DNA of 24,850 nt from IMG/VR virus record IMGVR_UViG_2565956726_000010. One strand, written 5' to 3'. Numbering within the stretch: the stretch's first letter is position 1; the number at the start of each line of letters is the position of its first letter. This document shows positions 1 to 24,850 of this stretch, one piece after another. The notes under the pieces are model-generated. The model did no database searches. It was given only the letters and a program-made list of their open reading frames with translations, and was not told the DNA's origin. The position numbers were made by a program, and so were the translations under genes. The DNA comes from a virus (Duplodnaviria > Heunggongvirae > Uroviricota > Caudoviricetes).

Positions 1-288
1 TTAACGGATCAACATCCAGATCAGCAGACACGCCACCACCGGCACAGCAAAATCCATCAGGCTTGCCACATCCCACACGCGCGGATCAAAACCGCCCCAC
101 CACGGCATGTTAATCCTCTTGCCATGCCCAAACATTTCAATCCAGCGATATTCTGCCTGGGTGTGTTCACGCGCAATGAAGAACGTACAACCGGCTATCG
201 CACCGTAAGCCCAGTTTCCGGTAAAAAGACCAGCCAGTACCTGCACCGCTACGGCACAAAGCGCATGAAGTATCGACGTGATATCCAT
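1..288 (-). CDS. small integral membrane protein, function unknown (95 aa)
   Basis: ATG at 288..286 preceded by AAGGA Shine-Dalgarno about 6 nt upstream; stop TAA at 3..1, exactly at the window edge; two to three hydrophobic segments (ILHALCAVAVQVLAGLFTG, MDFAVPVVACLLIWMLI); starts 9 nt after the stop of the 298..576 gene, same strand. Confidence 0.45.
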   Translation of the reverse strand: MDITSILHALCAVAVQVLAGLFTGNWAYGAIAGCTFFIAREHTQAEYRWIEMFGHGKRINMPWWGGFDPRVWDVASLMDFAVPVVACLLIWMLIR

Positions 289-297
289 CTGCTATCC

Positions 298-576
298 TTA
301 AAACCACTCCCTGAGCGGGCGCTCTGGTGTAACCACCCACTCACGGAACACGGAATCATCAAATCCATCGTCAAGAAGACGGATATTAACAAAGTACCCT
401 TCGTTTCGCGTGTATTCTGGTTCTCCGTCATCAGAAACATCTGTCTCCCTGAACGTAAAACCAATCTCATCAACCAGAACGGCATTCTGCAGCTCTTCGT
501 CCTCTTCCCAGTTAAGTTTCCTGAGAAATGCCCTGAAATCTGCTTTATCACTGAAACGCAACGTGAAATCTCTCAC
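298..576 (-). CDS. small highly acidic protein, function unknown (92 aa, GTG start)
   Basis: GTG at 576..574 overlaps the stf stop codon (GTGA) and has a strong GGGGAGG Shine-Dalgarno 7 nt upstream; no internal Met; Asp/Glu-rich with few basic residues; occupies the position where lambda carries tfa but has a different size and composition. Confidence 0.45.
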   Translation of the reverse strand: MRDFTLRFSDKADFRAFLRKLNWEEDEELQNAVLVDEIGFTFRETDVSDDGEPEYTRNEGYFVNIRLLDDGFDDSVFREWVVTPERPLREWF

Positions 577-2636
577 TCCACAACCTCCCCAAGCTGCGCA
601 TCTGTTAGCTCTTTATGCCAGAGACGAAAATTCCTCACATGCCCAAATAAATGGCGTAATCCTGCTGTAGTTTGTCCACCAATGCGAATGGTTGCTGTAC
701 TCCGGATATATTCCCATTTGGTTTTAGTTTCGCTGCTTAACTTACCGTTACTGACTACACATGTGGACCGTTCGGACTTTACCCGCATACCAATAAGCAT
801 TTTTTCCAGCCCGGCATTTTCATTTATTCGTCGGTCTGAACCACCTATATCGCAATACGGAAAACCGTCGTACCCACCTGATGAACCAAACCCCATTACG
901 ATCCCCGCATCTGCCTGATGCCGGTATGTGTCAAAAACACGCGGTGCTGCATTTGGCGTTTTATACCAGTTCTTATGTACCTCACAAAGAACCGTAAAAG
1001 GAAGATTATAAAGATTATTCTTAATCGGAACTGTAACCATATCGCTTGCCCGCGTTACCGGTGCCGTCCCCGTAACAATAAAAGATGATGCGCCTGTACC
1101 AGCCTCAATCTGTGGAGTGGTTACATCGAGATAATCCCCTGATGCAACCATCTGCCCTGTATCCGGAGAATACTGGACAAAACCACCAACCGTATTTTCT
1201 GTTGTATCTGCTTTTAATGTAGCCTCAAAAAATATCCAGCCAGTTGCATCATCCTTAACAGACCTTGCTGTAACACGGCTTGTCTGACCTGTCTTGCTAA
1301 TTATGCGGGTGGTAAGGTTCAGGTTTGCTGCTCCTATTGATGTCCTTACCTCCCCATCATAATGTTCAAATAAAATACGAACGGCGATATTATCAACTTC
1401 ACTTTTTACCCGACAGGATATAGTTACATGCTTTTCGTCCCCTGAAGTATCAACCCCTCCGGTACTCGAATACAGTCCGATAATGGTATGCGCTTTACTT
1501 GTACCAACAATCGAATCCTGTACGACAAACCGGCCATAATTAAACCCGAAACTATCTGTGCCTGTTTCTGTAACGTCCAGTGAAGTTGACTTATTCCACT
1601 TCGAAGGGTCTGTACTGTTCTGGAAGAAGTTCGTTCTTTGTCCCTCAATAAGCAGGCCATCACACTCAAATCGTGGCTCATTAATTTCCGCCGTTTTCAG
1701 TTCGCCAGATTTGTTGATATATGTTGCCGTTGATGCGCGACTGAAATTAATCTGTTTATCACTGGCAACCTGAACCACATTATCGCCAATCTTCACTTTT
1801 TTATAACCCGGAGAATAGCCCGTAATCATATCCAGCGAATCATTAAAGGGTATCCACACATCCGGCAGCGGCTGTAAAACATATCTGTACGGCTCTGCTG
1901 TCTGGTTTGCGTATTCTCTGGCAGCATCTTCACTTGCTTTTGCTGCCGTCTGGCTTGCTGCCGATGCTTTCGCCGAGTTCGCCGCCGCTGTTTCGCTCAC
2001 CTTTGCGTTGGCTTCACTGTCTTTGGCATTCGTCTCACTGGTTTTCGCTGCCGTCTGGCTGGATTTTGCGTTTTTTTCGCTGGCCTTTGTGGCTGTCTCG
2101 CTATTTTTCGCGTTGGTTTCTGATTTTTTGGCTGCTGTCGCGGAGTTTGCCGATGCAGTCTGCGAGGCCGCTGCCGCCTGTGCGCTGTTAGCTGCATTCG
2201 TTTCTGAGGTTTTCGCCGCATTCTTCGATGAGGCTGCTGCCGTTTCGGATTTCTTTGCCGCCGCTGCACTCTGTGATGACGCTCCGGCATGACGTGCCAC
2301 TTCATTCACCATCAGCTCAAAACGGCGCAGTGCCTCCGGACGAACATCATCCTCCGTCATGGCGCCGAGAAAATCATTCAGCGTACCTGGTCTGGAACCT
2401 TCATAGACGGTAATGGTCCCGGCATGTGAAGGTGGAAAACCTTCAACCAGCAGGGTGACGCTGTACTGGCCATACTCAACATCCATGCTGTAACGCCCGG
2501 CTTCATCCGGATTTTCAGAGGCCACCGTGTTCACCACCACCGTGCTGCTGGTCCGTCTGGCCTTCAGCACAATGGTGCAGTTCTGTACTGGTTTTCCTGT
2601 GCCATCTTTAAGCACGCCAGAAATTTTTACTGTCAT
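573..2636 (-). CDS. stf: side tail fiber protein (lambda Stf-like N-terminus, Ala/Ser/Thr-rich repeat shaft, non-lambda C-terminal domain)
   Basis: N-terminus MTVKISGVLKDGTGKPVQNCTIVLKA... is near-identical to my recollection of lambda Stf; ATG at 2636..2634; C-terminal ~450 aa unlike lambda and ending in a motif (VRNFRLWHKELTDAQL) resembling the C-terminal signature of LamG/concanavalin-like jellyroll domains. Confidence 0.9.
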   Translation of the reverse strand: MTVKISGVLKDGTGKPVQNCTIVLKARRTSSTVVVNTVASENPDEAGRYSMDVEYGQYSVTLLVEGFPPSHAGTITVYEGSRPGTLNDFLGAMTEDDVRPEALRRFELMVNEVARHAGASSQSAAAAKKSETAAASSKNAAKTSETNAANSAQAAAASQTASANSATAAKKSETNAKNSETATKASEKNAKSSQTAAKTSETNAKDSEANAKVSETAAANSAKASAASQTAAKASEDAAREYANQTAEPYRYVLQPLPDVWIPFNDSLDMITGYSPGYKKVKIGDNVVQVASDKQINFSRASTATYINKSGELKTAEINEPRFECDGLLIEGQRTNFFQNSTDPSKWNKSTSLDVTETGTDSFGFNYGRFVVQDSIVGTSKAHTIIGLYSSTGGVDTSGDEKHVTISCRVKSEVDNIAVRILFEHYDGEVRTSIGAANLNLTTRIISKTGQTSRVTARSVKDDATGWIFFEATLKADTTENTVGGFVQYSPDTGQMVASGDYLDVTTPQIEAGTGASSFIVTGTAPVTRASDMVTVPIKNNLYNLPFTVLCEVHKNWYKTPNAAPRVFDTYRHQADAGIVMGFGSSGGYDGFPYCDIGGSDRRINENAGLEKMLIGMRVKSERSTCVVSNGKLSSETKTKWEYIRSTATIRIGGQTTAGLRHLFGHVRNFRLWHKELTDAQLGEVVE
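1919..2285 (-). repeat. in-frame tandem short repeats encoding an Ala/Ser/Thr/Lys-rich low-complexity shaft inside stf
   Basis: Protein residues ~118-240 are iterations of units like AAKTSETNA / AKKSETNAKNSE; the DNA shows repeated gcttctgaaac / gccgctgc-type units; spurious ORFs appear in several frames on both strands here. Confidence 0.6.
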
Positions 2637-2649
2637 ACTTTTCCACCAA

Positions 2650-2683
2650 TAAAAAAAGCCCGCAGCAGTGACGCCACGGGCTT
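2650..2683 (-). terminator. putative intrinsic terminator between lom and stf
   Basis: Minus strand reads AAGCCCG-(14 nt loop)-CGGGCTT followed by TTTTTTT, about 100 nt downstream of the lom stop and just upstream of the stf start. Confidence 0.4.
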
Positions 2684-2787
2684 CAGGACAGTGTAACTTT
2701 ACGTTTCCTCAAACGCAGTTCACCCCATAAGGCGGATGAACCTGCGTATCATAACAATATTTACAGAAGATAAATCGGCGTCTGTTG

Positions 2788-3387
2788 TCAGAAACGGTAT
2801 CCGATACCAACAATAAATGCATCCGTTCGCCAGTCGCCACTGCCGGAGCCTTCATAAGCAATATCAATGGCCACGGATTCGGTCGGGTTAAACTGCACGC
2901 CAGCTCCCCACGCCAGAGAGGTATTGCTGTGGCGACCGTCATCACTTCCGGTCAGCACGTCGTGCGTTTTCCCCTTGTTGTCAGTTACGCGGAGATAATC
3001 CCCGGAGAAAGTCGACACACGGCTGTAAGCCACACCCGCGATCGCATACGCGCTGAACCATTCATTCACGCGCACAGACGGCCCCGCCATCACGCTGAAC
3101 CAGCGGTTACGCACGGAATCTTCATGCCAGCGGGTATCGCTGTAATGCGTTTTTTGCTCATCTTTGGCATTGGCATAACTGAATGACGTCACCAGCCCCA
3201 GCGTGTCCGTAAATTCATAACGGTATTTCACGTTAATGCCCTTCAGGTCATCGCTGCCTGGCATATCAGTATGGGTCTGAAGATACCCGGCGCTTAGTGT
3301 GGACTGATGCTCTGCTGCGCTCGCTGGCGTACCAGCGGCGACCAGCCAGACTACTGTGGACAGAATAACAGCACATAATTTACGCAT
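2788..3387 (-). CDS. lom: Lom outer membrane protein (Ail/Lom/PagC family beta-barrel)
   Basis: 199 aa with N-terminal signal peptide (MRKLCAVILSTVVWLVAAGTPASA), C-terminal aromatic terminus (...GIGYRF) typical of OM beta-barrels; same position as lambda lom between J and stf; ATG at 3387..3385. Confidence 0.9.
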   Translation of the reverse strand: MRKLCAVILSTVVWLVAAGTPASAAEHQSTLSAGYLQTHTDMPGSDDLKGINVKYRYEFTDTLGLVTSFSYANAKDEQKTHYSDTRWHEDSVRNRWFSVMAGPSVRVNEWFSAYAIAGVAYSRVSTFSGDYLRVTDNKGKTHDVLTGSDDGRHSNTSLAWGAGVQFNPTESVAIDIAYEGSGSGDWRTDAFIVGIGYRF

Positions 3388-3409
3388 AATTACCTCTCGC
3401 TTTTCTGCA

Positions 3410-3437
3410 ATAAAAAAGGCGCCATTTCTGGCGCCCG
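3410..3437 (-). terminator. putative intrinsic terminator after J (lambda tJ-like)
   Basis: Minus strand GGCGCC-AGAAAT-GGCGCC followed by TTTTTTATTG, between the J stop and the lom Shine-Dalgarno. Confidence 0.55.
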
Positions 3438-3454
3438 TATTGGGGTTATAAAAT

Positions 3455-6400
3455 TCAGCTAATCGTGATGCCTGCAGTGGCTTTCTTCATCACAACAACC
3501 AGCAAATCGCTGATACTTGCTGTGGGATACCAGCCATTTACCCACCATGCTGATACAGAAAACTCCAGCGTCATGTCGCCGCGACCAGCAGGCATATCAA
3601 TAACACCACTGTAAACCAGCGTATTATCCATCGCGGTACGGTTATAAATTTCAGCACCGTTTTTCTTCACTATCAGGCGGCATGACGAATAAGTATCGCT
3701 GTTCTCCCGCTCATGTCTGGCACCGCTGAAAGCCACCGCCGGAATAACAATCTGCCGGTTAAACGGCTGATCGTCATAAACCCTGACGGTAATGGTTCCT
3801 GATGGCCAACGCTTCGGTGCACGGGAGTCACGAGGGAAAGCCTTACCCACTGTTTTAACGAGATCGCCTTCAATCTGGTTTGCAGACAGTTTCCCTCTGA
3901 TGACACAGTTCTCGTTAATGGTGACATTATTGAGCGTGCCGGTATTCGCCGTGATGGCTCCACTGATATCCGCATTGCGGGCTGTCAGCCTGCCATCCGG
4001 CGTCAGGGAAAACGTCGGAGGATTGCCGGATGACGTGATGCTCACCGCAAACAGTCGCTTCAGGAACACGTCGTTCATGAACAGCTGATTCCCCTGCGCC
4101 ACAAACAGCGGCGTGGTGTTGCCGTTCTCCGGGGTAATCATCGCAATGCGATCGGCCTGCAGCAGAATGTTACTCAGGGTCTGACCATCAACATCCTCAA
4201 TCCCCGCACCAATCCCGGCCACATAGGGAATACCGTTTTTTGTTTTCTGCACCTTCAGCATATACATGGCATTCAGCTCATTGCGCGTGTCTGACTGAAC
4301 CCGCTGGATTTGCTGTATGGTCACGGCCTGGTCACCCAGCTTTTTATCCGTGGTCGAGGTAATTTCACTCCCTTTTTTATCCACGTACTGGCGGACCTGT
4401 GCTATCTGTCGGGCGTTTTCTGACTGCCCCTGGCTGACAGTCTGTGAGATTTCACTGCTCACCCGGTCCACTTTCTGGCTCACCTGCGCGATGGCCAGTG
4501 TCTGATCCTCATTCTTTTTCGCAACCAGCTGCGTGAGGCTGTTTTCCGCCTTCCCGATTTTCCGGGTCACTTCTGCGATATCCGTGTCCATCCGCTGACG
4601 GATATCTTCTTCCAGTTGCGTGACCTCCGTACGCAGCGCTGAAGCATCAATGCGCTCTTTCAGTGCCTGACCCAGAAGCGTCTCATCTATCAGCCCCCGG
4701 AAAATTTCCAGATACCCTTCACCATCATTGCTGGGCTGCCCGCTGGCTTCCACAAAAGCAGATTTTCCCACCAGGTTGACGCTTCGCACGTAAAACCAGA
4801 AATCCGTCCCCGGCTTAATCCGGCTCCCCTGGACAGTCCACTGACTGCCGGTCCCCAGATAACGGGCAGATTTTTCCACCTGTGCTGTGTTCGTGATGCG
4901 TTTTTCTGAGAACCAGAATTCAAACTGTACCGTCGGGTCATACACCGCAAGACGCGGGACCGCCGTTATCTGAAAATACCCCGGCGTCAGCTCAATGGTG
5001 GCGGGTTTTGCAGGTGCGTTAATCCGGAACGATACCGACGCCGGATCGCCCTGCTGTCCCCGGGCATTTACCGCCCGGACCGTCAGCGTGTAACGCCCCA
5101 GCGCCAGCTGCCTGAAGCGGTAAGTGGTTTCCGCCGTCCGGGCCGTGCTGACCAGCCGCTCACTGCCGTCATCCGCTGTTACGGTCAGACGGAGCAGGAA
5201 GCTCACGCCCTTCACCACCTTCGGCGTGTCCCAGCGCGCCAGCACCTGATATTCCCCGCTGTCTGCGGTGACTTCGGCGGTCAGGTGCTGCACCGCTGGC
5301 GGCGTGACACCATTCACCGTGCCGCTCTGGTCGCCGTCAAAGTGCGCTCCGTTATCCACGATGGCCTCTTTTTCCGGTACATGCTGCACGGCGGTGATGG
5401 CATACGCACCGTCATCGTTCTCCCGGATACTCACACAGCGGAACAGGCGCTGGCGCAGCGTCGGCAGCTTCAGCCCCCACACGCTGTATTCGGCAACGCC
5501 GTCAGGAATACGGCTCACTTTCACCTTCACGCCGTCGGTGACGGACTGGACCTCCACGCTGACCGGATTCCCACTTCCGTCAACCAGGCTTATCAGCGTG
5601 GTGCCGGAGGATGACAGCATGATTTCACGGTCGAGCGTCAGCGTCCGGGTCTGGCTGTTCACCGCCAGCACGCGCCCGCCGGTGCTGATACCGGCATAGT
5701 CATCATCACAGATTTCAATGACATCGCCCGGAACATGGCGAAGCCCTTCTGCGCCGACGCTGAAGTCCACGGTCTGCGTTTCCAGCAGTTCTGTTTTAAT
5801 CAGCCACAGCCCGGCGCGGTGTGCCTGCCCCCGGCTGGTACAGCCAAAGGCATCCATCTTCGTGACGTTACGACCGTAACGGGCAATGGCCTGCGTGTCC
5901 TCCACAAGCTCTGTTGCCGTCTCCCAGCCGTTATCCGGGTCAATCCAGTTCACCTCAACGGCATTATGGCGGTCCTTCAGGGCGCTGAAGCTGTAGCGGA
6001 ACGGCGCGCCATCATCCGGCATCACCACATTACTGCGGTTATAGGTCCACACCTTATCCGACGGTCGGTCCTGCACGAACGTCAGCGTCTGCCCGTTCCA
6101 TACCGGCATACAGCGCATCGCCGAGCAAAAATCACTGAGCACATCCCACGCCTTGCGCTGTGTGGTCAGGTACGCATTACAGGTGATGCGCGGCTCCGTG
6201 CCGCCAAAGCCGTCCGGCACTGACTGGTCGCAGTACTGGCCGATGACATACAGCGCCCATTTATCCACATCCGCTGCACCAAGACGTTTCCCCATGCCGT
6301 AGCGCGGATGGGTCAGCATATCCCACAGACACCAGGCCATGTTGTTGCTGTATGCCGGTTTAAACGTTCCGTCCCAGATACCGCTGTATTGCCGCGTCTG

Positions 6401-7153
6401 CGGGTTATAATTCGACGGCACCTGCAGAATACGCCCGCGCAGATGATAATTACGGCTCACCTGCTGGCTGCCGAACTGTTCCGAGTCCACCTGTACGCCG
6501 ACCAGTGCCGTGTTCGGGTAGCACTGTTTCACATCGATGATTTCGGTGTATGACGACCAGAGCGTTTTGTTCTGCAGCTGGTCTGTGGTGCTGTCCGGCG
6601 TCATCCTGCGCATCCGGATATTGAACGGGCGCGGCGGCAGGTTATCCACCACCACCGAGGCCAGATACTGCGAGGTGGTTTTGCCTTTAATGGTGATGTC
6701 TTTTTCCGTCACCCAGCCACCATTACGCTGTATCTGAACCAGCAGGCGGACTTCCGACGGATTCCGGTCACCCTTTGAGGTGGTTTCCACCAGTGCCTGC
6801 ACACCGAAGGTAAAGCGCAGACGGTCGATGTTTGCCGACGTGATGGTGCGGGTGATCGGCGTGTCATATTTCACTTCTGTACCGAGCACCGTCTCGGAGC
6901 CGGAGGATTCAAAACCTTCCGGCGGTGTCTGCTCCTGCTCACCTGCCCGGAACACCACCGTGACGCCGGAGATGTTGGTATTCCCCTCACTGTCCAGCAC
7001 CGGCGTACTGTTCAGCAGCACGCTTTTTAATCCATCCACCGGACCTTCAATCGGCCCTTCGCTGATGGCATCAATCACACTCAGCAGTTGCGTGGACTTC
7101 AGGTTGTCCTTCGCTTCGCGCGGGGTATGCCCCTTACTGCTTCCTTTGCCCAT
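3455..7153 (-). CDS. J: tail tip / host specificity protein J (central fiber)
   Basis: 1232 aa; N-terminus [54 protein letters not shown] matches lambda J as I recall it; about 100 aa longer than lambda J (1132 aa) with an extra coiled-coil-like segment and a divergent C-terminal ~150 aa. Confidence 0.95.
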
Positions 7154-7213
7154 TCGTCATGCTCCATAAACGACAAAACCGCCCGGAGGCGGTTTCACAT
7201 GAAATATTTTGCA

Positions 7214-7861
7214 TCAGCGGCCAATCACCACAACCTGACCACCGTCCCCTTCATCTGCCGTGCTGATCTCCTGAGAAACCACACGAGACCCCACGCGCAT
7301 TTCACCGTACAGAACAGGCAGAACATTGCCCTGGGCAACCATGTTATCCAGTGATGAGAAATAGGTGTTCTGCTTACCGTTATCCGTGCTGGTCGCTGTG
7401 GGCGTCCGGGCTTTCGGTGCCAGCATCTGGGCCACACCACCCAGGATCATACTGGCCCCTGCCGCATACATGCCCGATACAGCCGCGGCACCCAGCCAGC
7501 CCACAGGGTTCCACCATGCCACCGCAATCAGCGCCGCCCCCAGCACCACCTGAAACACACCGCCACTTTTAGCTCCCGCCAGACGCGGCACGATATGGAT
7601 CACGGCACCATTTGCCAGCGGCTCATTAAGACGGGCAGATAATTCGGTTTCACCTGCATCACGCCCGGCAATGCGCACCTGATACCAGCCGTCATTCAGT
7701 TTCTGACGAAACGCCGGGAGCTGTGTGGACAACGCCCGGATGGCTTCAGCCCCCGTTTTTACACGAAGGTCGATGCGGCGGCCAAATCGTTGTAAATCCC
7801 CGTAAAGGCAGATGCGTGCCATGCCCGGTGACGCCAGAGGGAGTGTGTGCGTCGCTGCCAT
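7214..7861 (-). CDS. I: tail tip assembly protein I
   Basis: 215 aa, MAATHTLPLASPGMARICLYGDLQRFGRR... as in lambda I; ubiquitin-like N-terminal part and hydrophobic Gly/Ala-rich middle; overlaps K by 103 nt, the same overlap as the lambda K/I coordinates I recall. Confidence 0.9.
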   Translation of the reverse strand: MAATHTLPLASPGMARICLYGDLQRFGRRIDLRVKTGAEAIRALSTQLPAFRQKLNDGWYQVRIAGRDAGETELSARLNEPLANGAVIHIVPRLAGAKSGGVFQVVLGAALIAVAWWNPVGWLGAAAVSGMYAAGASMILGGVAQMLAPKARTPTATSTDNGKQNTYFSSLDNMVAQGNVLPVLYGEMRVGSRVVSQEISTADEGDGGQVVVIGR

Positions 7862-8502
7862 TTGTCGGTATACCTCTCTCGTTTGCTCAGTTGTTCAGGA
7901 ATATGGTGCAACAGCTCACCGTCGCCGCAGTAAATGGCGGCATGATTCGGCACCGATGAACCAAAACAGCACAGCAGCACATCGCCCGGCTGCGCCGCTG
8001 ACAACGGCACCTGATACAGCCCTGTGGCCTCCAGATTATCCAGATAGAGATTCTGGCCGTTACACCACCAGTCATCCTCACGATGAAAGTCCGGCATCTC
8101 AATCCCCGCCAGATGATAAGCATCCCGGAACAGCGTGTAACAGTCCGTCGCCCCGTGCTCAAAGCGCCGCCCGGTAAGATGCGGCACACAGCGGAATTTA
8201 TGAATCTCACCCCGGCAGACCAGCCACCAAGGCAAATCGCTCTGCACCTGCAGCCGCCTGTCAGCCTCACTCAGCCAGGGCAGGCCACCGGGGTGGCTGT
8301 GGACCAGCGCCACAATCTCACCCTGCATCTCTGCCCGCAGCCAGTCCTCCGGCGACATCCGGAAATACGCCTCCGGCTCACCGGAGATATTCACGCAGGG
8401 AAAATATCTTTCCCCTTCCGGCGTTCTCACCACGAAGCCGCACGACTCCGCTGGCGCACATCGCCGGGCGTGCGCCAGAATCGCTGATTCTGTCTGTGTC
8501 AT
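7759..8502 (-). CDS. K: tail tip assembly protein K (JAB/MPN + NlpC/P60-like)
   Basis: From ATG 8502..8500 the protein begins MTQTESAILAHARRCAPAESCGFVV with the HSHP JAB-type metal motif; the longer ORF from 8544 would overlap L and is taken as artefact; the lambda-annotated 199-aa K may use a further downstream start. Confidence 0.85.
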   Translation of the reverse strand: MTQTESAILAHARRCAPAESCGFVVRTPEGERYFPCVNISGEPEAYFRMSPEDWLRAEMQGEIVALVHSHPGGLPWLSEADRRLQVQSDLPWWLVCRGEIHKFRCVPHLTGRRFEHGATDCYTLFRDAYHLAGIEMPDFHREDDWWCNGQNLYLDNLEATGLYQVPLSAAQPGDVLLCCFGSSVPNHAAIYCGDGELLHHIPEQLSKRERYTDKWQRRTHSLWRHRAWHASAFTGIYNDLAAASTFV

Positions 8503-8506
8503 GGGA

Positions 8507-9205
8507 TTACTGCGAAAGTTTGTTAATGGAAAGGAAGCCGCCAAAGTTGCCGACGTTATTGCGAAACTTACAGCCGCTCAGGCATTTGCTGCATTTATCC
8601 TTCGTGATATCGGACGTCGGCTGGTCATATTCATCCGCAACCGCCGGACCGTGATAACCGCACTCATCACCGCGATAGGTCCAGGTGCAGGTGTTGGCCA
8701 GCATGGTACGTCCCGGAAAAACAGCACCATCCGTTTCCGTCGGCGTGGACAGTACAAAAGAGGCACTCACCGCGCTCAGTTCGCTGCACTGCTCGATGCG
8801 CCAGCGGCTGATCACCTCCTGCTCTGGATCGGCTTCGCTGTTTCCGTTGACGAAGTTCACCACATCCAGAAAACGGGCGTAAACCTTACGCCTGACCACC
8901 GTTCCGCCGACCAGACTCTGCAGGTCTTCCGCCATCCCGGTGACCATGCCGTGCAGATTAGAGACTTTCAGCGTTGGCCTTGCACTGGCTCCTTTGCCGT
9001 TCATCTCAAATCCACTTCCCTGAATGGGATAGGCCTGATACTGCCGCCCCTGCCAGGTGACTGGTTCACCTTTTTCGTTCTGCTCATTACAGAAGAAATA
9101 ACGATCTCCGCCGACCTCTGTCAGATCAATTTCCCAGAGCACGACCAGCGCGGATTGCTCCGTTTTAGTGCACTCATTGAGTGTTTCCTGCTGTATATCC
9201 TGCAT
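8507..9205 (-). CDS. L: tail tip protein L
   Basis: 232 aa, same length as lambda L, with the C-terminal Cys cluster (CSKCLSGCKF); ATG 9205..9203 overlaps the M stop (TGATG). Confidence 0.9.
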   Translation of the reverse strand: MQDIQQETLNECTKTEQSALVVLWEIDLTEVGGDRYFFCNEQNEKGEPVTWQGRQYQAYPIQGSGFEMNGKGASARPTLKVSNLHGMVTGMAEDLQSLVGGTVVRRKVYARFLDVVNFVNGNSEADPEQEVISRWRIEQCSELSAVSASFVLSTPTETDGAVFPGRTMLANTCTWTYRGDECGYHGPAVADEYDQPTSDITKDKCSKCLSGCKFRNNVGNFGGFLSINKLSQ

Positions 9206-9546
9206 CAGTGAGTGACCTCTTCAAAGGTACAGTTAAAATCGGTATACATGGCATTATCCGAAATGCTCCACTCCCTGCAGACAACCCGGACAGTCCTGTT
9301 GTGTTTTGGCGGACGCCACAAAAAAGCACGAACCCCGGCATGACGGGATAAAAAACTGTCCAGCGCGGCACGGGAATATTCATCCGTGACACGAAATACC
9401 GGTTTAAACGTTTTCAGATCTGCATTCAGACCACCAGCCCGTCGCTGTTCATATCCGTCACCGAACTTTACCGTAATAACAGATGGCTTTCGTGTCGTCT
9501 CCATCCCCTCGCGGGGGATCCAGTTAAAAACTTCAGACTCAGGCAC
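9205..9546 (-). CDS. M: tail tip protein M (GTG start overlapping the tape measure stop)
   Basis: Aligns to lambda M (FRWKVKPGMD vs FNWIPREGME; VRKVRFGDGY vs ITVKFGDGY); the alignment places the start at GTG 9546..9544, which overlaps the H stop at 9541..9539; an in-frame ATG at 9504 is an alternative. Confidence 0.75.
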   Translation of the reverse strand: MPESEVFNWIPREGMETTRKPSVITVKFGDGYEQRRAGGLNADLKTFKPVFRVTDEYSRAALDSFLSRHAGVRAFLWRPPKHNRTVRVVCREWSISDNAMYTDFNCTFEEVTH

Positions 9547-12500
9547 TGCATAATCCTCCGTCCCGACGTGATGACTGCATAATTGACACAACCCTGCTGT
9601 CGATCAGATCCACCAGTCCCCTGGCTGAGCGCGCATCTATCTCGCCATTGCTCCCTTGATTCTGAATGCTGATGTGATACACGGGAGAATAAACAAATCC
9701 ACCGCCACCATTCACATTTCCAATGGCCCTGACCCCAAGAGAGCCGTCCGCTGCCCGTGTCAGTGGCATGATTGCTTCAGGCCCGGCCTCGCCCATCAGC
9801 CCGGCACCTTTCGCAAAAGCAAAATACGTCGGGGTATCCACAATGGTGTTACTGTAAGCACTCAGATTTGCCGATGTATAAACACCACCTTTTGCGTTTG
9901 CCACTGCACCGGAAAGCCAGTCGCCGACTGTACCAAGCCATCCTCCGGCACCGGACATGCTTTTGGAAAGTGACTTCAGCCCGTTAACGATGGCAGCGTT
10001 CATCAGAATTTTTGAAACTTCCTGGAGAATTGAACTCCCCCAGTTTCTCCAGTCCACAACATTTCCGGCCAGTGCATCGGAAATATTTGATACCAGCCCG
10101 TCCATAGTGGAAACGACAGCATCTGCCGCCTGCGAAGCATAATCGGTGGCACTGTCTGCCCAGTTCGTCAGTCCCTCCTGGAGTCCGGCATTCCAGTTAC
10201 TGCGTAAAGCATCAGCCTTTGCATAATAATCCTGCTGATCGCTGAGACGCTCTTCCAGATATTTTTCATTCAGAGATTTTTCCTGTTTCCACAGGGCTTC
10301 TTCAATTTCTCCGGCCTGATACTGTCTCAGTAGCTCGTTATTTTTCTGCTCAAACTCCTGCCGGATGCTCCACATTTCCTGAAGTCGTTCACGCATCCGT
10401 GAGCCTTCACCATATCCCAGTAACTGAGCCTCATTTGATGCTCTGACACTGGCATTACTGTCCGCCAGACTGCTCTCATACGCAGCAAGCTGCTCACGAA
10501 TCTTTTTCTGGTCGATGAGTGCTGCATTCTGCAAAAGCGTTTTTTTCTGCGCTTCTGACAGGGTTGATAATTCGCCCTGGCTGACCTGATATTTCATCTT
10601 AGCCAGTTCAGTATTCTGCCCTGCCAGTGCTATTTGCTCTTTTTGCTGTTTAATCAGTTGCTTATAAGTATCTTCTATTTTTTCCGCTTCGGTCTTTTTA
10701 TGCGCTTTGGGTTTATTTGCCTGGTTATTTCGCCATGCATCCAGTGAGTTATTTATATAATTCAGTCTTGCTGTCTGATACGCCTCTCCCACAAAGCCGA
10801 GATCATCCGCAGCATAACCCAGGCGGGCACGCTCACGAGCTTCCCCCTTCAGGCGGGACAGAGCCAGTTCGCGCTCGCTGTTATTCAGTGCGGTCTGCTG
10901 TTTATCATCCAGGGTTGCCTGTGGTAGCCGTAACGGTACATTCACCAGCCCCTGTCGCTGCTGAAGTAATTCATTACCGAGCCCGAGAAGGCGATTAAAC
11001 TCGGTATGCTGCCCATTCATGATCAACAGGGACTGATACGCTTTGTTTTGTTCCGCTGCCTGTTGACGGATCAACGCCATCCGTCGCTCCTCCAGCCCGG
11101 CAAGCACATCCTGAATGGATTGCGCTTTGCCCTGCATTTGAGTGAGGCGAGACTGTTCAACTGCCAGTTGATTTGTTGCTTCTGCAAGCCCTTCTGTGAC
11201 AGTTTTTACCGACGTCATGTGGTTAATCATAAAACCGTTATCGGTTGTCCAGCCCGGGTTTGCCAGCACATACTGATAGCCAGCAATTTTTTCCTGTAAG
11301 GATTTAATCTTACTTTTCTGCTCGTCAATTAACCTGTTTTGCTCCTTCAGTGCCTGTCGCGTCTTTTCCTCATTATCTGACGCTTCAGGAAGCGACATTG
11401 CCGACGTTTTCTGGCGAATTTCGTCGATTGTTGCGGCATACTGTCGTGCAGATTCTCTGGCCTGCTCCTGATTCTGATACATCGTGTACCAGGCCGCAGC
11501 CCCCAGCATGACGAGTCCCGGCACACCACCAACCAGCCCCAGCGCGCCACTTAATAAACGACTCCCCACTGACGTAACATTATTCAGCGTTGTCTGTGCC
11601 GCTGTTCTGGCCGCAATATTACGGGTAAGTGACACCTGGGCAGCTGTCAGCTTCGCTTCTGCTGCGGCCTGCCTTTCGGTACCGCGAGCAGCAACAACCG
11701 CCTGTTGCGCACGATAAACCGCCGCACGCGCCCTGGCGGTTGCTATCTGTGTCCCCCGAAGTTGCACTTCAGCAAGAGCCACTTCGTTTCTGGCTGCAGT
11801 AATTAATCCGGCAGTTGCAGATCCAGCAGACGACGCCATATTGCCAAAATATCGGGCTACCCCGACGGCAACCAGAGCACCAGCAGCGGTTGCCACGGTG
11901 TCAATATTGCCTGCAATACCATTCAGCACACCGGAGAGCGTCTTCGTCACTCCGCTTGCCTCGTTCGCACCACCAACCCAGGCCATAAAGGCGTTTTCAA
12001 CTTTGGTTGCAGAGGATGAAACCGTATCAGGCATTGCTGCATATTCATCACGCAACGCCCCAAGCTGACTAATCAGTGCAGGAACAACCTTATCGGCGGT
12101 CAGTTTTCCGTTATCCGCCATGGCCTTCAGATCCTTACGGGCAACCCCCATTCCCGCAGCCAGCGCACGAATAACACGATCGCCGTTCTCATTCACCGAG
12201 TTAAACTCTTCACCGCGCAGCACTCCCTGCGCCAGTGCCTGACTGAACTGCGTGATCACCGAACTGGCTTCTGCTGTACTGGCACCGGATAATTTCAGGC
12301 CCGTGGAGATCGCCTCGGTGACTTTCAGTACCTCCTCAGAACTGTAACCATACTCCCGCATGGAAGCTGCAGAACGGGCAAAAAGGCTGGCGTTATCAGA
12401 AAACGCCGTCCCCGTTCTCTGGCTGATCGCCATTAATTCACGCTGTGATGACTGAAAATCATCACTGGACTGTGAGGCCTGCTTCAGACGGGCATTTACT

Positions 12501-12784
12501 GAATTCCACTCATCGGCGAGAGAAATAAGATGACCGGTAGCAAAAGCCCCGGCAAATGCCCCCGCCATGTTCAGTGCCGAAGATTTAGCTGTATTTATCT
12601 GATCCGTCACTTCTGCCAGTGCACGCCGCATTTCACGGGATGCAGCAGCGGACTGTCGGCCTCCGTTCTGCATGGTACGGTAGTAATCCTGCCCCATACG
12701 CGAAGCCCGGGAGATCTCTGACTGGAATGACCGGGAATTTGCCGAGATTTTAATAATCAGTTCACGTAATGTCGCCACACTCAT
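9539..12784 (-). CDS. tail tape measure protein (not lambda H-like in sequence)
   Basis: 1081 aa, Ala/Gln-rich with long coiled-coil stretches and hydrophobic Gly-rich segments; sits between the GT chaperone and M as in all siphoviruses; ATG 12784..12782. Confidence 0.9.
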   Translation of the reverse strand: MSVATLRELIIKISANSRSFQSEISRASRMGQDYYRTMQNGGRQSAAASREMRRALAEVTDQINTAKSSALNMAGAFAGAFATGHLISLADEWNSVNARLKQASQSSDDFQSSQRELMAISQRTGTAFSDNASLFARSAASMREYGYSSEEVLKVTEAISTGLKLSGASTAEASSVITQFSQALAQGVLRGEEFNSVNENGDRVIRALAAGMGVARKDLKAMADNGKLTADKVVPALISQLGALRDEYAAMPDTVSSSATKVENAFMAWVGGANEASGVTKTLSGVLNGIAGNIDTVATAAGALVAVGVARYFGNMASSAGSATAGLITAARNEVALAEVQLRGTQIATARARAAVYRAQQAVVAARGTERQAAAEAKLTAAQVSLTRNIAARTAAQTTLNNVTSVGSRLLSGALGLVGGVPGLVMLGAAAWYTMYQNQEQARESARQYAATIDEIRQKTSAMSLPEASDNEEKTRQALKEQNRLIDEQKSKIKSLQEKIAGYQYVLANPGWTTDNGFMINHMTSVKTVTEGLAEATNQLAVEQSRLTQMQGKAQSIQDVLAGLEERRMALIRQQAAEQNKAYQSLLIMNGQHTEFNRLLGLGNELLQQRQGLVNVPLRLPQATLDDKQQTALNNSERELALSRLKGEARERARLGYAADDLGFVGEAYQTARLNYINNSLDAWRNNQANKPKAHKKTEAEKIEDTYKQLIKQQKEQIALAGQNTELAKMKYQVSQGELSTLSEAQKKTLLQNAALIDQKKIREQLAAYESSLADSNASVRASNEAQLLGYGEGSRMRERLQEMWSIRQEFEQKNNELLRQYQAGEIEEALWKQEKSLNEKYLEERLSDQQDYYAKADALRSNWNAGLQEGLTNWADSATDYASQAADAVVSTMDGLVSNISDALAGNVVDWRNWGSSILQEVSKILMNAAIVNGLKSLSKSMSGAGGWLGTVGDWLSGAVANAKGGVYTSANLSAYSNTIVDTPTYFAFAKGAGLMGEAGPEAIMPLTRAADGSLGVRAIGNVNGGGGFVYSPVYHISIQNQGSNGEIDARSARGLVDLIDSRVVSIMQSSRRDGGLCSA

Positions 12785-12794
12785 TCTCCGGACG

Positions 12795-12816
12795 AAAAAA
12801 AACCGCCGAAGCGGTT
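12795..12816 (-). terminator. terminator-like hairpin between T and the tape measure gene (likely RNA stability/attenuation element)
   Basis: Minus strand AACCGC-TTCG-GCGGTT followed by TTTTTTTT, 9 nt after the T-frame stop and before the tape measure Shine-Dalgarno. Confidence 0.4.
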
Positions 12817-12824
12817 ATGTTGAC

Positions 12825-13513
12825 TCACTGAGACACTATTAAAAGCGCGTTTTCCAGTCCAGCAAATGGATCTGATACGCCTTCTGTCTGCTCCTTCTCC
12901 CACTGAAGAAGCGCATCATTCAGTGGCACTTTGACCCCCTGCGCACCGTAAACAGCTGAAACAATCTGGGCAGCCCGGATATCAGCCCGTTCGTCCCCCA
13001 GCGGGCTGAACCTGTCAAATTCTGCCCACATCATGATTTCTGATGCGGACATTTCCCGGCGTAACTCTGACAATGTGCGCCCCATCCTGAGCGCCAGCAT
13101 CATCAGAAAACGCATCCCCGGAAGCGCTACTTTTTTTTAACCTCGCCGGCATCACTGATTAGTTCCAGAGACTGCCGAAGAAGCCGCGCATGCACCGGGC
13201 CATACACGGCAATCACCTGTTCACGATCATCCTCTGAAAATACAGGTTGCAGTCCGGTATCACACAGAACATCGATGAACAGTTCAACATCCGCTTCCAG
13301 ATTTCGGCGGGCGCGCTCCGCAACGGATAACGGTGTCTCATCATCTTTTGCTTTAACGATCTCCTGCCAGCGCAACCAGGCTTCTGCAGAAGGTTCCCGT
13401 AATACAACCGTTGCCCCTTCCCATTCAGGCACATCAACAGTTTTATGGCGAAACCCCGACATCGTTGCCAGTGCCAGATTACGGATATTTTTAGTCATCA
13501 CATCTATCCTCAT
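12825..13513 (-). CDS. tail assembly chaperone G-T fusion made by -1 programmed ribosomal frameshift
   Basis: The -1 frame after the heptamer at 13136..13130 is open for ~100 codons (KKVALPGMRFLMMLALRMGRTLSELRR...) to a stop at 12825; the arrangement is conserved in tailed-phage G/GT chaperones. Confidence 0.75.
13127..13513 (-). CDS. tail assembly chaperone (G-analog), 0-frame product
   Basis: 128 aa acidic protein directly upstream of the tape measure gene, ending ...AGEVKKK* with its last codons forming the slippery heptamer A_AAA_AAG. Confidence 0.85.
   Translation of the reverse strand: MRIDVMTKNIRNLALATMSGFRHKTVDVPEWEGATVVLREPSAEAWLRWQEIVKAKDDETPLSVAERARRNLEADVELFIDVLCDTGLQPVFSEDDREQVIAVYGPVHARLLRQSLELISDAGEVKKK
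13130..13136 (-). promoter_or_regulatory. -1 programmed frameshift slippery heptamer A_AAA_AAG (G/GT)
   Basis: Minus strand reads GTT AAA AAA AAG TAG in the G frame; classic X_XXY_YYZ motif at the last codons of G with an open -1 frame downstream. Confidence 0.8.
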
Positions 13514-14217
13514 TAACTGACGGTAACAGTGCAGGAAGTAGAGGTCACTTTGTTAACCGGGCTTGCTGAATCAGAAATCTCGCAGGTATATGCACCCGCA
13601 TCACCGGATACTGCCGATGCCTTACTGAACGTTGCCGCCGTCTGTCCGGAAACAGGAGAACCACCTTTCTTCCAGACATAAGAATAAGGCGGCACACCAC
13701 CCGCAGCCTCAACCGCCATTTCAAGTTTCGATCCGGAAGCAACCCGCAGCGTGCTTTTTAAATCGACCTTCACTTTCAGCGGCTCTGTCGTCAGCACAGG
13801 TTTACCTTTCAGGCGCAGAGAAAACGTTGCAGCCACAACACCATTGGTTCCTGCAGACCAGGTATGCTGACGCACCTCTGCCATAAAGGTAAATCCGTTG
13901 CCTGACGGAAAAATAACTTTAAAGCCATACGTGGTGTCATTGTCATAGGCACTGCGCAACGCGTTCTGGGCAGCATTGAGGTAAAAGTTGCCTGACATGG
14001 AAATCTCTGAAGCAGCACCAAGGCCGTTAATATTTTCCTGCTCAACAGAACACAGCGTGGTGACATCAATATCCTGCTTTTGTCCTGCAGTAAACTGCAC
14101 CTCTTTGATTGTACAGCTCAGGCCAAGATAGCTGGCAGAATCCAGGGTTTCTGCTGTTACCGGTGCAGACGAAATCATAATTTTCGTCAGTTGCGAACGC
14201 TCAAAATTAGAGGACAT
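13513..14217 (-). CDS. major tail protein (V-analog) with C-terminal Ig-like domain
   Basis: ATG 14217..14215 (MSSNFERSQ...) with AGGAGACG Shine-Dalgarno; C-terminal ~80 aa has Ig-like features (PPYSYVWKK...GAYTCEISD); directly upstream of the G/GT chaperone; sequence is not lambda V-like. The annotated ORF extension to 14268 is rejected. Confidence 0.85.
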   Translation of the reverse strand: MSSNFERSQLTKIMISSAPVTAETLDSASYLGLSCTIKEVQFTAGQKQDIDVTTLCSVEQENINGLGAASEISMSGNFYLNAAQNALRSAYDNDTTYGFKVIFPSGNGFTFMAEVRQHTWSAGTNGVVAATFSLRLKGKPVLTTEPLKVKVDLKSTLRVASGSKLEMAVEAAGGVPPYSYVWKKGGSPVSGQTAATFSKASAVSGDAGAYTCEISDSASPVNKVTSTSCTVTVS

Positions 14218-14229
14218 ACTCGTCTCCTG

Positions 14230-14257
14230 AAAATAAAAAACCCGCCAGCGGCGGGTG
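14230..14257 (-). terminator. terminator-like hairpin upstream of the major tail gene
   Basis: Minus strand CCCGCC-GCTG-GCGGG followed by TTTTTTATTTT, between the stop of the 14277..14621 gene and the major tail Shine-Dalgarno. Confidence 0.45.
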
Positions 14258-14276
14258 GGTAAAATCATTAACGACC

Positions 14277-14621
14277 TCAGGCTATTACCTGAAATTCAAG
14301 CGTGGCTCTGCTCAGACGGGAGTCAGGATCATACCCCTGCGTTTTAGAAATAACGGAGGGTGCCAGTTTCCTTACTGCATCAAGCGCCTGCTCACGAATA
14401 TCATCTGCGTCATCAGGTACTGTCGCCCAGACATCGATCTGCACGGTAATTCTGGATTCAGCCTGCCCATCAAGCACATCAGATGCCGTGTCAGACACCA
14501 CAGAAAACACCAGCCACGGCGGAGATACCGCAGGCTTTCCCTCCGTCAGCGGGACCACATAAGGATAAACCTGTCCTCCGGCCAGCTGAGACAACAGGGA
14601 ATACAGTGTGCCCTCCCTCAT
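14277..14621 (-). CDS. putative tail terminator / head-tail joining protein (114 aa)
   Basis: Position immediately upstream of the major tail gene, matching the size and order of tail terminator proteins in HK97-like siphoviruses; start overlaps the stop of the preceding gene; function assigned by synteny only. Confidence 0.5.
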   Translation of the reverse strand: MREGTLYSLLSQLAGGQVYPYVVPLTEGKPAVSPPWLVFSVVSDTASDVLDGQAESRITVQIDVWATVPDDADDIREQALDAVRKLAPSVISKTQGYDPDSRLSRATLEFQVIA

Positions 14622-15067
14622 TTACTTAAGACCTCATCAATAGCCTGATTCATTCGCTGTATGGCAACCTGCGCCGCCAGCTCCTCTGTCGTATCGAAAG
14701 CCGGGCGAATGAATGGATGCGCGGGCATGTTTATCGTTCCCAGCTCCACAAAGCGCCAGTAAAATGCATTTCGGGGATCGCTGGCTTTCATGCTGTTATC
14801 ACTGTTTCCGGTTCGCAGGTTCCGTCCGCGAATGTGGACACCCGAGATAATTTCCCCCCGACGCTTTGAACGCTGAGTGAGAACAACCACATTTTTCTTC
14901 AGTTTCCCGGTTCGCTCCGGCGCACGTTCAACAACTGCATCCCGCATAACTTCAGCACCGGCACGGGTGGCATCGCGCAGAACCTTATTGTTTTCTGCCC
15001 TGCTGAGCGTCTCCAGATCCCGTGCAATATCCGCCAGGCCGGAAAAATCAAGACTGAAATCCATCAC
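14618..15067 (-). CDS. putative HK97 gp10-family neck / tail completion protein (149 aa)
   Basis: Synteny in the head-tail joining block; basic protein with start overlapping the stop of the upstream gene (ATGA-type coupling). Confidence 0.5.
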   Translation of the reverse strand: MMDFSLDFSGLADIARDLETLSRAENNKVLRDATRAGAEVMRDAVVERAPERTGKLKKNVVVLTQRSKRRGEIISGVHIRGRNLRTGNSDNSMKASDPRNAFYWRFVELGTINMPAHPFIRPAFDTTEELAAQVAIQRMNQAIDEVLSK

Positions 15068-15402
15068 ACATTCCCCTTCAGGCTGCAGAGTATTTCAAGC
15101 CGGGTAGCGCGTGCATCCGGTATTGGTGGACCTTCTATACCCAGAATGGCCCCTTTAAATGCACCGGTCAGCACTTTCAGACGTGAAGTCGCTGTCACAT
15201 CGCGCCGGAATCTCATCCAGACTCTGACCGTAGCCTGAGCGGTTTCTGCTCCGCCTGAGATTATCTCCCTCCCGCTGATACCCTTAACTTCTGCCCATAC
15301 GGTAGCTCCCTCCGTCACCGTCTCCACCGGATGCCCTGACGGAGAGCGGGCGGTGGTGACATTCAGAATAATTACGCGATCACGTAATCTGCCCGCCTGC
15401 AT
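15064..15402 (-). CDS. putative head closure / head-tail adaptor protein (112 aa)
   Basis: Synteny (second gene after the major capsid gene); size typical of HK97-like head closure proteins. Confidence 0.5.
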   Translation of the reverse strand: MQAGRLRDRVIILNVTTARSPSGHPVETVTEGATVWAEVKGISGREIISGGAETAQATVRVWMRFRRDVTATSRLKVLTGAFKGAILGIEGPPIPDARATRLEILCSLKGNV

Positions 15403-15410
15403 GTCTCCTC

Positions 15411-15728
15411 CTACAAAGGAATAAAACGATAAGGCTCCAGCAGAGAAGAAAAACCAAACGGGACTGGTGCCTTGCTGACATCTGAGGAATTTTCCCGGTT
15501 TTCGTACCAGTGCCCGACCAGCAACATGAGCGCCAGCAAAACATCATCAGCTATAAGCACCCCTTCAGGATCACCTTCCGGCACCGTCTCCTCATAAAGC
15601 TTACGGTTGATAAAATTTTCTGCCTTGCGGCAGGCAGCCCGGAAATACAGCATCAGTAACTCATCATCAGTTGCATCATCTGTATCAATACGGCACTGCG
15701 CCCTGAGTTTTTCCACTATTGCTGCCAT
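15411..15728 (-). CDS. putative gp6-like head-tail connector protein (105 aa)
   Basis: ATG 15728..15726 (MAAIVEKLRAQ...) with AGGAG Shine-Dalgarno; first gene after the major capsid gene and its terminator; the ORF extension to 15908 overlaps the capsid gene and is rejected. Confidence 0.55.
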   Translation of the reverse strand: MAAIVEKLRAQCRIDTDDATDDELLMLYFRAACRKAENFINRKLYEETVPEGDPEGVLIADDVLLALMLLVGHWYENRENSSDVSKAPVPFGFSSLLEPYRFIPL

Positions 15729-15760
15729 CAGAAACTCCTGCCCGCAACACTGTGCGGGCA

Positions 15761-15786
15761 TAAAAAAACCGCGTCGGCGCGGTCTG
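15761..15786 (-). terminator. intrinsic terminator / RNA-stabilising hairpin after the major capsid gene
   Basis: Minus strand ACCGCG-CCGA-CGCGGT followed by TTTTTTTAT, 20-40 nt after the capsid stop codon. Confidence 0.55.
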
Positions 15787-15804
15787 TAACTGAACAACGA
15801 GTGG

Positions 15805-17022
15805 TTATTTGCCAGTGAGCGCCTTGATGGCTGCCACATCTTCCAGCACACAGTCAAAACGATGGAAAGCCAGAAATGCCACCTGATCAAACTCAGCATA
15901 ACGCTCAACCAGACGTTTCAGTTCCATATAAGTAACGCGGCGAATGATAAAGCGGTTGAAATCCCCCAGGAAAATGAATTTTTTTCCGGTACCAATCCCG
16001 TCAATAGCCTGATCAATAACATAAGGGATCCCCAGCACAGTAGCCGGCGTACCGCCTGCAATATCCGGCAGCCATAACGGGCGTTTCTGCCCATCCTCCA
16101 TCTCTTCAATAGTCTGCAATGTGGCATCATTGAATGCCCAGCGGTATTTCGGCCCACCACGATATGCCGGATCAATGGCATGTTTCAGGGCATTCATTTC
16201 TTTCCAGGTGAAAGCGGCAGAGGCTGCAGTCTGGATGGTTCCCGTCACCGACGCTGCCAGCCCTTTTGGCTGTAACGGTGATCCCGTTCCGGTCCCCTGA
16301 ACCAGATATTTTGCCTCTCCACGACCAATACGCTGGGCAATACGGTTTGCCAGATAAGATTCAATATCCACCCCACTGTCCTGGAGCAGCTCATTGGACA
16401 CACGAATTATTTTTGATGACAGCTTTTTAGCCCCCAGAATAGCGGTCCCGAACGTCACATCCTGTTCCGTTGCGGCTGTATTTTCCGCCAGCAGTTCGCC
16501 CTCTTCAGTCGTGCCATCAGACGTTGACCAGGTGATATCCTGCCCGGTTGATGTGGTCAGAAGTTGCGCCACACTGGCAATCCCGCCATAAGCCTTCATG
16601 GTGTCAATGATTTTGTTACGCATCTGCGTGGGCACCGTATATCCGCCCTGAGAATCCGTTGTTACACTCTGAGCCCGCAGTTCACGCATCAGATTACGCT
16701 CTTCAGCATTCAGTTCTGCAAATCCGGCACGCAGAAAACGGTTAAATGCCGCAGCGCGCTTCTCTTCCACCGCCTTTTTCCCGTTCTCCGCCTCATTATT
16801 CTGGCGCTCTTCCGGCCCGGACTCATCCACATATGCCTGATCCTGACGGCGCAACTCTTCTTCACGGGCGATTTGCTCATCCAGCGCATCCAGCTCAGCT
16901 TTCGCCCTGTTCCACTCTGCCCGTTGCTCATCAGTCCATGCGTTATCACCAATTTTTTCATGCAGTGCACGCATATCCTTTGCAATGGTGTTTCGTTTTT
17001 GCTTCATCTCATGAAGTTTCAT
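15805..17022 (-). CDS. major capsid protein, HK97 family (with N-terminal delta/scaffold domain)
   Basis: 405 aa; N-terminal ~100 aa is a charged coiled-coil (delta domain) followed by an HK97-fold capsid body; follows the prohead protease as in HK97. Confidence 0.9.
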   Translation of the reverse strand: MKLHEMKQKRNTIAKDMRALHEKIGDNAWTDEQRAEWNRAKAELDALDEQIAREEELRRQDQAYVDESGPEERQNNEAENGKKAVEEKRAAAFNRFLRAGFAELNAEERNLMRELRAQSVTTDSQGGYTVPTQMRNKIIDTMKAYGGIASVAQLLTTSTGQDITWSTSDGTTEEGELLAENTAATEQDVTFGTAILGAKKLSSKIIRVSNELLQDSGVDIESYLANRIAQRIGRGEAKYLVQGTGTGSPLQPKGLAASVTGTIQTAASAAFTWKEMNALKHAIDPAYRGGPKYRWAFNDATLQTIEEMEDGQKRPLWLPDIAGGTPATVLGIPYVIDQAIDGIGTGKKFIFLGDFNRFIIRRVTYMELKRLVERYAEFDQVAFLAFHRFDCVLEDVAAIKALTGK

Positions 17023-17036
17023 CGTCAGTAGTATCC

Positions 17037-17636
17037 TTATGCATTAAGAAGGGTCAAAAGACGCTCACGCGCCATTCGTTCGTTAACAGCTTTCTTCAGC
17101 GCACCACTCGCCCGCGCTTCCTGCCAGGCTTTCATTGAGCGGACACCAGAGTCTGCGTCCTGATAGGCCGGATATGTCACCGGGCTGACGTCATACAGAC
17201 GAGAAATGCGCGTGATTTCCCGGATAACAATCCCCTCGTCGTCTTCATACCAGCTCTCTCCGTCACGGGCGACACGAAACGCGAACGAGGACTGATTAAT
17301 GTCACCACGCAACATTGGAGACAGCACCAGGTCACAAATAGTCGGAGTATCCGGTGCAACAATGTCATAACGTAAACCGCGTTCATCCACCGACAATGAC
17401 AACGTGCCGGCAAAACTTCGTCCGAGAATGAAATTAGGATCATGATTAAACAAGCCACGTACATCATCATTCAGTACATCATCAAAAGCCCCCGGCTTGA
17501 TGATTTCACGAAATCCCCACAGAGGTTCTGAACGACTGTTAAATACCGAGCCATACCCCAGAATGTGGGTCGGGGCATTATCATATTGTTCCGCCCGCAC
17601 CTCCCCGCTGTAACAGCGCGTTTCACGGTCATTCAT
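17037..17636 (-). CDS. prohead maturation protease (HK97 family, S78)
   Basis: 199 aa between portal and major capsid genes; overlaps the portal stop by 8 nt; size and position characteristic. Confidence 0.85.
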   Translation of the reverse strand: MNDRETRCYSGEVRAEQYDNAPTHILGYGSVFNSRSEPLWGFREIIKPGAFDDVLNDDVRGLFNHDPNFILGRSFAGTLSLSVDERGLRYDIVAPDTPTICDLVLSPMLRGDINQSSFAFRVARDGESWYEDDEGIVIREITRISRLYDVSPVTYPAYQDADSGVRSMKAWQEARASGALKKAVNERMARERLLTLLNA

Positions 17637-18855
17637 CGTTCTTTTCCTCTTTGCCTTTCGTATCTTTAAAGTTATTCAACGGATTTGCTGCATTTACGCT
17701 GACCAGCATTTCATCCAGACCGTCAACCGGGTTCATATCCTCAAATGCCCTGGCTTCATTCCGACTCATCCAGCCATCTGTAATGGCAAAGTGATAGAAC
17801 TGCGCACGCTCCTGTGGGGTCCCACGGAGCAACCCCGTGAGGTTGAAACGAACGTAATACCCGGCAGCCCGTTCTGTACGGGTAAACAGGCGACGGTTAA
17901 GCTCCTGCTCCCAGTTCGCAACCCAGGGCATCATCGTGTAGCGAACAAACTGAATCGCCTGCTGCGTAATATTCGAAAATGTGGCTTTTTCCAGGTCATT
18001 AATCATGTGCGCCGGGACATTAAAAATCCCGGCAATCATCGACCGGTTCAGCTTGGTCATATCAATGATCTGAGCATCCACCGGAGAAACTGTCAGAGCG
18101 CGGTAATCCAGTTGCGCAGGCAGCAACATGGTTTTATTTTCCTGGCTGCGAAGCGCTGTCACCGCCCGCTGCCACATATTTTTAAGCCTGCCCCAGCTTT
18201 GTTCGTTCAGTTCATTTTTCACAGAAATAATACCGGCAGGACGGGCATTACCGTTAAAAAAGGCGCTGGTATACTGCTGGCCACTCATTCCCATACCAAT
18301 GGTTTCAGCATGCTGCATGATCGGGCTCAGTCCCATTTTCTGATTGTTTCCCAGCGCCCTGATATGGATCATGTCGTCCGGACTTACCGCAAATGCACCC
18401 TCTTCGTTATACACCCCGTAAGTATGACGCCCACCGGTGTTAAGTAACGTGGTTTCCCATGGCATACAGCATTCAAGGCTGGTAACCTCTCCACGACGAT
18501 TACGTTTTACCCACGTATAACCATTGCCCCACCCCAGCACATGACGCTGCTTCAGTTCCCGCCACTTATAGCTGGTCTGCCAGGCATTAGGTTCATCATG
18601 AACGAGCCAGAACAACGGATGATCGCGTGCCGGCTGAACATGCTCATTCGTTTTTCGCATCACATGCAGGGGCATCTGAGCCACACTGGATGAAATAACA
18701 TAAATACAGGCATAGACAGCAGCCAGCTTCATGGATGTTTCCGGACTGACATACACATCCCGGGCAAAAATATTATCCGTCTCAGCGGCCTCTCCGGTTA
18801 CCGGAACCGAGGGATTTTCCAGAGGCTCACTGCGAAACAGAGCATCAAGAAGCAT
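17629..18855 (-). CDS. portal protein (HK97 family)
   Basis: 408 aa downstream of large terminase; strong GAGGAG Shine-Dalgarno 5 nt before ATG 18855..18853. Confidence 0.9.
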   Translation of the reverse strand: MLLDALFRSEPLENPSVPVTGEAAETDNIFARDVYVSPETSMKLAAVYACIYVISSSVAQMPLHVMRKTNEHVQPARDHPLFWLVHDEPNAWQTSYKWRELKQRHVLGWGNGYTWVKRNRRGEVTSLECCMPWETTLLNTGGRHTYGVYNEEGAFAVSPDDMIHIRALGNNQKMGLSPIMQHAETIGMGMSGQQYTSAFFNGNARPAGIISVKNELNEQSWGRLKNMWQRAVTALRSQENKTMLLPAQLDYRALTVSPVDAQIIDMTKLNRSMIAGIFNVPAHMINDLEKATFSNITQQAIQFVRYTMMPWVANWEQELNRRLFTRTERAAGYYVRFNLTGLLRGTPQERAQFYHFAITDGWMSRNEARAFEDMNPVDGLDEMLVSVNAANPLNNFKDTKGKEEKNDE

Positions 18856-18985
18856 GTTTTCTCCTCATGGACACCACCAGTGCATAAAGCAGCAACAAAC
18901 AGCCCGACAGCATCAGAGACGCTGGCAGACCTGCATACAGATAAACGCCAGCAGTGAGCAAACCGAAACCGATCAGCCCGGTCAT
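18845..18985 (-). CDS. possible small hydrophobic protein (46 aa) between terminase and portal
   Basis: ATG 18985..18983 to TGA 18847..18845; translation MTGLIGFGLLTAGVYLYAGLPASLMLSGCLLLLYALVVSMRRKHAS is one or two TM helices; not in the ORF track (below size cutoff); no convincing Shine-Dalgarno. Confidence 0.3.
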   Translation of the reverse strand: MTGLIGFGLLTAGVYLYAGLPASLMLSGCLLLLYALVVSMRRKHAS

Positions 18986-19002
18986 ATCAGTAATAAGCTG
19001 TT

Positions 19003-20760
19003 TCACAGAATTAACAGGTCCTCATCAGGATCAAGCGTGGACAGAAAGTCATTCACGCCCCCTCCATTTACCAGAAAGCGGCTCATGGCTGTAAAAAGCG
19101 CAACAGGGCCGTCGATTTTGGCTTCCGGCGTGGATTTATTCGGGAAGATGTTGTCGTTTTTGTCCGGTTTTACAGTAACGTTAGACATCATCCAGTTCAT
19201 GACCGGATGATTGCTGTGATGGAAACGCCCGGCATAAACCAGTGATTCCGTTTCCTTCATGGCCTCTGACAGATTGCGGACCGTCTGCGGAACCTCCACC
19301 AGCGGTATCCCTTCTTCAGCCAGTGCCAGGCTGAACTGCATTGCGCTCCACGGGTCAAATCCCAGTTCCCTGAGGTTTTCACCGCCAATCCATTCCAGTA
19401 AGTCACTTTTTATCTGAGCATGATCGATAACATCACCATCCGTCAGGATGAGCTTATCCATCTCCGCCCACTTCCGGTAAAGTTCTGCCTGCTGCCGCGA
19501 GCATCGTTCCAGCCGTCCTTCCGGAAGCCAGAATTTAAAATCAGCATGAACATGTCCGTTATCGGTTCGCCAGAGTTTTGCCGCCGCACAGATATCAATC
19601 TTATGAGCAAGGTCGACGCCGACCCACATGGGATATGTTTTCAGCTCATGTTGTGGAGCAATGTATTCGCACTTCTCCCACTTAATCATATCCATCCAGG
19701 CAGATTCGGCAGTGACCCACACATTCATGTGTTTGGTAAAAAAATTCACCCGCGCAGAGACCTGCTCCTTCGCTTTTTTCGCCAGACGACGCAGATCATC
19801 CCAGCGTTTACAGATGCCCAGGCCAGGATTCGCTTTCTGCCAGACCGTTTCATCAAACGGATCATCTCCCTCATCAAGCGTGTAAATGATCGCAAAGTAA
19901 GAGTCGTCTTTTACAGCGCCCTCCACGTCGCTGTTATAGCCTCGCAATACCTTGATGGCGTAATCACGCTGCTCGTAACAAATCCCTTCCTTGTTAAAGC
20001 CAGCCGTGGTGATACCAAATAACAGGGACTGCAGACGGGCACCGGTTGCCGTTTCCAGAACGTCCCACACGTCGCGGGTTTTATGTGCATGCAGCTCATC
20101 AATAATGGCGCAGTGGATGTTCAGACCGTCCAGGTTGTTTGCATCCGAGGAAAGCGGTTCAAATTTTGATGCGCTCTGCTCCTGGTAAATCGCCAGCTTG
20201 TTGAAATCAAACAACCGCCCGAGTGTCGACCGGGCTTTTCTGACCATATTTTTGGCGTCTTCAAACACGATTCTGGCCTGGTCACGCGTGGTTGCGGCTG
20301 AATACACCTCAGCTCCGCCTTCACTATCTGCCCCCGTCATATACAGGCCGATACCCGATGACAGTGTTGATTTTGCGTTTTTACGGGCGACTTCGTTGTA
20401 CGCCGTCCGGAACCGGCGCACCATCACCGGACGTCCGCTGCCATCGCTGCGCATGACAACTTCCCCGGTTTCTTCATTGACCAGCGGAATGACAAAACCA
20501 AAAATATTAATGAGGATAAATACATGCCAGTCCATCAACTCAATGGGCTGGCCTGCCAGTGCCCCTTTTACATGAGGCACAAATTTGTAGAAATTCAGGA
20601 TGTGCTGCGCACGGGGTTCACTGAAATAAATCCCCCGCTTTTCGCCGTACTTCAGATCATCAAGAAAACGCTGGCAGGCCAGGCGGACAAATTCGCCAGC
20701 AACAATTTCTCCTGCAACAACACGTTCGGCGTAGCGGATCCCGTCAGCCACTTTTGCCAT
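19003..20760 (-). CDS. terminase large subunit
   Basis: 585 aa; Walker A-like region near the N-terminus and acidic nuclease-type motifs; ATG 20760..20758 overlaps the small terminase stop (TGATG). Confidence 0.9.
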   Translation of the reverse strand: MAKVADGIRYAERVVAGEIVAGEFVRLACQRFLDDLKYGEKRGIYFSEPRAQHILNFYKFVPHVKGALAGQPIELMDWHVFILINIFGFVIPLVNEETGEVVMRSDGSGRPVMVRRFRTAYNEVARKNAKSTLSSGIGLYMTGADSEGGAEVYSAATTRDQARIVFEDAKNMVRKARSTLGRLFDFNKLAIYQEQSASKFEPLSSDANNLDGLNIHCAIIDELHAHKTRDVWDVLETATGARLQSLLFGITTAGFNKEGICYEQRDYAIKVLRGYNSDVEGAVKDDSYFAIIYTLDEGDDPFDETVWQKANPGLGICKRWDDLRRLAKKAKEQVSARVNFFTKHMNVWVTAESAWMDMIKWEKCEYIAPQHELKTYPMWVGVDLAHKIDICAAAKLWRTDNGHVHADFKFWLPEGRLERCSRQQAELYRKWAEMDKLILTDGDVIDHAQIKSDLLEWIGGENLRELGFDPWSAMQFSLALAEEGIPLVEVPQTVRNLSEAMKETESLVYAGRFHHSNHPVMNWMMSNVTVKPDKNDNIFPNKSTPEAKIDGPVALFTAMSRFLVNGGGVNDFLSTLDPDEDLLIL

Positions 20761-21242
20761 CAGTCTCTCGCTTTTAAAAGCTCTGCCAGCGGATCAACAT
20801 TATCCGGTCCGGCGGTATTTACTTTTGCCCGGCTTGCCGGTGACATACCAAATTCTGCAAGCATCGCCCGGATCCGCTTCCAGGCATCCGCTTTCATCGC
20901 AGCAGCCGGGTGTGCCTTAATCAGCACATCACCGTTCTGCGTTTCCGAGCGGTAGGTGTACCCCTCAACATCGAGTGTTTCGCAGTGATGCCGGTATTCG
21001 GTATAGGCTTCCACCAGTAGCTCAAGCGCACGCGCATCAAGCTGAGAAATGATCCCTTCCGCATTCAGCTCTTCCGCCATTCGCCTGAACCAGTACTTCC
21101 CCTGCGCCCCTAAATGTTGCGGAATTTTAGGGAGACCTTTTTCATCCTTTTTAGCGGTTTTTTTGAGGTCTTTAACTGGCCGCTTTGAGGGGTTGCCTCG
21201 TATCAAATGCAGGCGTGGCGGGATTTTCGGGGGTCCAGACAT
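20760..21242 (-). CDS. terminase small subunit (P27-like family)
   Basis: 160 aa basic N-terminus (PKIPPRLHLIRGNPSKRPVKDLKK) directly upstream of and coupled to the large terminase gene. Confidence 0.8.
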   Translation of the reverse strand: MSGPPKIPPRLHLIRGNPSKRPVKDLKKTAKKDEKGLPKIPQHLGAQGKYWFRRMAEELNAEGIISQLDARALELLVEAYTEYRHHCETLDVEGYTYRSETQNGDVLIKAHPAAAMKADAWKRIRAMLAEFGMSPASRAKVNTAGPDNVDPLAELLKARD

Positions 21243-21389
21243 AATCGGTTTTACCTATCAATCATTTAATCACATTCCAAAAAAAAGTTTTCGAACCTGC
21301 GGCGATGCGAGGAAAGGTCAGGCGGCGGTACTGAGCAGCCAGGGTTGCAGAGATTTGACCCGCCCCTCCCCTACAGATGGGAACTGTTA
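21243..21389 (-). other. presumed cos (cohesive end) region between HNH endonuclease and small terminase
   Basis: Synteny only: HK97-like phages place cos between the HNH gene and terS; the interval is non-coding and contains a GC-rich motif (aggtcaggcggcggtac) next to A/T tracts; the exact nick sites cannot be identified by eye. Confidence 0.3.
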
Positions 21390-21740
21390 TCAATTGATGC
21401 GTTCGCGCGCTGTTTTTGCTTTATGACAGGGCCAGCACAGACTCTGCAGGTTACTGTCTGCATCTGTGCCACCATGAGCTTTCGGAATGATGTGGTCCAC
21501 AGTTCTGGCTTCAACGGCTCTCCCATTGCGCAGGCAGTTCTGACACAGATGATTATCACGCTTCAGTATGCGCGCACGTATGGCATCCCATTTCGAGCCA
21601 TAGCCACGCTGGTGGCGGCTCAGTCCGCGTTGATGCTGTACCCATCCTTCGCCACGATGTTTATCGCAGTAACCAGAACTGTCTGTGGTTGTACCTGCAC
21701 ATCCACGCTTACGGCAGGCGCGTGGGATTAGTGCTGGCAT
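21390..21740 (-). CDS. HNH endonuclease (terminase-associated)
   Basis: 116 aa with Cys pairs and the HNH core (CQNCLRNGR...VDHIIPKAHGGTDADSNLQSLCWPCHKAK); positioned just upstream of cos/terS as in HK97 gp74. Confidence 0.85.
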   Translation of the reverse strand: MPALIPRACRKRGCAGTTTDSSGYCDKHRGEGWVQHQRGLSRHQRGYGSKWDAIRARILKRDNHLCQNCLRNGRAVEARTVDHIIPKAHGGTDADSNLQSLCWPCHKAKTARERIN

Positions 21741-21758
21741 GTTTCGCCCTTATATAAA
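21728..21758 (+). promoter_or_regulatory. candidate sigma70-like promoter for the plus-strand moron gene
   Basis: TTAGTG then 17 nt then TATATA(AAT), about 120 nt upstream of ATG 21879; by-eye match only. Confidence 0.25.
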
Positions 21759-21878
21759 TCAAAGGTGACCTGCATTGAGTATCTCCATGGAATAGATTTG
21801 CTGCTGATATGAGACAGATCAATAGACTTCATGAGCCAACGGGTGTAGATATTACTTTTTACTTCAGAGGGTTAACTC

Positions 21879-22418
21879 ATGGATATTAAAGATAAAATCA
21901 ATACCATTTTGTTATGTGACATTGCCATCCACCTAGGTATCGAAACTGATATTGATCCACAGCTTGTTAAATATGCTGTGTCATCTGGTAATGATTGGGT
22001 TATCAAGGCCGAATATTCACATTTGGATGTTGACGAACCAAGTAAAGAAGATCGTGATTTTGTTACTGCTGTCTTGAATATGTATCGCGGACTTTCCAAT
22101 GCTTTCAGGAAACTTAGTGATGACGAGCAAAAAGAATTAGTCCGTGACCATCATCTAAAAATACATGATGGGGCAATTCAGCTCCCAGGTTTCGACGGTA
22201 ATAATGAATGCGATTACTTCAGTATCATTGAGGCATATCAGAAAATTGATCGCTTCCCCGAACAGAAACAGCCCATTGCCAATACTCATTCACGTACAGA
22301 ACATCTCTATAACGCAATGCTTGATGAGTTTAAGAAAATTGACGCTGTAAATCGAAGCTGGGATTTATCGAAGGAAGAACTGGCATCCATTCTTTCCACA
22401 GCTCCACGCAGTTTCTAA
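21879..22418 (+). CDS. YfbU-family (UPF0304)-like protein, 179 aa; moron on the opposite strand to the phage late operon
   Basis: ATG 21879 with AGAGG Shine-Dalgarno ~8 nt upstream; AT-rich coding sequence; by-eye alignment to my recollection of E. coli YfbU across four blocks ([24 protein letters not shown] ~ [34 protein letters not shown] ~ [29 protein letters not shown] ~ [29 protein letters not shown] ~ LSANEINQII); followed by a hairpin terminator. Confidence 0.6.
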   Translation: [179 protein letters not shown]

Positions 22419-22423
22419 GTGCT

Positions 22424-22690
22424 TTAGGCGGGTTTCCAACCCGCCTTATTATGCTCGTATATAGAGAAGGAAGCACCCAAATTAACCAGCGCGGATTTCT
22501 TTTCCTCAATACGGCTGTTAAGTTCAGCAACTGCATGCGGGCGTATGGCCTCAAGAAAAGCACTATATTGATAGGCAGACTGGATTGTCACACCAAGCCC
22601 TGCACCACTTTCCAGTATACCTTTCTGTCGCTGTAGCTCTTTCATCTCGTTATAGATGTAATGTGCGTTACTTAGGTTTTCTACGTTCAC
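22424..22690 (-). CDS. hypothetical 88-aa protein (GTG start) convergent with the YfbU-like gene
   Basis: Protein-like helical composition; AGGAAG about 10 nt upstream of GTG 22690..22688; alternative ATG at 22645 gives 73 aa; its last codons overlap the terminator hairpin, which lowers confidence. Confidence 0.35.
   Translation of the reverse strand: MNVENLSNAHYIYNEMKELQRQKGILESGAGLGVTIQSAYQYSAFLEAIRPHAVAELNSRIEEKKSALVNLGASFSIYEHNKAGWKPA
22426..22447 (+). terminator. intrinsic terminator after the YfbU-like gene (possibly bidirectional)
   Basis: AGGCGGGTT-TCCA-AACCCGCCT followed by TATTATG, 8 nt after the plus-strand stop codon; it overlaps the 3' end of the convergent 88-aa ORF. Confidence 0.5.
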
Positions 22691-22845
22691 GCCCTAAGTT
22701 CTTCCTGCAGTTAGCCTGCACTGATTTGTTATGCGCCAATATGTCCCGCTTCGTCTGTTGCATTATCATAAGTAATAGCGTAGGTTGACACCTTGGCTCT
22801 CTTTCGCCACCGGCGAATCTTTAGCGGATTATCCTTGGCCGGTTT

Positions 22846-23313
22846 TTATCTGAGACATTGCTCACGAATGTATAGCTGTGCCCCTTCCAGTTGCTTCTGC
22901 ATCGTCATCAACCGTTCTCTGAGGGTGAAATAATCCCGTTCAGCGGTGTCTGCCAGTCTGGGGCTGGTTGCATTATCCACGCTGGTGGGTCCGGTGGCTT
23001 CACGCACGGCTGCGGAGCAACTGGCATTGACCCGCAGGCGCTTACGACCAGCGGCAACATCAGCGCGCAGAGTTTCATTTTCAGCTTTCGCATTGGCTAA
23101 TTCTCTCGAGTACTTTGCATCGAGCGCAGCAACATCACGCTGACGCTGTTGCATGTCAGCGATGGTGGCAGTCGCCTGCTTCAGCTCACTGACTTTTTTA
23201 TCACGCTGTTCTTTGTAGGCGATGGCGTTATCACGGTAATGATTGACCGCCCACGACAGGCAGACGATGGTGCAGATAACCAGAGTATAAATAATCGCTG
23301 CGACTCTGCTCAC
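22846..23313 (-). CDS. Rz: i-spanin Rz
   Basis: Aligns to lambda Rz ([33 protein letters not shown] vs lambda [33 protein letters not shown]); start taken as GTG 23313..23311 overlapping the endolysin stop; the ORF track's upstream extension begins at a TTG. Confidence 0.85.
22908..23093 (-). CDS. Rz1: o-spanin Rz1 (lipoprotein embedded in Rz in the +1 frame)
   Basis: 61 aa [22 protein letters not shown]... with lipobox Cys and a proline-rich segment, C-terminus ...[15 protein letters not shown] as in lambda Rz1; entirely inside Rz. Confidence 0.85.
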
Positions 23314-23843
23314 TGATCTATCCCCCAACAGGCTAATGCGCTTTCCTGGTCACGACGAATAACCTGTCCATAGCAGTTATTTGAACGTATGCGGCAATCG
23401 CGCCCACCATCTTTTATCCACCAGCGAATCGCCTCGCATGCGCCCTTACGATCACCGGCATTCAGCCGCTTATAAAACGTCGACGGGAAACACTTACCGG
23501 GGCCAATGTTATAGGGACAGAATGACGCTATACCCGCTTTCTGTGGTTCGGTCAGTGGTACTTTAATATTGCGCTCTACCCATGCCAGCGCCTTATCACG
23601 TTCAATAGCGTTAACCTGGTCGCATTTTTCCTTCGACAGCTTCATTCCCGGTATGACGGGCTTACCATCCACCATTGTGGCACCCCGACAGATGGTCCAG
23701 ATGCCGGCCCCATCGCGGTATGCCGTTGTGTGGTTACCTTCTTTTTCATCCAGAAACTGGTCGAGAATATCAGGCGCGGGCGCACCGACGGCAATCAGTG
23801 CCAGAACGGCAGCCGACAGGCCGTATCTGATTTTTGCGTTCAT
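23310..23843 (-). CDS. R: endolysin, T4-lysozyme-like glycosidase with N-terminal SAR (signal-arrest-release) segment
   Basis: 177 aa; weakly hydrophobic Gly/Ala-rich N-terminus ([18 protein letters not shown]) followed by a catalytic region with E...D...T spacing ([20 protein letters not shown]), as in phage 21 / P1 SAR lysozymes. Confidence 0.85.
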
Positions 23844-23906
23844 GGATATTTATCAGGATTTATCGGTTTCTGCCCACGGACAGGTTTATCTGTTCCGGTC
23901 AGTGAC

Positions 23907-24257
23907 TTAAGGTTGTGATTCCGGAGGAGTCTTCAGAGAACCAGTAATTCTTCCTGGTAGCTTTCCTTTGTAGGTTATCCACACATTCTGCGCCTCTAAA
24001 ATTACGGGGCGCTTTTCCGGCGACTGCTCATCCCCTTCACATAACCCGGCAGCAACATCCAGGAAGACCTGTCTGATGCTCCTTCTGGCTGCTGCCTCAT
24101 AAAACCCCAGCGCGGCACCTTCAACACGGTCCAGCGAGATGTCCAGGTCAAAAATTTCACCGTCAAAGCGTTTTTTGTCCCGTAACGCTAAAGTTACCGT
24201 AACTTTATTCTCAAAATTGCGGATCCCTTTCACAATCAGTTCATAGTTTTGAGTCAT
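23907..24257 (-). CDS. hypothetical 116-aa soluble protein upstream of the endolysin (possibly DUF1327-like)
   Basis: Native start ATG 24257..24255 (MTQNYELIVKG...) with GGGGAGAG Shine-Dalgarno 7 nt upstream; no hydrophobic segment, so not a holin; I recall an unrelated-function gene in the same position (ydfR in E. coli Qin) but cannot verify family membership. The ORF-track extension to 24311 is an IS2 read-out artefact. Confidence 0.55.
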   Translation of the reverse strand: MTQNYELIVKGIRNFENKVTVTLALRDKKRFDGEIFDLDISLDRVEGAALGFYEAAARRSIRQVFLDVAAGLCEGDEQSPEKRPVILEAQNVWITYKGKLPGRITGSLKTPPESQP

Positions 24258-24284
24258 TGAATTACTCTCCCCGTGCAGCCTTAC

Positions 24285-24850
24285 TGGATTTGCCCCTATA
24301 TTTCCAGACACCTGTTATCACTTAACCCATTACTGGCTTGCTGCCGTAGATATTCCCGTGGCGAGCGATAACCCAGTGCACTATGCGGATGCCATTCGTT
24401 ATAATGCTCGAACGCCTCTGCAAGGTTCTTTGCTGCCGTTAACCCGTCTGGTTTGGGCATGACACTGATGTAGTCACGCTTTATCGTTTTCACGAAGCTC
24501 TCTGCTATGCCGTTACTCTCCGGACTCCGCACCGCCGTGCTCTTCGGTTCAAGCCCCAACATCCGGGCAAACTGCCGTGTTTCATTAGCCCGGTAGCATG
24601 AACCATTATCCGTCAGCCACTCTACTGGAGACGCCGGAAGCTCGTTGCCGAAGCGGCGTTCCACCGCTCCCAGCATGACGTCCTGTACTGTTTCACTGTT
24701 GAAGCCGCCCGTAGTGACCGCCCAGTGCAGTGCCTCACGGTCACAGCAGTCCAGCGCGAACGTGACTCGCAGTTTTTCTCCGTTATCACAGCGGAACTCG
24801 AACCCGTCAGAGCACCATCGCTGATTACTTTCTTTCACAGCCACTCTGCC
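24285..24850 (-). mobile_element. IS2 insertion sequence, right-end portion (element continues beyond the window)
   Basis: Terminal sequence tggatttgcccctatatttccagaca at 24285..24310 matches the IS2 right inverted repeat as I recall it; the adjacent ORF translates to the C-terminal part of IS2 transposase InsD. Confidence 0.9.
24296..24850 (-). CDS. insD: IS2 transposase InsD (orfB, DDE integrase core), 5'-truncated by the window edge
   Basis: Translation ...[66 protein letters not shown]...[36 protein letters not shown] is near-identical to my recollection of IS2 InsD; the first codon in the window is GTG (Val), not a true start. Confidence 0.9.

What the first reader, a model, noticed from the sequence alone, without database searches (positions are those of the whole stretch)
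1..576. Acidic 92-aa protein plus small membrane protein replace Tfa downstream of the tail fiber gene
Lambda-type side tail fibers are normally followed by a ~190-aa Tfa assembly chaperone. Here stf is followed instead by a strongly acidic 92-aa gene whose GTG start overlaps the stf stop, with an excellent GGGGAGG ribosome-binding site, and then 9 nt later by a 95-aa polytopic membrane protein with its own AAGGA site. The acidic protein could be a new fiber chaperone, or a DNA-mimic-type anti-restriction or anti-defence factor. The membrane protein could be a superinfection-exclusion or receptor-masking factor, a function often encoded next to receptor-binding genes. The window starts exactly at the stop of the membrane gene, so what lies beyond is unknown.
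Basis: partly seen in the sequence, partly recalled or inferred. Interest (0 to 1): 0.65.

Follow-up and report, generated by a model that had tools for sequence, protein, structure and literature searches.

The report
Tail-fibre accessory gene plus membrane cargo gene
Two small genes after the side tail fibre gene of an E. coli lambda-like prophage are real and widespread: one is an uncharacterised partner of a particular fibre type found in many phage groups, and the other is a separate, highly conserved membrane gene that temperate phages carry behind their receptor-binding genes.

Summary
On the minus strand, stf (2636..573) is followed by a 92-aa acidic gene (576..298). Its GTG start overlaps the stf stop. 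A 95-aa three-helix membrane gene follows (288..1). No Tfa is present.

The acidic protein belongs to an unnamed family (phrog_1361) with no Pfam entry, no Tfa homology and no close solved fold. In every locus where the preceding gene could be read, it overlaps by 1 or 4 nt the end of a fibre gene. That fibre carries a ConA/LamG-like distal module related to the RcGTA head-spike fibre. The pairing occurs in lambdoid prophages and in T1-like, T5-like, rV5-like and Dhillonvirus virulent phages.

A second, self-chaperoned short fibre often follows. Its conserved N-terminal peptide tracks the acidic subtype. The acidic protein is therefore a fibre accessory, either an assembly partner or a branch-point adaptor. 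It is not an anti-defence DNA mimic.

The membrane protein (phrog_1443) is an independent module. It is absent from the virulent coliphage loci examined. It sits behind unrelated receptor-binding genes in temperate phages, such as a P22-like tailspike, a P2-like Tfa and a giant J. It also occurs on Aeromonas and Leclercia chromosomes, and its interface loop is invariant. A superinfection-exclusion or lysogenic-conversion role fits its position but is untested.

Both families are uncharacterised. Interest is moderate.

The parts
573..2636 (-). stf, side tail fibre, 687 aa. The N-terminal tail-attachment domain covers aa 1-131. An Ala/Ser/Thr-rich shaft covers about aa 115-250. The distal ConA/LamG-like module covers aa 256-686 (nt 576-1871).
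   Evidence: Pfam phage_tail_N scored E 2e-68, and NCBIfam GTA_spike_fiber scored E 4e-19 on aa 329-530. PDB 9e7m 'Tail fiber protein' matches aa 1-94, and the RcGTA head spike fibre 6tb9 matches aa 297-545. There is no similarity to the lambda Stf C-terminal part, orf-314. The protein has no Peptidase_S74 domain.
298..576 (-). Acidic 92-aa fibre-accessory gene (phrog_1361). Its GTG start overlaps the stf stop as GTGA.
   Evidence: Supported. The AlphaFold2 model has pLDDT 91 and is an alpha/beta sandwich with a low-confidence tail carrying the near-invariant P87 and invariant R89 and W91. In 23 fetched loci the start overlaps by 1 or 4 nt the stop of a fibre gene. The gene is under purifying selection.
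584..590 (-). GGGGAGG ribosome-binding site for the acidic gene. It lies inside the 3' end of stf, 7 nt before the GTG.
   Evidence: Read directly from the sequence.
1..288 (-). 95-aa three-helix inner-membrane gene (phrog_1443), ATG 288..286. Its stop codon occupies window positions 3..1.
   Evidence: Supported. Twenty-five of 95 positions are invariant across 30 homologues at 55-89% identity, including the loop REHTQAEYRWI..MPWWGGFD. The AlphaFold2 model has pLDDT 94. RefSeq annotates the identical CDS.
295..299 (-). AAGGA ribosome-binding site for the membrane gene. It overlaps the acidic gene's TAA. The two genes are separated by 9 nt.
   Evidence: Read directly from the sequence.
2788..3387 (-). 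lom, an Ail/Lom outer-membrane moron lying between J and stf (context only).
   Evidence: Pfam Ail_Lom scored E 2e-127.
3455..7153 (-). J, the central tail fibre / host-specificity protein, 1232 aa (context only).
   Evidence: ORF list. RefSeq annotates it as gpJ in the identical locus.

Best explanation
The two genes are separate modules attached to the end of the receptor-binding operon.

(1) The 92-aa acidic protein is the dedicated partner of a portable fibre cassette.
- The cassette's main fibre ends in a ConA/LamG-like, polysaccharide-binding distal module instead of the lambda-type Stf C-terminus that needs Tfa.
- The protein is made in step with the fibre by translational coupling.
- It most likely binds the fibre trimer through its conserved face and its invariant C-terminal P-x-R-x-W tail. 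A possible contact site is the start of the distal module, about Stf aa 250-330.
- There it helps the fibre assemble. Where a second short fibre gene follows, it forms the socket for that fibre's conserved N-terminal peptide, so it acts as a branch-point adaptor.
- In this window no second fibre is present, so only the fibre-partner role would apply.

(2) The 95-aa protein is cargo, a moron-type gene, and not a fibre part.
- Temperate phages park it immediately behind whatever receptor-binding genes they have.
- It sits in the inner membrane.
- It acts through an invariant polar cluster and membrane-interface loop on some conserved host component.
- The most likely effect is to change the cell's susceptibility to further phage infection, by superinfection exclusion or lysogenic conversion, rather than to mask one receptor.

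What is shown: gene structure, family membership, synteny, coupling, selection and fold models. What is inferred: the binding partners, presence in the virion, and every functional effect.
For: Acidic protein:
- The family is found directly after a fibre gene and overlaps its stop by 1 or 4 nt in every locus where the preceding gene could be read. These comprise lambdoid prophages and phages, three metagenomic or prophage relatives, and T1-like, T5-like, rV5-like and Dhillonvirus phages.
- In all 13 fibres that were compared, the upstream fibre shares at least part of the window Stf distal module. Examples are 33% identity over aa 256-686 in a 1711-aa fibre, and phrog_5939/1419 hits in Comamonas and Pantoea.
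- These fibres have neither Tfa nor an S74 intramolecular chaperone.
- The second fibres that follow in many loci do carry Peptidase_S74. They share an N-terminal peptide, MAT.T.IP.DI..LK, across lambdoid, T1-like and T5-like phages. Another peptide, MA.RID, pairs with a different 100-aa acidic subtype.
- In lambdoids the acidic subtype tracks the presence of the second fibre, not the distal 150 aa of fibre 1. L006 against the window shows 43% acidic identity against 79% distal identity (81% against the near-identical PhiR49_2). L007 against L005 shows 90% against 39%.
- Stf aa 253-332 is 93-100% identical among the type-C loci compared (L006 against L008 and L010), while the rest diverges to about 30% between L006 and L010.
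- Purifying selection persists in loci without a second fibre, with dN/dS 0.27-0.38.
- The residues R89 and W91 are invariant and lie in a low-confidence tail.

Membrane protein:
- It is absent from the virulent coliphage loci examined that carry the fibre cassette.
- It lies after a P22-like tailspike in the slot where P22-like phages carry gtr genes. There it follows a 9-bp-stem terminator and a promoter-like site (gtr slot per doi 10.1101/2021.06.09.447823).
- It lies after the Tfa gene and before the sheath gene in phiHAP-1, after a giant J in Comamonas, and after a tailspike or DUF4376 proteins in Leclercia and Pantoea.
- The same trio of LamG-type fibre, small protein and membrane gene recurs in Comamonas kerstersii and Pantoea.
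- The loop is invariant, and the polar residues H8, Q16 and D79 inside the helices are also invariant.
Against: - No interaction was tested, because AlphaFold-multimer was not available.
- The adaptor idea does not explain why the acidic gene is retained in types A and B (this window), in L061 and in L011, which have no second fibre. This is why a constitutive fibre-partner role is included in the explanation.
- Co-inheritance of the acidic subtype with the second-fibre N-terminus could reflect only where recombination breakpoints fall.
- For the membrane protein, orthologues sit at fixed non-prophage chromosomal sites in Aeromonas (next to pirin) and Leclercia. Conservation across alpha-, beta- and gamma-proteobacteria is also untypical of known exclusion proteins.
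- In Comamonas and an Aeromonas phage the membrane gene lies next to lysis genes.
- The membrane protein's topology is ambiguous. The positive-inside rule places the conserved loop in the cytoplasm.
- There are no PADLOC, Pfam or PDB matches.
Confidence: 0.5

Rival explanations
1. The acidic protein is purely a folding or trimerisation chaperone for the ConA/LamG-like distal module. It would be a functional analogue of Tfa that is not retained in the virion and has nothing to do with the second fibre.
For: - It is always coupled to fibre 1.
- Fibre 1 lacks both Tfa and an S74 chaperone.
- The gene is retained under purifying selection where no second fibre exists.
Against: - The acidic subtype does not follow the variable distal part of the fibre, the part a specificity-matched chaperone would be expected to recognise.
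- It follows instead the presence and the N-terminal peptide type of the second fibre.
Confidence: 0.3
2. The acidic protein is a DNA-mimic anti-restriction or other anti-defence factor that merely sits next to stf.
Against: - It is a late gene whose start overlaps the fibre stop codon in every locus where the preceding gene could be read.
- It is confined to one fibre-cassette type across five phage groups, including virulent ones.
- The predicted fold is a compact alpha/beta sandwich, not an elongated DNA-like shape.
- There are no PADLOC hits.
Confidence: 0.03
3. The membrane protein is a small envelope-modifying enzyme or regulator. It would act, for example, on LPS, O-antigen or lipid-carrier metabolism at the membrane interface. 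It would have been captured from a host gene and would give lysogenic conversion or a physiological benefit rather than blocking phage DNA entry.
For: - Polar residues inside the helices (H8, Q16, D79) and a fully conserved interface loop are invariant.
- Orthologues sit at fixed chromosomal sites in Aeromonas and Leclercia.
- In a P22-like phage it occupies the slot where gtr O-antigen conversion genes usually sit.
- It follows fibres and spikes that bind polysaccharide.
Against: - It has no similarity to any known enzyme family or solved structure.
- At 95 aa it is very small for an enzyme.
- The chromosomal neighbours are not consistently envelope genes.
Confidence: 0.25
4. The membrane protein is lysis-related, for example a holin-like or antiholin protein or a lysis-timing factor.
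For: It has three membrane helices and a typical holin size. In a Comamonas prophage and in Aeromonas phage 62AhydR11PP it lies beside phrog_3108 proteins and an Rz-like spanin. One homologue has a faint Phage_holin_8 hit at E 0.04.
Against: - It has no charged C-terminal tail.
- The conserved part is the loop, not the helices.
- In E. coli lambdoid and P22-like phages it lies at the fibre/att end of the genome rather than in a lysis cassette.
- Stable chromosomal orthologues exist outside prophages.
Confidence: 0.1

Closest known systems
Tfa / Caudo_TAP tail fibre assembly proteins (lambda Tfa, Mu gpU, P2 gpG)
   Same: A small protein encoded immediately downstream of the fibre gene whose distal part it is thought to serve. 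It travels with that distal part as a cassette.
   Different: There is no sequence relationship: Pfam gave no hit and hhalign gave 0.04%. It is half the size and has a single domain. The fibre's distal module is unrelated to the Tfa-dependent one. The subtype does not follow the fibre tip.
Branched lateral tail fibres of T5-like phages DT57C and DT571/2 (LtfA carrying LtfB; PMC4728585, PMC10713586), and anchor-branch receptor-binding systems in which a second protein docks by a short conserved N-terminal peptide (the latter from my own knowledge of Klebsiella phage literature, not checked here)
   Same: A first fibre is followed by a second, self-chaperoned (S74) fibre. Across unrelated phages the second fibre keeps only a short conserved N-terminus. 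T5-like phages such as IrisVonRoten and KookSpook carry the cassette at the LTF locus.
   Different: In DT57C, LtfA itself ends in an S74 domain, and text searches of both papers found no mention of a small ORF, chaperone or adaptor between ltfA and ltfB. Here a separate 92-aa protein sits between the two fibres. It is also retained when the second fibre is absent.
RcGTA head spike fibre Rcc01080 (PDB 6tb9) / NCBIfam GTA_spike_fiber domain
   Same: The Stf distal module matches this domain.
   Different: The module is used here on a tail fibre, with a coupled small partner gene. Whether RcGTA has a counterpart of the small protein was not examined.
Receptor-binding-gene-linked exclusion and conversion genes: Cor (phi80/N15/T1), Llp (T5), gtrABC (P22-like), Z/fun (P2), HK97 gp15 (from established phage literature; the gtr slot is also described in doi 10.1101/2021.06.09.447823)
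   Same: The membrane gene sits directly behind receptor-binding genes, in the same slots these genes use: after the tailspike before int, and between Tfa and sheath. It is found mainly in temperate phages.
   Different: It is not a lipoprotein. It has no GtrA or other Pfam match. It is independent of receptor-binding-protein type. It is far more conserved than known exclusion proteins and has chromosomal orthologues. No exclusion phenotype is known.

Membership tests
Tfa / Caudo_TAP (PF02413) tail fibre assembly chaperones | Sequence match to the conserved Tfa N-terminal domain | tested here: not met
   Pfam gave no hit at E<=1. hhalign of the family alignment against lambda Tfa gave 0.04% probability.
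Tfa / Caudo_TAP (PF02413) tail fibre assembly chaperones | Encoded immediately downstream of the fibre gene it serves | tested here: met
   The start overlaps the stf stop. The same is true in 23 fetched loci.
Tfa / Caudo_TAP (PF02413) tail fibre assembly chaperones | Required for folding or trimerisation of the fibre's distal domain | not testable with these tools
   This needs co-expression or deletion experiments.
Intramolecular chaperone fibres (Peptidase_S74, PF13884) | S74 domain at the C-terminus of the fibre | tested here: not met
   Absent from the window Stf. Present in the second fibres of related loci.
phrog_1361 (acidic protein family, function unknown) | Full-length profile match | tested here: met
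   E 1.1e-40, residues 1-92 against profile positions 1-92.
phrog_1443 (membrane protein family, function unknown) | Full-length profile match | tested here: met
   E 4.6e-57, residues 1-95 against profile positions 1-95 of 97.
DNA-mimic anti-restriction proteins (Ocr/ArdA type) | Strong negative charge | tested here: met
   pI 4.26, with 24 D+E against 12 K+R. The family as a whole has pI 4.1-4.8 in nearly every member examined; one truncated sequence gave 6.1.
DNA-mimic anti-restriction proteins (Ocr/ArdA type) | Elongated DNA-like fold, and early or leading-region expression independent of structural genes | tested here: not met
Known anti-phage defence proteins (PADLOC-DB v2) | Profile match to any model | tested here: not met
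   No hits at E<=1 for either protein or for distant homologues.
Class I holins | Three transmembrane helices, a charged cytoplasmic C-terminal tail, and location in a lysis cassette | tested here: inconclusive
   Three helices are predicted. There is no charged tail: the protein ends at R95 and the family averages 0.8 K/R after the last helix. The gene is next to lysis genes in two distant phages but not in this window or in the E. coli phage loci examined.
Cor/Llp-type lipoprotein exclusion factors | Signal peptide with a lipobox cysteine | tested here: not met
   There is no lipobox. C11 follows L10 and is not conserved in the family alignment.
GtrA-type O-antigen conversion proteins | Pfam GtrA-like profile match and partner gtrB/gtrC genes | tested here: not met
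   None of 30 homologues matched such a Pfam profile. No gtrB or gtrC gene neighbours it.

The most novel reading that the evidence does not exclude
The 92-aa protein is the socket of a portable plug-and-socket branching system. It would clamp onto ConA/LamG-type lateral fibres and receive exchangeable second fibres through a roughly 20-residue N-terminal peptide (MAT.T.IP.DI..LK or MA.RID). The same system would be shared by lambdoid, T1-like, T5-like and possibly rV5-like phages.

Separately, the 95-aa protein would be a previously unrecognised, receptor-independent exclusion factor or tiny membrane enzyme. It would have been captured from a proteobacterial housekeeping gene and spread behind receptor-binding genes of many temperate phages.
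Probability: 0.3. Interest if true: 0.65.

Novelty: new variant of a known kind. Interest (0 to 1): 0.45.

Why it matters
Fibre swapping is the main route to re-targeting phages and phage-derived delivery particles. It commonly fails when the right accessory gene is left behind.

If this 92-aa family is the obligatory partner of ConA/LamG-type lateral fibres, several things follow:
- It has to travel with the distal module in engineered chimeras.
- Its socket could be used to hang additional receptor-binding proteins on a fibre.
- Annotation could improve. Every database record seen calls it 'hypothetical' or 'prophage protein', except one BASEL record that labels it 'tail fiber protein'. Two BASEL records label the neighbouring short fibre a 'chaperone'.

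The membrane family has matches in about a third of complete E. coli genomes and has no known function. A defined phenotype, whether exclusion or envelope change, would explain a very common prophage cargo gene.

Tried and rejected
- Pfam, NCBIfam and PADLOC scans gave nothing for either small protein.
- Sequence search of the PDB with both family profiles gave only chance-level hits.
- The BFVD search found only uncharacterised phage proteins.
- The afdb50 library was unavailable.
- The exhaustive HMMER search returned giant PKD-repeat proteins with up to 11 'copies' of the acidic domain. I judged these to be compositional (D-rich) matches, not homology.
- The search for related loci could not use the acidic alignment because it has no sufficiently conserved stretch.
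- Literature searches by accession, PHROG and FIG identifiers found nothing.
- Papers on stf chimeras, on DT57C branched fibres and on the BASEL collection do not mention the small protein.
- The idea that the Aeromonas chromosomal neighbour was the Kdo kinase KdkA was rejected. It is a PA4780-type RIO1-like kinase. The two nearby lipid A acyltransferase genes lie on the opposite strand, so they are not in an operon with it.
- My first topology guess (N-out, loop in the periplasm) was withdrawn after counting charges over the family.
- TRF found no DNA tandem repeats in stf.
- Homology of the acidic family to the T5 collar protein LtfC was rejected at 0.2%.
Full report
**1. What is in the sequence**

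On the minus strand the window carries J (7153..3455), lom (3387..2788) and stf (2636..573, 687 aa). These are followed by a 92-aa ORF (576..298) and a 95-aa ORF (288..1).
- The 92-aa ORF starts at a GTG that overlaps the stf TGA as GTGA. GGGGAGG lies 7 nt upstream.
- The 95-aa ORF starts 9 nt after the acidic TAA, with AAGGA overlapping that stop codon.
- The 92-aa protein has 24 acidic against 12 basic residues and pI 4.26. The 95-aa protein is hydrophobic and is modelled as three long helices.

The identical DNA lies in E. coli SCU-172 at the end of a prophage, about 1 kb from zinT. RefSeq annotates both ORFs there as complete hypothetical proteins. The membrane ORF is therefore not a fragment of a host gene.

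**2. Are they real genes?**

Both ORFs match full-length PHROG families of unknown function: phrog_1361 at E 1e-40 and phrog_1443 at E 5e-57.
- DNA similar to window 1-1200, which covers both small genes and the 3' end of stf, is found in 1909 of 5426 complete E. coli genomes. In 365 of these genomes at least 80% of it is present.
- Window 1-2700, which includes all of stf, matches 225 phage records, many of them through stf alone.
- The exact proteins occur on at least 1000 and 679 contigs.
- Pairwise dN/dS is 0.27-0.55 for the acidic gene and mostly 0.12-0.3 for the membrane gene. Where synonymous sites are saturated, pN stays far below pS.
- Every database name seen for the window's own two proteins and their close relatives is 'hypothetical' or 'prophage protein'.

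**3. Why there is no Tfa**

The Stf N-terminus is the usual prophage tail-fibre attachment domain (Pfam E 2e-68). It matches the fibre stub resolved in PDB 9e7m.

The distal 430 residues are a different module from the lambda-type C-terminus that depends on Tfa:
- NCBIfam GTA_spike_fiber scores E 4e-19.
- The RcGTA head-spike fibre 6tb9 matches aa 297-545.
- Homologues hit Pfam Laminin_G_3.
- There is no similarity to lambda orf-314.

The fibre has no S74 intramolecular chaperone either. The 92-aa protein is unrelated to Tfa: Pfam gives nothing and hhalign gives 0.04%. 'Replacement of Tfa' is therefore a module swap, in which a new distal module arrives with its own small partner.

**4. The acidic family**

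- A single-sequence exhaustive search found 56 representatives.
- A profile search found at least 250 clusters, mostly in Enterobacteriaceae (Escherichia, Leclercia, Enterobacter, Silvania) and in Comamonas. All are unnamed and none has a Pfam domain.
- Giant PKD-repeat proteins in the first list are compositional artefacts.
- Conserved positions are M1, D3, L6, F8, D36, I38, G39, G60, V63, N64, R66, R89 and W91.
- AlphaFold2 gives a confident alpha/beta sandwich (pLDDT 91). The last residues, which carry the invariant R89 and W91, are low-confidence. A flexible tail with invariant residues is what a docking motif would look like, but this is inference.

**5. Synteny is the strongest evidence**

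In all 23 fetched loci where the preceding gene could be read cleanly, the family member begins 1 or 4 nt inside the stop of a large fibre gene. Three further loci could not be scored in this way. Two hold a cut-off or disrupted upstream gene (L062, L009). In IME178 the annotated fibre ends 46 nt before the small gene.

In all 13 fibres that were compared, the upstream fibre shares at least part of the window Stf distal module.

tblastn finds the family in 191 phage records. These are not only lambdoids:
- Drexlerviridae (KarlJaspers, PeterMerian, orkinos)
- T5-like Markadamsvirinae (IrisVonRoten, KookSpook, IME178)
- Vequintavirus (CarlMeissner and about 35 relatives)
- Dhillonvirus

A gene that is welded to one fibre type in virulent and temperate phages alike is a fibre accessory. 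It is not an anti-restriction or lysogeny gene.

**6. A second fibre and its plug**

In most lineages the small gene is followed 9-12 nt later by a second, shorter fibre of 196-715 aa.
- Those tested carry a Peptidase_S74 intramolecular chaperone, so they need no outside chaperone.
- These second fibres are unrelated to one another over most of their length.
- They nevertheless keep a common N-terminal peptide, MAT(S/V/I)T(V/N)IPxDI(K/T)xLK, in lambdoid, T1-like and T5-like phages.
- A second peptide type, MA(N/L)RID, goes with a distinct 100-aa acidic subtype in a prophage and in T5-like IME178.

Within Escherichia lambdoids there are three acidic types:
- Type A is the type in this window.
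- Type B is 63% identical to A.
- Type C is 43% identical to A.

Only type C is followed by a second fibre. The acidic type does not follow the distal 150 residues of fibre 1. L006 against the window shows 43% acidic identity against 79% distal identity (81% against the near-identical PhiR49_2). L007 against L005 shows 90% against 39%. Among the type-C loci compared, Stf aa 253-332 stays 93-100% identical, while aa 333-687 diverges to about 30% between L006 and L010.

The conserved unit is therefore the fibre-1 neck, the acidic protein and the second-fibre N-peptide. The two receptor-binding bodies are exchangeable. This is the pattern of an anchor-and-branch junction. For comparison, DT57C LtfB is thought to hang on LtfA (PMC4728585, PMC10713586). 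However, DT57C LtfA ends in an S74 domain, and text searches of those papers found no mention of a small ORF, chaperone or adaptor between ltfA and ltfB.

**7. Limits of the adaptor idea**

This window (type A), type B, L061 and Comamonas L011 have no second fibre. They nevertheless keep the small gene intact, coupled and under purifying selection. Its primary partner must therefore be fibre 1.

I conclude that it is a constitutive partner of the ConA/LamG-type fibre, acting in assembly and/or as a structural cap, and that it additionally provides the branch socket where a second fibre exists. Whether it stays in the virion is unknown.

**8. The membrane protein is a different story**

Its family is much broader. 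There are more than 562 clusters, and genomic hits occur in Escherichia, Leclercia, Silvania, Pantoea, Aeromonas, Comamonas, Acidovorax, Sphingomonas, Halomonas and Desulfovibrio.

Twenty-five of 95 positions are invariant among homologues down to 55% identity. The invariant positions include the whole stretch R40-E-H-T-Q-A-E-Y-R-W-I50, the motif M61-P-W-W-G-G-F-D68, and the polar residues H8, Q16 and D79 inside the helices. The helices themselves vary. The positive-inside rule puts the conserved 34-residue loop (5.4 K/R on average) in the cytoplasm, but this is not firm.

**9. Where the membrane gene sits**

It is absent from the virulent coliphage loci examined that carry the fibre cassette. 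In temperate phages it follows whatever receptor-binding genes are there:
- After stf, the small gene and the optional second fibre, in lambdoid and N15-like phages.
- After the tailspike and before int in P22-like Gally. There it is preceded by a 9-bp-stem terminator and a promoter-like site, so it looks like a separate transcription unit in the slot where P22-like phages usually carry gtr genes (doi 10.1101/2021.06.09.447823).
- Between the Tfa gene and the sheath gene in P2-like-tailed phiHAP-1. From my own knowledge this is the Z/fun moron slot of P2.
- After a 2520-aa J in Comamonas.
- After a tailspike or DUF4376 proteins in Leclercia and Pantoea.
- The full trio of LamG-type fibre, distant acidic-family member and membrane gene recurs in Comamonas kerstersii and Pantoea.

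It also sits at fixed chromosomal sites without phage genes in five Aeromonas species (after pirin) and in Leclercia. The neighbours there suggest no common pathway. In a Comamonas prophage and an Aeromonas phage it adjoins phrog_3108 proteins and an Rz-like spanin.

**10. Inference for the membrane protein**

It is cargo, not a fibre part. Its habitual address is the address of Cor, Llp, gtr and Z/fun. This favours a role in altering susceptibility to further infection.

Several features argue against masking of one receptor:
- It is independent of receptor-binding-protein type.
- It is extremely conserved.
- It has host orthologues.

These features fit action on a conserved inner-membrane process, or a small membrane enzyme or regulator captured from the host. 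A lysis role is a minor rival. In this window it is probably co-transcribed with the late fibre genes, given the 9-nt gap and the absence of a promoter-like site on its strand. Whether it is also expressed in the lysogen is unknown.

**11. Verdict**

Both families are known only as hypothetical proteins. The acidic family is best described as a new, Tfa-unrelated variant of the tail-fibre accessory theme, with a possible branch-adaptor role shared across at least five phage groups. That is of moderate interest to phage biologists and of practical interest for fibre engineering.

Noticed in passing
L067 4770-5447 (KarlJaspers bas06_0035) and L074 3292-3987 (PeterMerian bas05_0029): These genes are annotated 'putative lateral tail fiber chaperone'. 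The KarlJaspers protein is 60% identical over its full length to the 234-aa short second fibres of lambdoid loci L010 and L063, which carry a Peptidase_S74 domain. Both proteins carry the MAT.T.IP.DI N-terminal peptide. They look like short fibres, not chaperones.
   Followed up: partly
L010 4286-4990 and L063 2292-2996: In the 234-aa second fibre the S74 autoproteolytic chaperone domain starts at residue 116. The mature protein would therefore be only about 115 residues, a docking peptide plus a short coiled-coil-like stretch. This is a stub fibre of unclear use.
   Followed up: no
L024 4484-4999 (Pantoea) and L033 4432-4998 (Comamonas thiooxydans): Here the acidic-family domain forms the N-terminal half of a 171-188-aa protein. 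The extra C-terminal domain of about 90 aa has no Pfam match. It lies directly between a LamG-type fibre and the membrane gene.
   Followed up: partly
L070 3789-3855 (phage Gally): A strong terminator-like hairpin (9-bp stem with a T run) follows the tailspike gene. A promoter-like site then precedes the membrane gene. This is a moron-like unit in the slot between tailspike and integrase.
   Followed up: partly
L004 6970-7521 and L072 2499-2996: phrog_3108 proteins (function unknown) lie in front of an Rz-like spanin in a Comamonas prophage and near the membrane gene in Aeromonas phage 62AhydR11PP. They may be an unrecognised endolysin family.
   Followed up: no
Phage records MG065654, MG065666, MG065655, MG065676 and others, and OR847733; locus L009: GenBank records named Campylobacter or Listeria phage encode the rV5-like acidic-family protein identically (100% amino-acid identity) to coliphage CarlMeissner, or (the Listeria record) a coliphage-type relative. 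A 'Collinsella' MAG contig carries E. coli prophage fibre genes. These are probably mislabelled or contaminated records.
   Followed up: no
L001 4921-6000 (E. coli SCU-172, just outside the window): About 1.08 kb between zinT and the membrane gene has no annotated gene. It is presumably the prophage end and attachment site. It contains one weak terminator-like site.
   Followed up: no
window 2788-3387 (-): A full-length lom (Ail/Lom family, E 2e-127) lies between J and stf, as in lambda. It is a classic moron in the same operon.
   Followed up: partly
one search hits P0152, P0163, P0165, P0171 and others: Giant proteins of 745-2744 aa, made of PKD-like repeats in the three that were read (P0152, P0193, P0190), scored up to 1e-21 against the 92-aa protein with as many as 11 matched stretches. 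The shared feature is an Asp-rich beta-strand pattern (DxxGxxxVxVxDDDG). I judged these matches compositional rather than homologous.
   Followed up: partly
L003, L012, L018, L019, L021 (Aeromonas chromosomes): The membrane-family gene sits at a conserved site after a pirin gene. In the three loci where the downstream genes could be read (L003, L018, L021) it is convergent with a PA4780-type RIO1-like kinase gene of 286 aa. In L003, the only locus scanned, this is followed by two MsbB-like lipid A acyltransferase genes. There is no operon link, but an LPS connection was not excluded.
   Followed up: partly

Follow-up and report, generated by a model that had tools for sequence, protein, structure and literature searches.

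It is clear that the protein encoded at 573..2636 of the window, i.e., the whole 24,850-nucleotide stretch of viral DNA that was analysed, is an ordinary side tail fibre (Stf) of a kind catalogued earlier, with a lambda-type anchor, a presumed coiled-coil stalk and an exchangeable two-domain lectin-like head. There is hardly any doubt that the product is a side tail fibre with the domain architecture described below, and the whole explanation, which joins this architecture to the binding of a surface glycan by the head, is considered fairly likely. Mosaic tail fibres with lectin-like tips are well-established biology. The tip is not an unusual chimera, given that it is a common module already catalogued as PHROG 1419.

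Gene neighbourhood, anchor and stalk

According to the list of open reading frames, the fibre gene has an ATG start and encodes 687 aa on the minus strand, on which all the features given here are found. It lies downstream of the genes for J, the central tail fibre or host-specificity protein (3455..7153, 1232 aa, from the same list), and for lom, an Ail/Lom outer-membrane protein (2788..3387; PF06316 Ail_Lom, E 2.4e-127), in the order J, lom, fibre as read from the ORF list and Pfam. This order is annotated likewise in VR50 and in PhiR49_2, a phage that is 98% identical at the DNA level and in which J is annotated as such, while in phage 21 the fibre gene comes directly after J, with lom unannotated between them. 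The host element is a lambdoid E. coli prophage, whose head is HK97-like and whose tail is lambda-like.

The StfN collar or anchor, which fixes the fibre to the tail, comprises aa 1-94 (2355..2636). It is defined by the Pfam family PF08400 (phage_tail_N), which matches aa 1-131 with an E of 2.2e-68 and 228.9 bits versus a cutoff of 26.6, and by the solved N-domain of the lambda tail fibre Stf (9e7m), which matches aa 1-94 with an E of 2.5e-48. The first ~110 residues had been described as Stf-like in the initial annotation, and the likeness to lambda holds. The length does not, because the 74% identity to lambda orf-401 spans aa 1-158, which extends the lambda-like part somewhat. In Ur-lambda, residues 1-91 of StfN form a dodecameric collar that carries four trimeric fibres (PMC12617516).

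A linker and a heptad-repeat stalk rich in Ala, Ser, Lys and Glu follow the anchor (aa 95-253, 1878..2354), and were delimited by their heptad periodicity. The shaft (aa ~100-253) is 31% Ala and 15% Ser, and versus 500 shuffles it displays a period of 7 for Ala and hydrophobic residues (z = 9-11) and a period of 3.5 for K/E (z = 11). Given this strong periodicity, the stalk is probably a coiled coil, presumably a trimeric one. No tandem repeats were found by TRF in the shaft DNA, the repetition being a heptad pattern at the level of the protein. The low-complexity repeat shaft recognised initially is thus confirmed as a heptad repeat, and it is lambda-like in kind as well, with SETNAK-type repeats of a similar sort in lambda Stf and in Gp22 of IrisVonRoten. 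The breakpoints of the DNA matches to other phages fall inside the stalk, at ~2013-2064 including 2025, which corresponds to codons ~191-208.

Structure and variability of the head

The C-terminal ~434 aa begin at QPLPDVWIPF (aa ~254), with a conserved neck, QPLPDVWIPFNDSLDM…, that joins the stalk to the head (aa 254-296, 1749..1877) and was recognised by its conservation among homologues. Residues P, D, W, P and L of the neck are near-invariant in the 52 homologues, and its identity is 63-98% even for T5-like and Dhillonvirus fibres. After the neck, the head is a self-contained, globular structure of two beta-sandwich jelly rolls, and nearly all full-length homologues listed end with it. The AF2 monomer model of the head is all-beta (pLDDT 92.9, pTM 0.88), has the beta-sandwich jelly-roll fold by which the Laminin_G_3 superfamily is recognised, and resembles lectin, carbohydrate-binding module (CBM), pentraxin and LamG folds. 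With Foldseek, the entire two-domain head was found in many phage proteins labelled 'ConA-like lectin/glucanase superfamily'. To our knowledge, no sugar or Ca2+ site motif is universal in this superfamily.

The initial annotation had described this region as unrelated to the gp37-like tip of lambda and as LamG-like. Indeed, the ~434 aa have no detectable similarity to the distal Stf of lambda (orf-314; best E 1.0), and the region did not prove to be a standard gp37-like tip devoid of a LamG-like fold. The LamG-like fold itself stands, although not as a single domain, given that the head contains two jelly rolls and the LamG-like part is confined to the last ~140 aa.

The first jelly roll, D1 (aa 297-545, 1002..1748), is ConA-like and, on sequence, falls into the domain family 'GTA/phage head spike fiber'. 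NCBIfam NF048003 matches it with an E of 4.2e-19 and 69.8 bits versus a curated cutoff of 36, in a full-length alignment of aa 329-530 to positions 1-181 of the 182 in the profile. A profile of the D1 family matches Rcc01080 of the gene transfer agent RcGTA with an E of 1.2e-39, and the comparison of single sequences gives an E of 6.5e-4.

The second jelly roll, D2 (aa 546-687, 576..1001), is LamG/ConA-like and closes with the conserved motif RHLFGHxRNFRxWHxxLTDxQ. The terminal motif, …LRHLFGHVRNFRLWHKELTDAQL, aligns to positions 98-149 of the 151 in the Pfam Laminin_G_3 profile, i.e., to its last third. In the window fibre this family, PF13385, stays below threshold (E 0.0037, 17.9 bits versus a gathering score of 27.6), yet 33 of the 52 homologues match it at E <= 0.01, the best with an E of 1.9e-11, and the resemblance of this motif to the ending of ConA/LamG-type domains that was first noticed is thereby upheld.

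The most variable segment of the fibre is the core of D1 (aa 341-505, 1122..1616), while the LamG-like end is less so. This core, delimited by comparison with the allele of E. coli VR50, is only 44% identical to that allele, while the segments that flank it are 72-100% identical and the stalk, neck and terminal motif 98-100%. The homologue alignment has high column entropy in the D1 core, and there are E. coli genomes with a DNA-level match to the flanks only, the core being unmatched. The core is therefore a likely specificity cassette, and the specificity of the fibre would reside mainly in it.

Distribution of the head and relation to known fibres

The domain shuffling proposed from the first reading is borne out from both sides: the same anchor is also found with other tips, and the head is common to the fibres of phage 21, of T5-like, Dhillonvirus and rV5-like phages and of phage-plasmids. 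At a coverage of at least 80%, the head is matched by 204 phage records, IrisVonRoten Gp22 among them. Identical proteins are encoded by hundreds of E. coli genomes, some of them named from O25b:H4-ST131 and O18:H1 strains, and a 100%-identical head is found in proteins of many E. coli genomes. The head as such is present in ~296 E. coli genomes, while ~900 match it in part. Identical fibres are included in the RefSeq entries 'prophage tail fiber N-terminal domain-containing protein', and the allele is common among extraintestinal pathogenic E. coli lineages.

The window fibre resembles the Stf of Ur-lambda in its position after J/lom, its StfN, its heptad-repeat Ala/Ser-rich proximal stalk and its role as an accessory adsorption fibre. 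Nonetheless, its stalk is about half as long, it lacks the gp37-like OmpC-binding tip, and an unrelated 92-aa gene is found where Ur-lambda has the tfa chaperone gene. The Stf of phage 21 and of PhiR49_2 is built in the same way as the window fibre, and the tail genes of both phages likewise end with fibre, 92-aa gene and small membrane protein. The phage 21 fibre differs chiefly in the D1 core (47% identity) and the D2 core (34%), and therefore presumably has another specificity. Gp22 of the T5-like phage IrisVonRoten is 54% identical over aa 127-686, with a homologous neck and two-domain head, but its anchor is of the T5 type where the window fibre has StfN.

RcGTA Rcc01080 (GhsB) is a distant relative that is matched by D1 only. 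It also places a beta-rich lectin-like domain at the free end of an appendage, although as a single chain on the pentamers of the capsid vertices and not as a trimeric tail fibre. Pa193 gp46 and E217 gp45 (baseplate wedge/triplex) are myovirus baseplate proteins to which the tail fibres are anchored, and in them the domain is a decoration and not a fibre tip.

Other fibres were considered and set aside. A search of the fibre's C-terminus for the autocleaving intramolecular chaperone PF13884 gave no Pfam match at E <= 1. T5 pb1 carries a C-terminal autocleaving chaperone of this family, as in DT57C. LtfA and LtfB of DT57C end in PF13884 autocleaving chaperone domains (PMC4728585), and were rejected as homologues of the head because this domain is missing from the window fibre; only the idea of a branched fibre transfers from them. 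The lambda-STF chimera of the Eligo preprint has a P2 tip and is hence irrelevant as a model, and the Gifsy-1 Stf, which binds Gal II of the LPS core, is of the Ur-lambda type and does not carry this head.

The conserved 92-aa gene (298..576), whose start overlaps the stop of the fibre gene (ATGA), invariably comes after the fibre gene, and its homologue in IrisVonRoten (Gp23) is 46% identical. No similarity of its product to lambda Tfa (orf-194) was found, and a prediction for the protein based on a 20-sequence alignment revealed no recognisable fold relatives. It is followed in the window only by a membrane-like ORF for a small hydrophobic protein of 95 aa (1..288; phrog_1443, E 4.6e-57), which trails the cassette in its lambda-like versions and has a homologue in phage 21 that is annotated as a membrane protein with 2 TMDs. 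Pfam and NCBIfam searches of the 92-aa and 95-aa ORFs gave no match. Placed at the position of lambda tfa, the candidate chaperone or adaptor encoded by the 92-aa gene would most simply serve the head as its own assembly factor or adaptor, and the gene must probably travel with the head when heads are swapped.

Function of the head

The fold of the head, its homology and its position point to a carbohydrate, rather than a protein, as the receptor, and the head probably binds a sugar of the host surface. Since the stalk is presumably a trimeric coiled coil, each fibre would have three heads. Their binding to a glycan of the cell surface, be it O-antigen, capsule or another polysaccharide, would be weak and reversible. 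It would enrich the virion at the cell and ease its way across the glycan layer before J binds a receptor that would be located in the outer membrane. For the lateral fibres of siphoviruses such as IrisVonRoten, the O-antigen is generally regarded as the target (PMC8594841), and the C-terminal 'galectin-like domain' of Gp22 has been suggested as an extra receptor-binding domain (PMC11990801). The cell binding of Rcc01080 is capsule-dependent (PMC10218006), so that it is the homologous domain itself that attaches RcGTA to cells.

This last observation, together with the hypervariable D1 core, which is easier to reconcile with a host ligand that evolves than with an invariant phage partner, makes it unlikely that the head is chiefly a docking or branching platform on which the head or the 92-aa protein carries a second fibre, like the branched lateral fibres of T5-like phages. 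Such a platform would agree with the strong conservation of the neck and of the frame segments. It is brought to mind by IrisVonRoten and HMD-P3, where the genes for the homologous fibre and for its small partner precede a second fibre gene, and given that in IrisVonRoten the targeting of O16 is attributed to the T-shaped Gp24, which attaches to the proximal fibre Gp22 (PMC11990801), the head could be mainly a docking platform. Nonetheless, the window, PhiR49_2, phage 21, VR50 and the Dhillonvirus 'rolling' all lack a second fibre gene after the cassette.

Less probable still is that the head binds an outer-membrane protein receptor instead of a glycan. Protein binders are known among the LamG/LNS, pentraxin and BoNT-Hc folds, and lipid binders as well. 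The Stf of lambda does target a protein, OmpC (PMC12617516). An enzymatic head, i.e., a glycanase or lyase from the ConA-like 'lectin/glucanase' superfamily by which O-antigen or capsule would be degraded as by a tailspike, is very unlikely.

A 'collectin-like' adhesin can be tentatively considered, in which a trimeric coiled-coil stalk bears three independent heads that fold as monomers and are assembled or capped by the 92-aa partner, and not a classical interdigitated trimeric tip. If true, each head would contribute two lectin-type jelly rolls, so that a fibre would have six putative binding domains and a virion ~24, and the 92-aa partner would be a fibre-tip chaperone or adaptor of a new class. 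In T5-like phages, this partner might then also act as the joint to which a second fibre is attached.

The head and the 92-aa gene behave as a mobile cassette that is traded between temperate and virulent coliphages, with exchange by recombination in the repetitive stalk-coding DNA, the conserved neck and the frame segments. For engineers, the stalk joints at codons ~191-208, the conserved neck and the discrete D1 core (aa 341-505) offer swap points, given that side-fibre tips help to set which E. coli strains can be reached by a temperate phage or by a lambda-based delivery particle.

Anchor, stalk and setting of the fibre gene

In the ORF listing, the fibre gene is an ATG-initiated ORF of 687 aa (573..2636, minus strand), lying directly downstream of J (1232 aa, 3455..7153, minus strand) and lom (2788..3387, minus strand; Pfam Ail_Lom, E 2.4e-127). 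A late operon, likewise on the minus strand, occupies the rest of the window; its HK97-type capsid and terminase genes, HK97/lambda tape-measure protein and lysis genes place the fibre gene in what by its gene content is a lambdoid prophage. J exceeds lambda J (1132 aa, from annotated coordinates) by about 100 residues. An oppositely oriented ORF of 179 aa (21879-22418, plus strand), which matches a YfbU domain (E 6.5e-12), is flanked by an HNH endonuclease gene (21390-21740) and by Rz; it lies within a low-GC stretch (~44% GC at 21.5-23 kb) and looks like an inserted moron. At the window edge, an IS transposase ORF with integrase-core rve and rve_3 matches (24296-24844, minus strand) stands beside DUF1327, which suggests that an IS has inserted into the prophage's lysis/late-regulation region.

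The lambda Stf-like N-terminus proposed in the initial annotation is confirmed by a Pfam PF08400 match over aa 1-131 (E 2.2e-68), by the match of aa 1-94 to 9e7m, the solved lambda tail-fibre N-domain (E 2.5e-48), and by 74% identity to lambda orf-401 over aa 1-158. By its anchor the protein is a lambda-type side tail fibre (Stf), and it would work like one. In Ur-lambda, cryo-EM revealed a dodecameric collar that is made by StfN (1-91) and bears four trimeric fibres, StfN being followed by a linker and then a long proximal coiled coil (PMC12617516). The low-complexity repeat shaft noticed earlier is also real. Residues ~100-253 contain 31% Ala and 15% Ser, with Ala/hydrophobic positions recurring at period 7 (z = 9-11) and Lys/Glu at period 3.5 (z = 11; both versus 500 shuffles), and TRF found no tandem repeat in the stalk-coding DNA. 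This very strong heptad signal in the absence of a DNA repeat identifies the shaft as a coiled-coil-type stalk, presumably trimeric, of the same type as that of lambda Stf but about half as long.

The first 3.5 kb of the window have 98.2% DNA identity to Escherichia phage PhiR49_2, in which the counterpart of the fibre gene bears the annotation 'side tail fiber protein', and many complete E. coli genomes carry the gene at 99.7-99.8% DNA identity. At least 80% of it is found in 290 of 5426 E. coli genomes, with some part matched in 4799. Many isolates, some source-named O25b:H4-ST131, have a recorded protein whose head is 100% identical. PHROG 1419 takes in the whole protein, and relatives are named 'phage head spike fiber domain-containing protein' in RefSeq. 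It is a common, already catalogued tail-fibre allele.

The two-domain head

Starting at QPLPDVWIPFNDSLDM (aa ~254), the C-terminal remainder of the fibre has no similarity to distal lambda Stf, in agreement with the earlier description of this region as unrelated to lambda's T4 gp37-like tip. Lambda's own Stf has such a tip and Tfa, whereas the window fibre has neither. After a neck (aa 254-296), the head divides by its sequence into two domains, D1 (aa 297-545) and D2 (aa 546-687). Among 1.84 billion cluster representatives, 3213 relatives were found at E <= 1e-3; among the matches listed, the module forms the extreme C-terminus of nearly all full-length relatives, the N-terminal parts of which are very different in length.

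D1 scores above the curated NCBIfam cutoff for NF048003 'GTA_spike_fiber' (69.8 vs 36 bits, E 4.2e-19, full-length profile). For D1, the family profile matches the RcGTA head spike fibre Rcc01080 (E 1.2e-39) and the baseplate proteins Pa193 gp46 and E217 gp45 (~1e-15); for D2, it has marginal matches to pentraxins and botulinum-toxin Hc domains. The AF2 monomer model, obtained with an alignment of the window head and 51 relatives, is all-beta and confident (pLDDT 92.9, pTM 0.88). Its structural matches include BoNT Hc-N domains, pentraxins and CBM40 sialic-acid-binding modules, all ConA-like jelly rolls; the output leaves them unassigned to D1 or D2, and alignments longer than ~140 residues must include D1. 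In a Foldseek comparison with viral models, the head is matched over both domains by Dhillonvirus 'rolling' (TMq 0.95) and by numerous proteins of uncultured phages that bear the label 'Concanavalin A-like lectin/glucanases superfamily' (TMq 0.6-0.7). On these profile and model matches, the head is a member of the ConA-like superfamily and of the curated NF048003 family.

The LamG-like C-terminus of the initial annotation stands, in refined form. The motif that it noticed is the C-terminal end of D2 and aligns with Pfam Laminin_G_3 positions 98-149, the family being matched in 33 of 52 aligned homologues (best E 1.9e-11). The match is sub-threshold in the window fibre (17.9 vs 27.6 bits), and the head is two domains and not one.

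Exchange of the head and of the D1 core

Fibres of T5-like, Dhillonvirus, JenP1-like, rV5-like myovirus and other lambdoid phages, including phage 21, bear the same head at 36-64% protein identity, and a total of 204 phage records contain 80% or more of it. In PhiR41_1, window 47-2025 recurs at 96.9% DNA identity joined to another N-terminal part, whereas in many lambdoid phages the match is confined to window ~2013/2064-3500, a pattern that puts the cluster of DNA breakpoints at codons ~191-208, within the repetitive stalk. With its lambda-type anchor, heptad stalk, two-jelly-roll head of lectin-like fold and modular exchange, the fibre bears out the initial annotation in substance, domain shuffling included. 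Mosaic tail fibres are textbook knowledge; the two-domain dissection, the D1-core cassette, the obligatory 92-aa partner and the possible independence of the heads are modestly new. The PhiR41_1 record (PV340561.1; 108 kb, circular, ParA-encoding) is apparently a phage-plasmid; it carries both small downstream genes with the head at that same identity, and in it the fibre gene is broken into two CDSs. Coliphage-type fibres with 58-64% identity to the head also occur under Campylobacter or Listeria phage labels, for example in 'Campylobacter phage C13' (MG065692.1) and 'Listeria phage LM 4-14-1' (OR849447.1); these records have genome sizes typical of T5-like or rV5-like coliphages and probably carry a wrong label or derive from contamination.

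The E. coli VR50 fibre (1501-3564 of its locus) equals the window fibre in length (687 aa) and is 99% identical to it in the stalk, 98% in the neck and 100% in the terminal motif, with 44% identity in the D1 core (aa 341-505; window 1122-1616). Nature has here cleanly exchanged a cassette within a single domain. At the DNA level, hundreds of genomes match the neck and D1 frame only, or D2 only, without the D1 core. Within the head, this core shows the lowest conservation in five of six segment comparisons (30-47% identity), the exception being phage 21, where the D2 core is lower (34%). Its divergence, together with the swap in VR50, suggests that the specificity determinant is likely the middle domain D1 and not the LamG-like end.

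Partner gene and putative role of the head

The 92-aa partner gene (298..576, minus strand; phrog_1361) overlaps the fibre stop codon, has no relationship to lambda Tfa and is 46% identical to IrisVonRoten gp23. It occurs in 191 phage records, immediately 3' of the fibre gene in nearly all of the matches listed, and directly follows that gene in all 10 loci inspected (lambdoid, Dhillonvirus, rV5-like, T5-like). In lambda-like versions the cassette is followed by a 95-aa hydrophobic ORF (1-288, minus strand; phrog_1443), the phage 21 homologue of which is annotated as a 2-TMD membrane protein; the ORF could be a moron or have an exclusion function.

The head is a putative binder of surface glycan, given its lectin/CBM-type fold, its distal position, the hypervariability of the D1 core among alleles, the shared family of D1 and Rcc01080, a protein whose cell binding is capsule-dependent (PMC10218006), and the general role given to lateral fibres of these siphoviruses (PMC8594841). 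In the homologue IrisVonRoten Gp22, AlphaFold models give the C-terminus a 'galectin-like domain', a possible extra receptor-binding domain (PMC11990801). A docking role for a further fibre protein is a live alternative, since in IrisVonRoten Gp22 is the proximal fibre and O16 specificity is credited to the downstream, T-shaped Gp24. T5-like phages have a second fibre gene after the partner, but none follows it in the lambdoid and Dhillonvirus genomes inspected, the window included, which weakens docking here. It is less likely that a head of this fold binds a protein receptor, or that it is an enzyme, with no enzyme family matched in Pfam and NCBIfam profile searches.

In the proposed mechanism, the stalk would trimerise and present three heads; if these are independent, the fibre could be collectin-like. 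The heads would reversibly bind surface polysaccharide, with the D1 core deciding specificity, and this binding would let the phage adsorb and cross the glycan layer faster before J meets its receptor.

Follow-up and report, generated by a model that had tools for sequence, protein, structure and literature searches.

Lambda J serves as the reference for receptor sensing and tail opening in siphophages, and it is being engineered as a delivery vehicle through swaps of its receptor-binding domain (RBD). [quoted passage not shown] The AHS is a three-helix bundle lying between the FNIII domains and the beta-prism, which after receptor binding undergoes a ~180-degree flip and folds back on the prism (PMC11101478). 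In both lambda and Gifsy-1, O-antigen blocks the access of J to outer-membrane proteins (PMC12312913). Two chimeras with other RBDs provide a further point of reference: A8 gpJ has been solved in complex with OmpC (PDB 9wcb), 1A2 delivers DNA into lamB-deleted cells only if a suitable ompC is supplied, and the OmpC variants accepted by the two are different (PMC11338833). Finally, an extended coiled coil in the AHS is already known from a J homologue, that of the F2 pyocin (PMC13455828).

We analysed the J gene carried by a 24,850-nt stretch of Caudoviricetes DNA (IMG/VR record IMGVR_UViG_2565956726_000010), hereafter referred to as the window. Its product is 1232 aa long against 1132 aa in lambda, which confirmed both lengths given by an earlier, sequence-only reading of this DNA. 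Six gpJ Pfam domains were found in order, all above the curated cut-offs (E 3e-43 to 2e-24), namely FNIII-A, Phage-tail_3 hub, Ig_J, Ig_J_second, Phage_Tail_Tip and Ig_GpJ_C, and the domain order described above for lambda is common to both proteins. A phmmer comparison with lambda J in the PDB scored 2067 bits. Pfam searches with the ORFs around J identified Phage_min_tail, Phage_tail_L, JAB+NlpC/P60 (K), Lambda_tail_I, Ail_Lom and phage_tail_N, which delineate a tail-tip cluster M, L, K, I, J, lom and stf with the same order as in the annotated phage PhiR49_2; the lambda neighbourhood K, I, J, lom, stf is likewise as in the window. Judged by its sequence, the protein is thus a lambda-type tail tip / central fibre protein, that is, a variant of a known protein, and its 97% hub identity to lambda suggests that it would form a tube-sealing trimer that opens on receptor binding. 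The features referred to below are the following.

3455..7153, minus strand: J gene (tail tip / central fibre protein), 1232 aa plus stop, from the ORF list and its translation
4904..7153, minus strand: aa 1-750, lambda-like part with the hub domains, FNIII-1 and the first part of FNIII-2, from identity to lambda
4730..4903, minus strand: aa 751-808, distal FNIII-2, first segment of a non-lambda allele, from the drop in DNA identity
4268..4729, minus strand: aa 809-962, AHS of 154 aa, from the lambda limits (PMC11101478), AF2 and periodicity
4334..4639, minus strand: aa 839-940, segment absent from lambda J, from the gap in three alignments
4292..4552, minus strand: aa 868-954, three diverged 29-aa repeats, from self-comparison
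3902..4267, minus strand: aa 963-1084, beta-prism (central straight fibre), Phage_Tail_Tip (PF09327, E = 2e-24)
3458..3901, minus strand: aa 1085-1232, RBD, with Ig_GpJ_C (PF12421) at aa 1102-1232 (E = 6.8e-38)
573..2636, two genes downstream of J: side tail fibre gene (Stf), with a lambda-type N-terminal domain (PF08400)

Comparison with lambda J divided the protein into two parts of different identity. Residues 1-750 match lambda at 727 of 750 positions (96.9%), whereas aa 751-838 do so at only 47 of 88 (53%); the proposal that roughly the first 840 residues are near-identical to lambda therefore held for the former stretch and failed for the latter. At the DNA level, identity is ~96% up to aa ~750 and 50-70% from there to the stop codon. 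When scored in 90-nt windows, it fell from 88% (window at aa 721) to 52% (window at aa 751), which maps a mosaic break point near aa 750, at nt ~4903. Further towards the C-terminus, the beta-prism is 66% identical to that of lambda, and DNA identity across the RBD is 52-58%. Since the entire C-terminal third is a different allele, the extra segment is not a simple insertion into a lambda-like gene. Rather, these profiles indicate that the J of the window is a natural mosaic allele, in which the first ~750 residues are those of lambda and all distal parts probably come from another J lineage.

The difference in length with respect to lambda resides in one contiguous gap of 101-102 aa at lambda residues 838/840, on which BLASTP, phmmer and MAFFT agree. 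It corresponds to aa 839-940 of the longer protein, inside the AHS, which reaches 154 aa compared to 53 aa (809-861) in lambda, that is, about threefold. The anticipated ~100-aa insertion was thus recovered as a single block, with distributed indels seen in none of the three alignments, although the interval assigned to it, about 4260-4700, is that of the whole shaft (nt 4268..4729) and not of the inserted part alone (4334..4639). The extra segment is devoid of proline and has a hydrophobic period of 3.65 residues, with a power (138) that was reached by none of 500 shuffles; the same period was recovered from the whole shaft, where a single one of 500 shuffles attained the power measured. This periodicity, which runs through the entire extra segment, lies within the 3.5-3.67 residues of a regular coiled-coil core and is hendecad-like rather than heptad (3.5). 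Charged residues account for 32 of the 102 positions, with net charge 0, and Q, S or T for another 31. An AF2 monomer model rendered one helix at aa ~813-960, with a one-residue break at 813 and pLDDT values of 33-63 (mean 53.8), a low confidence that makes the model usable only for secondary structure and for the RBD. The earlier description of this segment as heptad-like and charged is only roughly correct: its helical, coiled-coil-like character was upheld by the period, the lack of proline, the predicted helix and the location within the lambda bundle region, but the repeat is not a heptad. The extra segment is therefore predicted to be an amphipathic helix, and analogy with the lambda bundle suggests that the shaft most likely forms a trimeric coiled coil of greater length. 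With a rise of 0.15 nm for each residue of helix, the RBD would then sit up to ~15 nm farther from the tail tip, and the fibre geometry would differ from that of lambda.

A shaft of such length might alternatively accommodate the extra helix in a folded-back conformation, as a glycine-hinged helical hairpin or six-helix bundle that stiffens the shaft or tunes the trigger and adds no reach. This arrangement is physically plausible because the lambda AHS itself flips and folds onto the prism; in addition, four glycines lie within the extra segment (aa 867, 909, 928 and 940) and the AF2 confidence along the shaft is low. We nonetheless regard it as unlikely, given that the predicted helix is uninterrupted over aa 814-960, that the 3.65 period spans the whole extra segment, and that J alleles differ by entire 58-aa blocks (~16 helical turns; see below), a pattern more consistent with a straight rod whose length varies than with a packed bundle. 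When used alone as query against PDB sequences, the shaft matched lambda and A8 J via its flanks only, the next matches being CFAP100 (E = 0.39) and F2 pyocin (E = 1.1), and the extra segment thus has no solved homologue. The J-like chains of T1 and gp24 were discarded as shaft relatives, as they matched a 415-aa fragment and were missed by the shaft-only query, which locates the likeness in the beta-prism.

Self-comparison of the shaft uncovered an internal repeat, with scores of 47 at an offset of 29 residues and 35 at 58 (shuffle 95th percentile, 33). A search of nt 4200-4760 for DNA or tandem repeats yielded just short chance matches, indicating that the 29-aa repeats are old and do not stem from a recent duplication. 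Repeat units 1-3 bear polar K/G/K and Q/N/Q residues at two expected core positions; kinks or fold-back of the shaft are possible given these polar residues and the glycines. The first two repeats (aa 868-925) approximately coincide with a 58-aa block, aligned among alleles at aa 872-929, which related E. coli alleles carry in 0, 1 (the J of the window) or 2 copies. Indeed, the Stx-phage-type shaft lacks exactly this block, whereas allele P0150 has a second one that is identical to the neighbouring copy at 45 of 58 positions. Between shared anchors, shaft lengths among the alleles are 70, 98, 171 (the J of the window) and 240 aa, the differences consisting of exact 58-aa and 11- or 15-aa blocks, and shaft length and RBD type assort independently. 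Natural J alleles have shafts of ~50 to >200 residues, which vary in discrete 58-aa steps irrespective of the RBD; a literature search found no paper describing variation in J shaft length.

Two fragments of the family, P0012 and P0193, were left out of these length classes, since stretches within them are duplicated exactly, which resembles misassembly. Their existence lends some ground to the notion that the extra segment could itself be an artefact, that is, an assembly duplication or part of a decaying prophage gene. The chances of this are close to nil, because the evidence contradicts it: the 1232-codon ORF is intact, the extra segment contains no DNA repeats, and hundreds of complete genomes, along with two deposited phage genomes, contain copies with 98-100% identity. 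Specifically, DNA of the extra segment was present in 771 of 5,426 complete E. coli genomes, which together hold ~15,000 J copies, while blastn and tblastn searches of 50,697 phage records retrieved only two, PhiR49_2 (PV340570) and PhiR40_1 (PV340560). Their J genes are, over the full length, 99.3% and 98.1% identical at the DNA level to that of the window, respectively, and PhiR49_2 is 99% identical to the window over 93% of the length of the latter. Both records annotate J as "tail tip host specificity protein J", with the shaft unmentioned; their GenBank host field reads E. coli ECOR13. This J allele is thus common in E. coli prophages, and the intact ORF, the 98-99% identity to the J of both phages and the presence in 771 of 5,426 genomes together argue that it is functional.

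The last 148 aa, which make up the RBD, are identical to lambda at 63 positions (42.6%), in line with the previous assertion that the final ~150 residues are strongly diverged. The close likeness to the LamB-contacting Ig domain of lambda that marks a LamB-binding J (lambda h region) was not found. Instead, the RBD was 63.2% identical to that of A8 gpJ and no less than 83.6% identical to that of the 1A2 chimera; the second value is a minimum, as the 1A2 sequence is machine-read supplement DNA with indels (~70% DNA identity), which we projected onto the J reading frame. The best PDB match of the C-terminus was 9wca (A8). A Foldseek search of the PDB with the modelled structure, in which the RBD has pLDDT values of 75-94, returned lambda and A8 J followed by generic jelly-roll or Ig-like domains, and nothing new. 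The RBD is also 88-92% identical to those of J from phage 2G7b, PPompW prophages and Stx2a phages, and by sequence it falls in the clade of experimentally OmpC-dependent RBDs (A8 / 1A2 class). Its 63% identity to OmpC-bound A8 and at least 84% to OmpC-dependent 1A2, against 43% to lambda, make OmpC, rather than LamB, the likely receptor, and thereby support the former suspicion that the receptor is probably not LamB.

Similarity of 63-84% between RBDs may, on the other hand, not fix specificity, and the receptor could still be LamB or a third outer-membrane protein. Specificity may be decided by few loop residues; single substitutions in lambda J add the use of OmpF (the "generalist" lambda, cited in PMC13190303), Gifsy-1 J binds OmpC, OmpX and BtuB (PMC12312913), and A8 and 1A2 already differ in the OmpC variants they accept. 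We hold this to be rather improbable, since the RBD is just 43% identical to that of lambda, 1A2 and A8, its nearest relatives characterised by experiment, are both active in cells lacking lamB and require OmpC, and the A8-OmpC complex has been solved. The papers searched yielded no plating or adsorption results for PhiR49_2 or PhiR40_1 on ompC or lamB deletions, and a receptor-prediction preprint was found to treat the GpJ of Drexlerviridae, not lambdoid J.

The reading that best explains the computed architecture, periodicity, repeats, allele series, distribution and RBD similarity, to which we assign a probability of roughly 0.65, is that of a mosaic lambda-type J in which the lambda hub is joined to a distal lineage with a long, repeat-built trimeric shaft, serving as a reach or spacer module, and an OmpC-type RBD. 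In such a protein, the hub (the first ~750 residues, which are those of lambda) would plug the tail tube; binding of the RBD to the porin would twist the prism, as in lambda, and the shaft would consequently unfold or flip, releasing the FNIII clamp and opening the tip. The longer shaft would act as a reach or spacer module, for example to pass O-antigen or capsule, and would evolve independently of receptor specificity. This adaptive role is purely an inference. A narrower version, in which reach is set by 0, 1 or 2 hendecad blocks of 58 residues and tuned to the thickness of O-antigen or capsule, can be put forward only tentatively. Were this version true, the receptor signal that opens the tip must cross ~23 nm of coiled coil, which the lambda model, based on the refolding of a 53-residue shaft onto the prism, leaves unexplained. 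This allele raises the mechanistic question of how the trigger is relayed along a shaft with three times the length of that of lambda. In practical terms, shaft variation and RBD class are relevant to the design of J chimeras and to host-range prediction for E. coli prophages, where a common long-shaft allele has a 1A2-like RBD and OmpC is hence its likely receptor.

Beyond lambda, the closest systems include the Eligo chimeras 1A2 and A8 (PMC11338833; A8, PDB 9wca and 9wcb), which have an RBD of the same clade and by experiment are OmpC-dependent and LamB-independent. However, both retain the short shaft of lambda, with the fusion at lambda aa 964, whereas the J of the window is long-shafted. 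Among database fragments, P0194 comes nearest to the 1A2 RBD (91% identical), and it is a long-shaft allele too. Lambdoid prophages, Stx-converting ones among them, encode J proteins of 1136-1159 aa (for example, P0196 and Stx2a_JNE110649) that belong to the same family, several having the RBD class of the window (88-92%). In the Stx type, the last shaft unit and the prism are ~90% identical to those analysed here, but the shaft of 98 aa, compared to 171, lacks the 58-aa block and 15 further residues. Similarly, J of phage 2G7b (1131 aa) combines this RBD class with a 70-aa lambda-like shaft. The F2-pyocin protein PyoF10 (PDB 25vf; PMC13455828) is a J homologue with a conserved hub (phmmer E = 9e-133, aa 4-698) and an "exceptionally long" three-stranded AHS coiled coil, which has an insertion domain and anchors side fibres; PyoF10 lacks a canonical RBD. 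There, the extended AHS binds three side-fibre trimers at a glycine kink (PMC13455828), and the Stf gene of the window lies two genes downstream of J, so the long shaft might be conceived as a docking platform for side fibres or an accessory protein. A shaft used as an anchor in the F-pyocin manner would go together with side fibres that bear an OB-type attachment domain. Such a docking role is very unlikely: the Stf of the window has a lambda-type N-terminus (PF08400), and 2G7b and lambda combine this Stf N-terminus and J hub with a short shaft, which means that Stf attachment cannot depend on a long shaft; moreover, the likeness between the shaft and that of PyoF10 is insignificant (E = 1.1). 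Collectively, the J of the window is no new kind of system but a fairly ordinary instance of modular phage evolution.

The J gene of the window, encoding its predicted tail tip/central fibre protein, is flanked by the tail assembly gene I on one side and lom/stf on the other, and its product carries the six Pfam domains of lambda gpJ in the same order (FNIII-A, Phage-tail_3, Ig_J, Ig_J_second, Phage_Tail_Tip and Ig_GpJ_C). As the sequence-only reading had claimed, the ORF list and translation yielded a protein of 1232 aa versus 1132 aa in lambda (NC_001416). BLASTP, phmmer against the PDB and global MAFFT alignment concordantly placed this 100-residue difference in a single contiguous gap of 101-102 aa, bearing out the proposed extra segment.

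Features of J and identity to lambda J
3455..7153, minus strand: J ORF, 1232 aa
J aa 1-750: hub to early FNIII-2, 96.9% identity
J aa 751-838: distal FNIII-2 and upper shaft, 53% identity
J aa 839-940 (nt 4334..4639, minus strand): extra segment, gap between lambda residues 838 and 840
J aa 941-962: lower shaft helix, 23% identity
J aa 963-1084: beta-prism, 66% identity
J aa 1085-1232: receptor-binding domain (RBD), 42.6% identity

The divergence announced for the C-terminus was thus recovered in the RBD, whereas the near-identity proposed for the first ~840 residues extends to aa ~750 and is lost in aa 751-838. Along the gene, each 90-nt window matches lambda J DNA at ~96% identity until aa ~750, after which the value falls sharply to 50-70% and stays so through the stop codon; G+C drops as well, from ~0.60 to ~0.53. 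Given this sustained break in identity, the J gene reads as a mosaic, a lambda-type hub being continued from a junction near nt 4903 by the distal third of a different J lineage. The long segment belongs to this distal-donor lineage and is more than a simple insertion into a lambda-like gene.

In the cryo-EM structure of lambda gpJ, which runs from hub domains through FNIII-1, FNIII-2, the alpha-helical shaft (AHS) and a beta-prism to an Ig-like RBD, the AHS is a three-helix bundle (upper helix 809-840, lower part 841-861) that clamps the FNIII-2 domains (PMC11101478). Upon LamB binding, this shaft flips by ~180 degrees, residues 841-861 become beta strands, and the FNIII clamp loosens so that the tip opens (PMC11101478). 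The gap in our alignments lies precisely at the boundary of these two AHS parts, giving J a shaft of ~154 residues (aa 809-962) versus 53 in lambda.

The extra segment lacks proline and has four glycines; of its 102 residues, 32 are charged, with a net charge of 0, and Q, S and T account for another 31. Its strongest hydrophobicity period is 3.65 residues, with a power reached by none of 500 shuffles. This composition and periodicity point to an amphipathic helix whose spacing is of the hendecad type (11/3 or 29/8), unlike the classic heptad; the earlier "heptad-like" description therefore stands for the helix but not for its spacing. Self-comparison further uncovered a 29-aa repeat (score 47 at offset 29 and 35 at offset 58; shuffle 95th percentile 33, maximum 48), which delimits three units at aa 868-954, the third overlapping the part aligned to the lambda lower helix. 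No DNA-level repeats were found in the extra segment, which argues that these units are old. An AlphaFold2 monomer of aa 713-1232, relied on for secondary structure only given its low overall confidence (mean pLDDT 53.8), predicted essentially one continuous helix at aa 813-960 (pLDDT 33-63) and a confident RBD (pLDDT 75-94). The coiled-coil state of the segment would follow from the solved lambda shaft on either side.

To place this shaft among its relatives, J fragments and full-length proteins were gathered by two word-index searches and one exhaustive HMMER search, and the distance between the conserved anchors EGYL and YVAGIG was scored. Four shaft classes emerged.

Shaft classes by anchor distance
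70 aa: lambda type
98 aa: Stx-phage type
171 aa: allele of the window J
240 aa: database J proteins P0149 and P0150

In pairwise alignments, the Stx-type shaft equals that of the window J less 15 aa and a single, exact 58-aa block made up of two 29-aa units, whereas the P0150 shaft equals it plus an 11-aa block and a second 58-aa block, identical to its neighbour at 45 of 58 positions. These differences indicate, at the sequence level, that J shafts vary by copy number (0, 1 or 2) of a 58-aa unit. In more distant J-like proteins (1100-1980 aa), the whole long shaft can be aligned at ~30% identity and the repetitive helical regions are longer still, so the lambda shaft lies at the short end of the family rather than being its norm. 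Two partial J proteins, P0012 and P0193, show exact internal duplications, some in the beta-prism, that probably reflect assembly errors; both were excluded from the length classes.

Shaft and RBD occur in varied combinations. Four database clusters (P0138, P0142, P0152 and P0153) are 89-100% identical to the window J in the shaft and just 63-67% in the RBD, while P0149 and P0150 pair their longer shaft (67-69% identical) with a 91-94% identical RBD. Similarly, J of phage 2G7b (1131 aa; L003 246..3641) joins a lambda-length shaft to a 90.5% identical RBD, and that of Stx2a_JNE110649 (L004 231..3641) a 98-aa shaft to an 88.5% identical one; the RBD class common to these two and the window J spans 88-92% identity. 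With one RBD class thus found on four shaft lengths, shaft length and RBD type assort independently, and the 2G7b and Stx2a_JNE110649 combinations are direct evidence of their separate exchange.

The best PDB match of the J C-terminus was 9wca ('A8 gpJ 713'; 369 bits versus 303 for lambda); 9wcb shows this A8 fibre bound to OmpC from E. coli EDL933. Both A8 and 1A2 are chimeras in which lambda J is joined at its aa 964 to natural E. coli J C-termini, and they deliver DNA into lamB/ompC-deleted cells only if suitable ompC alleles are supplied (PMC11338833). The window RBD is 63.2% identical to that of A8 and 40.6% to that of h434 J (tblastn). To the 1A2 RBD it is at least 83.6% identical across 152 comparable residues, this figure being a minimum since the 1A2 supplement DNA was machine-read. 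The database fragment nearest the 1A2 RBD (P0194, at 91% identity) likewise belongs to a long-shaft allele. By sequence similarity, the J RBD is assigned to the OmpC-dependent 1A2/A8 clade, and OmpC is consequently the best-supported receptor, with a probability of roughly 0.7. 1A2 functions with EDL933- and TN03-type OmpC and poorly with K-12 OmpC (PMC11338833).

Of 5,426 complete E. coli genomes, 771 contain the 306-nt segment, at 1,185 places in all and without exception within a gene annotated as gpJ, as against 14,977 places in 4,466 genomes for a conserved hub segment; hence roughly 8% of J copies are long-shaft. A scan of 50,697 phage records recovered the 306-nt segment from PhiR49_2 and PhiR40_1 alone, both with ECOR13 as the given host, and the window is 99% identical to PhiR49_2 across 93% of the window's length. 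Both records are complete genomes deposited for phages whose host is named, from which the allele can be presumed functional. The long shaft is a real and clearly delimited feature that the sequence-only reading had recognised correctly. It is a common, naturally occurring form of a protein that is itself well known, and databases and two sequenced phages already contain it with no remark on the shaft. What is modestly new is that the extra segment lies in the AHS and is built of 29/58-aa modules, that alleles carry 0, 1 or 2 copies of the 58-aa block, that shaft length is decoupled from RBD type, and that the RBD falls in the 1A2/A8 clade.

Elsewhere in the window, the head and packaging genes (15805..21740, minus strand) are HK97-like (Phage_capsid, Phage_portal, TerL, Terminase_4 and HNH endonuclease). 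The tape measure protein (9539..12784, minus strand; 1081 aa versus 853 aa in lambda) is HK97-type (PF06120, PF20155) and ends in a C-terminal motif of lambda type (PF09718); in this prophage an HK97-type head and tape measure are thus joined to a tail tip of the lambda type. Phages described as retaining a modest, ManYZ-independent inhibition by SNIPE include the close relative PhiR40.1 (PMC13190303). The side tail fibre gene (573..2636, minus strand; 687 aa) has a lambda-type N-terminus (PF08400), and the fall of its distal G+C to ~0.45 suggests a separately acquired tip; the small downstream ORFs 1..288 and 249..551 had no Pfam match. On the opposite, plus strand, a 179-aa ORF (21879..22418) with a YfbU domain (PF03887, E = 6.5e-12) looks like a moron, lying in a low-GC patch (0.44) between HNH/small-terminase and Rz/lysozyme genes. 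At the right edge, adjoining a DUF1327 gene, an ORF (24296..24844, minus strand) encodes transposase domains of the integrase-core kind (rve, rve_3), which suggests that the late region has taken up an IS element.

We propose that the J shaft would form a trimeric coiled coil ~3 times as long as that of lambda, the 102 extra residues adding up to ~15 nm at 0.15 nm per helical residue. The RBD would bind OmpC, and rearrangement of prism and shaft would free the FNIII clamp as in lambda. The J homologue of the F2 pyocin has a very long AHS coiled coil that anchors side fibres (PMC13455828), and such a shaft is thus compatible with a lambda-type tail-tip design. An equivalent anchoring role for the window J shaft is unlikely, since the same lambda-type Stf N-terminus and hub are found in phages with short shafts. 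A plausible role is that of a spacer, which would let a small RBD reach a porin lying beneath O-antigen or capsule, given that in both lambda and Gifsy-1 the O-antigen keeps J from gaining access (PMC12312913).

Follow-up and report, generated by a model that had tools for sequence, protein, structure and literature searches.

What occupies the interval between the lysis genes and the packaging genes of this Escherichia coli prophage, and does it serve the lysogen or the phage? The window, that is the whole stretch of 24,850 nucleotides of IMG/VR record IMGVR_UViG_2565956726_000010 that was analysed, carries at positions 21741-22845 an island that a sequence-only reading had taken for an AT-rich moron in the slot between Rz and the packaging genes, a slot known for host-benefit or anti-phage cargo and in which lambda carries bor.

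The base composition, guessed in that reading as about 40% GC against more than 50% in the surroundings, was computed as 42.0% against 52-53% elsewhere. With a GC content of 0.420 versus 0.522 for the entire window, the island lies at z = -3.0 relative to all 1105-nt stretches outside it (GC 0.527 +/- 0.035), and it is the lowest-GC stretch of this length anywhere in the 24.85 kb window. The dip is not uniform, as it is caused by the single gene at 21879-22418, which is foreign in composition with a GC of 0.391 and a GC3 of 0.339 compared with 0.50-0.57 and 0.47-0.68, respectively, for the late genes; the spacer 5' of the gene likewise has a GC of 0.391, and the minus-strand open reading frame designated ORF B (0.453) and the spacer adjoining Rz (0.484) are near the phage background.

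The flanks are listed in Table 1. On the left, the HNH endonuclease is a packaging accessory to the HK97-type terminase; on the right, the i-spanin gene Rz ends the lysis cassette, of which the holin gene has been destroyed by an insertion sequence (IS) in the prophage of the window. The prophage of E. coli CE10 is near-identical, with 99.2% identity across the 10.5 kb compared.

Table 1. Features of the island and of its flanks, with positions as in the window
Feature	Position	Strand	Remarks
TerL	19003-20760		after HNH gene and TerS
TerS	20760-21242		after HNH gene
HNH endonuclease gene	21390-21740	-	left flank; PF01844, E 1.9e-16; CE10 annotation
5' region of YfbU-family gene	21741-21878	+	AT-rich spacer (GC 0.39) from HNH start codon
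Conserved upstream blocks	21817-21834 and 21842-21855		within 5' region of YfbU-family gene
Shine-Dalgarno GAGGG	21867-21871	+	5' of YfbU-family gene
YfbU-family gene	21879-22418	+	cargo proper; 179 aa
GC-rich hairpin	22426-22446		AGGCGGGTT-tcc-AACCCGCCT; 8 nt past YfbU stop codon
ORF B	22424-22690	- (late-operon strand)	88 aa (76 aa in most relatives); GTG start
o-spanin 3'-end relic	22668-22769	-	33-aa ORF MIMQQTKRDILAHNKSVQANC...; overlaps ORF B start
Rz-ORF B spacer	22691-22845	-	GC 0.484; contains spanin relic; right-hand junction of imported segment
Rz	22846-23328	-	i-spanin, right flank, lysis-cassette end; PF03245, E 1.9e-49; phrog_13
Rz1	22908-23093	-	embedded within Rz

Comparison with relatives demonstrates that the island is one of several alternative occupants of the same place. 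Between Rz and HNH genes of at least 95% identity, E. coli carries three alleles, namely the island, iss and an empty junction of 42 bp. The entire Rz-to-TerS stretch with the island is found in 207 E. coli genomes; at least 80% of the island is covered in 224 and some portion of it in 307, and iss, a plus-strand homologue of bor, sits in the slot of 551 genomes. In the empty allele of E. coli strain 1437, the gap of 42 bp is bordered by flanks of 92-98% identity; the island is accordingly extra DNA between genes that are adjacent in a relative and differs from its surroundings in composition (GC 0.42 versus 0.53, z -3.0). DNA homology of the iss allele to the island locus is confined to the flanks: homology with the alternative alleles ends at the HNH start codon, which sets the left cargo border at exactly 21740/21741, and on the right resumes with the iss and empty alleles only inside the last approximately 30 nt of Rz. 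The coordinates of the island are real recombination boundaries, with break-points at gene boundaries. The island thus is a swappable, moron-type cargo slot in an E. coli prophage as had been proposed, and its main gene, which iss or 42 bp can replace, is not a core late gene common to all relatives.

Overall, the junction between Rz or ORF B and HNH holds iss, YfbU-like genes, the genes TaiEcA and AtiEcA, a pair validated as a defence system in phi80, and at least eight more uncharacterised AT-rich single genes. TaiEcA (98% identity) and AtiEcA (91% identity) are located in the same slot on the related viral contig L182, and phi80 orf63/orf64, compared by BLASTP and tblastn with the window and the slot proteins, match only L181 and L182. 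The expectation of host-benefit or anti-phage cargo is borne out by iss and by this Tai/Ati pair. Slot position alone does not imply defence, because non-defence cargo, iss and a glycosyltransferase, occupies the same slot, and a PADLOC search of the slot cargo of the relatives gave two weak matches only.

The main product had been considered undescribed, which does not hold. The 179-aa protein is annotated in RefSeq as a YfbU family member and matches Pfam PF03887 over residues 46-172 with 46.3 bits (gathering cut-off 25, E 6.5e-12), and a profile built from 31 homologues matches PDB 1wpb and 4lr3 at E 2.7e-9; it has the two-domain all-helical YfbU fold of these structures. A YfbU-fold protein has moreover been published as anti-phage, Kamadhenu, the single-gene abortive-infection system encoded by the Lactococcus plasmid gene pUCCL624_130 (Grafakou et al., NAR 2024, PMC11381338; PNAS 2025, PMC12184496). 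In the equivalog model for the chromosomal orthologue (NF003936 / PRK05445) the protein reaches only 34.8 bits where 90 are required, and with about 15% identity to 1WPB it is a member of a subfamily separate from chromosomal YfbU, which is marked by an invariant GFDGNNE motif and comprises more than 700 clusters across phyla. Roughly 4-6% of complete E. coli genomes carry the family to which the gene belongs, as do many prophages of Klebsiella, Salmonella, Citrobacter and Enterobacter. The gene is under purifying selection, with a dN/dS of 0.12-0.13 among the E. coli, Klebsiella and Salmonella copies, and its reading frame is intact across hundreds of genomes.

Other assignments gained no hold. 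A weak Pfam match to the restriction endonuclease Cfr10I/Bse634I, at 18.4 bits with a cut-off of 27, was rejected as sub-threshold and unsupported by the fold search; the Pfam scan of the YfbU-like protein returned just PF03887 and this sub-threshold Bse634I match and thus no Lambda_Bor homology. Neither the YfbU-like protein nor ORF B matched an entry of PADLOC-DB 2.0, nor TaiEcA/AtiEcA by BLASTP and tblastn.

As stated in the sequence-only reading, the YfbU-family gene is the sole gene in the window transcribed against the late operon; it is also the only one so annotated in the CE10 prophage. The signals proposed for its expression fared less well. Instead of a candidate promoter there is a conserved upstream block (21817-21855); neither a consensus nor a looser scan of the plus strand upstream of the gene detected a sigma-70 promoter, the best loose match, TAGACT-19-GATATT, being unconvincing. 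Of the proposed hairpin terminator, the hairpin stands, with a 9-bp GC-rich stem of -20 kcal/mol (z -2.5); its U-tract (TATTATGCT) is weak, and a consensus scan for terminators made no call. In each related phage that was examined, the gene runs antisense to the late operon with a hairpin of its own behind it, and equivalent hairpins are located 3' of YfbU-like genes at Providencia, Enterobacter and further loci, including those of distant homologues. The structure is terminator-like for the plus-strand transcript; read on the minus strand, it codes for the final residues of ORF B. An Rfam search found no match to a non-coding RNA inside the island at E <= 1.

In IMG/VR, 78 viral loci bear YfbU-like genes of 28-100% identity. 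Outside phages, family members are encoded on small plasmids of many phyla, and some chromosomal homologues adjoin TIR, GmrSD, HerA, PARIS, integrase or resolvase genes, although such genes are a few among the 142 neighbours of non-phage homologues, counted without a background control, and an enrichment for defence genes is only suggestive. Many non-phage homologues are paired with a membrane protein of about 166 aa, with a single-pass protein of this size forming a two-gene operon with the YfbU-like gene in many taxa, among them Pseudomonas, Psychrobacter and Alteromonas; in Saccharibacteria, the YfbU-like protein is fused to a ribbon-helix-helix-like N-terminal extension. An HMM search found no homologue of the membrane protein in the window or the 78 viral loci, and the solo prophage protein may act differently because this partner is missing.

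What then does the gene do? By fold, position and analogy, the YfbU-family gene probably shields its lysogen against infection by other phages. Stated in full, that the island is a horizontally acquired moron at the lysis-packaging hot spot of a lambdoid prophage with an HK97-type head, with one YfbU-fold gene that is expressed in the lysogen as a single-protein defence, we give this reading about an even chance. In its favour are the alternative alleles of the slot, the foreign composition of the gene, its own strand, Shine-Dalgarno site and hairpin, the constant place and orientation in the viral loci, the purifying selection, the Tai/Ati precedent in the slot and the spread of the family on plasmids; the lack of a PADLOC match and of a sigma-70 promoter, the poor U-tract, the link of chromosomal YfbU to cell death, the non-defence cargo of the slot and the missing membrane partner weigh against it. 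The gene would be transcribed in the lysogen from a weak promoter of its own, and its product, on the model of Kamadhenu, would act as a single-protein defence of the abortive-infection type against superinfecting phages. Upon prophage induction, Q-antiterminated late transcription would run against the gene and shut it off, in the manner of the 'noncontiguous operon' demonstrated with taiEcA of phi80. ORF B would be a hitch-hiker, a late gene that another lysis cassette contributed by recombination inside a spanin gene.

The strongest competitor, though unlikely, is a host-physiology or stress moron, in which the YfbU-like protein would modulate DNA-damage- or MazF-linked death or the SOS response and thereby tune lysogen survival or the timing of induction. 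In the sole functional data on E. coli YfbU, the chromosomal protein is tied to MazF/DNA-damage cell death rather than to phage (PMC2646832), and also to a suppressed SOS response (PMC2646832, PMC4161249). In addition, the alternative slot alleles iss/bor are host-fitness rather than defence genes, and PADLOC is without a match. Against it, identity to chromosomal YfbU is about 15% and the equivalog score is 34.8 bits versus 90; E. coli already possesses yfbU; and the sole mobile-element member of the family that has been tested proved anti-phage. Furthermore, the family is spread over plasmids and prophages across phyla, so that a conflict system fits better than a host-specific pathway.

Less probable still is a gene for the lytic cycle of the phage itself, which might assist in packaging, at cos or in lysis timing, or counteract defences. 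Its appeal is that the YfbU-like gene keeps its place between lysis and packaging genes whichever of two unrelated terminase types is present: the layout recurs in phages with terminases of the HK97 type and of the lambda type and with no fewer than three lysis cassettes, and in lambda-type prophages the YfbU-like gene abuts the cos/Nu1 region. Yet the order of packaging genes (minus), YfbU-like gene (plus) and lysis genes (minus) is found without exception in all 74 of the 78 loci that have a recognisable flank, and with the gene antisense to the late operon, late transcription opposes rather than expresses it. Near-identical phages that lack the gene or carry iss in its place, its foreign composition and the abundance of homologues outside phages equally argue against a lytic role.

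Slightly behind, and improbable, comes a two-gene module in which YfbU would supply immunity or toxicity and ORF B would be a late counter-defence or antitoxin that guards the prophage at induction, the part that AtiEcA plays towards TaiEcA. The juxtaposition of an antisense gene with a small sense late gene (76-88 aa), their 3' ends converging on one shared hairpin, would suit such a module, as would the presence of ORF B beside all 35 YfbU genes of the clade with at least 89% identity and its absence from the E. coli iss and empty alleles. The wider distribution speaks otherwise. At least 45 of 80 viral loci have ORF B but no YfbU, one Tai/Ati locus and several empty slots among them, and ORF B is missing from 42 of 43 loci with a YfbU gene below 89% identity and from 9/9 lambda-type genomic loci; YfbU and ORF B hence do not co-occur consistently. 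Linkage inside one lineage accounts for the co-occurrence that is seen. With these statistics and no similarity to AtiEcA, ORF B was rejected as a partner, antitoxin or counter-defence protein of YfbU.

In sequence, ORF B corresponds to phrog_5415 (E 2e-38) and has homologues in 276 clusters; its dN/dS is 0.19-0.26, and it gave no Pfam, NCBIfam or PADLOC match. Its AF2 model is a generic helical hairpin (pLDDT 75) without a significant match in the PDB; the open reading frame possesses a read-through tail. The sequence-only reading had counted it as a second cargo product. Prophages of Klebsiella, Salmonella and Citrobacter retain it as a small late gene upstream of the variable slot irrespective of the cargo, and by this distribution and its location on the late-operon strand ORF B is a backbone late gene from a different lysis cassette, not cargo, and probably not part of the YfbU system. 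The spanin relic, which marks the junction, suggests recombination within the spanin gene as its route of arrival: an intact o-spanin overlaps the ORF B start likewise in Klebsiella and Enterobacter prophages, L013 and L014 have a 67-aa ORF in this position, and the relic is comparable with 'DKQTKRDILAHNKAWQANC', the C-terminus of a 62-aa lipoprotein at 6597-6785 in L007.

Decaying or neutral hitch-hiking DNA without current function, to which the destroyed holin gene of a damaged prophage, the read-through tail of ORF B and the failure to find a promoter might point, is very improbable given the dN/dS of 0.12-0.13 between the E. coli, Klebsiella and Salmonella copies, a frame intact in hundreds of genomes and motifs invariant across phyla.

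Returning to the reading of the YfbU-family gene as a lysogen-expressed defence, a positive outcome would mean that Kamadhenu is no lactococcal curiosity but one member of a broad family, that the long-orphan YfbU fold has a function open to testing in a host that is easy to work with and that a second, independent example of an antisense defence gene inside a late operon exists; should the gene prove inactive against phages, what is left is an ordinary moron with an annotation. The antisense arrangement offers a built-in silencing of the prophage's own defence at induction, and the junction between Rz or ORF B and HNH is a rich cargo hot spot that can be mined for new defence genes. More tentatively, and with the balance somewhat against it, GFDGNNE YfbU-fold proteins might be widespread, so far unrecognised anti-phage effectors or sensors of mobile elements that come in three forms, as a solo gene fixed antisense in the lysis-packaging hot spot of enterobacterial prophages, in an operon with a membrane protein and as the Saccharibacteria fusion. 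If so, the YfbU 'death gene' and Kamadhenu phenotypes would be one abortive-infection mechanism, which senses phage recombination or DNA-damage intermediates.

How does the locus compare with known systems? Chromosomal E. coli YfbU (UPF0304; PDB 1WPB, 4LR3) shares the Pfam family, the fold and the core G-F-D...E...Y motif region with the prophage protein, but is of 164 rather than 179 aa and about 15% identical, and reads GFDAATE where the prophage protein has GFDGNNE; H137 is not conserved. Chromosomal yfbU is a core gene, whereas the prophage YfbU-like gene is mobile cargo.

Lambda bor and E. coli iss have the same slot, antisense orientation and similar size, with iss being a literal allele of the island, but their products are unrelated in sequence to the YfbU-like protein. 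Bor and Iss are outer-membrane lipoproteins that confer serum resistance.

TaiEcA/AtiEcA of phage phi80 are defence and counter-defence genes (He et al., Nat Commun 2024, PMC11364771) whose organisation is that of a 'noncontiguous operon', with tai genes 'predominantly upstream of the packaging module' and antisense in the Q operon (PMC11364771). The island shares a gene upstream of the packaging module that is antisense in the Q-dependent late operon and adjoined by a small sense gene, and this antisense layout is found in the window as well as in 74/74 informative viral loci. The gene order is reversed, though, ORF B has no specific tie to YfbU and the sequences are dissimilar; Tai blocks tail assembly (PMC11364771), a feature of Tai towards which nothing points for the YfbU-like protein.

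The fold of the protein is also that of Kamadhenu. Escape mutants of Kamadhenu map to a phage single-strand annealing protein (SSAP) (PMC11381338, PMC12184496), and the anti-phage phenotype and the SSAP-linked escape are those of Kamadhenu only. Kamadhenu resides on a plasmid of a Gram-positive host and the present gene in an enterobacterial prophage; a tblastn search of PLSDB with two queries found no Lactococcus match, and pUCCL624_130 was not among the top profile-search matches; the relationship is one of shared Pfam family, fold and size. The common denominator is a single gene for a YfbU-fold protein on a mobile element, of about 180 aa in Kamadhenu and of 179 aa, without a conserved partner, in the prophage.

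Across 5,426 complete E. coli genomes, searched with the Rz-island-HNH-TerS stretch as query, the slot holds three alleles between Rz and HNH flanks that are at least 95% identical. The island (21741-22845) is present with the whole Rz-to-TerS stretch in 207 genomes, at 80% or more of its length in 224 and in any part in 307; the second allele, in 551 genomes, is an 850-bp insert whose plus strand likewise carries iss, the homologue of bor; and in the empty allele 42 bp lead from Rz to HNH. Homology between the alleles breaks off precisely at the start codon of HNH and inside the last ~30 nt of Rz, so that the borders drawn in the sequence-only reading are exact. With three alleles between such similar flanks, the island can be called moron cargo with high confidence, and the slot is the lambda bor slot proposed in that reading.

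The GC content of the island is 0.420, versus 0.522 for the whole window and 0.527 +/- 0.035 on average for its other 1105-nt stretches, which makes the island the lowest stretch of the window (z = -3.0) and agrees with the initial estimate of around 40% against over 50%. The dip is centred on the main gene (GC 0.391, GC3 0.339) and its upstream spacer (GC 0.391), and ORF B (GC 0.453) and the Rz-side spacer (GC 0.484) lie near the phage background. The only other low-GC stretch is the tail-fibre region (573-2636, minus strand; 0.44 near position 700), and between J and the tail-fibre gene lies a further moron of the classic kind, which encodes an Ail/Lom-family outer-membrane protein (2788-3387, minus strand).

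Features of the island and of its packaging and lysis flanks
Feature	Position	Strand	Remarks
TerL	19003-20760	-	
TerS	20760-21242	-	P27 family
HNH	21390-21740	-	
Upstream spacer	21741-21878		AT-rich; GAGGG seven nucleotides before main-gene ATG
Main gene	21879-22418	+	179 aa
ORF B	22424-22690	-	88 aa, GTG start
Hairpin	22426-22446		9-bp GC-rich stem; begins 8 nt past main-gene stop
Spanin relic	22668-22769	-	33-aa fragment MIMQQTKRDILAHNKSVQANC...
Rz/Rz1	22846-23328	-	
Lysozyme	23310-23843	-	
YdfR/DUF1327 gene	23907-24311	-	

The prophage is a lambdoid one of E. coli whose head is of the HK97 type; the window is its late region, and all late genes run on the minus strand. From 13742 to 24284 the window shares 99.2% identity with a prophage in E. 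coli O7:K1 CE10. There, the sole gene that RefSeq annotates against the late direction between tail fibre and replication genes is the 'YfbU family protein', as expected from the initial remark that the plus-strand gene opposes all other phage genes. As the CE10 identity ends 23 nt inside the 3' end of the class II holin gene, with an IS transposase beyond (24285-24850; ORF 24296-24844 with an rve integrase core, continuing past the window edge), the holin gene is broken in this prophage copy, which is probably lysis-defective, though the island is intact.

A block of the upstream spacer (GATCAATAGACTTCATGA ... GGTGTAGATATTAC) is kept across the E. coli, Klebsiella and Salmonella copies, in which the 179-aa protein (dN/dS 0.12-0.13) and ORF B (0.19-0.26) are both under purifying selection. 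Of the hairpin terminator suggested for the main gene, the GC-rich hairpin after the stop stands (-20 kcal/mol, z -2.5), but its U-tract is poor; an own hairpin follows the YfbU-like gene in each distant copy examined.

With a YfbU profile, 78 IMG/VR contigs were found (28-100% identity), and all 74 with a recognisable flank carry packaging genes on one side and lysis genes on the other, both opposite to the YfbU-like strand. The packaging flank is HK97-type TerL/TerS/HNH at 44 loci and lambda-type GpA/Nu1 at 5, the lysis flank consists of Rz, lysozyme, GH19 or spanin, and genomic loci of Providencia, Enterobacter, Klebsiella and Salmonella have the same layout. While the annotation 'YfbU family protein' and the classic bor/iss slot are already known, what is new is that a distinct GFDGNNE clade of YfbU is a recurrent, orientation-locked cargo of the lysis-packaging hot spot of enterobacterial prophages.

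In Klebsiella, Salmonella and Citrobacter prophages ORF B, through which 80 IMG/VR contigs were recovered, closes the run of small late genes behind the spanins, and a variable slot follows before HNH. This slot holds a YfbU-like gene in about 33 loci and elsewhere nothing (243 bp), AT-rich genes of 119, 131, 157, 161, 187, 196 or 226 aa or, in some contigs, a 485-aa GT2 glycosyltransferase. YfbU-like genes of less than 89% identity occur without ORF B at 42 of 43 viral and 9 of 9 lambda-type genomic loci. ORF B is thus not cargo, and the early view of the island as the likeliest place for an undescribed function has to be qualified, the main product being already annotated and ORF B a late gene. 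The spanin relic matches the C-terminus of an o-spanin from another lysis cassette of Klebsiella/Enterobacter type ('DKQTKRDILAHNKAWQANC' in locus L007), and the intact o-spanin of Klebsiella prophages likewise runs over the start of ORF B. The relic marks the recombination junction by which the YfbU gene and ORF B reached the E. coli phage; the segment entered through recombination inside a spanin gene with ORF B carried along, which accounts for the presence of ORF B here. ORF B itself is modelled as a generic hairpin of helices. The final 12 codons (IYEHNKAGWKPA; 22424-22462, minus strand) come from the hairpin sequence and form a low-confidence beta-hairpin in the AF2 model; most homologues end at 76 aa, and the tail probably reflects a lost stop codon, not a functional extension.

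The 179-aa protein matches Pfam PF03887 (YfbU) with 46.3 bits (cut-off 25), with an AF2 model of pLDDT 91. Orthology to chromosomal YfbU is excluded by ~15% identity and an NCBIfam equivalog score of 34.8 bits versus a cut-off of 90. Its subfamily, with invariant GFDGNNE and conserved N-x-H and Y residues, reaches from Proteobacteria to Bacillota and Saccharibacteria and numbers over 700 clusters at 90% identity, and small plasmids also often carry YfbU-family genes. Of about 75 non-phage homologues, 28 share an operon with the gene of a ~166-aa membrane protein. This partner of GFDGNNE-type YfbU in diverse non-enteric bacteria (L034 4465-4968, L038 4468-4968, L049, L056, L060, L072 and about 20 other genome loci) is encoded on the same strand 3-15 nt upstream (gaps between predicted ORFs), combines a single transmembrane helix at its N-terminus with a helical cytoplasmic part, and was matched by neither Pfam nor PADLOC; the pair looks like an undescribed two-gene module. 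No phage copy has the partner, so the protein that stands alone in the prophage may act differently from its membrane-partnered homologues. In two Saccharibacteria MAGs (L059 1642-2358, L091 3999-4700), the YfbU-like domain has a ~50-residue N-terminal extension, which on visual inspection of the alignment resembles a DNA-binding domain of the ribbon-helix-helix (CopG/Arc) type and hints that the fold serves a regulatory or antitoxin-like purpose there.

Other cargo is found in the same slot. Between ORF B and HNH, locus L182 (5306-6131) encodes proteins 98% identical to phi80 TaiEcA (orf63) and 91% identical to AtiEcA; experiments have validated the former as an anti-phage gene and the latter as its counter-defence gene (PMC11364771). 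In L181 a fragment of Ati (5897-6094) precedes the YfbU gene, which suggests successive cargo exchanges at this site. TaiEcA has an R-N-D-L-A-H motif and a weak PADLOC CARF_HEPN match (E 0.004). At least eight more AT-rich single genes (GC 0.34-0.41, 119-226 aa, either strand) occupy the slots of L130, L139, L154, L155, L171, L149 and L151; Pfam and PADLOC assigned none of these small genes, the 187-aa product has an R-N-A-F-L-H (HEPN-like) motif, and L149 and L169 hold a GT2 glycosyltransferase of 485-490 aa. Such genes are candidates for new prophage cargo functions. Cargo decay is seen on one IMG/VR contig (L135 4277-6193 and L231), where an insertion encoding a 326-aa putative transposase-like protein interrupts the YfbU gene. 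In prophages of Klebsiella and Salmonella that carry this island, an antisense gene pair between Q and holin (L013 603-2680, L019 1105-3182), the products of which match RelA_SpoT (PF04607) and NA37 (PF04245), looks like one more cargo module in antisense, at a second hot spot within the late operon.

The main gene is foreign, selectively maintained and apparently an independent antisense unit, and sits in a recombination hot spot that holds validated defence and host-fitness cargo. By analogy, the chances that its product serves anti-phage defence appear evenly balanced. The gene would be expressed from the repressed prophage and its product would act as a single-protein defence of the abortive-infection type, while upon induction Q-antiterminated late transcription would cross it in antisense and silence it, as proposed for taiEcA. 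On the other hand, non-defence cargo is also found in the slot, the 179-aa protein had no match in PADLOC 2.0, and no sigma-70 consensus promoter was detected upstream of the main gene in the spacer 21741-21878, so that the candidate promoter initially put forward was not confirmed. A widespread YfbU-based defence family with solo, membrane-partnered and fused forms is a tentative proposition, and it seems improbable that the trigger is tied to recombination or a single-strand annealing protein.

Chromosomal YfbU is required for MazF-linked death after DNA damage (PMC2646832). Kamadhenu (180 aa), the only YfbU-fold protein tested on a mobile element, gives abortive-infection resistance in Lactococcus (PMC11381338), and is escaped when a Sak-like single-strand annealing protein carries a point change (PMC12184496); the prophage protein is likened to Kamadhenu by Pfam family, fold and size. 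With respect to Tai, ORF B shows no similarity to AtiEcA in sequence. The main gene and taiEcA both lie 'upstream of the packaging module' and antisense in the late operon, a place and layout already described for Tai.

Follow-up and report, generated by a model that had tools for sequence, protein, structure and literature searches.

Kamadhenu (2024), a single-gene 180-aa protein with the YfbU fold (PF03887) carried by the Lactococcus plasmid pUCCL624_130, was experimentally shown to act as an abortive-infection-type anti-phage defence; phages escape it via SSAP mutations, and phage replication, transcription and translation are unaffected. The chromosomal yfbU gene of E. coli (b2294; crystal structures 1WPB and 4LR3; NCBIfam equivalog NF003936) was reported as necessary for mazEF-dependent death following DNA damage (PMC2646832), and its protein fractionates in higher-order assemblies (PMC3210124). 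The chromosomal protein has also been linked to ribosome interactions. The window analysed here, a stretch of 24,850 nucleotides from IMG/VR virus record IMGVR_UViG_2565956726_000010, covers the late region of an E. coli prophage that is lambdoid and has head genes of the HK97 type; in this region a YfbU-family protein is encoded on the plus strand and every other credible gene lies on the minus strand (Table 1). The window protein and Kamadhenu both match PF03887 and comprise 179 and 180 aa, respectively; their likeness lies in shared family, fold, size and mobile-element carriage rather than in directly compared sequences. Kamadhenu is carried by a Gram-positive plasmid in a host of another phylum, whereas the window gene belongs to an enterobacterial prophage, and the defence phenotype is Kamadhenu's alone. 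We infer, with a probability of roughly 0.55, that the window protein is a lysogen-expressed, Kamadhenu-like anti-phage defence. The preliminary description had proposed a role in phage-host or phage-phage conflict; this is plausible and is the best reading of our analysis, but the claim that such a role would be new is outdated, as Kamadhenu precedes it.

Table 1. Features of the prophage late region around the YfbU-like gene (coordinates refer to the window).
Feature	Coordinates	Strand	Evidence and remarks
Tail fibre, Lom and tail genes; capsid, protease and portal genes		-	Prophage late region
TerL	19003-20760	-	
TerS	20760-21242	-	
HNH endonuclease	21390..21740	-	phrog_144 4e-40, RefSeq annotation; left boundary of slot
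Moron cassette, 1,135-bp insert	21741..22875	.	blastn against vB_EcoM-606R7 and Evi; replaces 72 bp of the empty site
Upstream intergenic region with conserved blocks	21741..21878 (138 bp)	+	Alignment across relatives
Candidate promoter	TAGACT 21823-21828, 17 nt, TAGATA 21846-21851	+	Only 7/12 consensus matches
Shine-Dalgarno AGAGGG	21866..21871	+	Read from sequence; 7 nt before ATG
YfbU-family protein CDS	21879..22418	+	179 codons, ATG to TAA; phrog_6084; identical to RefSeq WP_000351660.1
phrog_5415 gene, 88 aa, convergent	22424..22690	-	phrog_5415 2.9e-37; same insert
GC-rich hairpin, 9-bp stem, 3-nt loop	22426..22446	+	Starts 8 nt past stop codon; RNA fold -20.1 kcal/mol, z -2.5
Rz spanin	22846..23328	-	Pfam PF03245 Phage_lysis 167.6 bits; right boundary of slot
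Rz1 embedded in Rz	22908-23093	-	ORF list
Lysozyme	23310-23843	-	
YdfR/DUF1327 gene		-	Lysis side of slot

The product of the plus-strand gene is a soluble, acidic (pI 4.9), hydrophilic two-domain all-helical protein of the YfbU/UPF0304 family. The distant YfbU homology that had been claimed by eye is borne out by the Pfam model PF03887, which scores the window protein at 46.3 bits against a gathering cut-off of 25 and is matched by all 29 aligned homologs, and by a profile built from homologs, which reaches 1WPB and 4LR3 at E 2.5e-9 over residues 54-173. The predicted model of the window protein matches both crystal structures in its two-domain all-helical fold, a comparison that the preliminary description had put forward as a check. 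The alignment behind the earlier estimate of roughly a quarter identity to E. coli YfbU was right; the pairwise comparison with the K-12 protein gives 21% over 122 aa at E 0.044, and the N-terminal domain is not alignable with YfbU at the sequence level in the profile search. A profile was needed to reach 1WPB, since a single-sequence phmmer search against PDB returned a spurious stathmin-like repeat match alone. The homology is statistically significant only by profile and structure methods, and it is already on record in the RefSeq label "YfbU family protein", which the gene bears in all 225 E. coli genomes that carry it; a literature search for the RefSeq accession or PHROG 6084 found no paper. 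The window protein is a full-length member of phrog_6084 (8e-83), to which 183-aa relatives at ~30% identity also belong, and because this PHROG is without functional annotation, membership adds no mechanism. As for a confident match to a different family, which the preliminary description had named as refuting, the search returned only the Cfr10I/Bse634I restriction endonuclease model (PF07832), below threshold at 18.4 bits against a cut-off of 27 (E 0.0015). This candidate was rejected: the match occurs in only two of the 29 homologs, and the all-helical model gave no match to a nuclease fold.

The window gene is not the chromosomal yfbU orthologue. Its product scores 34.8 bits against the equivalog model NF003936, for which the cut-off is 90. 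Every one of 5426 complete E. coli genomes has the chromosomal gene, and 225 of them also carry the window gene, always on the chromosome and at 95% identity or more. In K-12 yfbU lies in the context hxpA-yfbU-yfbV-ackA, the window gene instead in a prophage late region. The two proteins are homologous across the whole fold and have the GFD...E and Y144 motif positions in common, but they are only 21% identical, and at the positions of N108 and H137 (window numbering), residues typical of the wider family, K-12 YfbU has Ala and Gln. In an alignment of 310 family sequences, G104, F105, D106, N108, E110, N135, H137 and Y144 are 91-99% conserved, and by this measure they are the best candidates for a functional site. 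The chromosomal YfbU with a solved structure is thereby atypical, since its Ala and Gln replace residues that are 95-97% conserved among the 310 collected members.

The window gene is under strong purifying selection. Phage relatives whose proteins are 75-94% identical give dN/dS values of 0.04-0.13; their synonymous sites are saturated or nearly so, and the full-length reading frame is retained from 100% down to 28% identity. Many E. coli chromosomes contain the window DNA at 100% identity, as do two induced phages, vB_EcoS-611R1 and vB_EcoS-689R5, and relatives of the gene are encoded on 176 IMG/VR contigs. An exhaustive profile search collected 2,127 cluster representatives at E <=1e-3, of which 853 at E <=1e-10. 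A subset of ~225-240 aa (P0064, P0070, P0074 and ~20 others) has a ~55-residue N-terminal extension before the YfbU-like domain.

The YfbU-like gene is a moron, as shown by its presence/absence polymorphism, foreign base composition and antisense placement. The Rz and HNH genes of phages vB_EcoM-606R7 and Evi are nearly identical to those of the window and lie 42 bp apart (blastn), the GC content drops to 36-40% (0.36-0.40) over the gene against 50-55% (0.50-0.55) in the flanks, and the gene runs antisense to the late operon; the earlier view of a prophage moron in reverse orientation is thus upheld. We measured the Rz-HNH gap in 80 HNH-anchored IMG/VR loci. The site is empty in 28 loci (gap of 45 bp) and is occupied by the YfbU-like cassette, with Rz adjacent, in 12 (1,108 bp), the gene being found in 15 of the 80 loci overall. 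Other contents are an antisense GNAT acetyltransferase of 160 aa in six loci (1,119 bp; for example, L108:4060-4545, minus strand), an antisense Bor lipoprotein in two (856 bp; PF06291 at 104 bits; for example, L125:4179-4520, minus strand), small late-strand ORFs in two (~470 bp; L117 was inspected) and, in one locus, a single small late-strand ORF without matches in Pfam or PADLOC (345 bp). Rz is not adjacent in 23 loci that have other arrangements and no YfbU-like gene. The GNAT- and Bor-bearing slots belong to phages with nearly identical HNH genes.

With contents ranging from empty to YfbU-like, GNAT and Bor genes, the Rz-HNH slot is a hotspot for lysogen-expressed cargo, and the antisense Bor found there in related phages identifies it as the bor slot. 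Lambda bor follows Rz in the antisense direction, and lysogens express it. The YfbU-like gene follows this moron concept in its slot (after Rz and before the packaging genes), its antisense orientation and its presence/absence polymorphism; Bor, however, is a small lipoprotein (PF06291), whereas the YfbU-like product is a cytoplasmic helical protein unrelated to it in sequence and structure.

The expectation that YfbU-like genes would recur in prophage moron slots held well beyond the closest relatives. A flanking late gene is recognisable in 69 of the 78 retrieved IMG/VR loci, and in 69 of these 69 the YfbU-like gene occupies the same slot on the opposite strand. The arrangement with lysis genes on one side and HNH, TerS and TerL genes on the other is kept at 28-39% protein identity, and slot and orientation persist even where the terminases are 22-36% identical to that of the window; ORF maps of further relatives' loci agree with this conserved placement, and Providencia and Enterobacter prophages with lambda-type GpA terminases have the same arrangement. 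The immediate neighbours differ by locus and include phrog_5415, phrog_717-like, phrog_23128, phrog_5650, phrog_34403 and phrog_6581 genes and a glycosyltransferase, from which we conclude that the YfbU-like gene behaves as a single-gene module. Several distant family members, as well as core yfbU, lie in ordinary chromosomal contexts. Other distant members are found by phage late or packaging functions: on a 524-kb plasmid of Bacillus mycoides, the gene (L085:3995-4504) follows an ArpU late regulator on the same strand; in a Megasphaera prophage (L174), it lies just upstream of TerL, and in a Pseudomonas prophage (L175), between DnaB and TerL, being co-oriented with TerL in both.

The upstream intergenic region contains the blocks TGTGAG, ATAGACTT and GATATTA, which are conserved upstream of the YfbU-like gene in relatives, and relatives with as little as 58% protein identity keep the ribosome-binding site in the form CAGAG(G/A)G. 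A consensus scan for a sigma-70 site of the YfbU-like gene was negative on the plus strand, and the promoter listed in Table 1 is therefore a candidate only. The hairpin past the stop codon is followed by UAUUAU, which makes it terminator-like for the plus-strand transcript, and a T-run is absent on the minus strand; the strict terminator scan did not call it. This hairpin is encoded by the last ~12 codons of the convergent phrog_5415 gene, which fall outside the PHROG profile, as if the ORF read into its neighbour's terminator. The phrog_5415 gene, which has no match in Pfam or PADLOC, was considered as a toxin/antitoxin-like partner and rejected. It adjoins the YfbU-like gene in the closest relatives (~89% identity and above) and in most of those at 92-94%, is displaced by ~1.6 kb in a 93% relative (L033) and was not detected beside relatives at 82% identity or below; farther out, unrelated genes replace it.

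If the window protein is a Kamadhenu-like defence, the following mode of action can be proposed. The YfbU-like gene would be transcribed in the lysogen from its own promoter, and opposing transcription of the late operon would switch it off during the prophage's own lytic growth. The SSAP of a superinfecting phage, or its DNA intermediates, would trigger this single-gene system directly or indirectly, and the protein, acting like Kamadhenu, would then interrupt infection at a late step through an abortive-infection-type response. Modest guilt-by-association support for a defence role comes from two relatives: the one at 62% identity (L042) is adjoined in the same lysis-to-packaging slot by a Ser/Thr-kinase-like protein (PADLOC mad6 at 8.5e-34, PD-T4-6 at 3.9e-30, and Stk2), and that of P. 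corrugata adjoins a ThsA-like SIR2 protein. In L042 the kinase-like protein lies beside a phrog_5650 protein with a weak PDC-M21C match (L042:7721-8488 and L042:6990-7724, both on the minus strand), and a glycosyltransferase moron is found on the other side of the YfbU-like gene. Location alone does not imply defence, as the slot also carries non-defence cargo (bor, GNAT). Searches for a lactococcal counterpart returned no Lactococcus match by tblastn against plasmids with the window protein or the Enterococcus YfbU protein, and no Lactococcus-labelled match in a large-database search with a Firmicute profile. PADLOC-DB 2.0.0 (2023), the sole catalogue tested, has no model matching the window protein, its distant relatives, K-12 YfbU or the Enterococcus plasmid protein. 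If the protein does provide Kamadhenu-type defence, then a prophage-borne immunity gene missing from this catalogue has gone unrecognised in ~4% of sequenced E. coli strains and in many other Enterobacterales, and the YfbU fold becomes accessible in E. coli/coliphage genetics, including its trigger (possibly SSAP), the GFD-N-E/N-H/Y site and the link to host YfbU and MazF. If it does not, the gene is one further moron of unknown function.

An unlikely but credible alternative is that the gene is a lysogenic-conversion factor, i.e., a paralogue of the host's core YfbU that would modulate how the lysogen dies under stress, or a function tied to its ribosomes; it might do so by adding to assemblies of host YfbU or by mixing with them. 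The ties of chromosomal YfbU to DNA damage and mazEF death, to higher-order assemblies and to ribosomes agree with such a role, as do the occupation of the same slot by bor, a host-fitness gene, and an orientation that fits expression in the lysogen. However, the one family member from a mobile element that has been characterised by experiment acts against phages, and co-assembly with host YfbU is doubtful given the low identity of the two proteins and an N-terminal domain that cannot be aligned at the sequence level.

Phages are known to counter host defences with divergent copies of host proteins. The window protein could accordingly be a decoy that mimics the host "death protein" YfbU and blocks a YfbU- or MazF-dependent abortive response to the benefit of the phage, and the reported requirement of host YfbU for the death pathway is in line with this. 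We regard a decoy as rather improbable, because a gene that runs against the late operon and is not part of the early region is poorly arranged for lytic action, and because the mobile forms retain N108 and H137 of the motif, whereas K-12 YfbU has other residues there, the opposite of what a degenerate decoy would show. Moreover, core YfbU is not established for the hosts of many relatives (Pseudomonas, Megasphaera, Firmicutes).

The constant position between the lysis and packaging modules, and the recurrence of a terminase- or lysis-adjacent position in Enterobacterales, Pseudomonas, Megasphaera and a Bacillus phage-like plasmid, could also indicate an accessory of the phage's own late functions in lysis timing or DNA packaging. 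That is very unlikely, as close relatives whose HNH and terminase genes are almost the same lack the gene entirely (the 28 empty sites), its transcription opposes the late operon, and the family extends to non-phage plasmids and to chromosomes. Finally, a decaying, functionless hitch-hiker ORF is excluded by the selection data, namely dN/dS of 0.04-0.13 at saturated synonymous divergence and a full-length frame with invariant motif residues kept from 100% to 28% identity.

Beyond the single-gene form, 29 of 80 species-representative loci have a conserved ~166-aa ORF directly before the YfbU-like gene and in the same orientation (L184:5465-5968, L188:5468-5968, L206:5469-5969 and 26 more among L173-L252), in very diverse taxa that include Pseudomonas, Psychrobacter, Marinomonas, Alteromonas, Thauera, Arcobacter and a Bacillota MAG. 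The encoded protein has a hydrophobic N-terminal segment and no match in Pfam or PADLOC, and together with the YfbU-like gene it looks like an undescribed two-gene module. On Enterococcus plasmids, a very common YfbU-family gene (~270 plasmid records) is directly followed by a ~170-aa ORF, also with a hydrophobic N-terminus; two of these downstream ORFs (L004:5523-6035 and L084:4529-5044) are 28% identical to each other, and similarity to the upstream partner of the proteobacterial form was not detected for either. The surroundings of the Enterococcus gene include Fic-family and resolvase genes. No partner-like ORF was found beside the YfbU-like gene in the 78 viral loci or in the window. A broader and doubtful proposal is that UPF0304/YfbU as a whole is an immune family, comprising solo prophage and plasmid forms and two-gene forms, with one Abi mechanism sensing phage recombination proteins or DNA intermediates. 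A domesticated copy would then be seen in core yfbU of the enterobacteria, the "death gene" linked to mazEF. If this were true, the E. coli prophage members of phrog_6084 would make the proposal directly testable in the best genetic model.

Two further observations concern the ends of the window. A 264-aa ORF at 124-918 on the plus strand overlaps an opposite-strand tail-fibre gene, has no Pfam match and is probably not a gene. At the other end, similarity to the prophage of E. coli strain 4/4, which is intact, extends no further than 24284 and so reaches only 23 bp into the holin S gene at its 3' end, and the remaining region (24285-24850) contains an IS-type integrase-core (rve) ORF at 24296-24844. 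From this homology stop and the rve ORF beyond it, we conclude that holin S of the window prophage is broken by an insertion sequence, which may render this prophage lysis-defective.

Follow-up and report, generated by a model that had tools for sequence, protein, structure and literature searches.

Morons of the lambda bor type are cargo genes with transcription of their own, found between the Rz gene and the packaging genes and oriented antisense to the late operon. The E. coli yfbU gene has been termed a "death gene" under DNA damage (PMC2646832). Kamadhenu, a YfbU-domain protein of 180 aa, was reported as a single-gene abortive-infection system in lactococcal plasmids, and its top HMMER matches include Klebsiella pneumoniae, according to the authors (PMC11381338).

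Herein, we analyzed an E. coli prophage of the lambdoid/HK97-like type, whose late genes are on the minus strand. The window, that is, the whole stretch of DNA analyzed, comprises 24,850 nt (IMG/VR virus record IMGVR_UViG_2565956726_000010). An initial annotation of this DNA had drawn attention to a minus-strand open reading frame (ORF) converging on a YfbU-like gene, and had interpreted it either as a second cargo gene, possibly under antisense control resembling that of type I or III toxin-antitoxin systems, or as a non-coding region with a small RNA or promoter. We conclude with high confidence that the locus would instead hold a genuine late-strand small gene directly after the lysis cassette, bordering a variable slot, and that its overlap with a hairpin would be an accident of stop codon loss.

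Gene order at the locus

The 88-codon ORF (22424-22690, minus strand) has a GTG start and a TAA stop at 22424-22426, and encodes the protein WP_001100260.1 of PHROG 5415. The last intact lysis gene upstream of it is the Rz i-spanin gene (22846-23313, minus strand), in which Rz1 (22908-23093) is embedded, and the lysozyme gene (23310-23843, minus strand) is also a late gene. On the other side, the YfbU-like gene (21879-22418, plus strand; stop codon 22416-22418) encodes a protein of 179 aa (Pfam YfbU, 46.3 bits; PHROG 6084) and sits, on the opposite strand, between the ORF and the HNH endonuclease gene (21390-21740, minus strand). The latter is the first gene of the packaging module (HNH, terS, terL) and forms the far edge of the variable slot; the small (20760-21242) and large (19003-20760) terminase genes are likewise on the minus strand. 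The 1.3-kb region around the ORF was found at an identity of at least 99% in 171 complete E. coli genome records, and the same region was present in two induced phages.

Conservation of the 88-codon reading frame

The ORF listing returned the minus-strand ORF exactly as first described, with 88 aa and a GTG start. It had been regarded as unannotated, which is wrong: the protein is a hypothetical protein in RefSeq (WP_001100260.1), and the gene is annotated in the GenBank record of phage vB_EcoS-611R1. Since spurious ORFs of 60-125 aa were numerous in the same region, the length of the ORF alone was not significant, and its coding status rests on conservation. We took 52 distinct coding sequences from 93 loci, 48 of which yielded distinct 228-nt cores, for the analysis of conservation and dN/dS that had been proposed as a check. 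The frame was kept, and there were no indels in any of the 48 homologous sequences. The variable sites at codon positions 1, 2, and 3 numbered 33, 30, and 66, respectively. The median pairwise dN/dS was 0.17 and the pooled pN/pS in the ORF frame was 0.23, while four control frames (two shifted sense and two antisense) gave pN/pS values of 1.06-2.43. The remaining, phase-matched antisense frame had a pN/pS of 0.25, which we attribute to the coincidence of its third positions with those of the sense frame; no ORF of at least 30 aa was open there in the window. When the window allele was compared with the family consensus, dN/dS was 0.21, like that of other members.

Profile searches placed the protein in a defined family. 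Residues 1-76 matched profile positions 1-76 of the 76 in PHROG 5415 (E=2e-38, 131 bits), and 276 close homologues, nearly all of 76 aa, were found in Citrobacter, Salmonella, Klebsiella, and E. coli, so that the 76-codon frame is kept across genera. The conserved 76-codon core of the window allele (22463-22690, minus strand) has the canonical family length, a dN/dS of about 0.2, and a predicted structure with a pLDDT of 94.7. A profile search of 1.84 billion representatives revealed a wider family of 95 clusters at 50% identity, mostly of 74-82 aa and reaching down to 27% identity. The motif of the 95 representatives, GLGVTIxGxYQDD..F...RPxV..EL..RI......L..LGV, was represented in the window, where GLGVTIQ(S/G)xYQ and RPxV..EL..RI appear as GLGVTIQSAYQ ... 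RPHAVAELNSRI. Family members are typically ~74-80 aa long and end a few residues past the LGV motif; the window allele, at 88 aa, departs from this length with its 76-aa core intact. In a profile search of a 5.8-billion-protein database, close relatives alone were among the matches listed, and a scan of genome contigs gave 6 loci. One viral scan with P0133 gave no matches. Searches of Pfam, NCBIfam, PADLOC, and PDB sequences with the ORF protein found no match, a Pfam scan of 33 diverse family members gave scattered single matches at E>0.02 and nothing else, and a literature search on the PHROG identifier found nothing. Purifying selection, the conserved frame, and the PHROG family match bear out the suggestion of a real protein-coding gene and mark the ORF of 88 codons as a true small gene of phage origin, one already annotated.

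Upstream junction and condition of the E. coli copy

In almost all of ~50 distinct upstream contexts, the start of the small gene overlapped the stop of the last spanin gene. The overlap was 23 nt when this was of the o-spanin (lipoprotein) type, and 1 or 4 nt (TAATG or ATGA) when it was Rz-like. Most relatives also had a GAAGGAG ribosome-binding site 7 nt upstream of the start. From this overlap and the ribosome-binding site, we infer that the small gene would form the translated tail end of the late lysis transcript, which is antiterminated by Q.

In the window, the ribosome-binding site was GAAGAAC instead of the GAAGGAG of most relatives, the start codon was GTG, and the upstream coupling partner was a relic. 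It stems from an o-spanin (lipoprotein) gene, of which part of the 3' end (22668-22758, minus strand) is left within a remnant ORF of 33 codons (22668-22769) that reads MIMQQTKRDILAHNKSVQANCRKNLGRERRKPK, compared with ...DKQTKRDILAHNKSVLANCKKESARERREPK in Klebsiella. Homology to the Rz module of Stx-type phages extended down to ~22792, and homology to the 3' end of the relatives' o-spanin gene began at ~22758 and continued into the small gene. The junction between the two modules (22759-22845, minus strand) is thus where the Rz 3' flank meets the o-spanin relic, at ~22758. As read from these homologies, the 155 bp at 22691-22845 is a scar left by recombination between lysis cassettes of two types, composed of the Rz 3' flank, a short junction, and the o-spanin relic. 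Rfam searches of the 155 bp gave no matches at E≤1, and promoter-like matches numbered 2, against 2.5 expected by chance, one of them at 22791-22762 on the minus strand. The suggestion that this region might be non-coding and hold a small RNA or promoter gained no support.

The window was collinear with an intact relative up to 24284. Beyond this position, an IS3-family transposase gene interrupts the holin gene (~24285), so that the ORF would be cut off from the late promoter region in this strain. A sister E. coli allele (L044, L045, L060, and L062) had a premature stop at codon 41, suggesting that loss of the gene is tolerated in prophages.

A lost stop codon and the overlap with a hairpin

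A hairpin with a 9-bp stem and a 3-nt loop was found by folding at 22426-22446 on the plus strand, 8 nt past the stop codon of the YfbU-like gene. The stem arms (22426-22434 and 22438-22446) form the structure AGGCGGGUU-UCC-AACCCGCCU, in which 7 of the 9 pairs are G-C, with a centroid energy of about -15 kcal/mol and a z-score of about -2.3. As first described, this hairpin sits inside the last codons of the ORF, where the last seven sense codons (K-A-G-W-K-P-A) and the TAA stop cover 22426-22446. It had also been called the terminator of the YfbU-like gene, and here we agree in part. It is a hairpin owned by the cassette and located after its stop codon; however, it is terminator-like only, since the tail past the stem on the plus strand, UAUUAUGC, has 4 U of 8, an imperfect U-tract below the threshold of the consensus scanner. 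On the minus strand, the tail is AAAGCAC, without a U-tract. The equivalent hairpin in another YfbU-carrying locus (L134) is followed by UCUUUUCAUUU, a proper U-tract. Equivalent hairpins were kept in other YfbU-like cassettes, including some without the small gene, and both sides of the stem top had changed. Their presence after the yfbU stop in these cassettes indicates that the hairpin belongs to the YfbU-like cassette.

The overlap could be traced to a single codon. In the Klebsiella loci, the small gene ends with ...TCC TTC TCT TAA, and the hairpin follows ~20 nt on, in a 41-nt spacer before the YfbU-like stop. At the same place, the window reads ...TCC TTC TCT ATA TAC GAG CAT AAT AAG GCG GGT TGG AAA CCC GCC TAA. 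The ancestral stop (22460-22462) is now ATA, not TAA, TAG, or TGA, which gives a C-terminal extension of 12 codons (IYEHNKAGWKPA; 22427-22462, minus strand). With TAA changed to ATA in this allele, translation would run 12 codons on, through the neighbour's hairpin, to the next in-frame TAA. It is this loss of the stop codon that makes the ORF overlap the hairpin. Among all distinct 3' ends, the read-through extension was present in this E. coli allele alone; the other YfbU-carrying loci stop before the hairpin, at codon 76 (L003 and L036-L038) or codon 80 (L075). The 12-residue tail had a pLDDT of ~50 in the AlphaFold model, falling below 50 at residues 79-81 and 84-87. As the overlap occurs in a single allele, the one whose stop was lost, it would have arisen recently and by chance within one lineage, with no regulatory purpose behind it.

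The variable slot and its YfbU-like cassette

Sequence homology between the loci stopped at the stop codon of the small gene. From there to the HNH gene, the distance ranged from 240 bp (an empty slot, L066) to 3474 bp, the contents being many unrelated ORFs on either strand, and some loci ran on into lambda-type Nu1/A terminase genes. The slot before the HNH and terminase genes is either empty (240 bp) or filled with unrelated inserts of up to 3.5 kb, and in the window it is taken by a YfbU-like cassette that runs on the opposite strand and carries a hairpin of its own. A YfbU-like gene was present at the locus in 13 of the 52 distinct small-gene alleles, and there was none nearby in the other 39. 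All YfbU-like genes of at least 89% identity adjoined the small gene convergently. In contrast, for YfbU-like genes at 82%, 75%, and 58% identity (L134, L135, L138, and L139), no homologue of the small gene was found within 2.5 kb. In the two of these loci that were examined, the YfbU-like gene occupied the same slot, following an Acb2-like gene in one (L134) and directly following an Rz-like gene in the other (L138). When the window was compared with a Klebsiella locus (L003), nucleotide identity was 93.7% in the yfbU coding sequence, 82.9% in the small gene, and 71.8% in HNH. The higher identity of the yfbU coding sequence suggests that the cassette moved between backbones more recently than its flanks did.

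These distributions did not agree with the view of the ORF as a second cargo gene, since it is a conserved gene that flanks the slot in dozens of prophages of enterobacteria, whether or not a YfbU-like gene lies beside it. A moron is expected to be absent from collinear relatives, in which its flanks are then adjacent. Among the loci retrieved, this was true of the YfbU-like gene, as seen in the empty slot of L066, and not of the ORF. On its sequence distribution, the YfbU-like gene is independently exchanged cargo, antisense to the late operon. Convergence of a cargo gene and the late operon is ordinary for bor-type morons, and no special explanation is needed for it here.

The YfbU-like protein matched Pfam PF03887 with 46.3 bits against a cutoff of 25, whereas its score against the NCBIfam model of chromosomal YfbU was 34.8 against 90 bits. 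A phmmer search with this protein found no match among PDB sequences. By analogy with Kamadhenu, a stand-alone defence role for the cargo gene is plausible, and as Kamadhenu acts as a single gene, the small ORF would not be needed as a partner.

The predicted protein and the genomic contexts of its homologues

The AlphaFold model of the core, built with a 64-sequence alignment, had a pLDDT of 94.7 and a pTM of 0.80. It consisted of a helix (residues 3-27), a β-hairpin (35-40) formed by the conserved GVTIQ.Y motif, and a second helix (43-70). No transmembrane segment, signal peptide, or lipobox was found, and there was no hydrophobic segment (GRAVY -0.38; highest 19-residue Kyte-Doolittle mean, 0.67). 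The small protein is thus predicted to be soluble and roughly neutral, an 8.4-kDa antiparallel coiled coil of helix, β-hairpin, and helix. Fold searches returned generic coiled-coil hairpins only, and BFVD yielded nothing but phage proteins of ~75 aa that are themselves uncharacterised (TM scores, 0.8-0.87).

Distant homologues at 42%-49% identity also followed lysis cassettes, as in L094, Klebsiella phage ST101-KPC2phi6.3, and L144. In L094, the homologue came directly after an Acb2/Tad1-hairpin gene (Pfam E=2.6e-19), which lies between the spanin genes and the homologue. At the L134 locus, an Acb2-like gene was in the same post-spanin position, and no homologue of the small gene was present there. 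Other contexts were varied. In a high-GC phage (L096), the homologue was located between a Mu Gam-like gene and terS. Homologues in virulent phages lay within runs of small uncharacterised genes, as in the 111-kb Escherichia phage EP_H11, Salmonella phage PCSE1 (between recD2 and the primase gene), a Guernseyvirinae phage (after the helicase-primase gene), and an Ackermannviridae phage. Metagenomic small-gene arrays carried a homologue beside GTP cyclohydrolase I/QueF-like genes. Such mixed contexts point to a portable accessory gene and not to a fixed part of the lysis or packaging machinery, and the Acb2-like genes at or near the post-spanin position suggest that this position behaves as an accessory-gene site. 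Because of the shared genomic position, we compared the family with Acb2/Tad1; a divergent relationship was rejected, with an hhalign probability of 0.15% and E=0.39.

Judged by its neighbourhood, the small protein may, tentatively and with less than even probability, act as an accessory factor in host takeover or counter-defence by binding to a protein of the host or the phage; we consider it less likely to belong to the machinery of lysis or packaging. A more specific version, in which the ~76-aa family would be a counter-defence or host-takeover protein that binds and blocks a host factor, its gene also being the constant border of a hotspot for cargo in the lambdoid prophages of enterobacteria, is speculative and in our view rather improbable. 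If it were true, the hotspot slot, where the Kamadhenu-like YfbU gene is found along with HEPN-like-motif proteins and other cargo, might be a place to look for new defence genes.

Alternative readings of the locus

Several other readings were weighed against a genuine late-strand gene with a lost stop codon. That the ORF is spurious, and the region from the terminator to Rz non-coding with a small RNA or promoter, would fit the GTG start and weak ribosome-binding site in the window and the single promoter-like match at 22791-22762 on the minus strand. However, purifying selection acts in this frame alone, apart from the phase-matched antisense frame (pN/pS 0.25), the 76-codon frame persists across genera within a family reaching down to 27% identity, Rfam is silent at E≤1, the promoter-like matches (2 against 2.5) are at chance level, and the upstream 155 bp are accounted for by the Rz 3' flank, a short junction, and the o-spanin relic; we regard a spurious ORF as extremely improbable. 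It is also conceivable that the family is real and that the copy in this E. coli prophage, itself defective, is decaying towards a pseudogene, with poor expression or no function left. The copy has lost its stop codon, its ribosome-binding site is degraded, its coupling partner is a relic, an IS element interrupts the upstream holin gene in the window, and the sister allele carries a nonsense codon at position 41. Nevertheless, the 76-codon core is intact, with a dN/dS against the consensus (0.21) no higher than that of other members, 171 complete E. coli genome records match the 1.3-kb region with an identity of 99% or more, and the 88-aa allele was intact in 26 of 26 carrier loci, including two induced-phage records. 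Erosion of this copy is therefore an unlikely reading, albeit one to be kept in mind.

The remaining readings assign the gene a partner. In one, the small gene would work together with the YfbU-like gene as a functional pair, be it toxin-antitoxin-like, defence with immunity, or antisense control via convergent transcription and the shared hairpin. All YfbU-like genes of at least 89% identity are convergent beside the small gene, the hairpin would be common to both transcripts, cell death has been associated with E. coli YfbU, and abortive infection is brought about by a protein with the YfbU domain. But co-occurrence in close relatives would follow from common descent of one insertion, and a YfbU-like neighbour is missing from 39 of the 52 distinct alleles of the small gene. 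More divergent YfbU-like genes are found in this slot where the small gene is absent. The nucleotide identity profile is that of a cassette exchanged apart from its flanks, the coding overlap with the hairpin exists in one allele only, Kamadhenu is a single gene, and there was neither a hydrophobic peptide nor an RNA repeat array, Tandem Repeats Finder reporting one chance repeat of 1.9 copies and 13 nt inside yfbU. The functional-pair reading appears largely refuted by this distribution, and we consider it very unlikely. In the other, the protein would be an accessory component or regulator of lysis working with the spanins. A lysis-related role is possible given the constant post-spanin position in temperate phages: the start of close homologues lies within the last spanin gene or at its stop codon, for two unrelated spanin types, and homologues of 42%-49% identity still follow lysis cassettes. 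Yet the protein has no transmembrane segment, signal peptide, or lipobox, homologues occur far from lysis genes in virulent phages and a high-GC phage, and an Acb2-like gene separates the spanin genes from the homologue in one relative and takes the post-spanin position without it at another locus. We thus doubt a lysis function.

On balance, the real coding gene of the initial interpretation stood, and the cargo status, the toxin-antitoxin analogy, the small RNA or promoter, and the unannotated status did not. The ORF is an ordinary, already annotated hypothetical phage gene with a drifted stop codon, and there is nothing unusual at the overlap. This has little bearing on the question originally raised, as no hidden regulatory design, small RNA, or toxin-antitoxin module is present. 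Two leads emerge. One is a widespread, confidently folded, uncharacterised protein family in temperate and virulent phages, sometimes beside known counter-defence genes; the other is the stop codon of the small gene as a sharp mosaic boundary before a variable cargo slot, here holding a YfbU-domain gene. Both the protein family and the cargo slot are starting points for experiments and not discoveries.

Comparison with known systems

The locus resembles type I or III toxin-antitoxin systems in its convergent genes with a hairpin between them. It differs from them in lacking a small hydrophobic toxin, an RNA antitoxin with a repeat array, and an endoribonuclease toxin; in addition, the two genes do not always occur together, and the overlap is found in one allele. 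The proposed toxin-antitoxin-like regulation was accordingly not borne out, there being no transmembrane peptide, no RNA repeats, and no fixed association of the two genes. PADLOC gave no match for either the ORF or the YfbU-like protein, with no toxin-antitoxin or Abi protein model. A type I arrangement was rejected on its own account as well, since the sole possible antisense partner, the 3' end of the yfbU mRNA, is absent from 39 of 52 alleles, and there was no Rfam match.

Compared with Acb2/Tad1-hairpin proteins (PF24729), the ORF family shares the character of small helical late-strand phage proteins, and the Acb2-like genes are post-spanin (L134) or directly upstream of the homologue (L094). 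The two differ in that there was no detectable homology between them and no Acb2 structure among the fold matches listed. Kamadhenu and the YfbU-like neighbour are both of ~180 aa (179 here), carry the same Pfam domain, and stand alone on a mobile element. Unlike Kamadhenu, the neighbour is a putative antiphage protein, and its score of 34.8 bits falls short of the 90 bits that NCBIfam sets for chromosomal YfbU.

Like a bor-type moron of lambda, the YfbU-like cassette runs antisense to the late genes at a site that separates the lysis module from the packaging module, carries a hairpin of its own, and is missing from relatives that are otherwise collinear. The ORF, on the other hand, is on the late strand and is a conserved flank of the insertion site; the likeness is that of its neighbour. 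For the ORF itself, the counterpart is PHROG 5415. The window allele differs from this family in its length (88 aa instead of 76, owing to the lost stop), its weaker ribosome-binding site, and a spanin partner that is a relic, and it agrees with the family in the full-length profile, the motif, the predicted fold, and the genomic position after the spanin genes.

Holin disruption and a lysis-cassette joint in the window prophage

The window was collinear with an intact relative (L001) up to 24284, where collinearity broke within the class II holin gene, leaving a holin remnant at about 24262-24284. The stretch past the break (24285-24850) contained an ORF for an IS3-family transposase with rve and rve_3 domains. 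The holin gene of the window prophage is therefore disrupted, and the late operon is cut off from Q and the late promoter. Downstream of the intact lambda-type Rz/Rz1 spanin pair, the minus strand (22668-22769) still carried a remnant of an o-spanin lipoprotein gene, 33 codons from its C-terminal end. This remnant shows where lysis cassettes of two kinds were joined by recombination, at about 22758-22792.

Small-gene alleles and neighboring genes in related prophages

Four related prophage loci (L044, L045, L060, and L062; small gene from 4001 or 2159 onward) carried another E. coli allele of the small gene that follows the spanin genes. This allele starts with ATG and stops prematurely at codon 41, where CAA has become TAA. 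The YfbU-like genes adjoining this allele were 98-99% identical. In L045, the YfbU-like protein match was confined to residues 87-179 and the HNH endonuclease gene was about 1.2 kb more distant, which suggests an insertion in yfbU.

Genes of the Acb2/Tad1-hairpin family (the anti-CBASS/anti-Thoeris sponge family) were located immediately 3' of the spanin genes in two other related prophages. In L094 (3209-3490, plus strand), such a gene adjoined the small-gene homologue, and in L134 (3120-3377, minus strand), it occupied the post-spanin place of the small gene and was followed by a YfbU-like cassette.

Several relatives shared a conserved ORF, about 77-95 aa long (…MRLTVLDDDPGRKINL…GSVRIEPCQR), whose end overlapped the HNH start codon (L066, 4212-4484; L040, 4809-5096; L053, 5745-5978 (+)). 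The window lacks this ORF, which may be linked to the HNH/terminase module as a further late-strand accessory gene.

Cargo in the variable slot

The slot between the small-gene stop codon and HNH/terminase resembles a hotspot for defence or cargo genes. After the small gene, it held stand-alone hypothetical ORFs in L050 (2351-2914), L092 (4306-4920, minus strand), L061 (4264-4944, minus strand), L076 (4529-5092), and L010 (4573-5022). Judged by eye, several of these ORFs carried HEPN-motif-like R-N-x-x-x-H strings, and two had N-terminal hydrophobic stretches. The sole database support for these readings came from weak PADLOC matches to CARF_HEPN (E = 0.0039) and a 2TM effector (E = 0.0099).

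In the window, the cargo is the YfbU-like gene (21879-22418, plus strand, 179 aa). A weak, sub-threshold Pfam match to the Cfr10I/Bse634I restriction endonuclease was also seen in its protein (E = 0.0015). Between E. coli and Klebsiella prophages, the gene shared 93.7% nucleotide identity, with flanks at 72-83%. It may be a defence gene of enterobacterial prophages. Kamadhenu, a single-gene abortive-infection system of lactococci (PMC11381338), matches the YfbU-like protein of the window in domain and size.

Follow-up and report, generated by a model that had tools for sequence, protein, structure and literature searches.

Lysis cassettes with a SAR-type endolysin normally carry a pinholin gene just upstream, and the cassette described here raises the question of what has become of that gene. 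The window, the whole stretch of 24,850 nt that was analysed, belongs to a Caudoviricetes virus record of IMG/VR (IMGVR_UViG_2565956726_000010). A first-pass annotation made from its letters had reported an IS2 element, a SAR endolysin and, between them, a single gene for a soluble 116-aa protein; it placed the missing holin either upstream of IS2 or among the casualties of the insertion. All lysis-region genes lie on the minus strand in the order IS2, 116-aa gene, 177-aa lysozyme and Rz with Rz1, with the following features:

24285..24850, minus strand: right-hand 566 nt of an IS2-family element, 95.8% identity to K-12 IS2A positions 766-1331, rve and rve_3 domains
24262..24284, minus strand: 3' remnant of a holin gene, 23 nt with the stop codon, identical to 4000-4022 of the IS2-free relative L001
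24284-24258, minus strand: stretch of 27 nt separating IS2 and the 116-aa gene
24265..24272, minus strand: Shine-Dalgarno sequence GGGGAGAG of ydfR, within holin codons 69-71, conserved in relatives
23907..24257, minus strand: ydfR-family gene, 116 aa, PF07041 (DUF1327), E 9.2e-42, 141.6 bits
23906-23844, minus strand: spacer of 63 nt, ydfR to lysozyme
23310..23843, minus strand: SAR-type endolysin, a T4-lysozyme-like muramidase of the RrrQ/933W R type, 177 aa, PF00959, E 4.7e-25
22846..23313, minus strand: Rz i-spanin, 155 aa as annotated in relatives, PF03245, E 1.9e-49
22908..23093, minus strand: Rz1 o-spanin lipoprotein, inside Rz in the +1 frame, PF06085, E 1.4e-18

This type of cassette is already known and is very common in E. 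coli prophages. With window positions 22800-24283 as megablast query, it was found at a coverage of at least 80% in 2,334 of 5,426 complete E. coli genomes. In 13 E. coli genomes the identity to this query was 100%, and there the annotation at the 5' end of the query was 'class II holin family protein'. Very probably, what the window contains is the far end of a lambdoid lysis cassette of the standard pinholin type, from which IS2 has displaced the holin.

The downstream part of the cassette is complete. The endolysin has a weakly hydrophobic N-terminal segment (about residues 5-27, Kyte-Doolittle value 1.87) that is rich in Ala, Gly and Ser (Gly/Ala/Ser make up 9 of 17 positions at residues 8-24), and this segment is followed by a triad that reads E35-X8-D44-X5-T50 in the sequence. 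The protein is 93% identical to R of phage 933W, which is on the Young laboratory list of SAR endolysins (PMC9239132), and it is homologous to the R21 structures 3HDE/3HDF and to RrrD (4ZPU) at an E-value of about 1e-16. Judged by its N-terminal SAR domain together with the lysozyme triad, it is a SAR endolysin, as the first-pass annotation had read it. The Rz gene overlaps the endolysin stop codon; the mechanically called ORF (160 aa) reaches back to a TTG at 23328, and its N-terminal transmembrane segment covers residues 4-30 of this longer form. The Rz counterpart in L001 (4971-5438) is annotated as 'Lysis protein' and the Rz1 counterpart in identical loci as Rz1 family lipoprotein. Rz and the nested Rz1 both have Pfam matches and form a two-component spanin. 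On the 3' side of the cassette lie an 88-aa gene to which no function was assigned, a YfbU gene on the opposite strand, an HNH endonuclease and the small and large terminase subunits. Past the terminases, an intact-looking HK97-head/lambda-tail late operon reaches the start of the window.

Between IS2 and the endolysin, the earlier statement that no transmembrane ORF is present was borne out: among all stop-to-stop frames of at least 20 aa on both strands of 23844-24283, the best Kyte-Doolittle value was 1.17, below 1.6. The IS2-free relatives explain this. Window positions 18800-24284 differ from L001 by one mismatch in 5,485 nt (99.98% identity), and the alignment breaks off precisely at the end of IS2, which corresponds to the second base of holin codon 65. 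Because the L001 match ends within this codon, positions 24262-24284 are the final 23 nt of this holin gene, reading from the second base of R65 through K66, A67, A68, R69, G70 and E71 to TAA. The first-pass annotation had overlooked this 3' end. The IS2 boundary lies between 24284 and 24285 and adjoins nucleotide 194 of the 216-nt holin gene, which is annotated in L001 as 'class II holin family protein' (WP_000839574.1) and has its stop codon 4 nt before the ydfR ATG. The same arrangement was found in L002 and in 10 further places with an identical endolysin, where the 71-aa PF04971 holin, the 116-aa DUF1327 protein and the lysozyme follow each other at fixed spacing; the search for contigs encoding the identical endolysin recovered solely IS2-free loci.

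Exact sequence look-up of the 71-aa holin returned the UniRef name HOLIN_BPP21, the S21 pinholin/antiholin, which agrees with the expectation that the SAR endolysin is paired with a pinholin. The holin of the relatives has an MKSM dual start (M1...M4), a weak TMD1 and a TMD2 with a Kyte-Doolittle value of 1.72; these class II features are read from the 71-aa protein of the relatives, and the window itself shows the last 23 nt of the gene. S21 of phage 21 is a class II holin that encodes its own antiholin by a dual start (PMC9636201). The holin of the window is thus hidden from view because of the IS2 insertion combined with the window boundary.

The element points in the direction of phage late transcription, and position 24285 is the last one of its IRR terminus (...GGGGCAAATCCA). 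The visible part contains the C-terminal portion of orfB (24296-24844) with rve/rve_3 integrase-core domains, and matches to it carry IS3-family transposase annotations. The adjoining GTAAG at 24280-24284 (phage orientation) is one 5-bp copy of the IS2 target site. In K-12, the left end of IS2A reads TAGACTGG, and a 5-bp duplication (ATTAC) borders the element. At the other end of the window element, past the window edge, one would therefore expect S21 up to nt 198 (...GAGGACCGTCGTAAG) and, joined to it, the IS2 IRL TAGACTGG. With the GTAAG duplication, this predicted left junction reads ...CGT CGT AAG/TAG ACT GG (the slash marks the boundary) and gives a 66-aa holin that ends in REDRRK, lacks residues 67-71 (AARGE) and keeps both transmembrane domains.

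This prediction has a counterpart in public sequences. The exact 66-aa holin is present in a public collection as P0178, with 15 contigs, and the predicted left junction, GACCGTCGTAAG joined to TAGACTGGCCCCC, was read in three public E. coli contigs (L018, L019 and L025), each of which breaks inside IS2. The match was reached through look-up of the exact predicted 66-aa protein; the predicted left junction itself had no match in the genomes and metagenomes searched. A search for the exact junction on the right, where the IS2 IRR meets the holin remnant, gave no match in complete E. coli genomes, IMG/VR, the GTDB representative genomes or the JGI metagenomes. GTAAG thus adjoins IS2 on the right in the window and on the left in the three contigs, and the element has a terminal inverted repeat, an orfB DDE integrase core and a 5-bp duplication whose second copy was read in other genomes. 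The IS2 alleles at this S21 site differ: those of L018 and L019 are identical to IS2A and that of L025 has 5 mismatches in 140 nt. Two IS2 alleles at one S21 position suggest either an insertion hot spot or IS-IS conversion. An insertion hot spot in S21, as hinted here, would yield a pinholin that is precisely five residues shorter.

From these sequences, the following course of events can be proposed. The ancestral order would have been S21 holin/antiholin (71 aa), YdfR (116 aa), SAR endolysin (177 aa) and Rz/Rz1. IS2 would then have transposed into holin codons 65/66, in the direction of late transcription and with duplication of GTAAG, so that a TAG from the first bases of its left end would stop the holin after K66. 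A 66-codon holin gene with both transmembrane domains and the dual start should lie about 1.3 kb upstream, past the window edge. We infer that this genome still has its holin, which, as reconstructed from other genomes, has been displaced and shortened by five residues. The first-pass annotation had left open whether the holin was upstream of IS2 or destroyed by it: the far side of IS2 is the right place and the gene was indeed hit by the insertion, but 'destroyed' was too strong, as the reconstructed product loses only AARGE.

Three other explanations concern the state of this cassette and the part played by the 116-aa protein. That the cassette is truly without a holin, in the manner of the SAR-endolysin/releasin system of phage Mu, with the 116-aa protein taking the place of the holin, would fit the appearance of the window, where no transmembrane ORF precedes the SAR endolysin. 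It has next to no probability, given the 23-nt holin remnant at 24262-24284, the S21 holin in all IS2-free relatives and the lack of any hydrophobic segment in YdfR, and we consider it refuted by the remnant, by the relatives and by the truncated holin and IS2 junction in public contigs. The apparently missing holin is therefore a clean negative result, and no new lysis strategy has to be assumed. It is a different matter whether the displaced cassette still works. IS2 insertions are classically polar in one orientation, and the element could have silenced ydfR, R, Rz/Rz1 and the whole late operon, leaving the prophage as a dead, non-lysing remnant. The promoter scan showed no promoter-like site from the IS2 end to ydfR, which favours such silencing and also led us to reject a hybrid outward promoter at the IS2 end; moreover, insertion sequences recur in this region in other genomes (P0050; truncated holins). 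On the other hand, late transcription from lambdoid pR' is Q-antiterminated and passes terminators, the relatives have a Q gene and a tRNA/late leader upstream, and ydfR retains its ribosome-binding site. The downstream ORFs are also intact and 99.98% identical to those of IS2-free relatives, which shows only that the insertion is recent. We regard silencing of the operon as possible, though on the doubtful side.

For the displaced cassette to work, late transcription would have to cross IS2 and the truncated holin, S21(1-66), would have to trigger normally. It is plausible that transcripts of the Q-antiterminated operon cross the element, and S21(1-66), by analogy with C-terminal truncations of lambda S, would probably trigger normally. 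YdfR, R and Rz/Rz1 would keep their own ribosome-binding sites downstream of IS2. The pinholin would then depolarise the inner membrane, the membrane-tethered SAR endolysin would be released and refold into an active muramidase, and Rz/Rz1 would subsequently disrupt the outer membrane. YdfR stands outside this membrane machinery, as a small, presumably cytoplasmic protein present in a subset of such cassettes. The integrity of the lysis cassette bears on the release of particles or toxin by such prophages, their Stx-phage relatives included.

The 116-aa protein is identical to RefSeq WP_000193289.1, a YdfR family protein. Its PF07041 match (141.6 bits against a cut-off of 25) covers profile positions 1-92 of 93, and its best 19-residue Kyte-Doolittle window is 0.69, against a transmembrane threshold of 1.6. 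It is thus a member of the YdfR/DUF1327 family and probably a soluble cytoplasmic accessory protein. The first-pass annotation was right that it is non-hydrophobic, that DUF1327 was the family to compare it with and that it is a lysis-region gene; 'uncharacterised' needs the qualification that the family has a name. An extended ORF of 134 aa with a GTG start at 24311, within IS2, was rejected, since the ATG at 24257 has the conserved Shine-Dalgarno sequence and agrees with RefSeq. The family is narrow: among 1.84 billion proteins there are only 64 YdfR representatives at 50% identity, many of them fragments, and those members that have names come almost exclusively from Escherichia and Shigella. 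The conserved core comprises residues 1-75 and the C-terminal part is modular, with length forms of 103, 104, 114/116, 176/183 and 263-268 aa. The core is under purifying selection (dN/dS about 0.3). Its structural model (pLDDT 90.7) has three antiparallel strands and one long helix (β-β-β-α); the model of the C-terminal approximately 40 residues is of low confidence. The allele in the window carries G51, a position occupied by E in at least 90% of relatives. YdfR matches PHROGs 406, 2091, 1085, 2735 and 34145, all five labelled 'unknown function', has no match in NCBIfam, and gave no meaningful match in a PDB-sequence profile search.

The position of ydfR is highly regular. In 18 of 18 loci inspected (12 independent E. 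coli loci, K-12 Qin, and phages 86, mEp460, Stx1_499, PhiR12_2_star and Evi), it follows an S-type holin at 3-4 nt and precedes the lysozyme. The sequence GGGGAGAG and the 4-nt stop-to-ATG spacing are also found in L001, mEp460 and phage 86, and nearly so in K-12 Qin (GAGAGGAGAG). In phage 933W, GGGGAGAG likewise lies in the last holin codons, followed by TAA, 4 nt and directly the ATG of R, with no YdfR. Because this same junction precedes R in 933W, the tight spacing between S and ydfR belongs to the site rather than to ydfR itself. As YdfR is also rarer than the holin (101 phage records against 438 for the holin family), it is accessory, a gene inserted between S and R, and does not belong to the lysis core.

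The first-pass annotation had suggested that the 116-aa protein might regulate the timing of lysis. It could act as a cytoplasmic, antiholin-like regulator, comparable to T4 RIII or P1 LydB, on the C-terminal tail of S21 or on the SAR endolysin. This would suit its invariant place behind the holin, with a gap of 3-4 nt and its ribosome-binding site in the last holin codons even at 47% identity, as well as the confinement of the family to phages with an S21-type holin. A K-12 ydfR mutant was moreover scored in an envelope-permeability (CPRG) screen (PMC3879167, supplement), but polarity on rrrQ or essQ may account for this score. In comparisons with antiholins and timing regulators such as S107/S21 71, T4 RI/RIII and P1 LydB, Pfam at E ≤ 0.01 gave only DUF1327, NCBIfam gave no match and the PHROGs carry the label quoted above, so that YdfR has no sequence or profile similarity to any antiholin. 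S21 already makes its own antiholin by the dual start (PMC9636201), 933W has the same holin and endolysin types without YdfR, the S-stop/RBS junction is found before R there as well, and overexpression of K-12 YdfR had no growth phenotype (PMC13232886). A direct role as timing regulator is distinctly unlikely in our view, and the suggestion was not upheld.

Besides the CPRG score, the only experimental work on YdfR that we found is that of Göpel et al. (2026; PMC13232886). Residues 1-72 of K-12 YdfR were recovered there by two-hybrid with an RNase G bait and suffice for two-hybrid interaction with RNase E/RNase G, with a preference of YdfR for the N-terminal half of RNase E (PMC13232886). Strep-YdfR co-purified RNase E(1-598) and DNase-resistant nucleic acid, although, according to the authors, the co-purified RNA might have come from a contaminant (PMC13232886). 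They classed the protein as cytoplasmic and reported that its overexpression caused no growth defect and few transcriptome changes (PMC13232886). Window YdfR residues 1-74 are 80% identical to K-12 YdfR. The RNase E/RNA link was obtained with overexpressed, tagged K-12 protein (PMC13232886), whose C-terminus is unlike that of the window protein. With modest confidence, we favour a cytoplasmic accessory role of the window YdfR, which would bind the catalytic half of RNase E, RNA or both late in infection. The direct timing role is rated lower because of the missing antiholin similarity, the antiholin that S21 itself provides, the 933W cassette without YdfR and the spacing that derives from the site. 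Taken further, and only tentatively, YdfR might be made late, co-transcribed and possibly translationally coupled with the pinholin, and might use a dsRBD-like β-β-β-α core, to which exchangeable C-terminal modules are attached, for docking onto RNase E (its catalytic half), onto RNA or onto both, tuning the decay of the long late transcript or of host RNAs and thereby, indirectly, lysis timing or burst size; in this full form we consider it something of a long shot. If true, it would define a new class of phage-encoded RNase E modulator in the lysis cassettes of E. coli, Shigella and Stx phages. The RNase E/RNA-binding data and the β-β-β-α model together provide a concrete hypothesis for a protein whose gene is part of the lysis cassette in many Stx phages and in roughly 2,300 complete E. 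coli genomes out of 5,426.

Compared with known systems, the cassette is closest to the pinholin-SAR cassettes of phage 21 (with S21 68/71), DLP12 and 933W. It shares with them an endolysin with 93% identity to 933W R and homology to R21 and RrrD, the embedded arrangement of Rz/Rz1 and the junction of S-stop, 4-nt spacer and ATG; the holin of its IS2-free relatives has the sequence of HOLIN_BPP21. It differs in the extra ydfR between S and R, and in a holin gene that is split off by IS2 and, by reconstruction, five codons shorter. The K-12 Qin cassette (essQ-ydfR-rrrQ-rzpQ/rzoQ) has the same gene order and spacing, and a YdfR core that is 80% identical over residues 1-74; in Qin, however, YdfR has 103 aa with an unrelated C-terminal segment after about residue 75, the spanin is of the DUF2514 RzpQ type and essQ is free of IS2. 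Within the DUF1327/YdfR family, the window protein matches the full Pfam model and phrog_406 (the 114-aa form) and differs in G51. The insertion element agrees with IS2 of the IS3 family in its IRR sequence and in the integrase-core domains of orfB, and the copy in the window is a variant allele at 95.8% identity to IS2A.

The S21-type holin gene carries IS2 at the identical nucleotide and in the identical orientation in several genomes, namely in the window and in three compared loci (L018, L019 and L025). All four IS2-holin junctions lie at the same target:

Window 24280-24285, IS2-holin junction, target GTAAG
L018 6199-6295, IS2-holin junction, target GTAAG
L019 6199-6217, IS2-holin junction, target GTAAG
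L025 2260-2399, IS2-holin junction, target GTAAG

The stop codon of the interrupted holin is created by the 'TAG' of IS2 at this target. Two IS2 alleles occur at the site, one identical to the K-12 reference copy IS2A and the other a variant of ~96%, and in L018 the prophage context upstream differs. The GTAAG site may be an IS2 hot spot. The visible part of IS2 in the window (24285-24850) is only 95.8% identical to IS2A (24 mismatches in 566 nt) and thus represents a diverged allele.

Downstream of the lysis genes, the window encodes a complete-looking late operon and two genes between Rz and the HNH/terminase module:

1-19000, minus strand, late operon (portal, S78 prohead protease, HK97-type capsid, tape measure, L, I, J, Lom, tail-fibre N-terminus)
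21879-22418, plus strand (opposite strand), YfbU-family gene (PF03887, E 6.5e-12)
22424-22690, minus strand, 88-aa gene of unknown function (phrog_5415), adjoining the YfbU-family gene

Since the late operon lies wholly downstream of the IS2 insertion, it depends on read-through. Some relatives (loci L008 and L012) have an acetyltransferase-like gene in place of the YfbU-family and 88-aa genes.

Several further features concern YdfR, the DUF1327 protein encoded beside the holin gene. Codon 51 of the window gene (24105-24107) encodes Gly at the helix start, a position that is Glu in at least 90% of the family; this Gly51 allele is common to the 100%-identical E. coli loci. On another E. coli contig an IS2 terminus is fused within the 3' part of ydfR (P0050), with the junction directly after ...GRITG in the protein; the lysis region is thus a repeated IS2 target. 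In the DUF1327 proteins P0074 and P0099 the core is tandemly duplicated internally, with residues ~14-75 repeated. The C-terminus is modular (window 23907-24030; homologues P0020, P0025, P0142, P0144 and L013 2001-2807). The conserved segment EKRPIILEAQNVWITYKGKLPGRITGSLKTPP ends the protein in the 114/116-aa forms, is followed by a helical extension of 60-70 aa in the 176/183-aa forms and by ~150 aa more in the 268-287-aa forms, and follows an unrelated N-terminus in P0144. In YdfR of K-12 and mEp460 this segment is wholly replaced.

Follow-up and report, generated by a model that had tools for sequence, protein, structure and literature searches.

The locus described here has its closest described relatives in the lysis cassette of phage 21, which comprises the S21 pinholin, endolysin and Rz/Rz1, and in the Qin cassette of Escherichia coli K-12 (essQ-ydfR-rrrQ-rzpQ), where the order is holin, ydfR, lysozyme and Rz/Rz1. 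Systematic C-terminal truncation of the phage 21 holin, S21-68, down to K56 leaves pore formation unimpaired (bioRxiv 10.1101/2021.04.20.440580), a result that concerns pore formation under overexpression and not lysis timing. [quoted passage not shown] RNA polymerase modified by Q proteins resists termination, and suppression of polarity is documented for lambda Q (PMC12360218). As for IS2, fusion promoters created by this element are known at ampC, acrEF and neoR (PMC9330008), and in the promoter formed at the IS2 minicircle junction the outward -35 element of the right inverted repeat (IRR) strictly needs a 17-bp spacer (PMC3299598).

Here we compare with these systems a lambdoid prophage locus of E. 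coli in which a first-pass annotation had recognised the right end of IS2, placed it in the leader of the late operon and proposed that the insertion could be either strongly polar or the source of an outward hybrid promoter. The window, by which we mean the whole 24,850-nt stretch of DNA analysed, ends inside the element.

Results

The coordinates of the element and of the genes next to it are collected in Table 1. On the minus strand, positions 24326..24285 end in ...GTTAAGTGATAACAGGTGTCTGGAAATATAGGGGCAAATCCA, the sequence of the IS2 right inverted repeat, whose outermost base is 24285. Canonical and variant copies all share the 20 nt nearest the tip (TGGATTTGCCCCTATATTTC), and they likewise share the remainder of the terminal 41 nt save for element position 1305, at which the window departs from canonical IS2. 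The minus-strand transposase ORF matches Pfam rve and rve_3, and it matches NCBIfam NF006918 ('IS2 transposase TnpB') over model positions 118-301 of 301 with an E-value of 3.7e-128, the score falling short of the full-length cut-off solely through truncation of the ORF at the window end. By BLAST, 7309 records of the E. coli collection carry the element, a match far beyond chance.

Under the ISfinder rule, isoforms share at least 95% nucleotide identity with the reference. Positions 24285..24850 share 95.6-95.8% identity with the canonical copies of IS2 in L001 and L002, and 100% with complete 1331-bp elements from further E. coli genomes (L003, L004), so that the 566 bp present fall within the rule, if at its borderline in that part. 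Over the full 1331 bp, copies with a 3' part identical to the window reach 97.7-97.8% identity to the canonical form. Isoform and canonical IS2 differ at 30 nt, 6 of them in positions 1-765 and 24 in 766-1331, and the OrfB part within the window carries 8 amino-acid differences from canonical IS2. Judged by these alignments, the window element is best described as a mosaic IS2 isoform rather than canonical IS2. The claim that the terminal sequence and the InsD translation match IS2 therefore held for the tip, for rve and for NF006918, with the qualification that the match is to an isoform and not to the canonical element. The NCBI pipeline labels the isoform's transposase (WP_102384962.1) as 'IS3 family transposase' and does not use 'IS2 family' for it.

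Table 1. Features at and around the insertion, in window coordinates
Feature	Position	Strand	Basis
IS2 isoform, right-hand 566 bp (element positions 766-1331 of 1331)	24285..24850	-	sequence identity
Right inverted repeat (IRR), 41 bp, tip ...GGGGCAAATCCA at 24285	24285..24325	-	sequence; length per PMC3299598
OrfB/InsD-like DDE transposase, C-terminal 184 codons and stop (TAG 24296..24298)	24296..24850	-	Pfam, NCBIfam
GTAAG, right copy of the expected 5-bp target-site duplication	24280..24284	-	identity to uninterrupted prophage starts here
Holin gene S remnant, last 23 nt, ..(R)K A A R G E stop	24262..24284	-	alignment to L006
ydfR Shine-Dalgarno GGGGAGAG, inside holin 3' end, retained	24265..24272	-	sequence
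ydfR-family gene (DUF1327), 116 aa, intact, ATG 24257	23907..24257	-	Pfam
Mechanical 134-aa ORF, GTG start: 9 IS codons, 9 codons of holin end and spacer, ydfR	23907..24311	-	ORF list
Endolysin (phage lysozyme, RrrQ-like), intact	23310..23843	-	Pfam Phage_lysozyme
Rz spanin gene, intact, with embedded Rz1 (22908..23093)	22846..23313	-	Pfam Phage_lysis

All 12 full copies fetched, canonical and isoform, are 1331 bp long and are flanked by perfect 5-bp target duplications. In each of them the left end starts TAGACTGG (longer read, TAGACTGGCCCCC), the first letters being TAG, and element positions 1-765 are present in the copies with the identical 3' part elsewhere. Among the copies compared, L005 has the isoform 3' part at 99.5% yet shows 34 differences from L004 overall (97.4%), a pattern that suggests recombination between IS2 forms. 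In L023 (NZ_LT601384.1 879874-882304) the IS2 isoform is nested in another IS2-like copy, the target sequence CGCCACGGGAATATCTACGGCAGCAAGCCAGTAATGGG being the 3' end of IS2 orfB. An apparent target motif, GTnAG/GCWGCA, in the right flanks of the window, L003, L004, L005 and L022-L028 was rejected as an artefact of ranking and selection, because the BLAST query held the window flank and the top of the 27,652 IS places were those with flanks that extended the alignment.

The window ends at 24850, within the IS, at the edge of a contig: the source scaffold (KI530680.1 of GCA_000488135.1; L017) has a gap of 964 N directly beyond the IS part. The IS left end sits unassembled in this gap, and only IS positions 766-1331 are present. 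After the 964 N the scaffold resumes exactly at the last bases of the window (GGCAGAGTGGCTG...). Its order is Q antiterminator, three tRNA genes, leader, 964 N and then the window sequence, which is the native order and orientation, and across the gap the scaffold matches the uninterrupted leader with 100% identity to a point 270 bp ahead of the holin ATG, the leader before the gap reading ..GGGATAATCGCGGATTCAG. The three tRNA genes lie outside the window (1190..1822 of the source scaffold) and are of Met/Ile-type CAT, Arg TCG and Arg TCT; the first is annotated as tRNA-Ile by RefSeq in L006. The window's prohead protease (17037..17636) represents a rare allele that occurs on 3 contigs. In a second assembly with this allele, a contig begins at TAAGGCTGCACGG, 1 nt into the duplication, which places a contig break at this junction, where a repeat boundary would lead one to expect it.

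Comparison with uninterrupted homologous prophages, which the first-pass annotation had proposed as a way of finding the disrupted site, located it at the 3' end of the holin gene S. Thirteen uninterrupted records are 100% identical to window positions 23300..24284 (985 bp up to the junction), and identity to uninterrupted prophages is 99.8% across all 24,284 bp, the prophage of UPEC129 (NZ_CP071522.1) being an example. In one of these uninterrupted prophages (L006), Q is followed by the tRNAs, a class II holin of 71 aa, a 4-nt spacer, a YdfR-family gene, lysozyme and Rz, and in its alignment identity to the window begins exactly at GTAAGGCTGCACGGGGAGAGTAA TTCA ATG. The 27 nt between the IS tip and the ydfR ATG are, by this alignment, the last 23 nt of the holin gene and the 4-nt spacer. 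The L006 holin (MKSMDK...YFKIREDRRKAARGE, ending ...EDRRKAARGE-stop) matches Pfam Phage_holin_2_1; its cluster entry is named HOLIN_BPP21 and the protein is identical to phage 21 S. What the window holds is 23 nt that equal the 3' end of a gene encoding a protein identical to phage 21 S (class II holin, PF04971), with the body of the gene outside the window. In all 10 contexts sampled from public assemblies, an intact 71-aa holin lies 4 nt upstream of ydfR.

On account of this identity to the holin 3' end, the IS is inside gene S and not in the late-operon leader, where it had first been placed; the adjoining 27 nt are coding sequence and spacer. Likewise, the 116-aa gene taken for the first of the lysis region is ydfR (DUF1327), which follows the holin in 10/10 contexts. 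The geometry reported in the first-pass annotation is borne out: the IS2 right end is immediately upstream of the 116-aa gene, 27 nt separating the tip (24285) from the ATG (24257), and the IS is on the minus strand like the lysis and morphogenesis genes, in the same orientation as late transcription. The idea that the element separates the lysis and morphogenesis genes from both the late promoter and the holin needs amending, in that it does stand between the late promoter side and ydfR, endolysin, Rz/Rz1 and the morphogenesis genes, whereas the holin itself is the target. Independent canonical IS2 copies were also seen in the same cassette in two other genomes, one inside the DUF1327 gene (L001, 4058..5744; duplication GTCGC) and one in a helix-turn-helix gene upstream of essQ (L002, 4747..6173; duplication ATTAT).

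The 116-aa protein matches PF07041 (DUF1327) with 141.6 bits against a cut-off of 25 (E-value 9.2e-42), and its homologue in relatives is annotated as YdfR family. Both the ATG and the Shine-Dalgarno of ydfR are intact; the one thing lost is the close, 4-nt spacing between this start and the stop codon of the holin. Uncoupling ydfR from the translation of S could make translation of ydfR or of the endolysin less efficient. A chimeric ORF beginning with 9 IS codons does exist mechanically, as had been reported. We rejected it as a gene: it is an extension produced by ORF calling from a GTG without a ribosome-binding site, and the normal ATG is intact. Its 134-aa product is absent from the public protein collection, and gene callers on the source scaffold give 116 aa.

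Further downstream, the exact Rz and Rz1 sequences are found in the collection as 'lysis protein' and 'Rz1 family lipoprotein', and the other late genes in the window (terminase small and large, portal, protease, capsid, tape measure, J, Lom and tail fibre) are full length. A YfbU-family gene (179 aa, 21879..22418, plus strand) separates Rz from the HNH/terminase genes and runs on the opposite strand; it is adjoined by an 88-aa ORF without a family match (22424..22690, minus strand) in a moron-like arrangement that is conserved in relatives. The gene for an Ail/Lom outer-membrane protein (2788..3387, minus strand; E-value 2.4e-127) has the position known from lambda, with the J tail-tip gene on one side and the tail-fibre gene on the other. 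A 264-aa ORF without a Pfam match (124..918, plus strand) overlaps the opposite-strand tail-fibre gene (573..2636, minus strand) and is probably not a gene.

Simple insertion with a GTAAG duplication would generate the left junction CGTCGTAAG/TAGACTGG (in its longer form ...GAGGACCGTCGTAAG/TAGACTGGCCCCC), the left flank being expected to read ...GACCGTCGTAAG. The predicted reading frame is then ...GAG GAC CGT CGT AAG/TAG, translating ...EDRRK-stop. Because the IS left end begins TAG in 12/12 copies, the holin would be a 66-aa protein that lacks AARGE. Exactly this 66-aa protein is encoded on 15 public E. coli contigs, where it is named 'Lysis protein S' or 'class II holin family protein', and we infer that these contigs are linked to the present lineage. 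HBN5291181.1, HBV1583212.1, HDB9943250.1 and VVY90454.1 are among the entries for it. Simple insertion at this site is very likely. The gap would be expected to hold 270 + 198 + 765 = 1233 bp after simple insertion and ~765 bp if the holin had been deleted; against these values a run of 964 N is too imprecise, and gap length was discarded as a test of insertion versus deletion. Neither the right nor the left junction string occurred exactly in GTDB representative genomes or JGI metagenomes, and IMG/VR, searched for the right one, lacked it too. With BLAST, pieces spanning the junction aligned across the right junction to none of the RefSeq complete E. coli genomes and to none of the phage records.

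The predicted holin ends at the residue corresponding to K63 in S21-68 numbering. Given that truncation to K56 is tolerated, the 66-aa holin probably keeps pore formation, with the loss of five C-terminal cytoplasmic residues. As read from the sequence, removal of AARGE takes away one R and one E and leaves the net charge of the tail unchanged.

A scan for hairpins followed by T-runs predicted no intrinsic terminator in the IS on either strand. Rho prefers C-rich, G-poor sites, and in the sense-orientation RNA of the IS the count of G is at least that of C in 12 of 14 segments of 100 nt. The native leader from Q to S runs for ~900 nt without a protein-coding gene and contains the three tRNA genes and terminator-like hairpins, from which it would follow that the late genes depend on Q-modified polymerase. 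Such hairpins between Q and the holin are as found in late regions of the Stx-phage type. Polarity suppression is documented for lambda Q, the Q of this prophage being PF06323-type. The lack of a predicted terminator, the G-rich sense RNA and the resistance that Q confers against termination together make it more likely that Q-modified polymerase reads through the IS, and strong polarity would be unlikely. A literature search on the polarity of lambda r32::IS2 returned nothing usable, and for this reason the classic orientation-dependent polarity of IS2 is not used as evidence here.

With regard to a promoter pointing out of the element, the putative -35 of the IRR is TGGAAA when assigned by the 17-bp spacer rule. 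The hexamer in the flank at this spacing is TAAGGC, which matches the -10 consensus at 2/6 positions and is without the final T, and a consensus scan of 23800..24850 found no minus-strand promoter. The pairing of a -35 with a -10-like hexamer at 17 bp, by which an IS-generated fusion promoter is recognised, does not occur at this junction.

Discussion

In our interpretation, which we consider likely as a whole, a 1331-bp IS2 isoform would have transposed, in one lineage of E. coli, into the 3' end of the S21-type pinholin gene that a lambdoid prophage carries. The element has the same orientation as the late operon and most likely arrived by simple copy-out/paste-in with duplication of GTAAG. 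The holin/antiholin pair would lose only its last five residues (AARGE) and would probably still form pores. The genes for ydfR, endolysin, Rz/Rz1 and morphogenesis would keep their own start signals while their distance from the Q-dependent late promoter grows by 1.3 kb. Polymerase modified by Q most likely crosses the IS, and induction should still bring about late gene expression, if perhaps at a reduced level, with no new outward promoter contributed by the element. In this account the nature of the element, its exact right junction, the gene it disrupts and the lack of a hybrid promoter motif are observed, and the left junction, a functioning holin and read-through are inferred.

The main competitor to this account is that the insertion is strongly polar or otherwise inactivating, either because transcription of the late genes ends within the IS or because the shortened holin and the uncoupled genes fail, leaving a defective prophage at a step towards domestication. 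There is precedent in that IS2 classically inactivates lambda genes, spontaneous P::IS2 having been recovered among survivors of prophage induction (PMC4926192). In addition, ~850 nt of orfB would be translated only after a rare frameshift, which may expose the RNA to Rho, and the independent IS2 copies of L001 and L002 in the same cassette show that this region often decays. However, the element has no predicted intrinsic terminator, its sense RNA is rich in G, polymerase loaded with Q resists termination and polarity (PMC12360218), the holin would be shorter by just five residues in a region where such truncations are tolerated, and every other late gene in the window is full length. We therefore regard an inactivating insertion as unlikely, though it is the best placed of the alternatives.

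A second reading, that the IS supplies an outward or hybrid promoter which drives ydfR, endolysin and downstream genes independently of Q, takes its appeal from the -35 of the IRR, from the fusion promoters at ampC, acrEF and neoR (PMC9330008) and from the possibility of weak read-out from the IS's own promoter. With TAAGGC at the required 17-bp spacing and no minus-strand promoter in the scan of 23800..24850, and with constitutive expression of the endolysin presumably selected against, we give this proposal of the first-pass annotation next to no weight. It is somewhat less improbable, but still quite improbable, that the event was not a simple insertion and that the holin body is missing or elsewhere through a deletion or rearrangement, or that the junction is an assembly artefact. 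The left end does fall in the 964-N gap, and the gap is shorter than simple insertion predicts. Against this, the scaffold joins the Q/tRNA leader and the IS-ydfR side in native order and orientation, the 66-aa product that simple insertion would create exists on 15 contigs, and the second assembly breaks at the same base.

With the IS in sense orientation within the late transcript that Q antiterminates, one may speculate further that heavy read-through on induction boosts OrfA/OrfAB and so couples bursts of IS2 transposition to prophage induction, with the IS riding in packaged genomes, or that the insertion, far from being neutral, is a selected attenuation which retunes holin/endolysin stoichiometry and the timing of lysis. 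We offer these ideas as long shots.

The annotation is thus corrected from 'IS2 in late leader' to 'IS2 isoform in 3' end of holin gene S'. With it, the predicted phenotype shifts from a late operon uncoupled from its promoter in a possibly dead prophage, to a holin shorter by 5 residues and a late operon that is probably read through; in calls of prophage intactness, the prophage of this lineage should be scored as possibly still inducible. The case also shows that a scaffold gap can hide a disrupted gene. Beyond annotation its importance is slight, this being an ordinary strain-specific insertion within known biology, since IS2 in lambdoid prophage genes has long been known.

Set beside the described systems, the element resembles IS2 of E. 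coli K-12 (IS3 family) in its inverted-repeat tips (TAGACTGG.../...GGGGCAAATCCA), in the OrfB DDE domain and, as seen in the copies with an identical 3' part, in the 5-bp duplications and the length of 1331 bp. It differs from the K-12 element in being an isoform, 95.7% identical in the last 566 bp and 97.7% overall. At the IS2 fusion promoters of ampC (Jaurin and Normark 1983) and acrEF, as here, an IS end with an outward -35 faces the downstream gene (PMC9330008), but the flank in the window offers no usable -10 at 17-bp spacing. The cassette itself follows phage 21, whose S is the holin of the uninterrupted relatives, and Qin, with which it shares the order of holin, ydfR, lysozyme and Rz/Rz1; unlike either, it has its holin gene split by an IS 23 nt before the end, with the body outside the window. 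Lastly, the spontaneous insertions of IS2 in lambda genes (P::IS2, PMC4926192) are alike in that IS2 has entered a lambdoid gene whose product can kill the host. Those insertions abolish the product, whereas here the holin would lose five C-terminal residues and is probably active.
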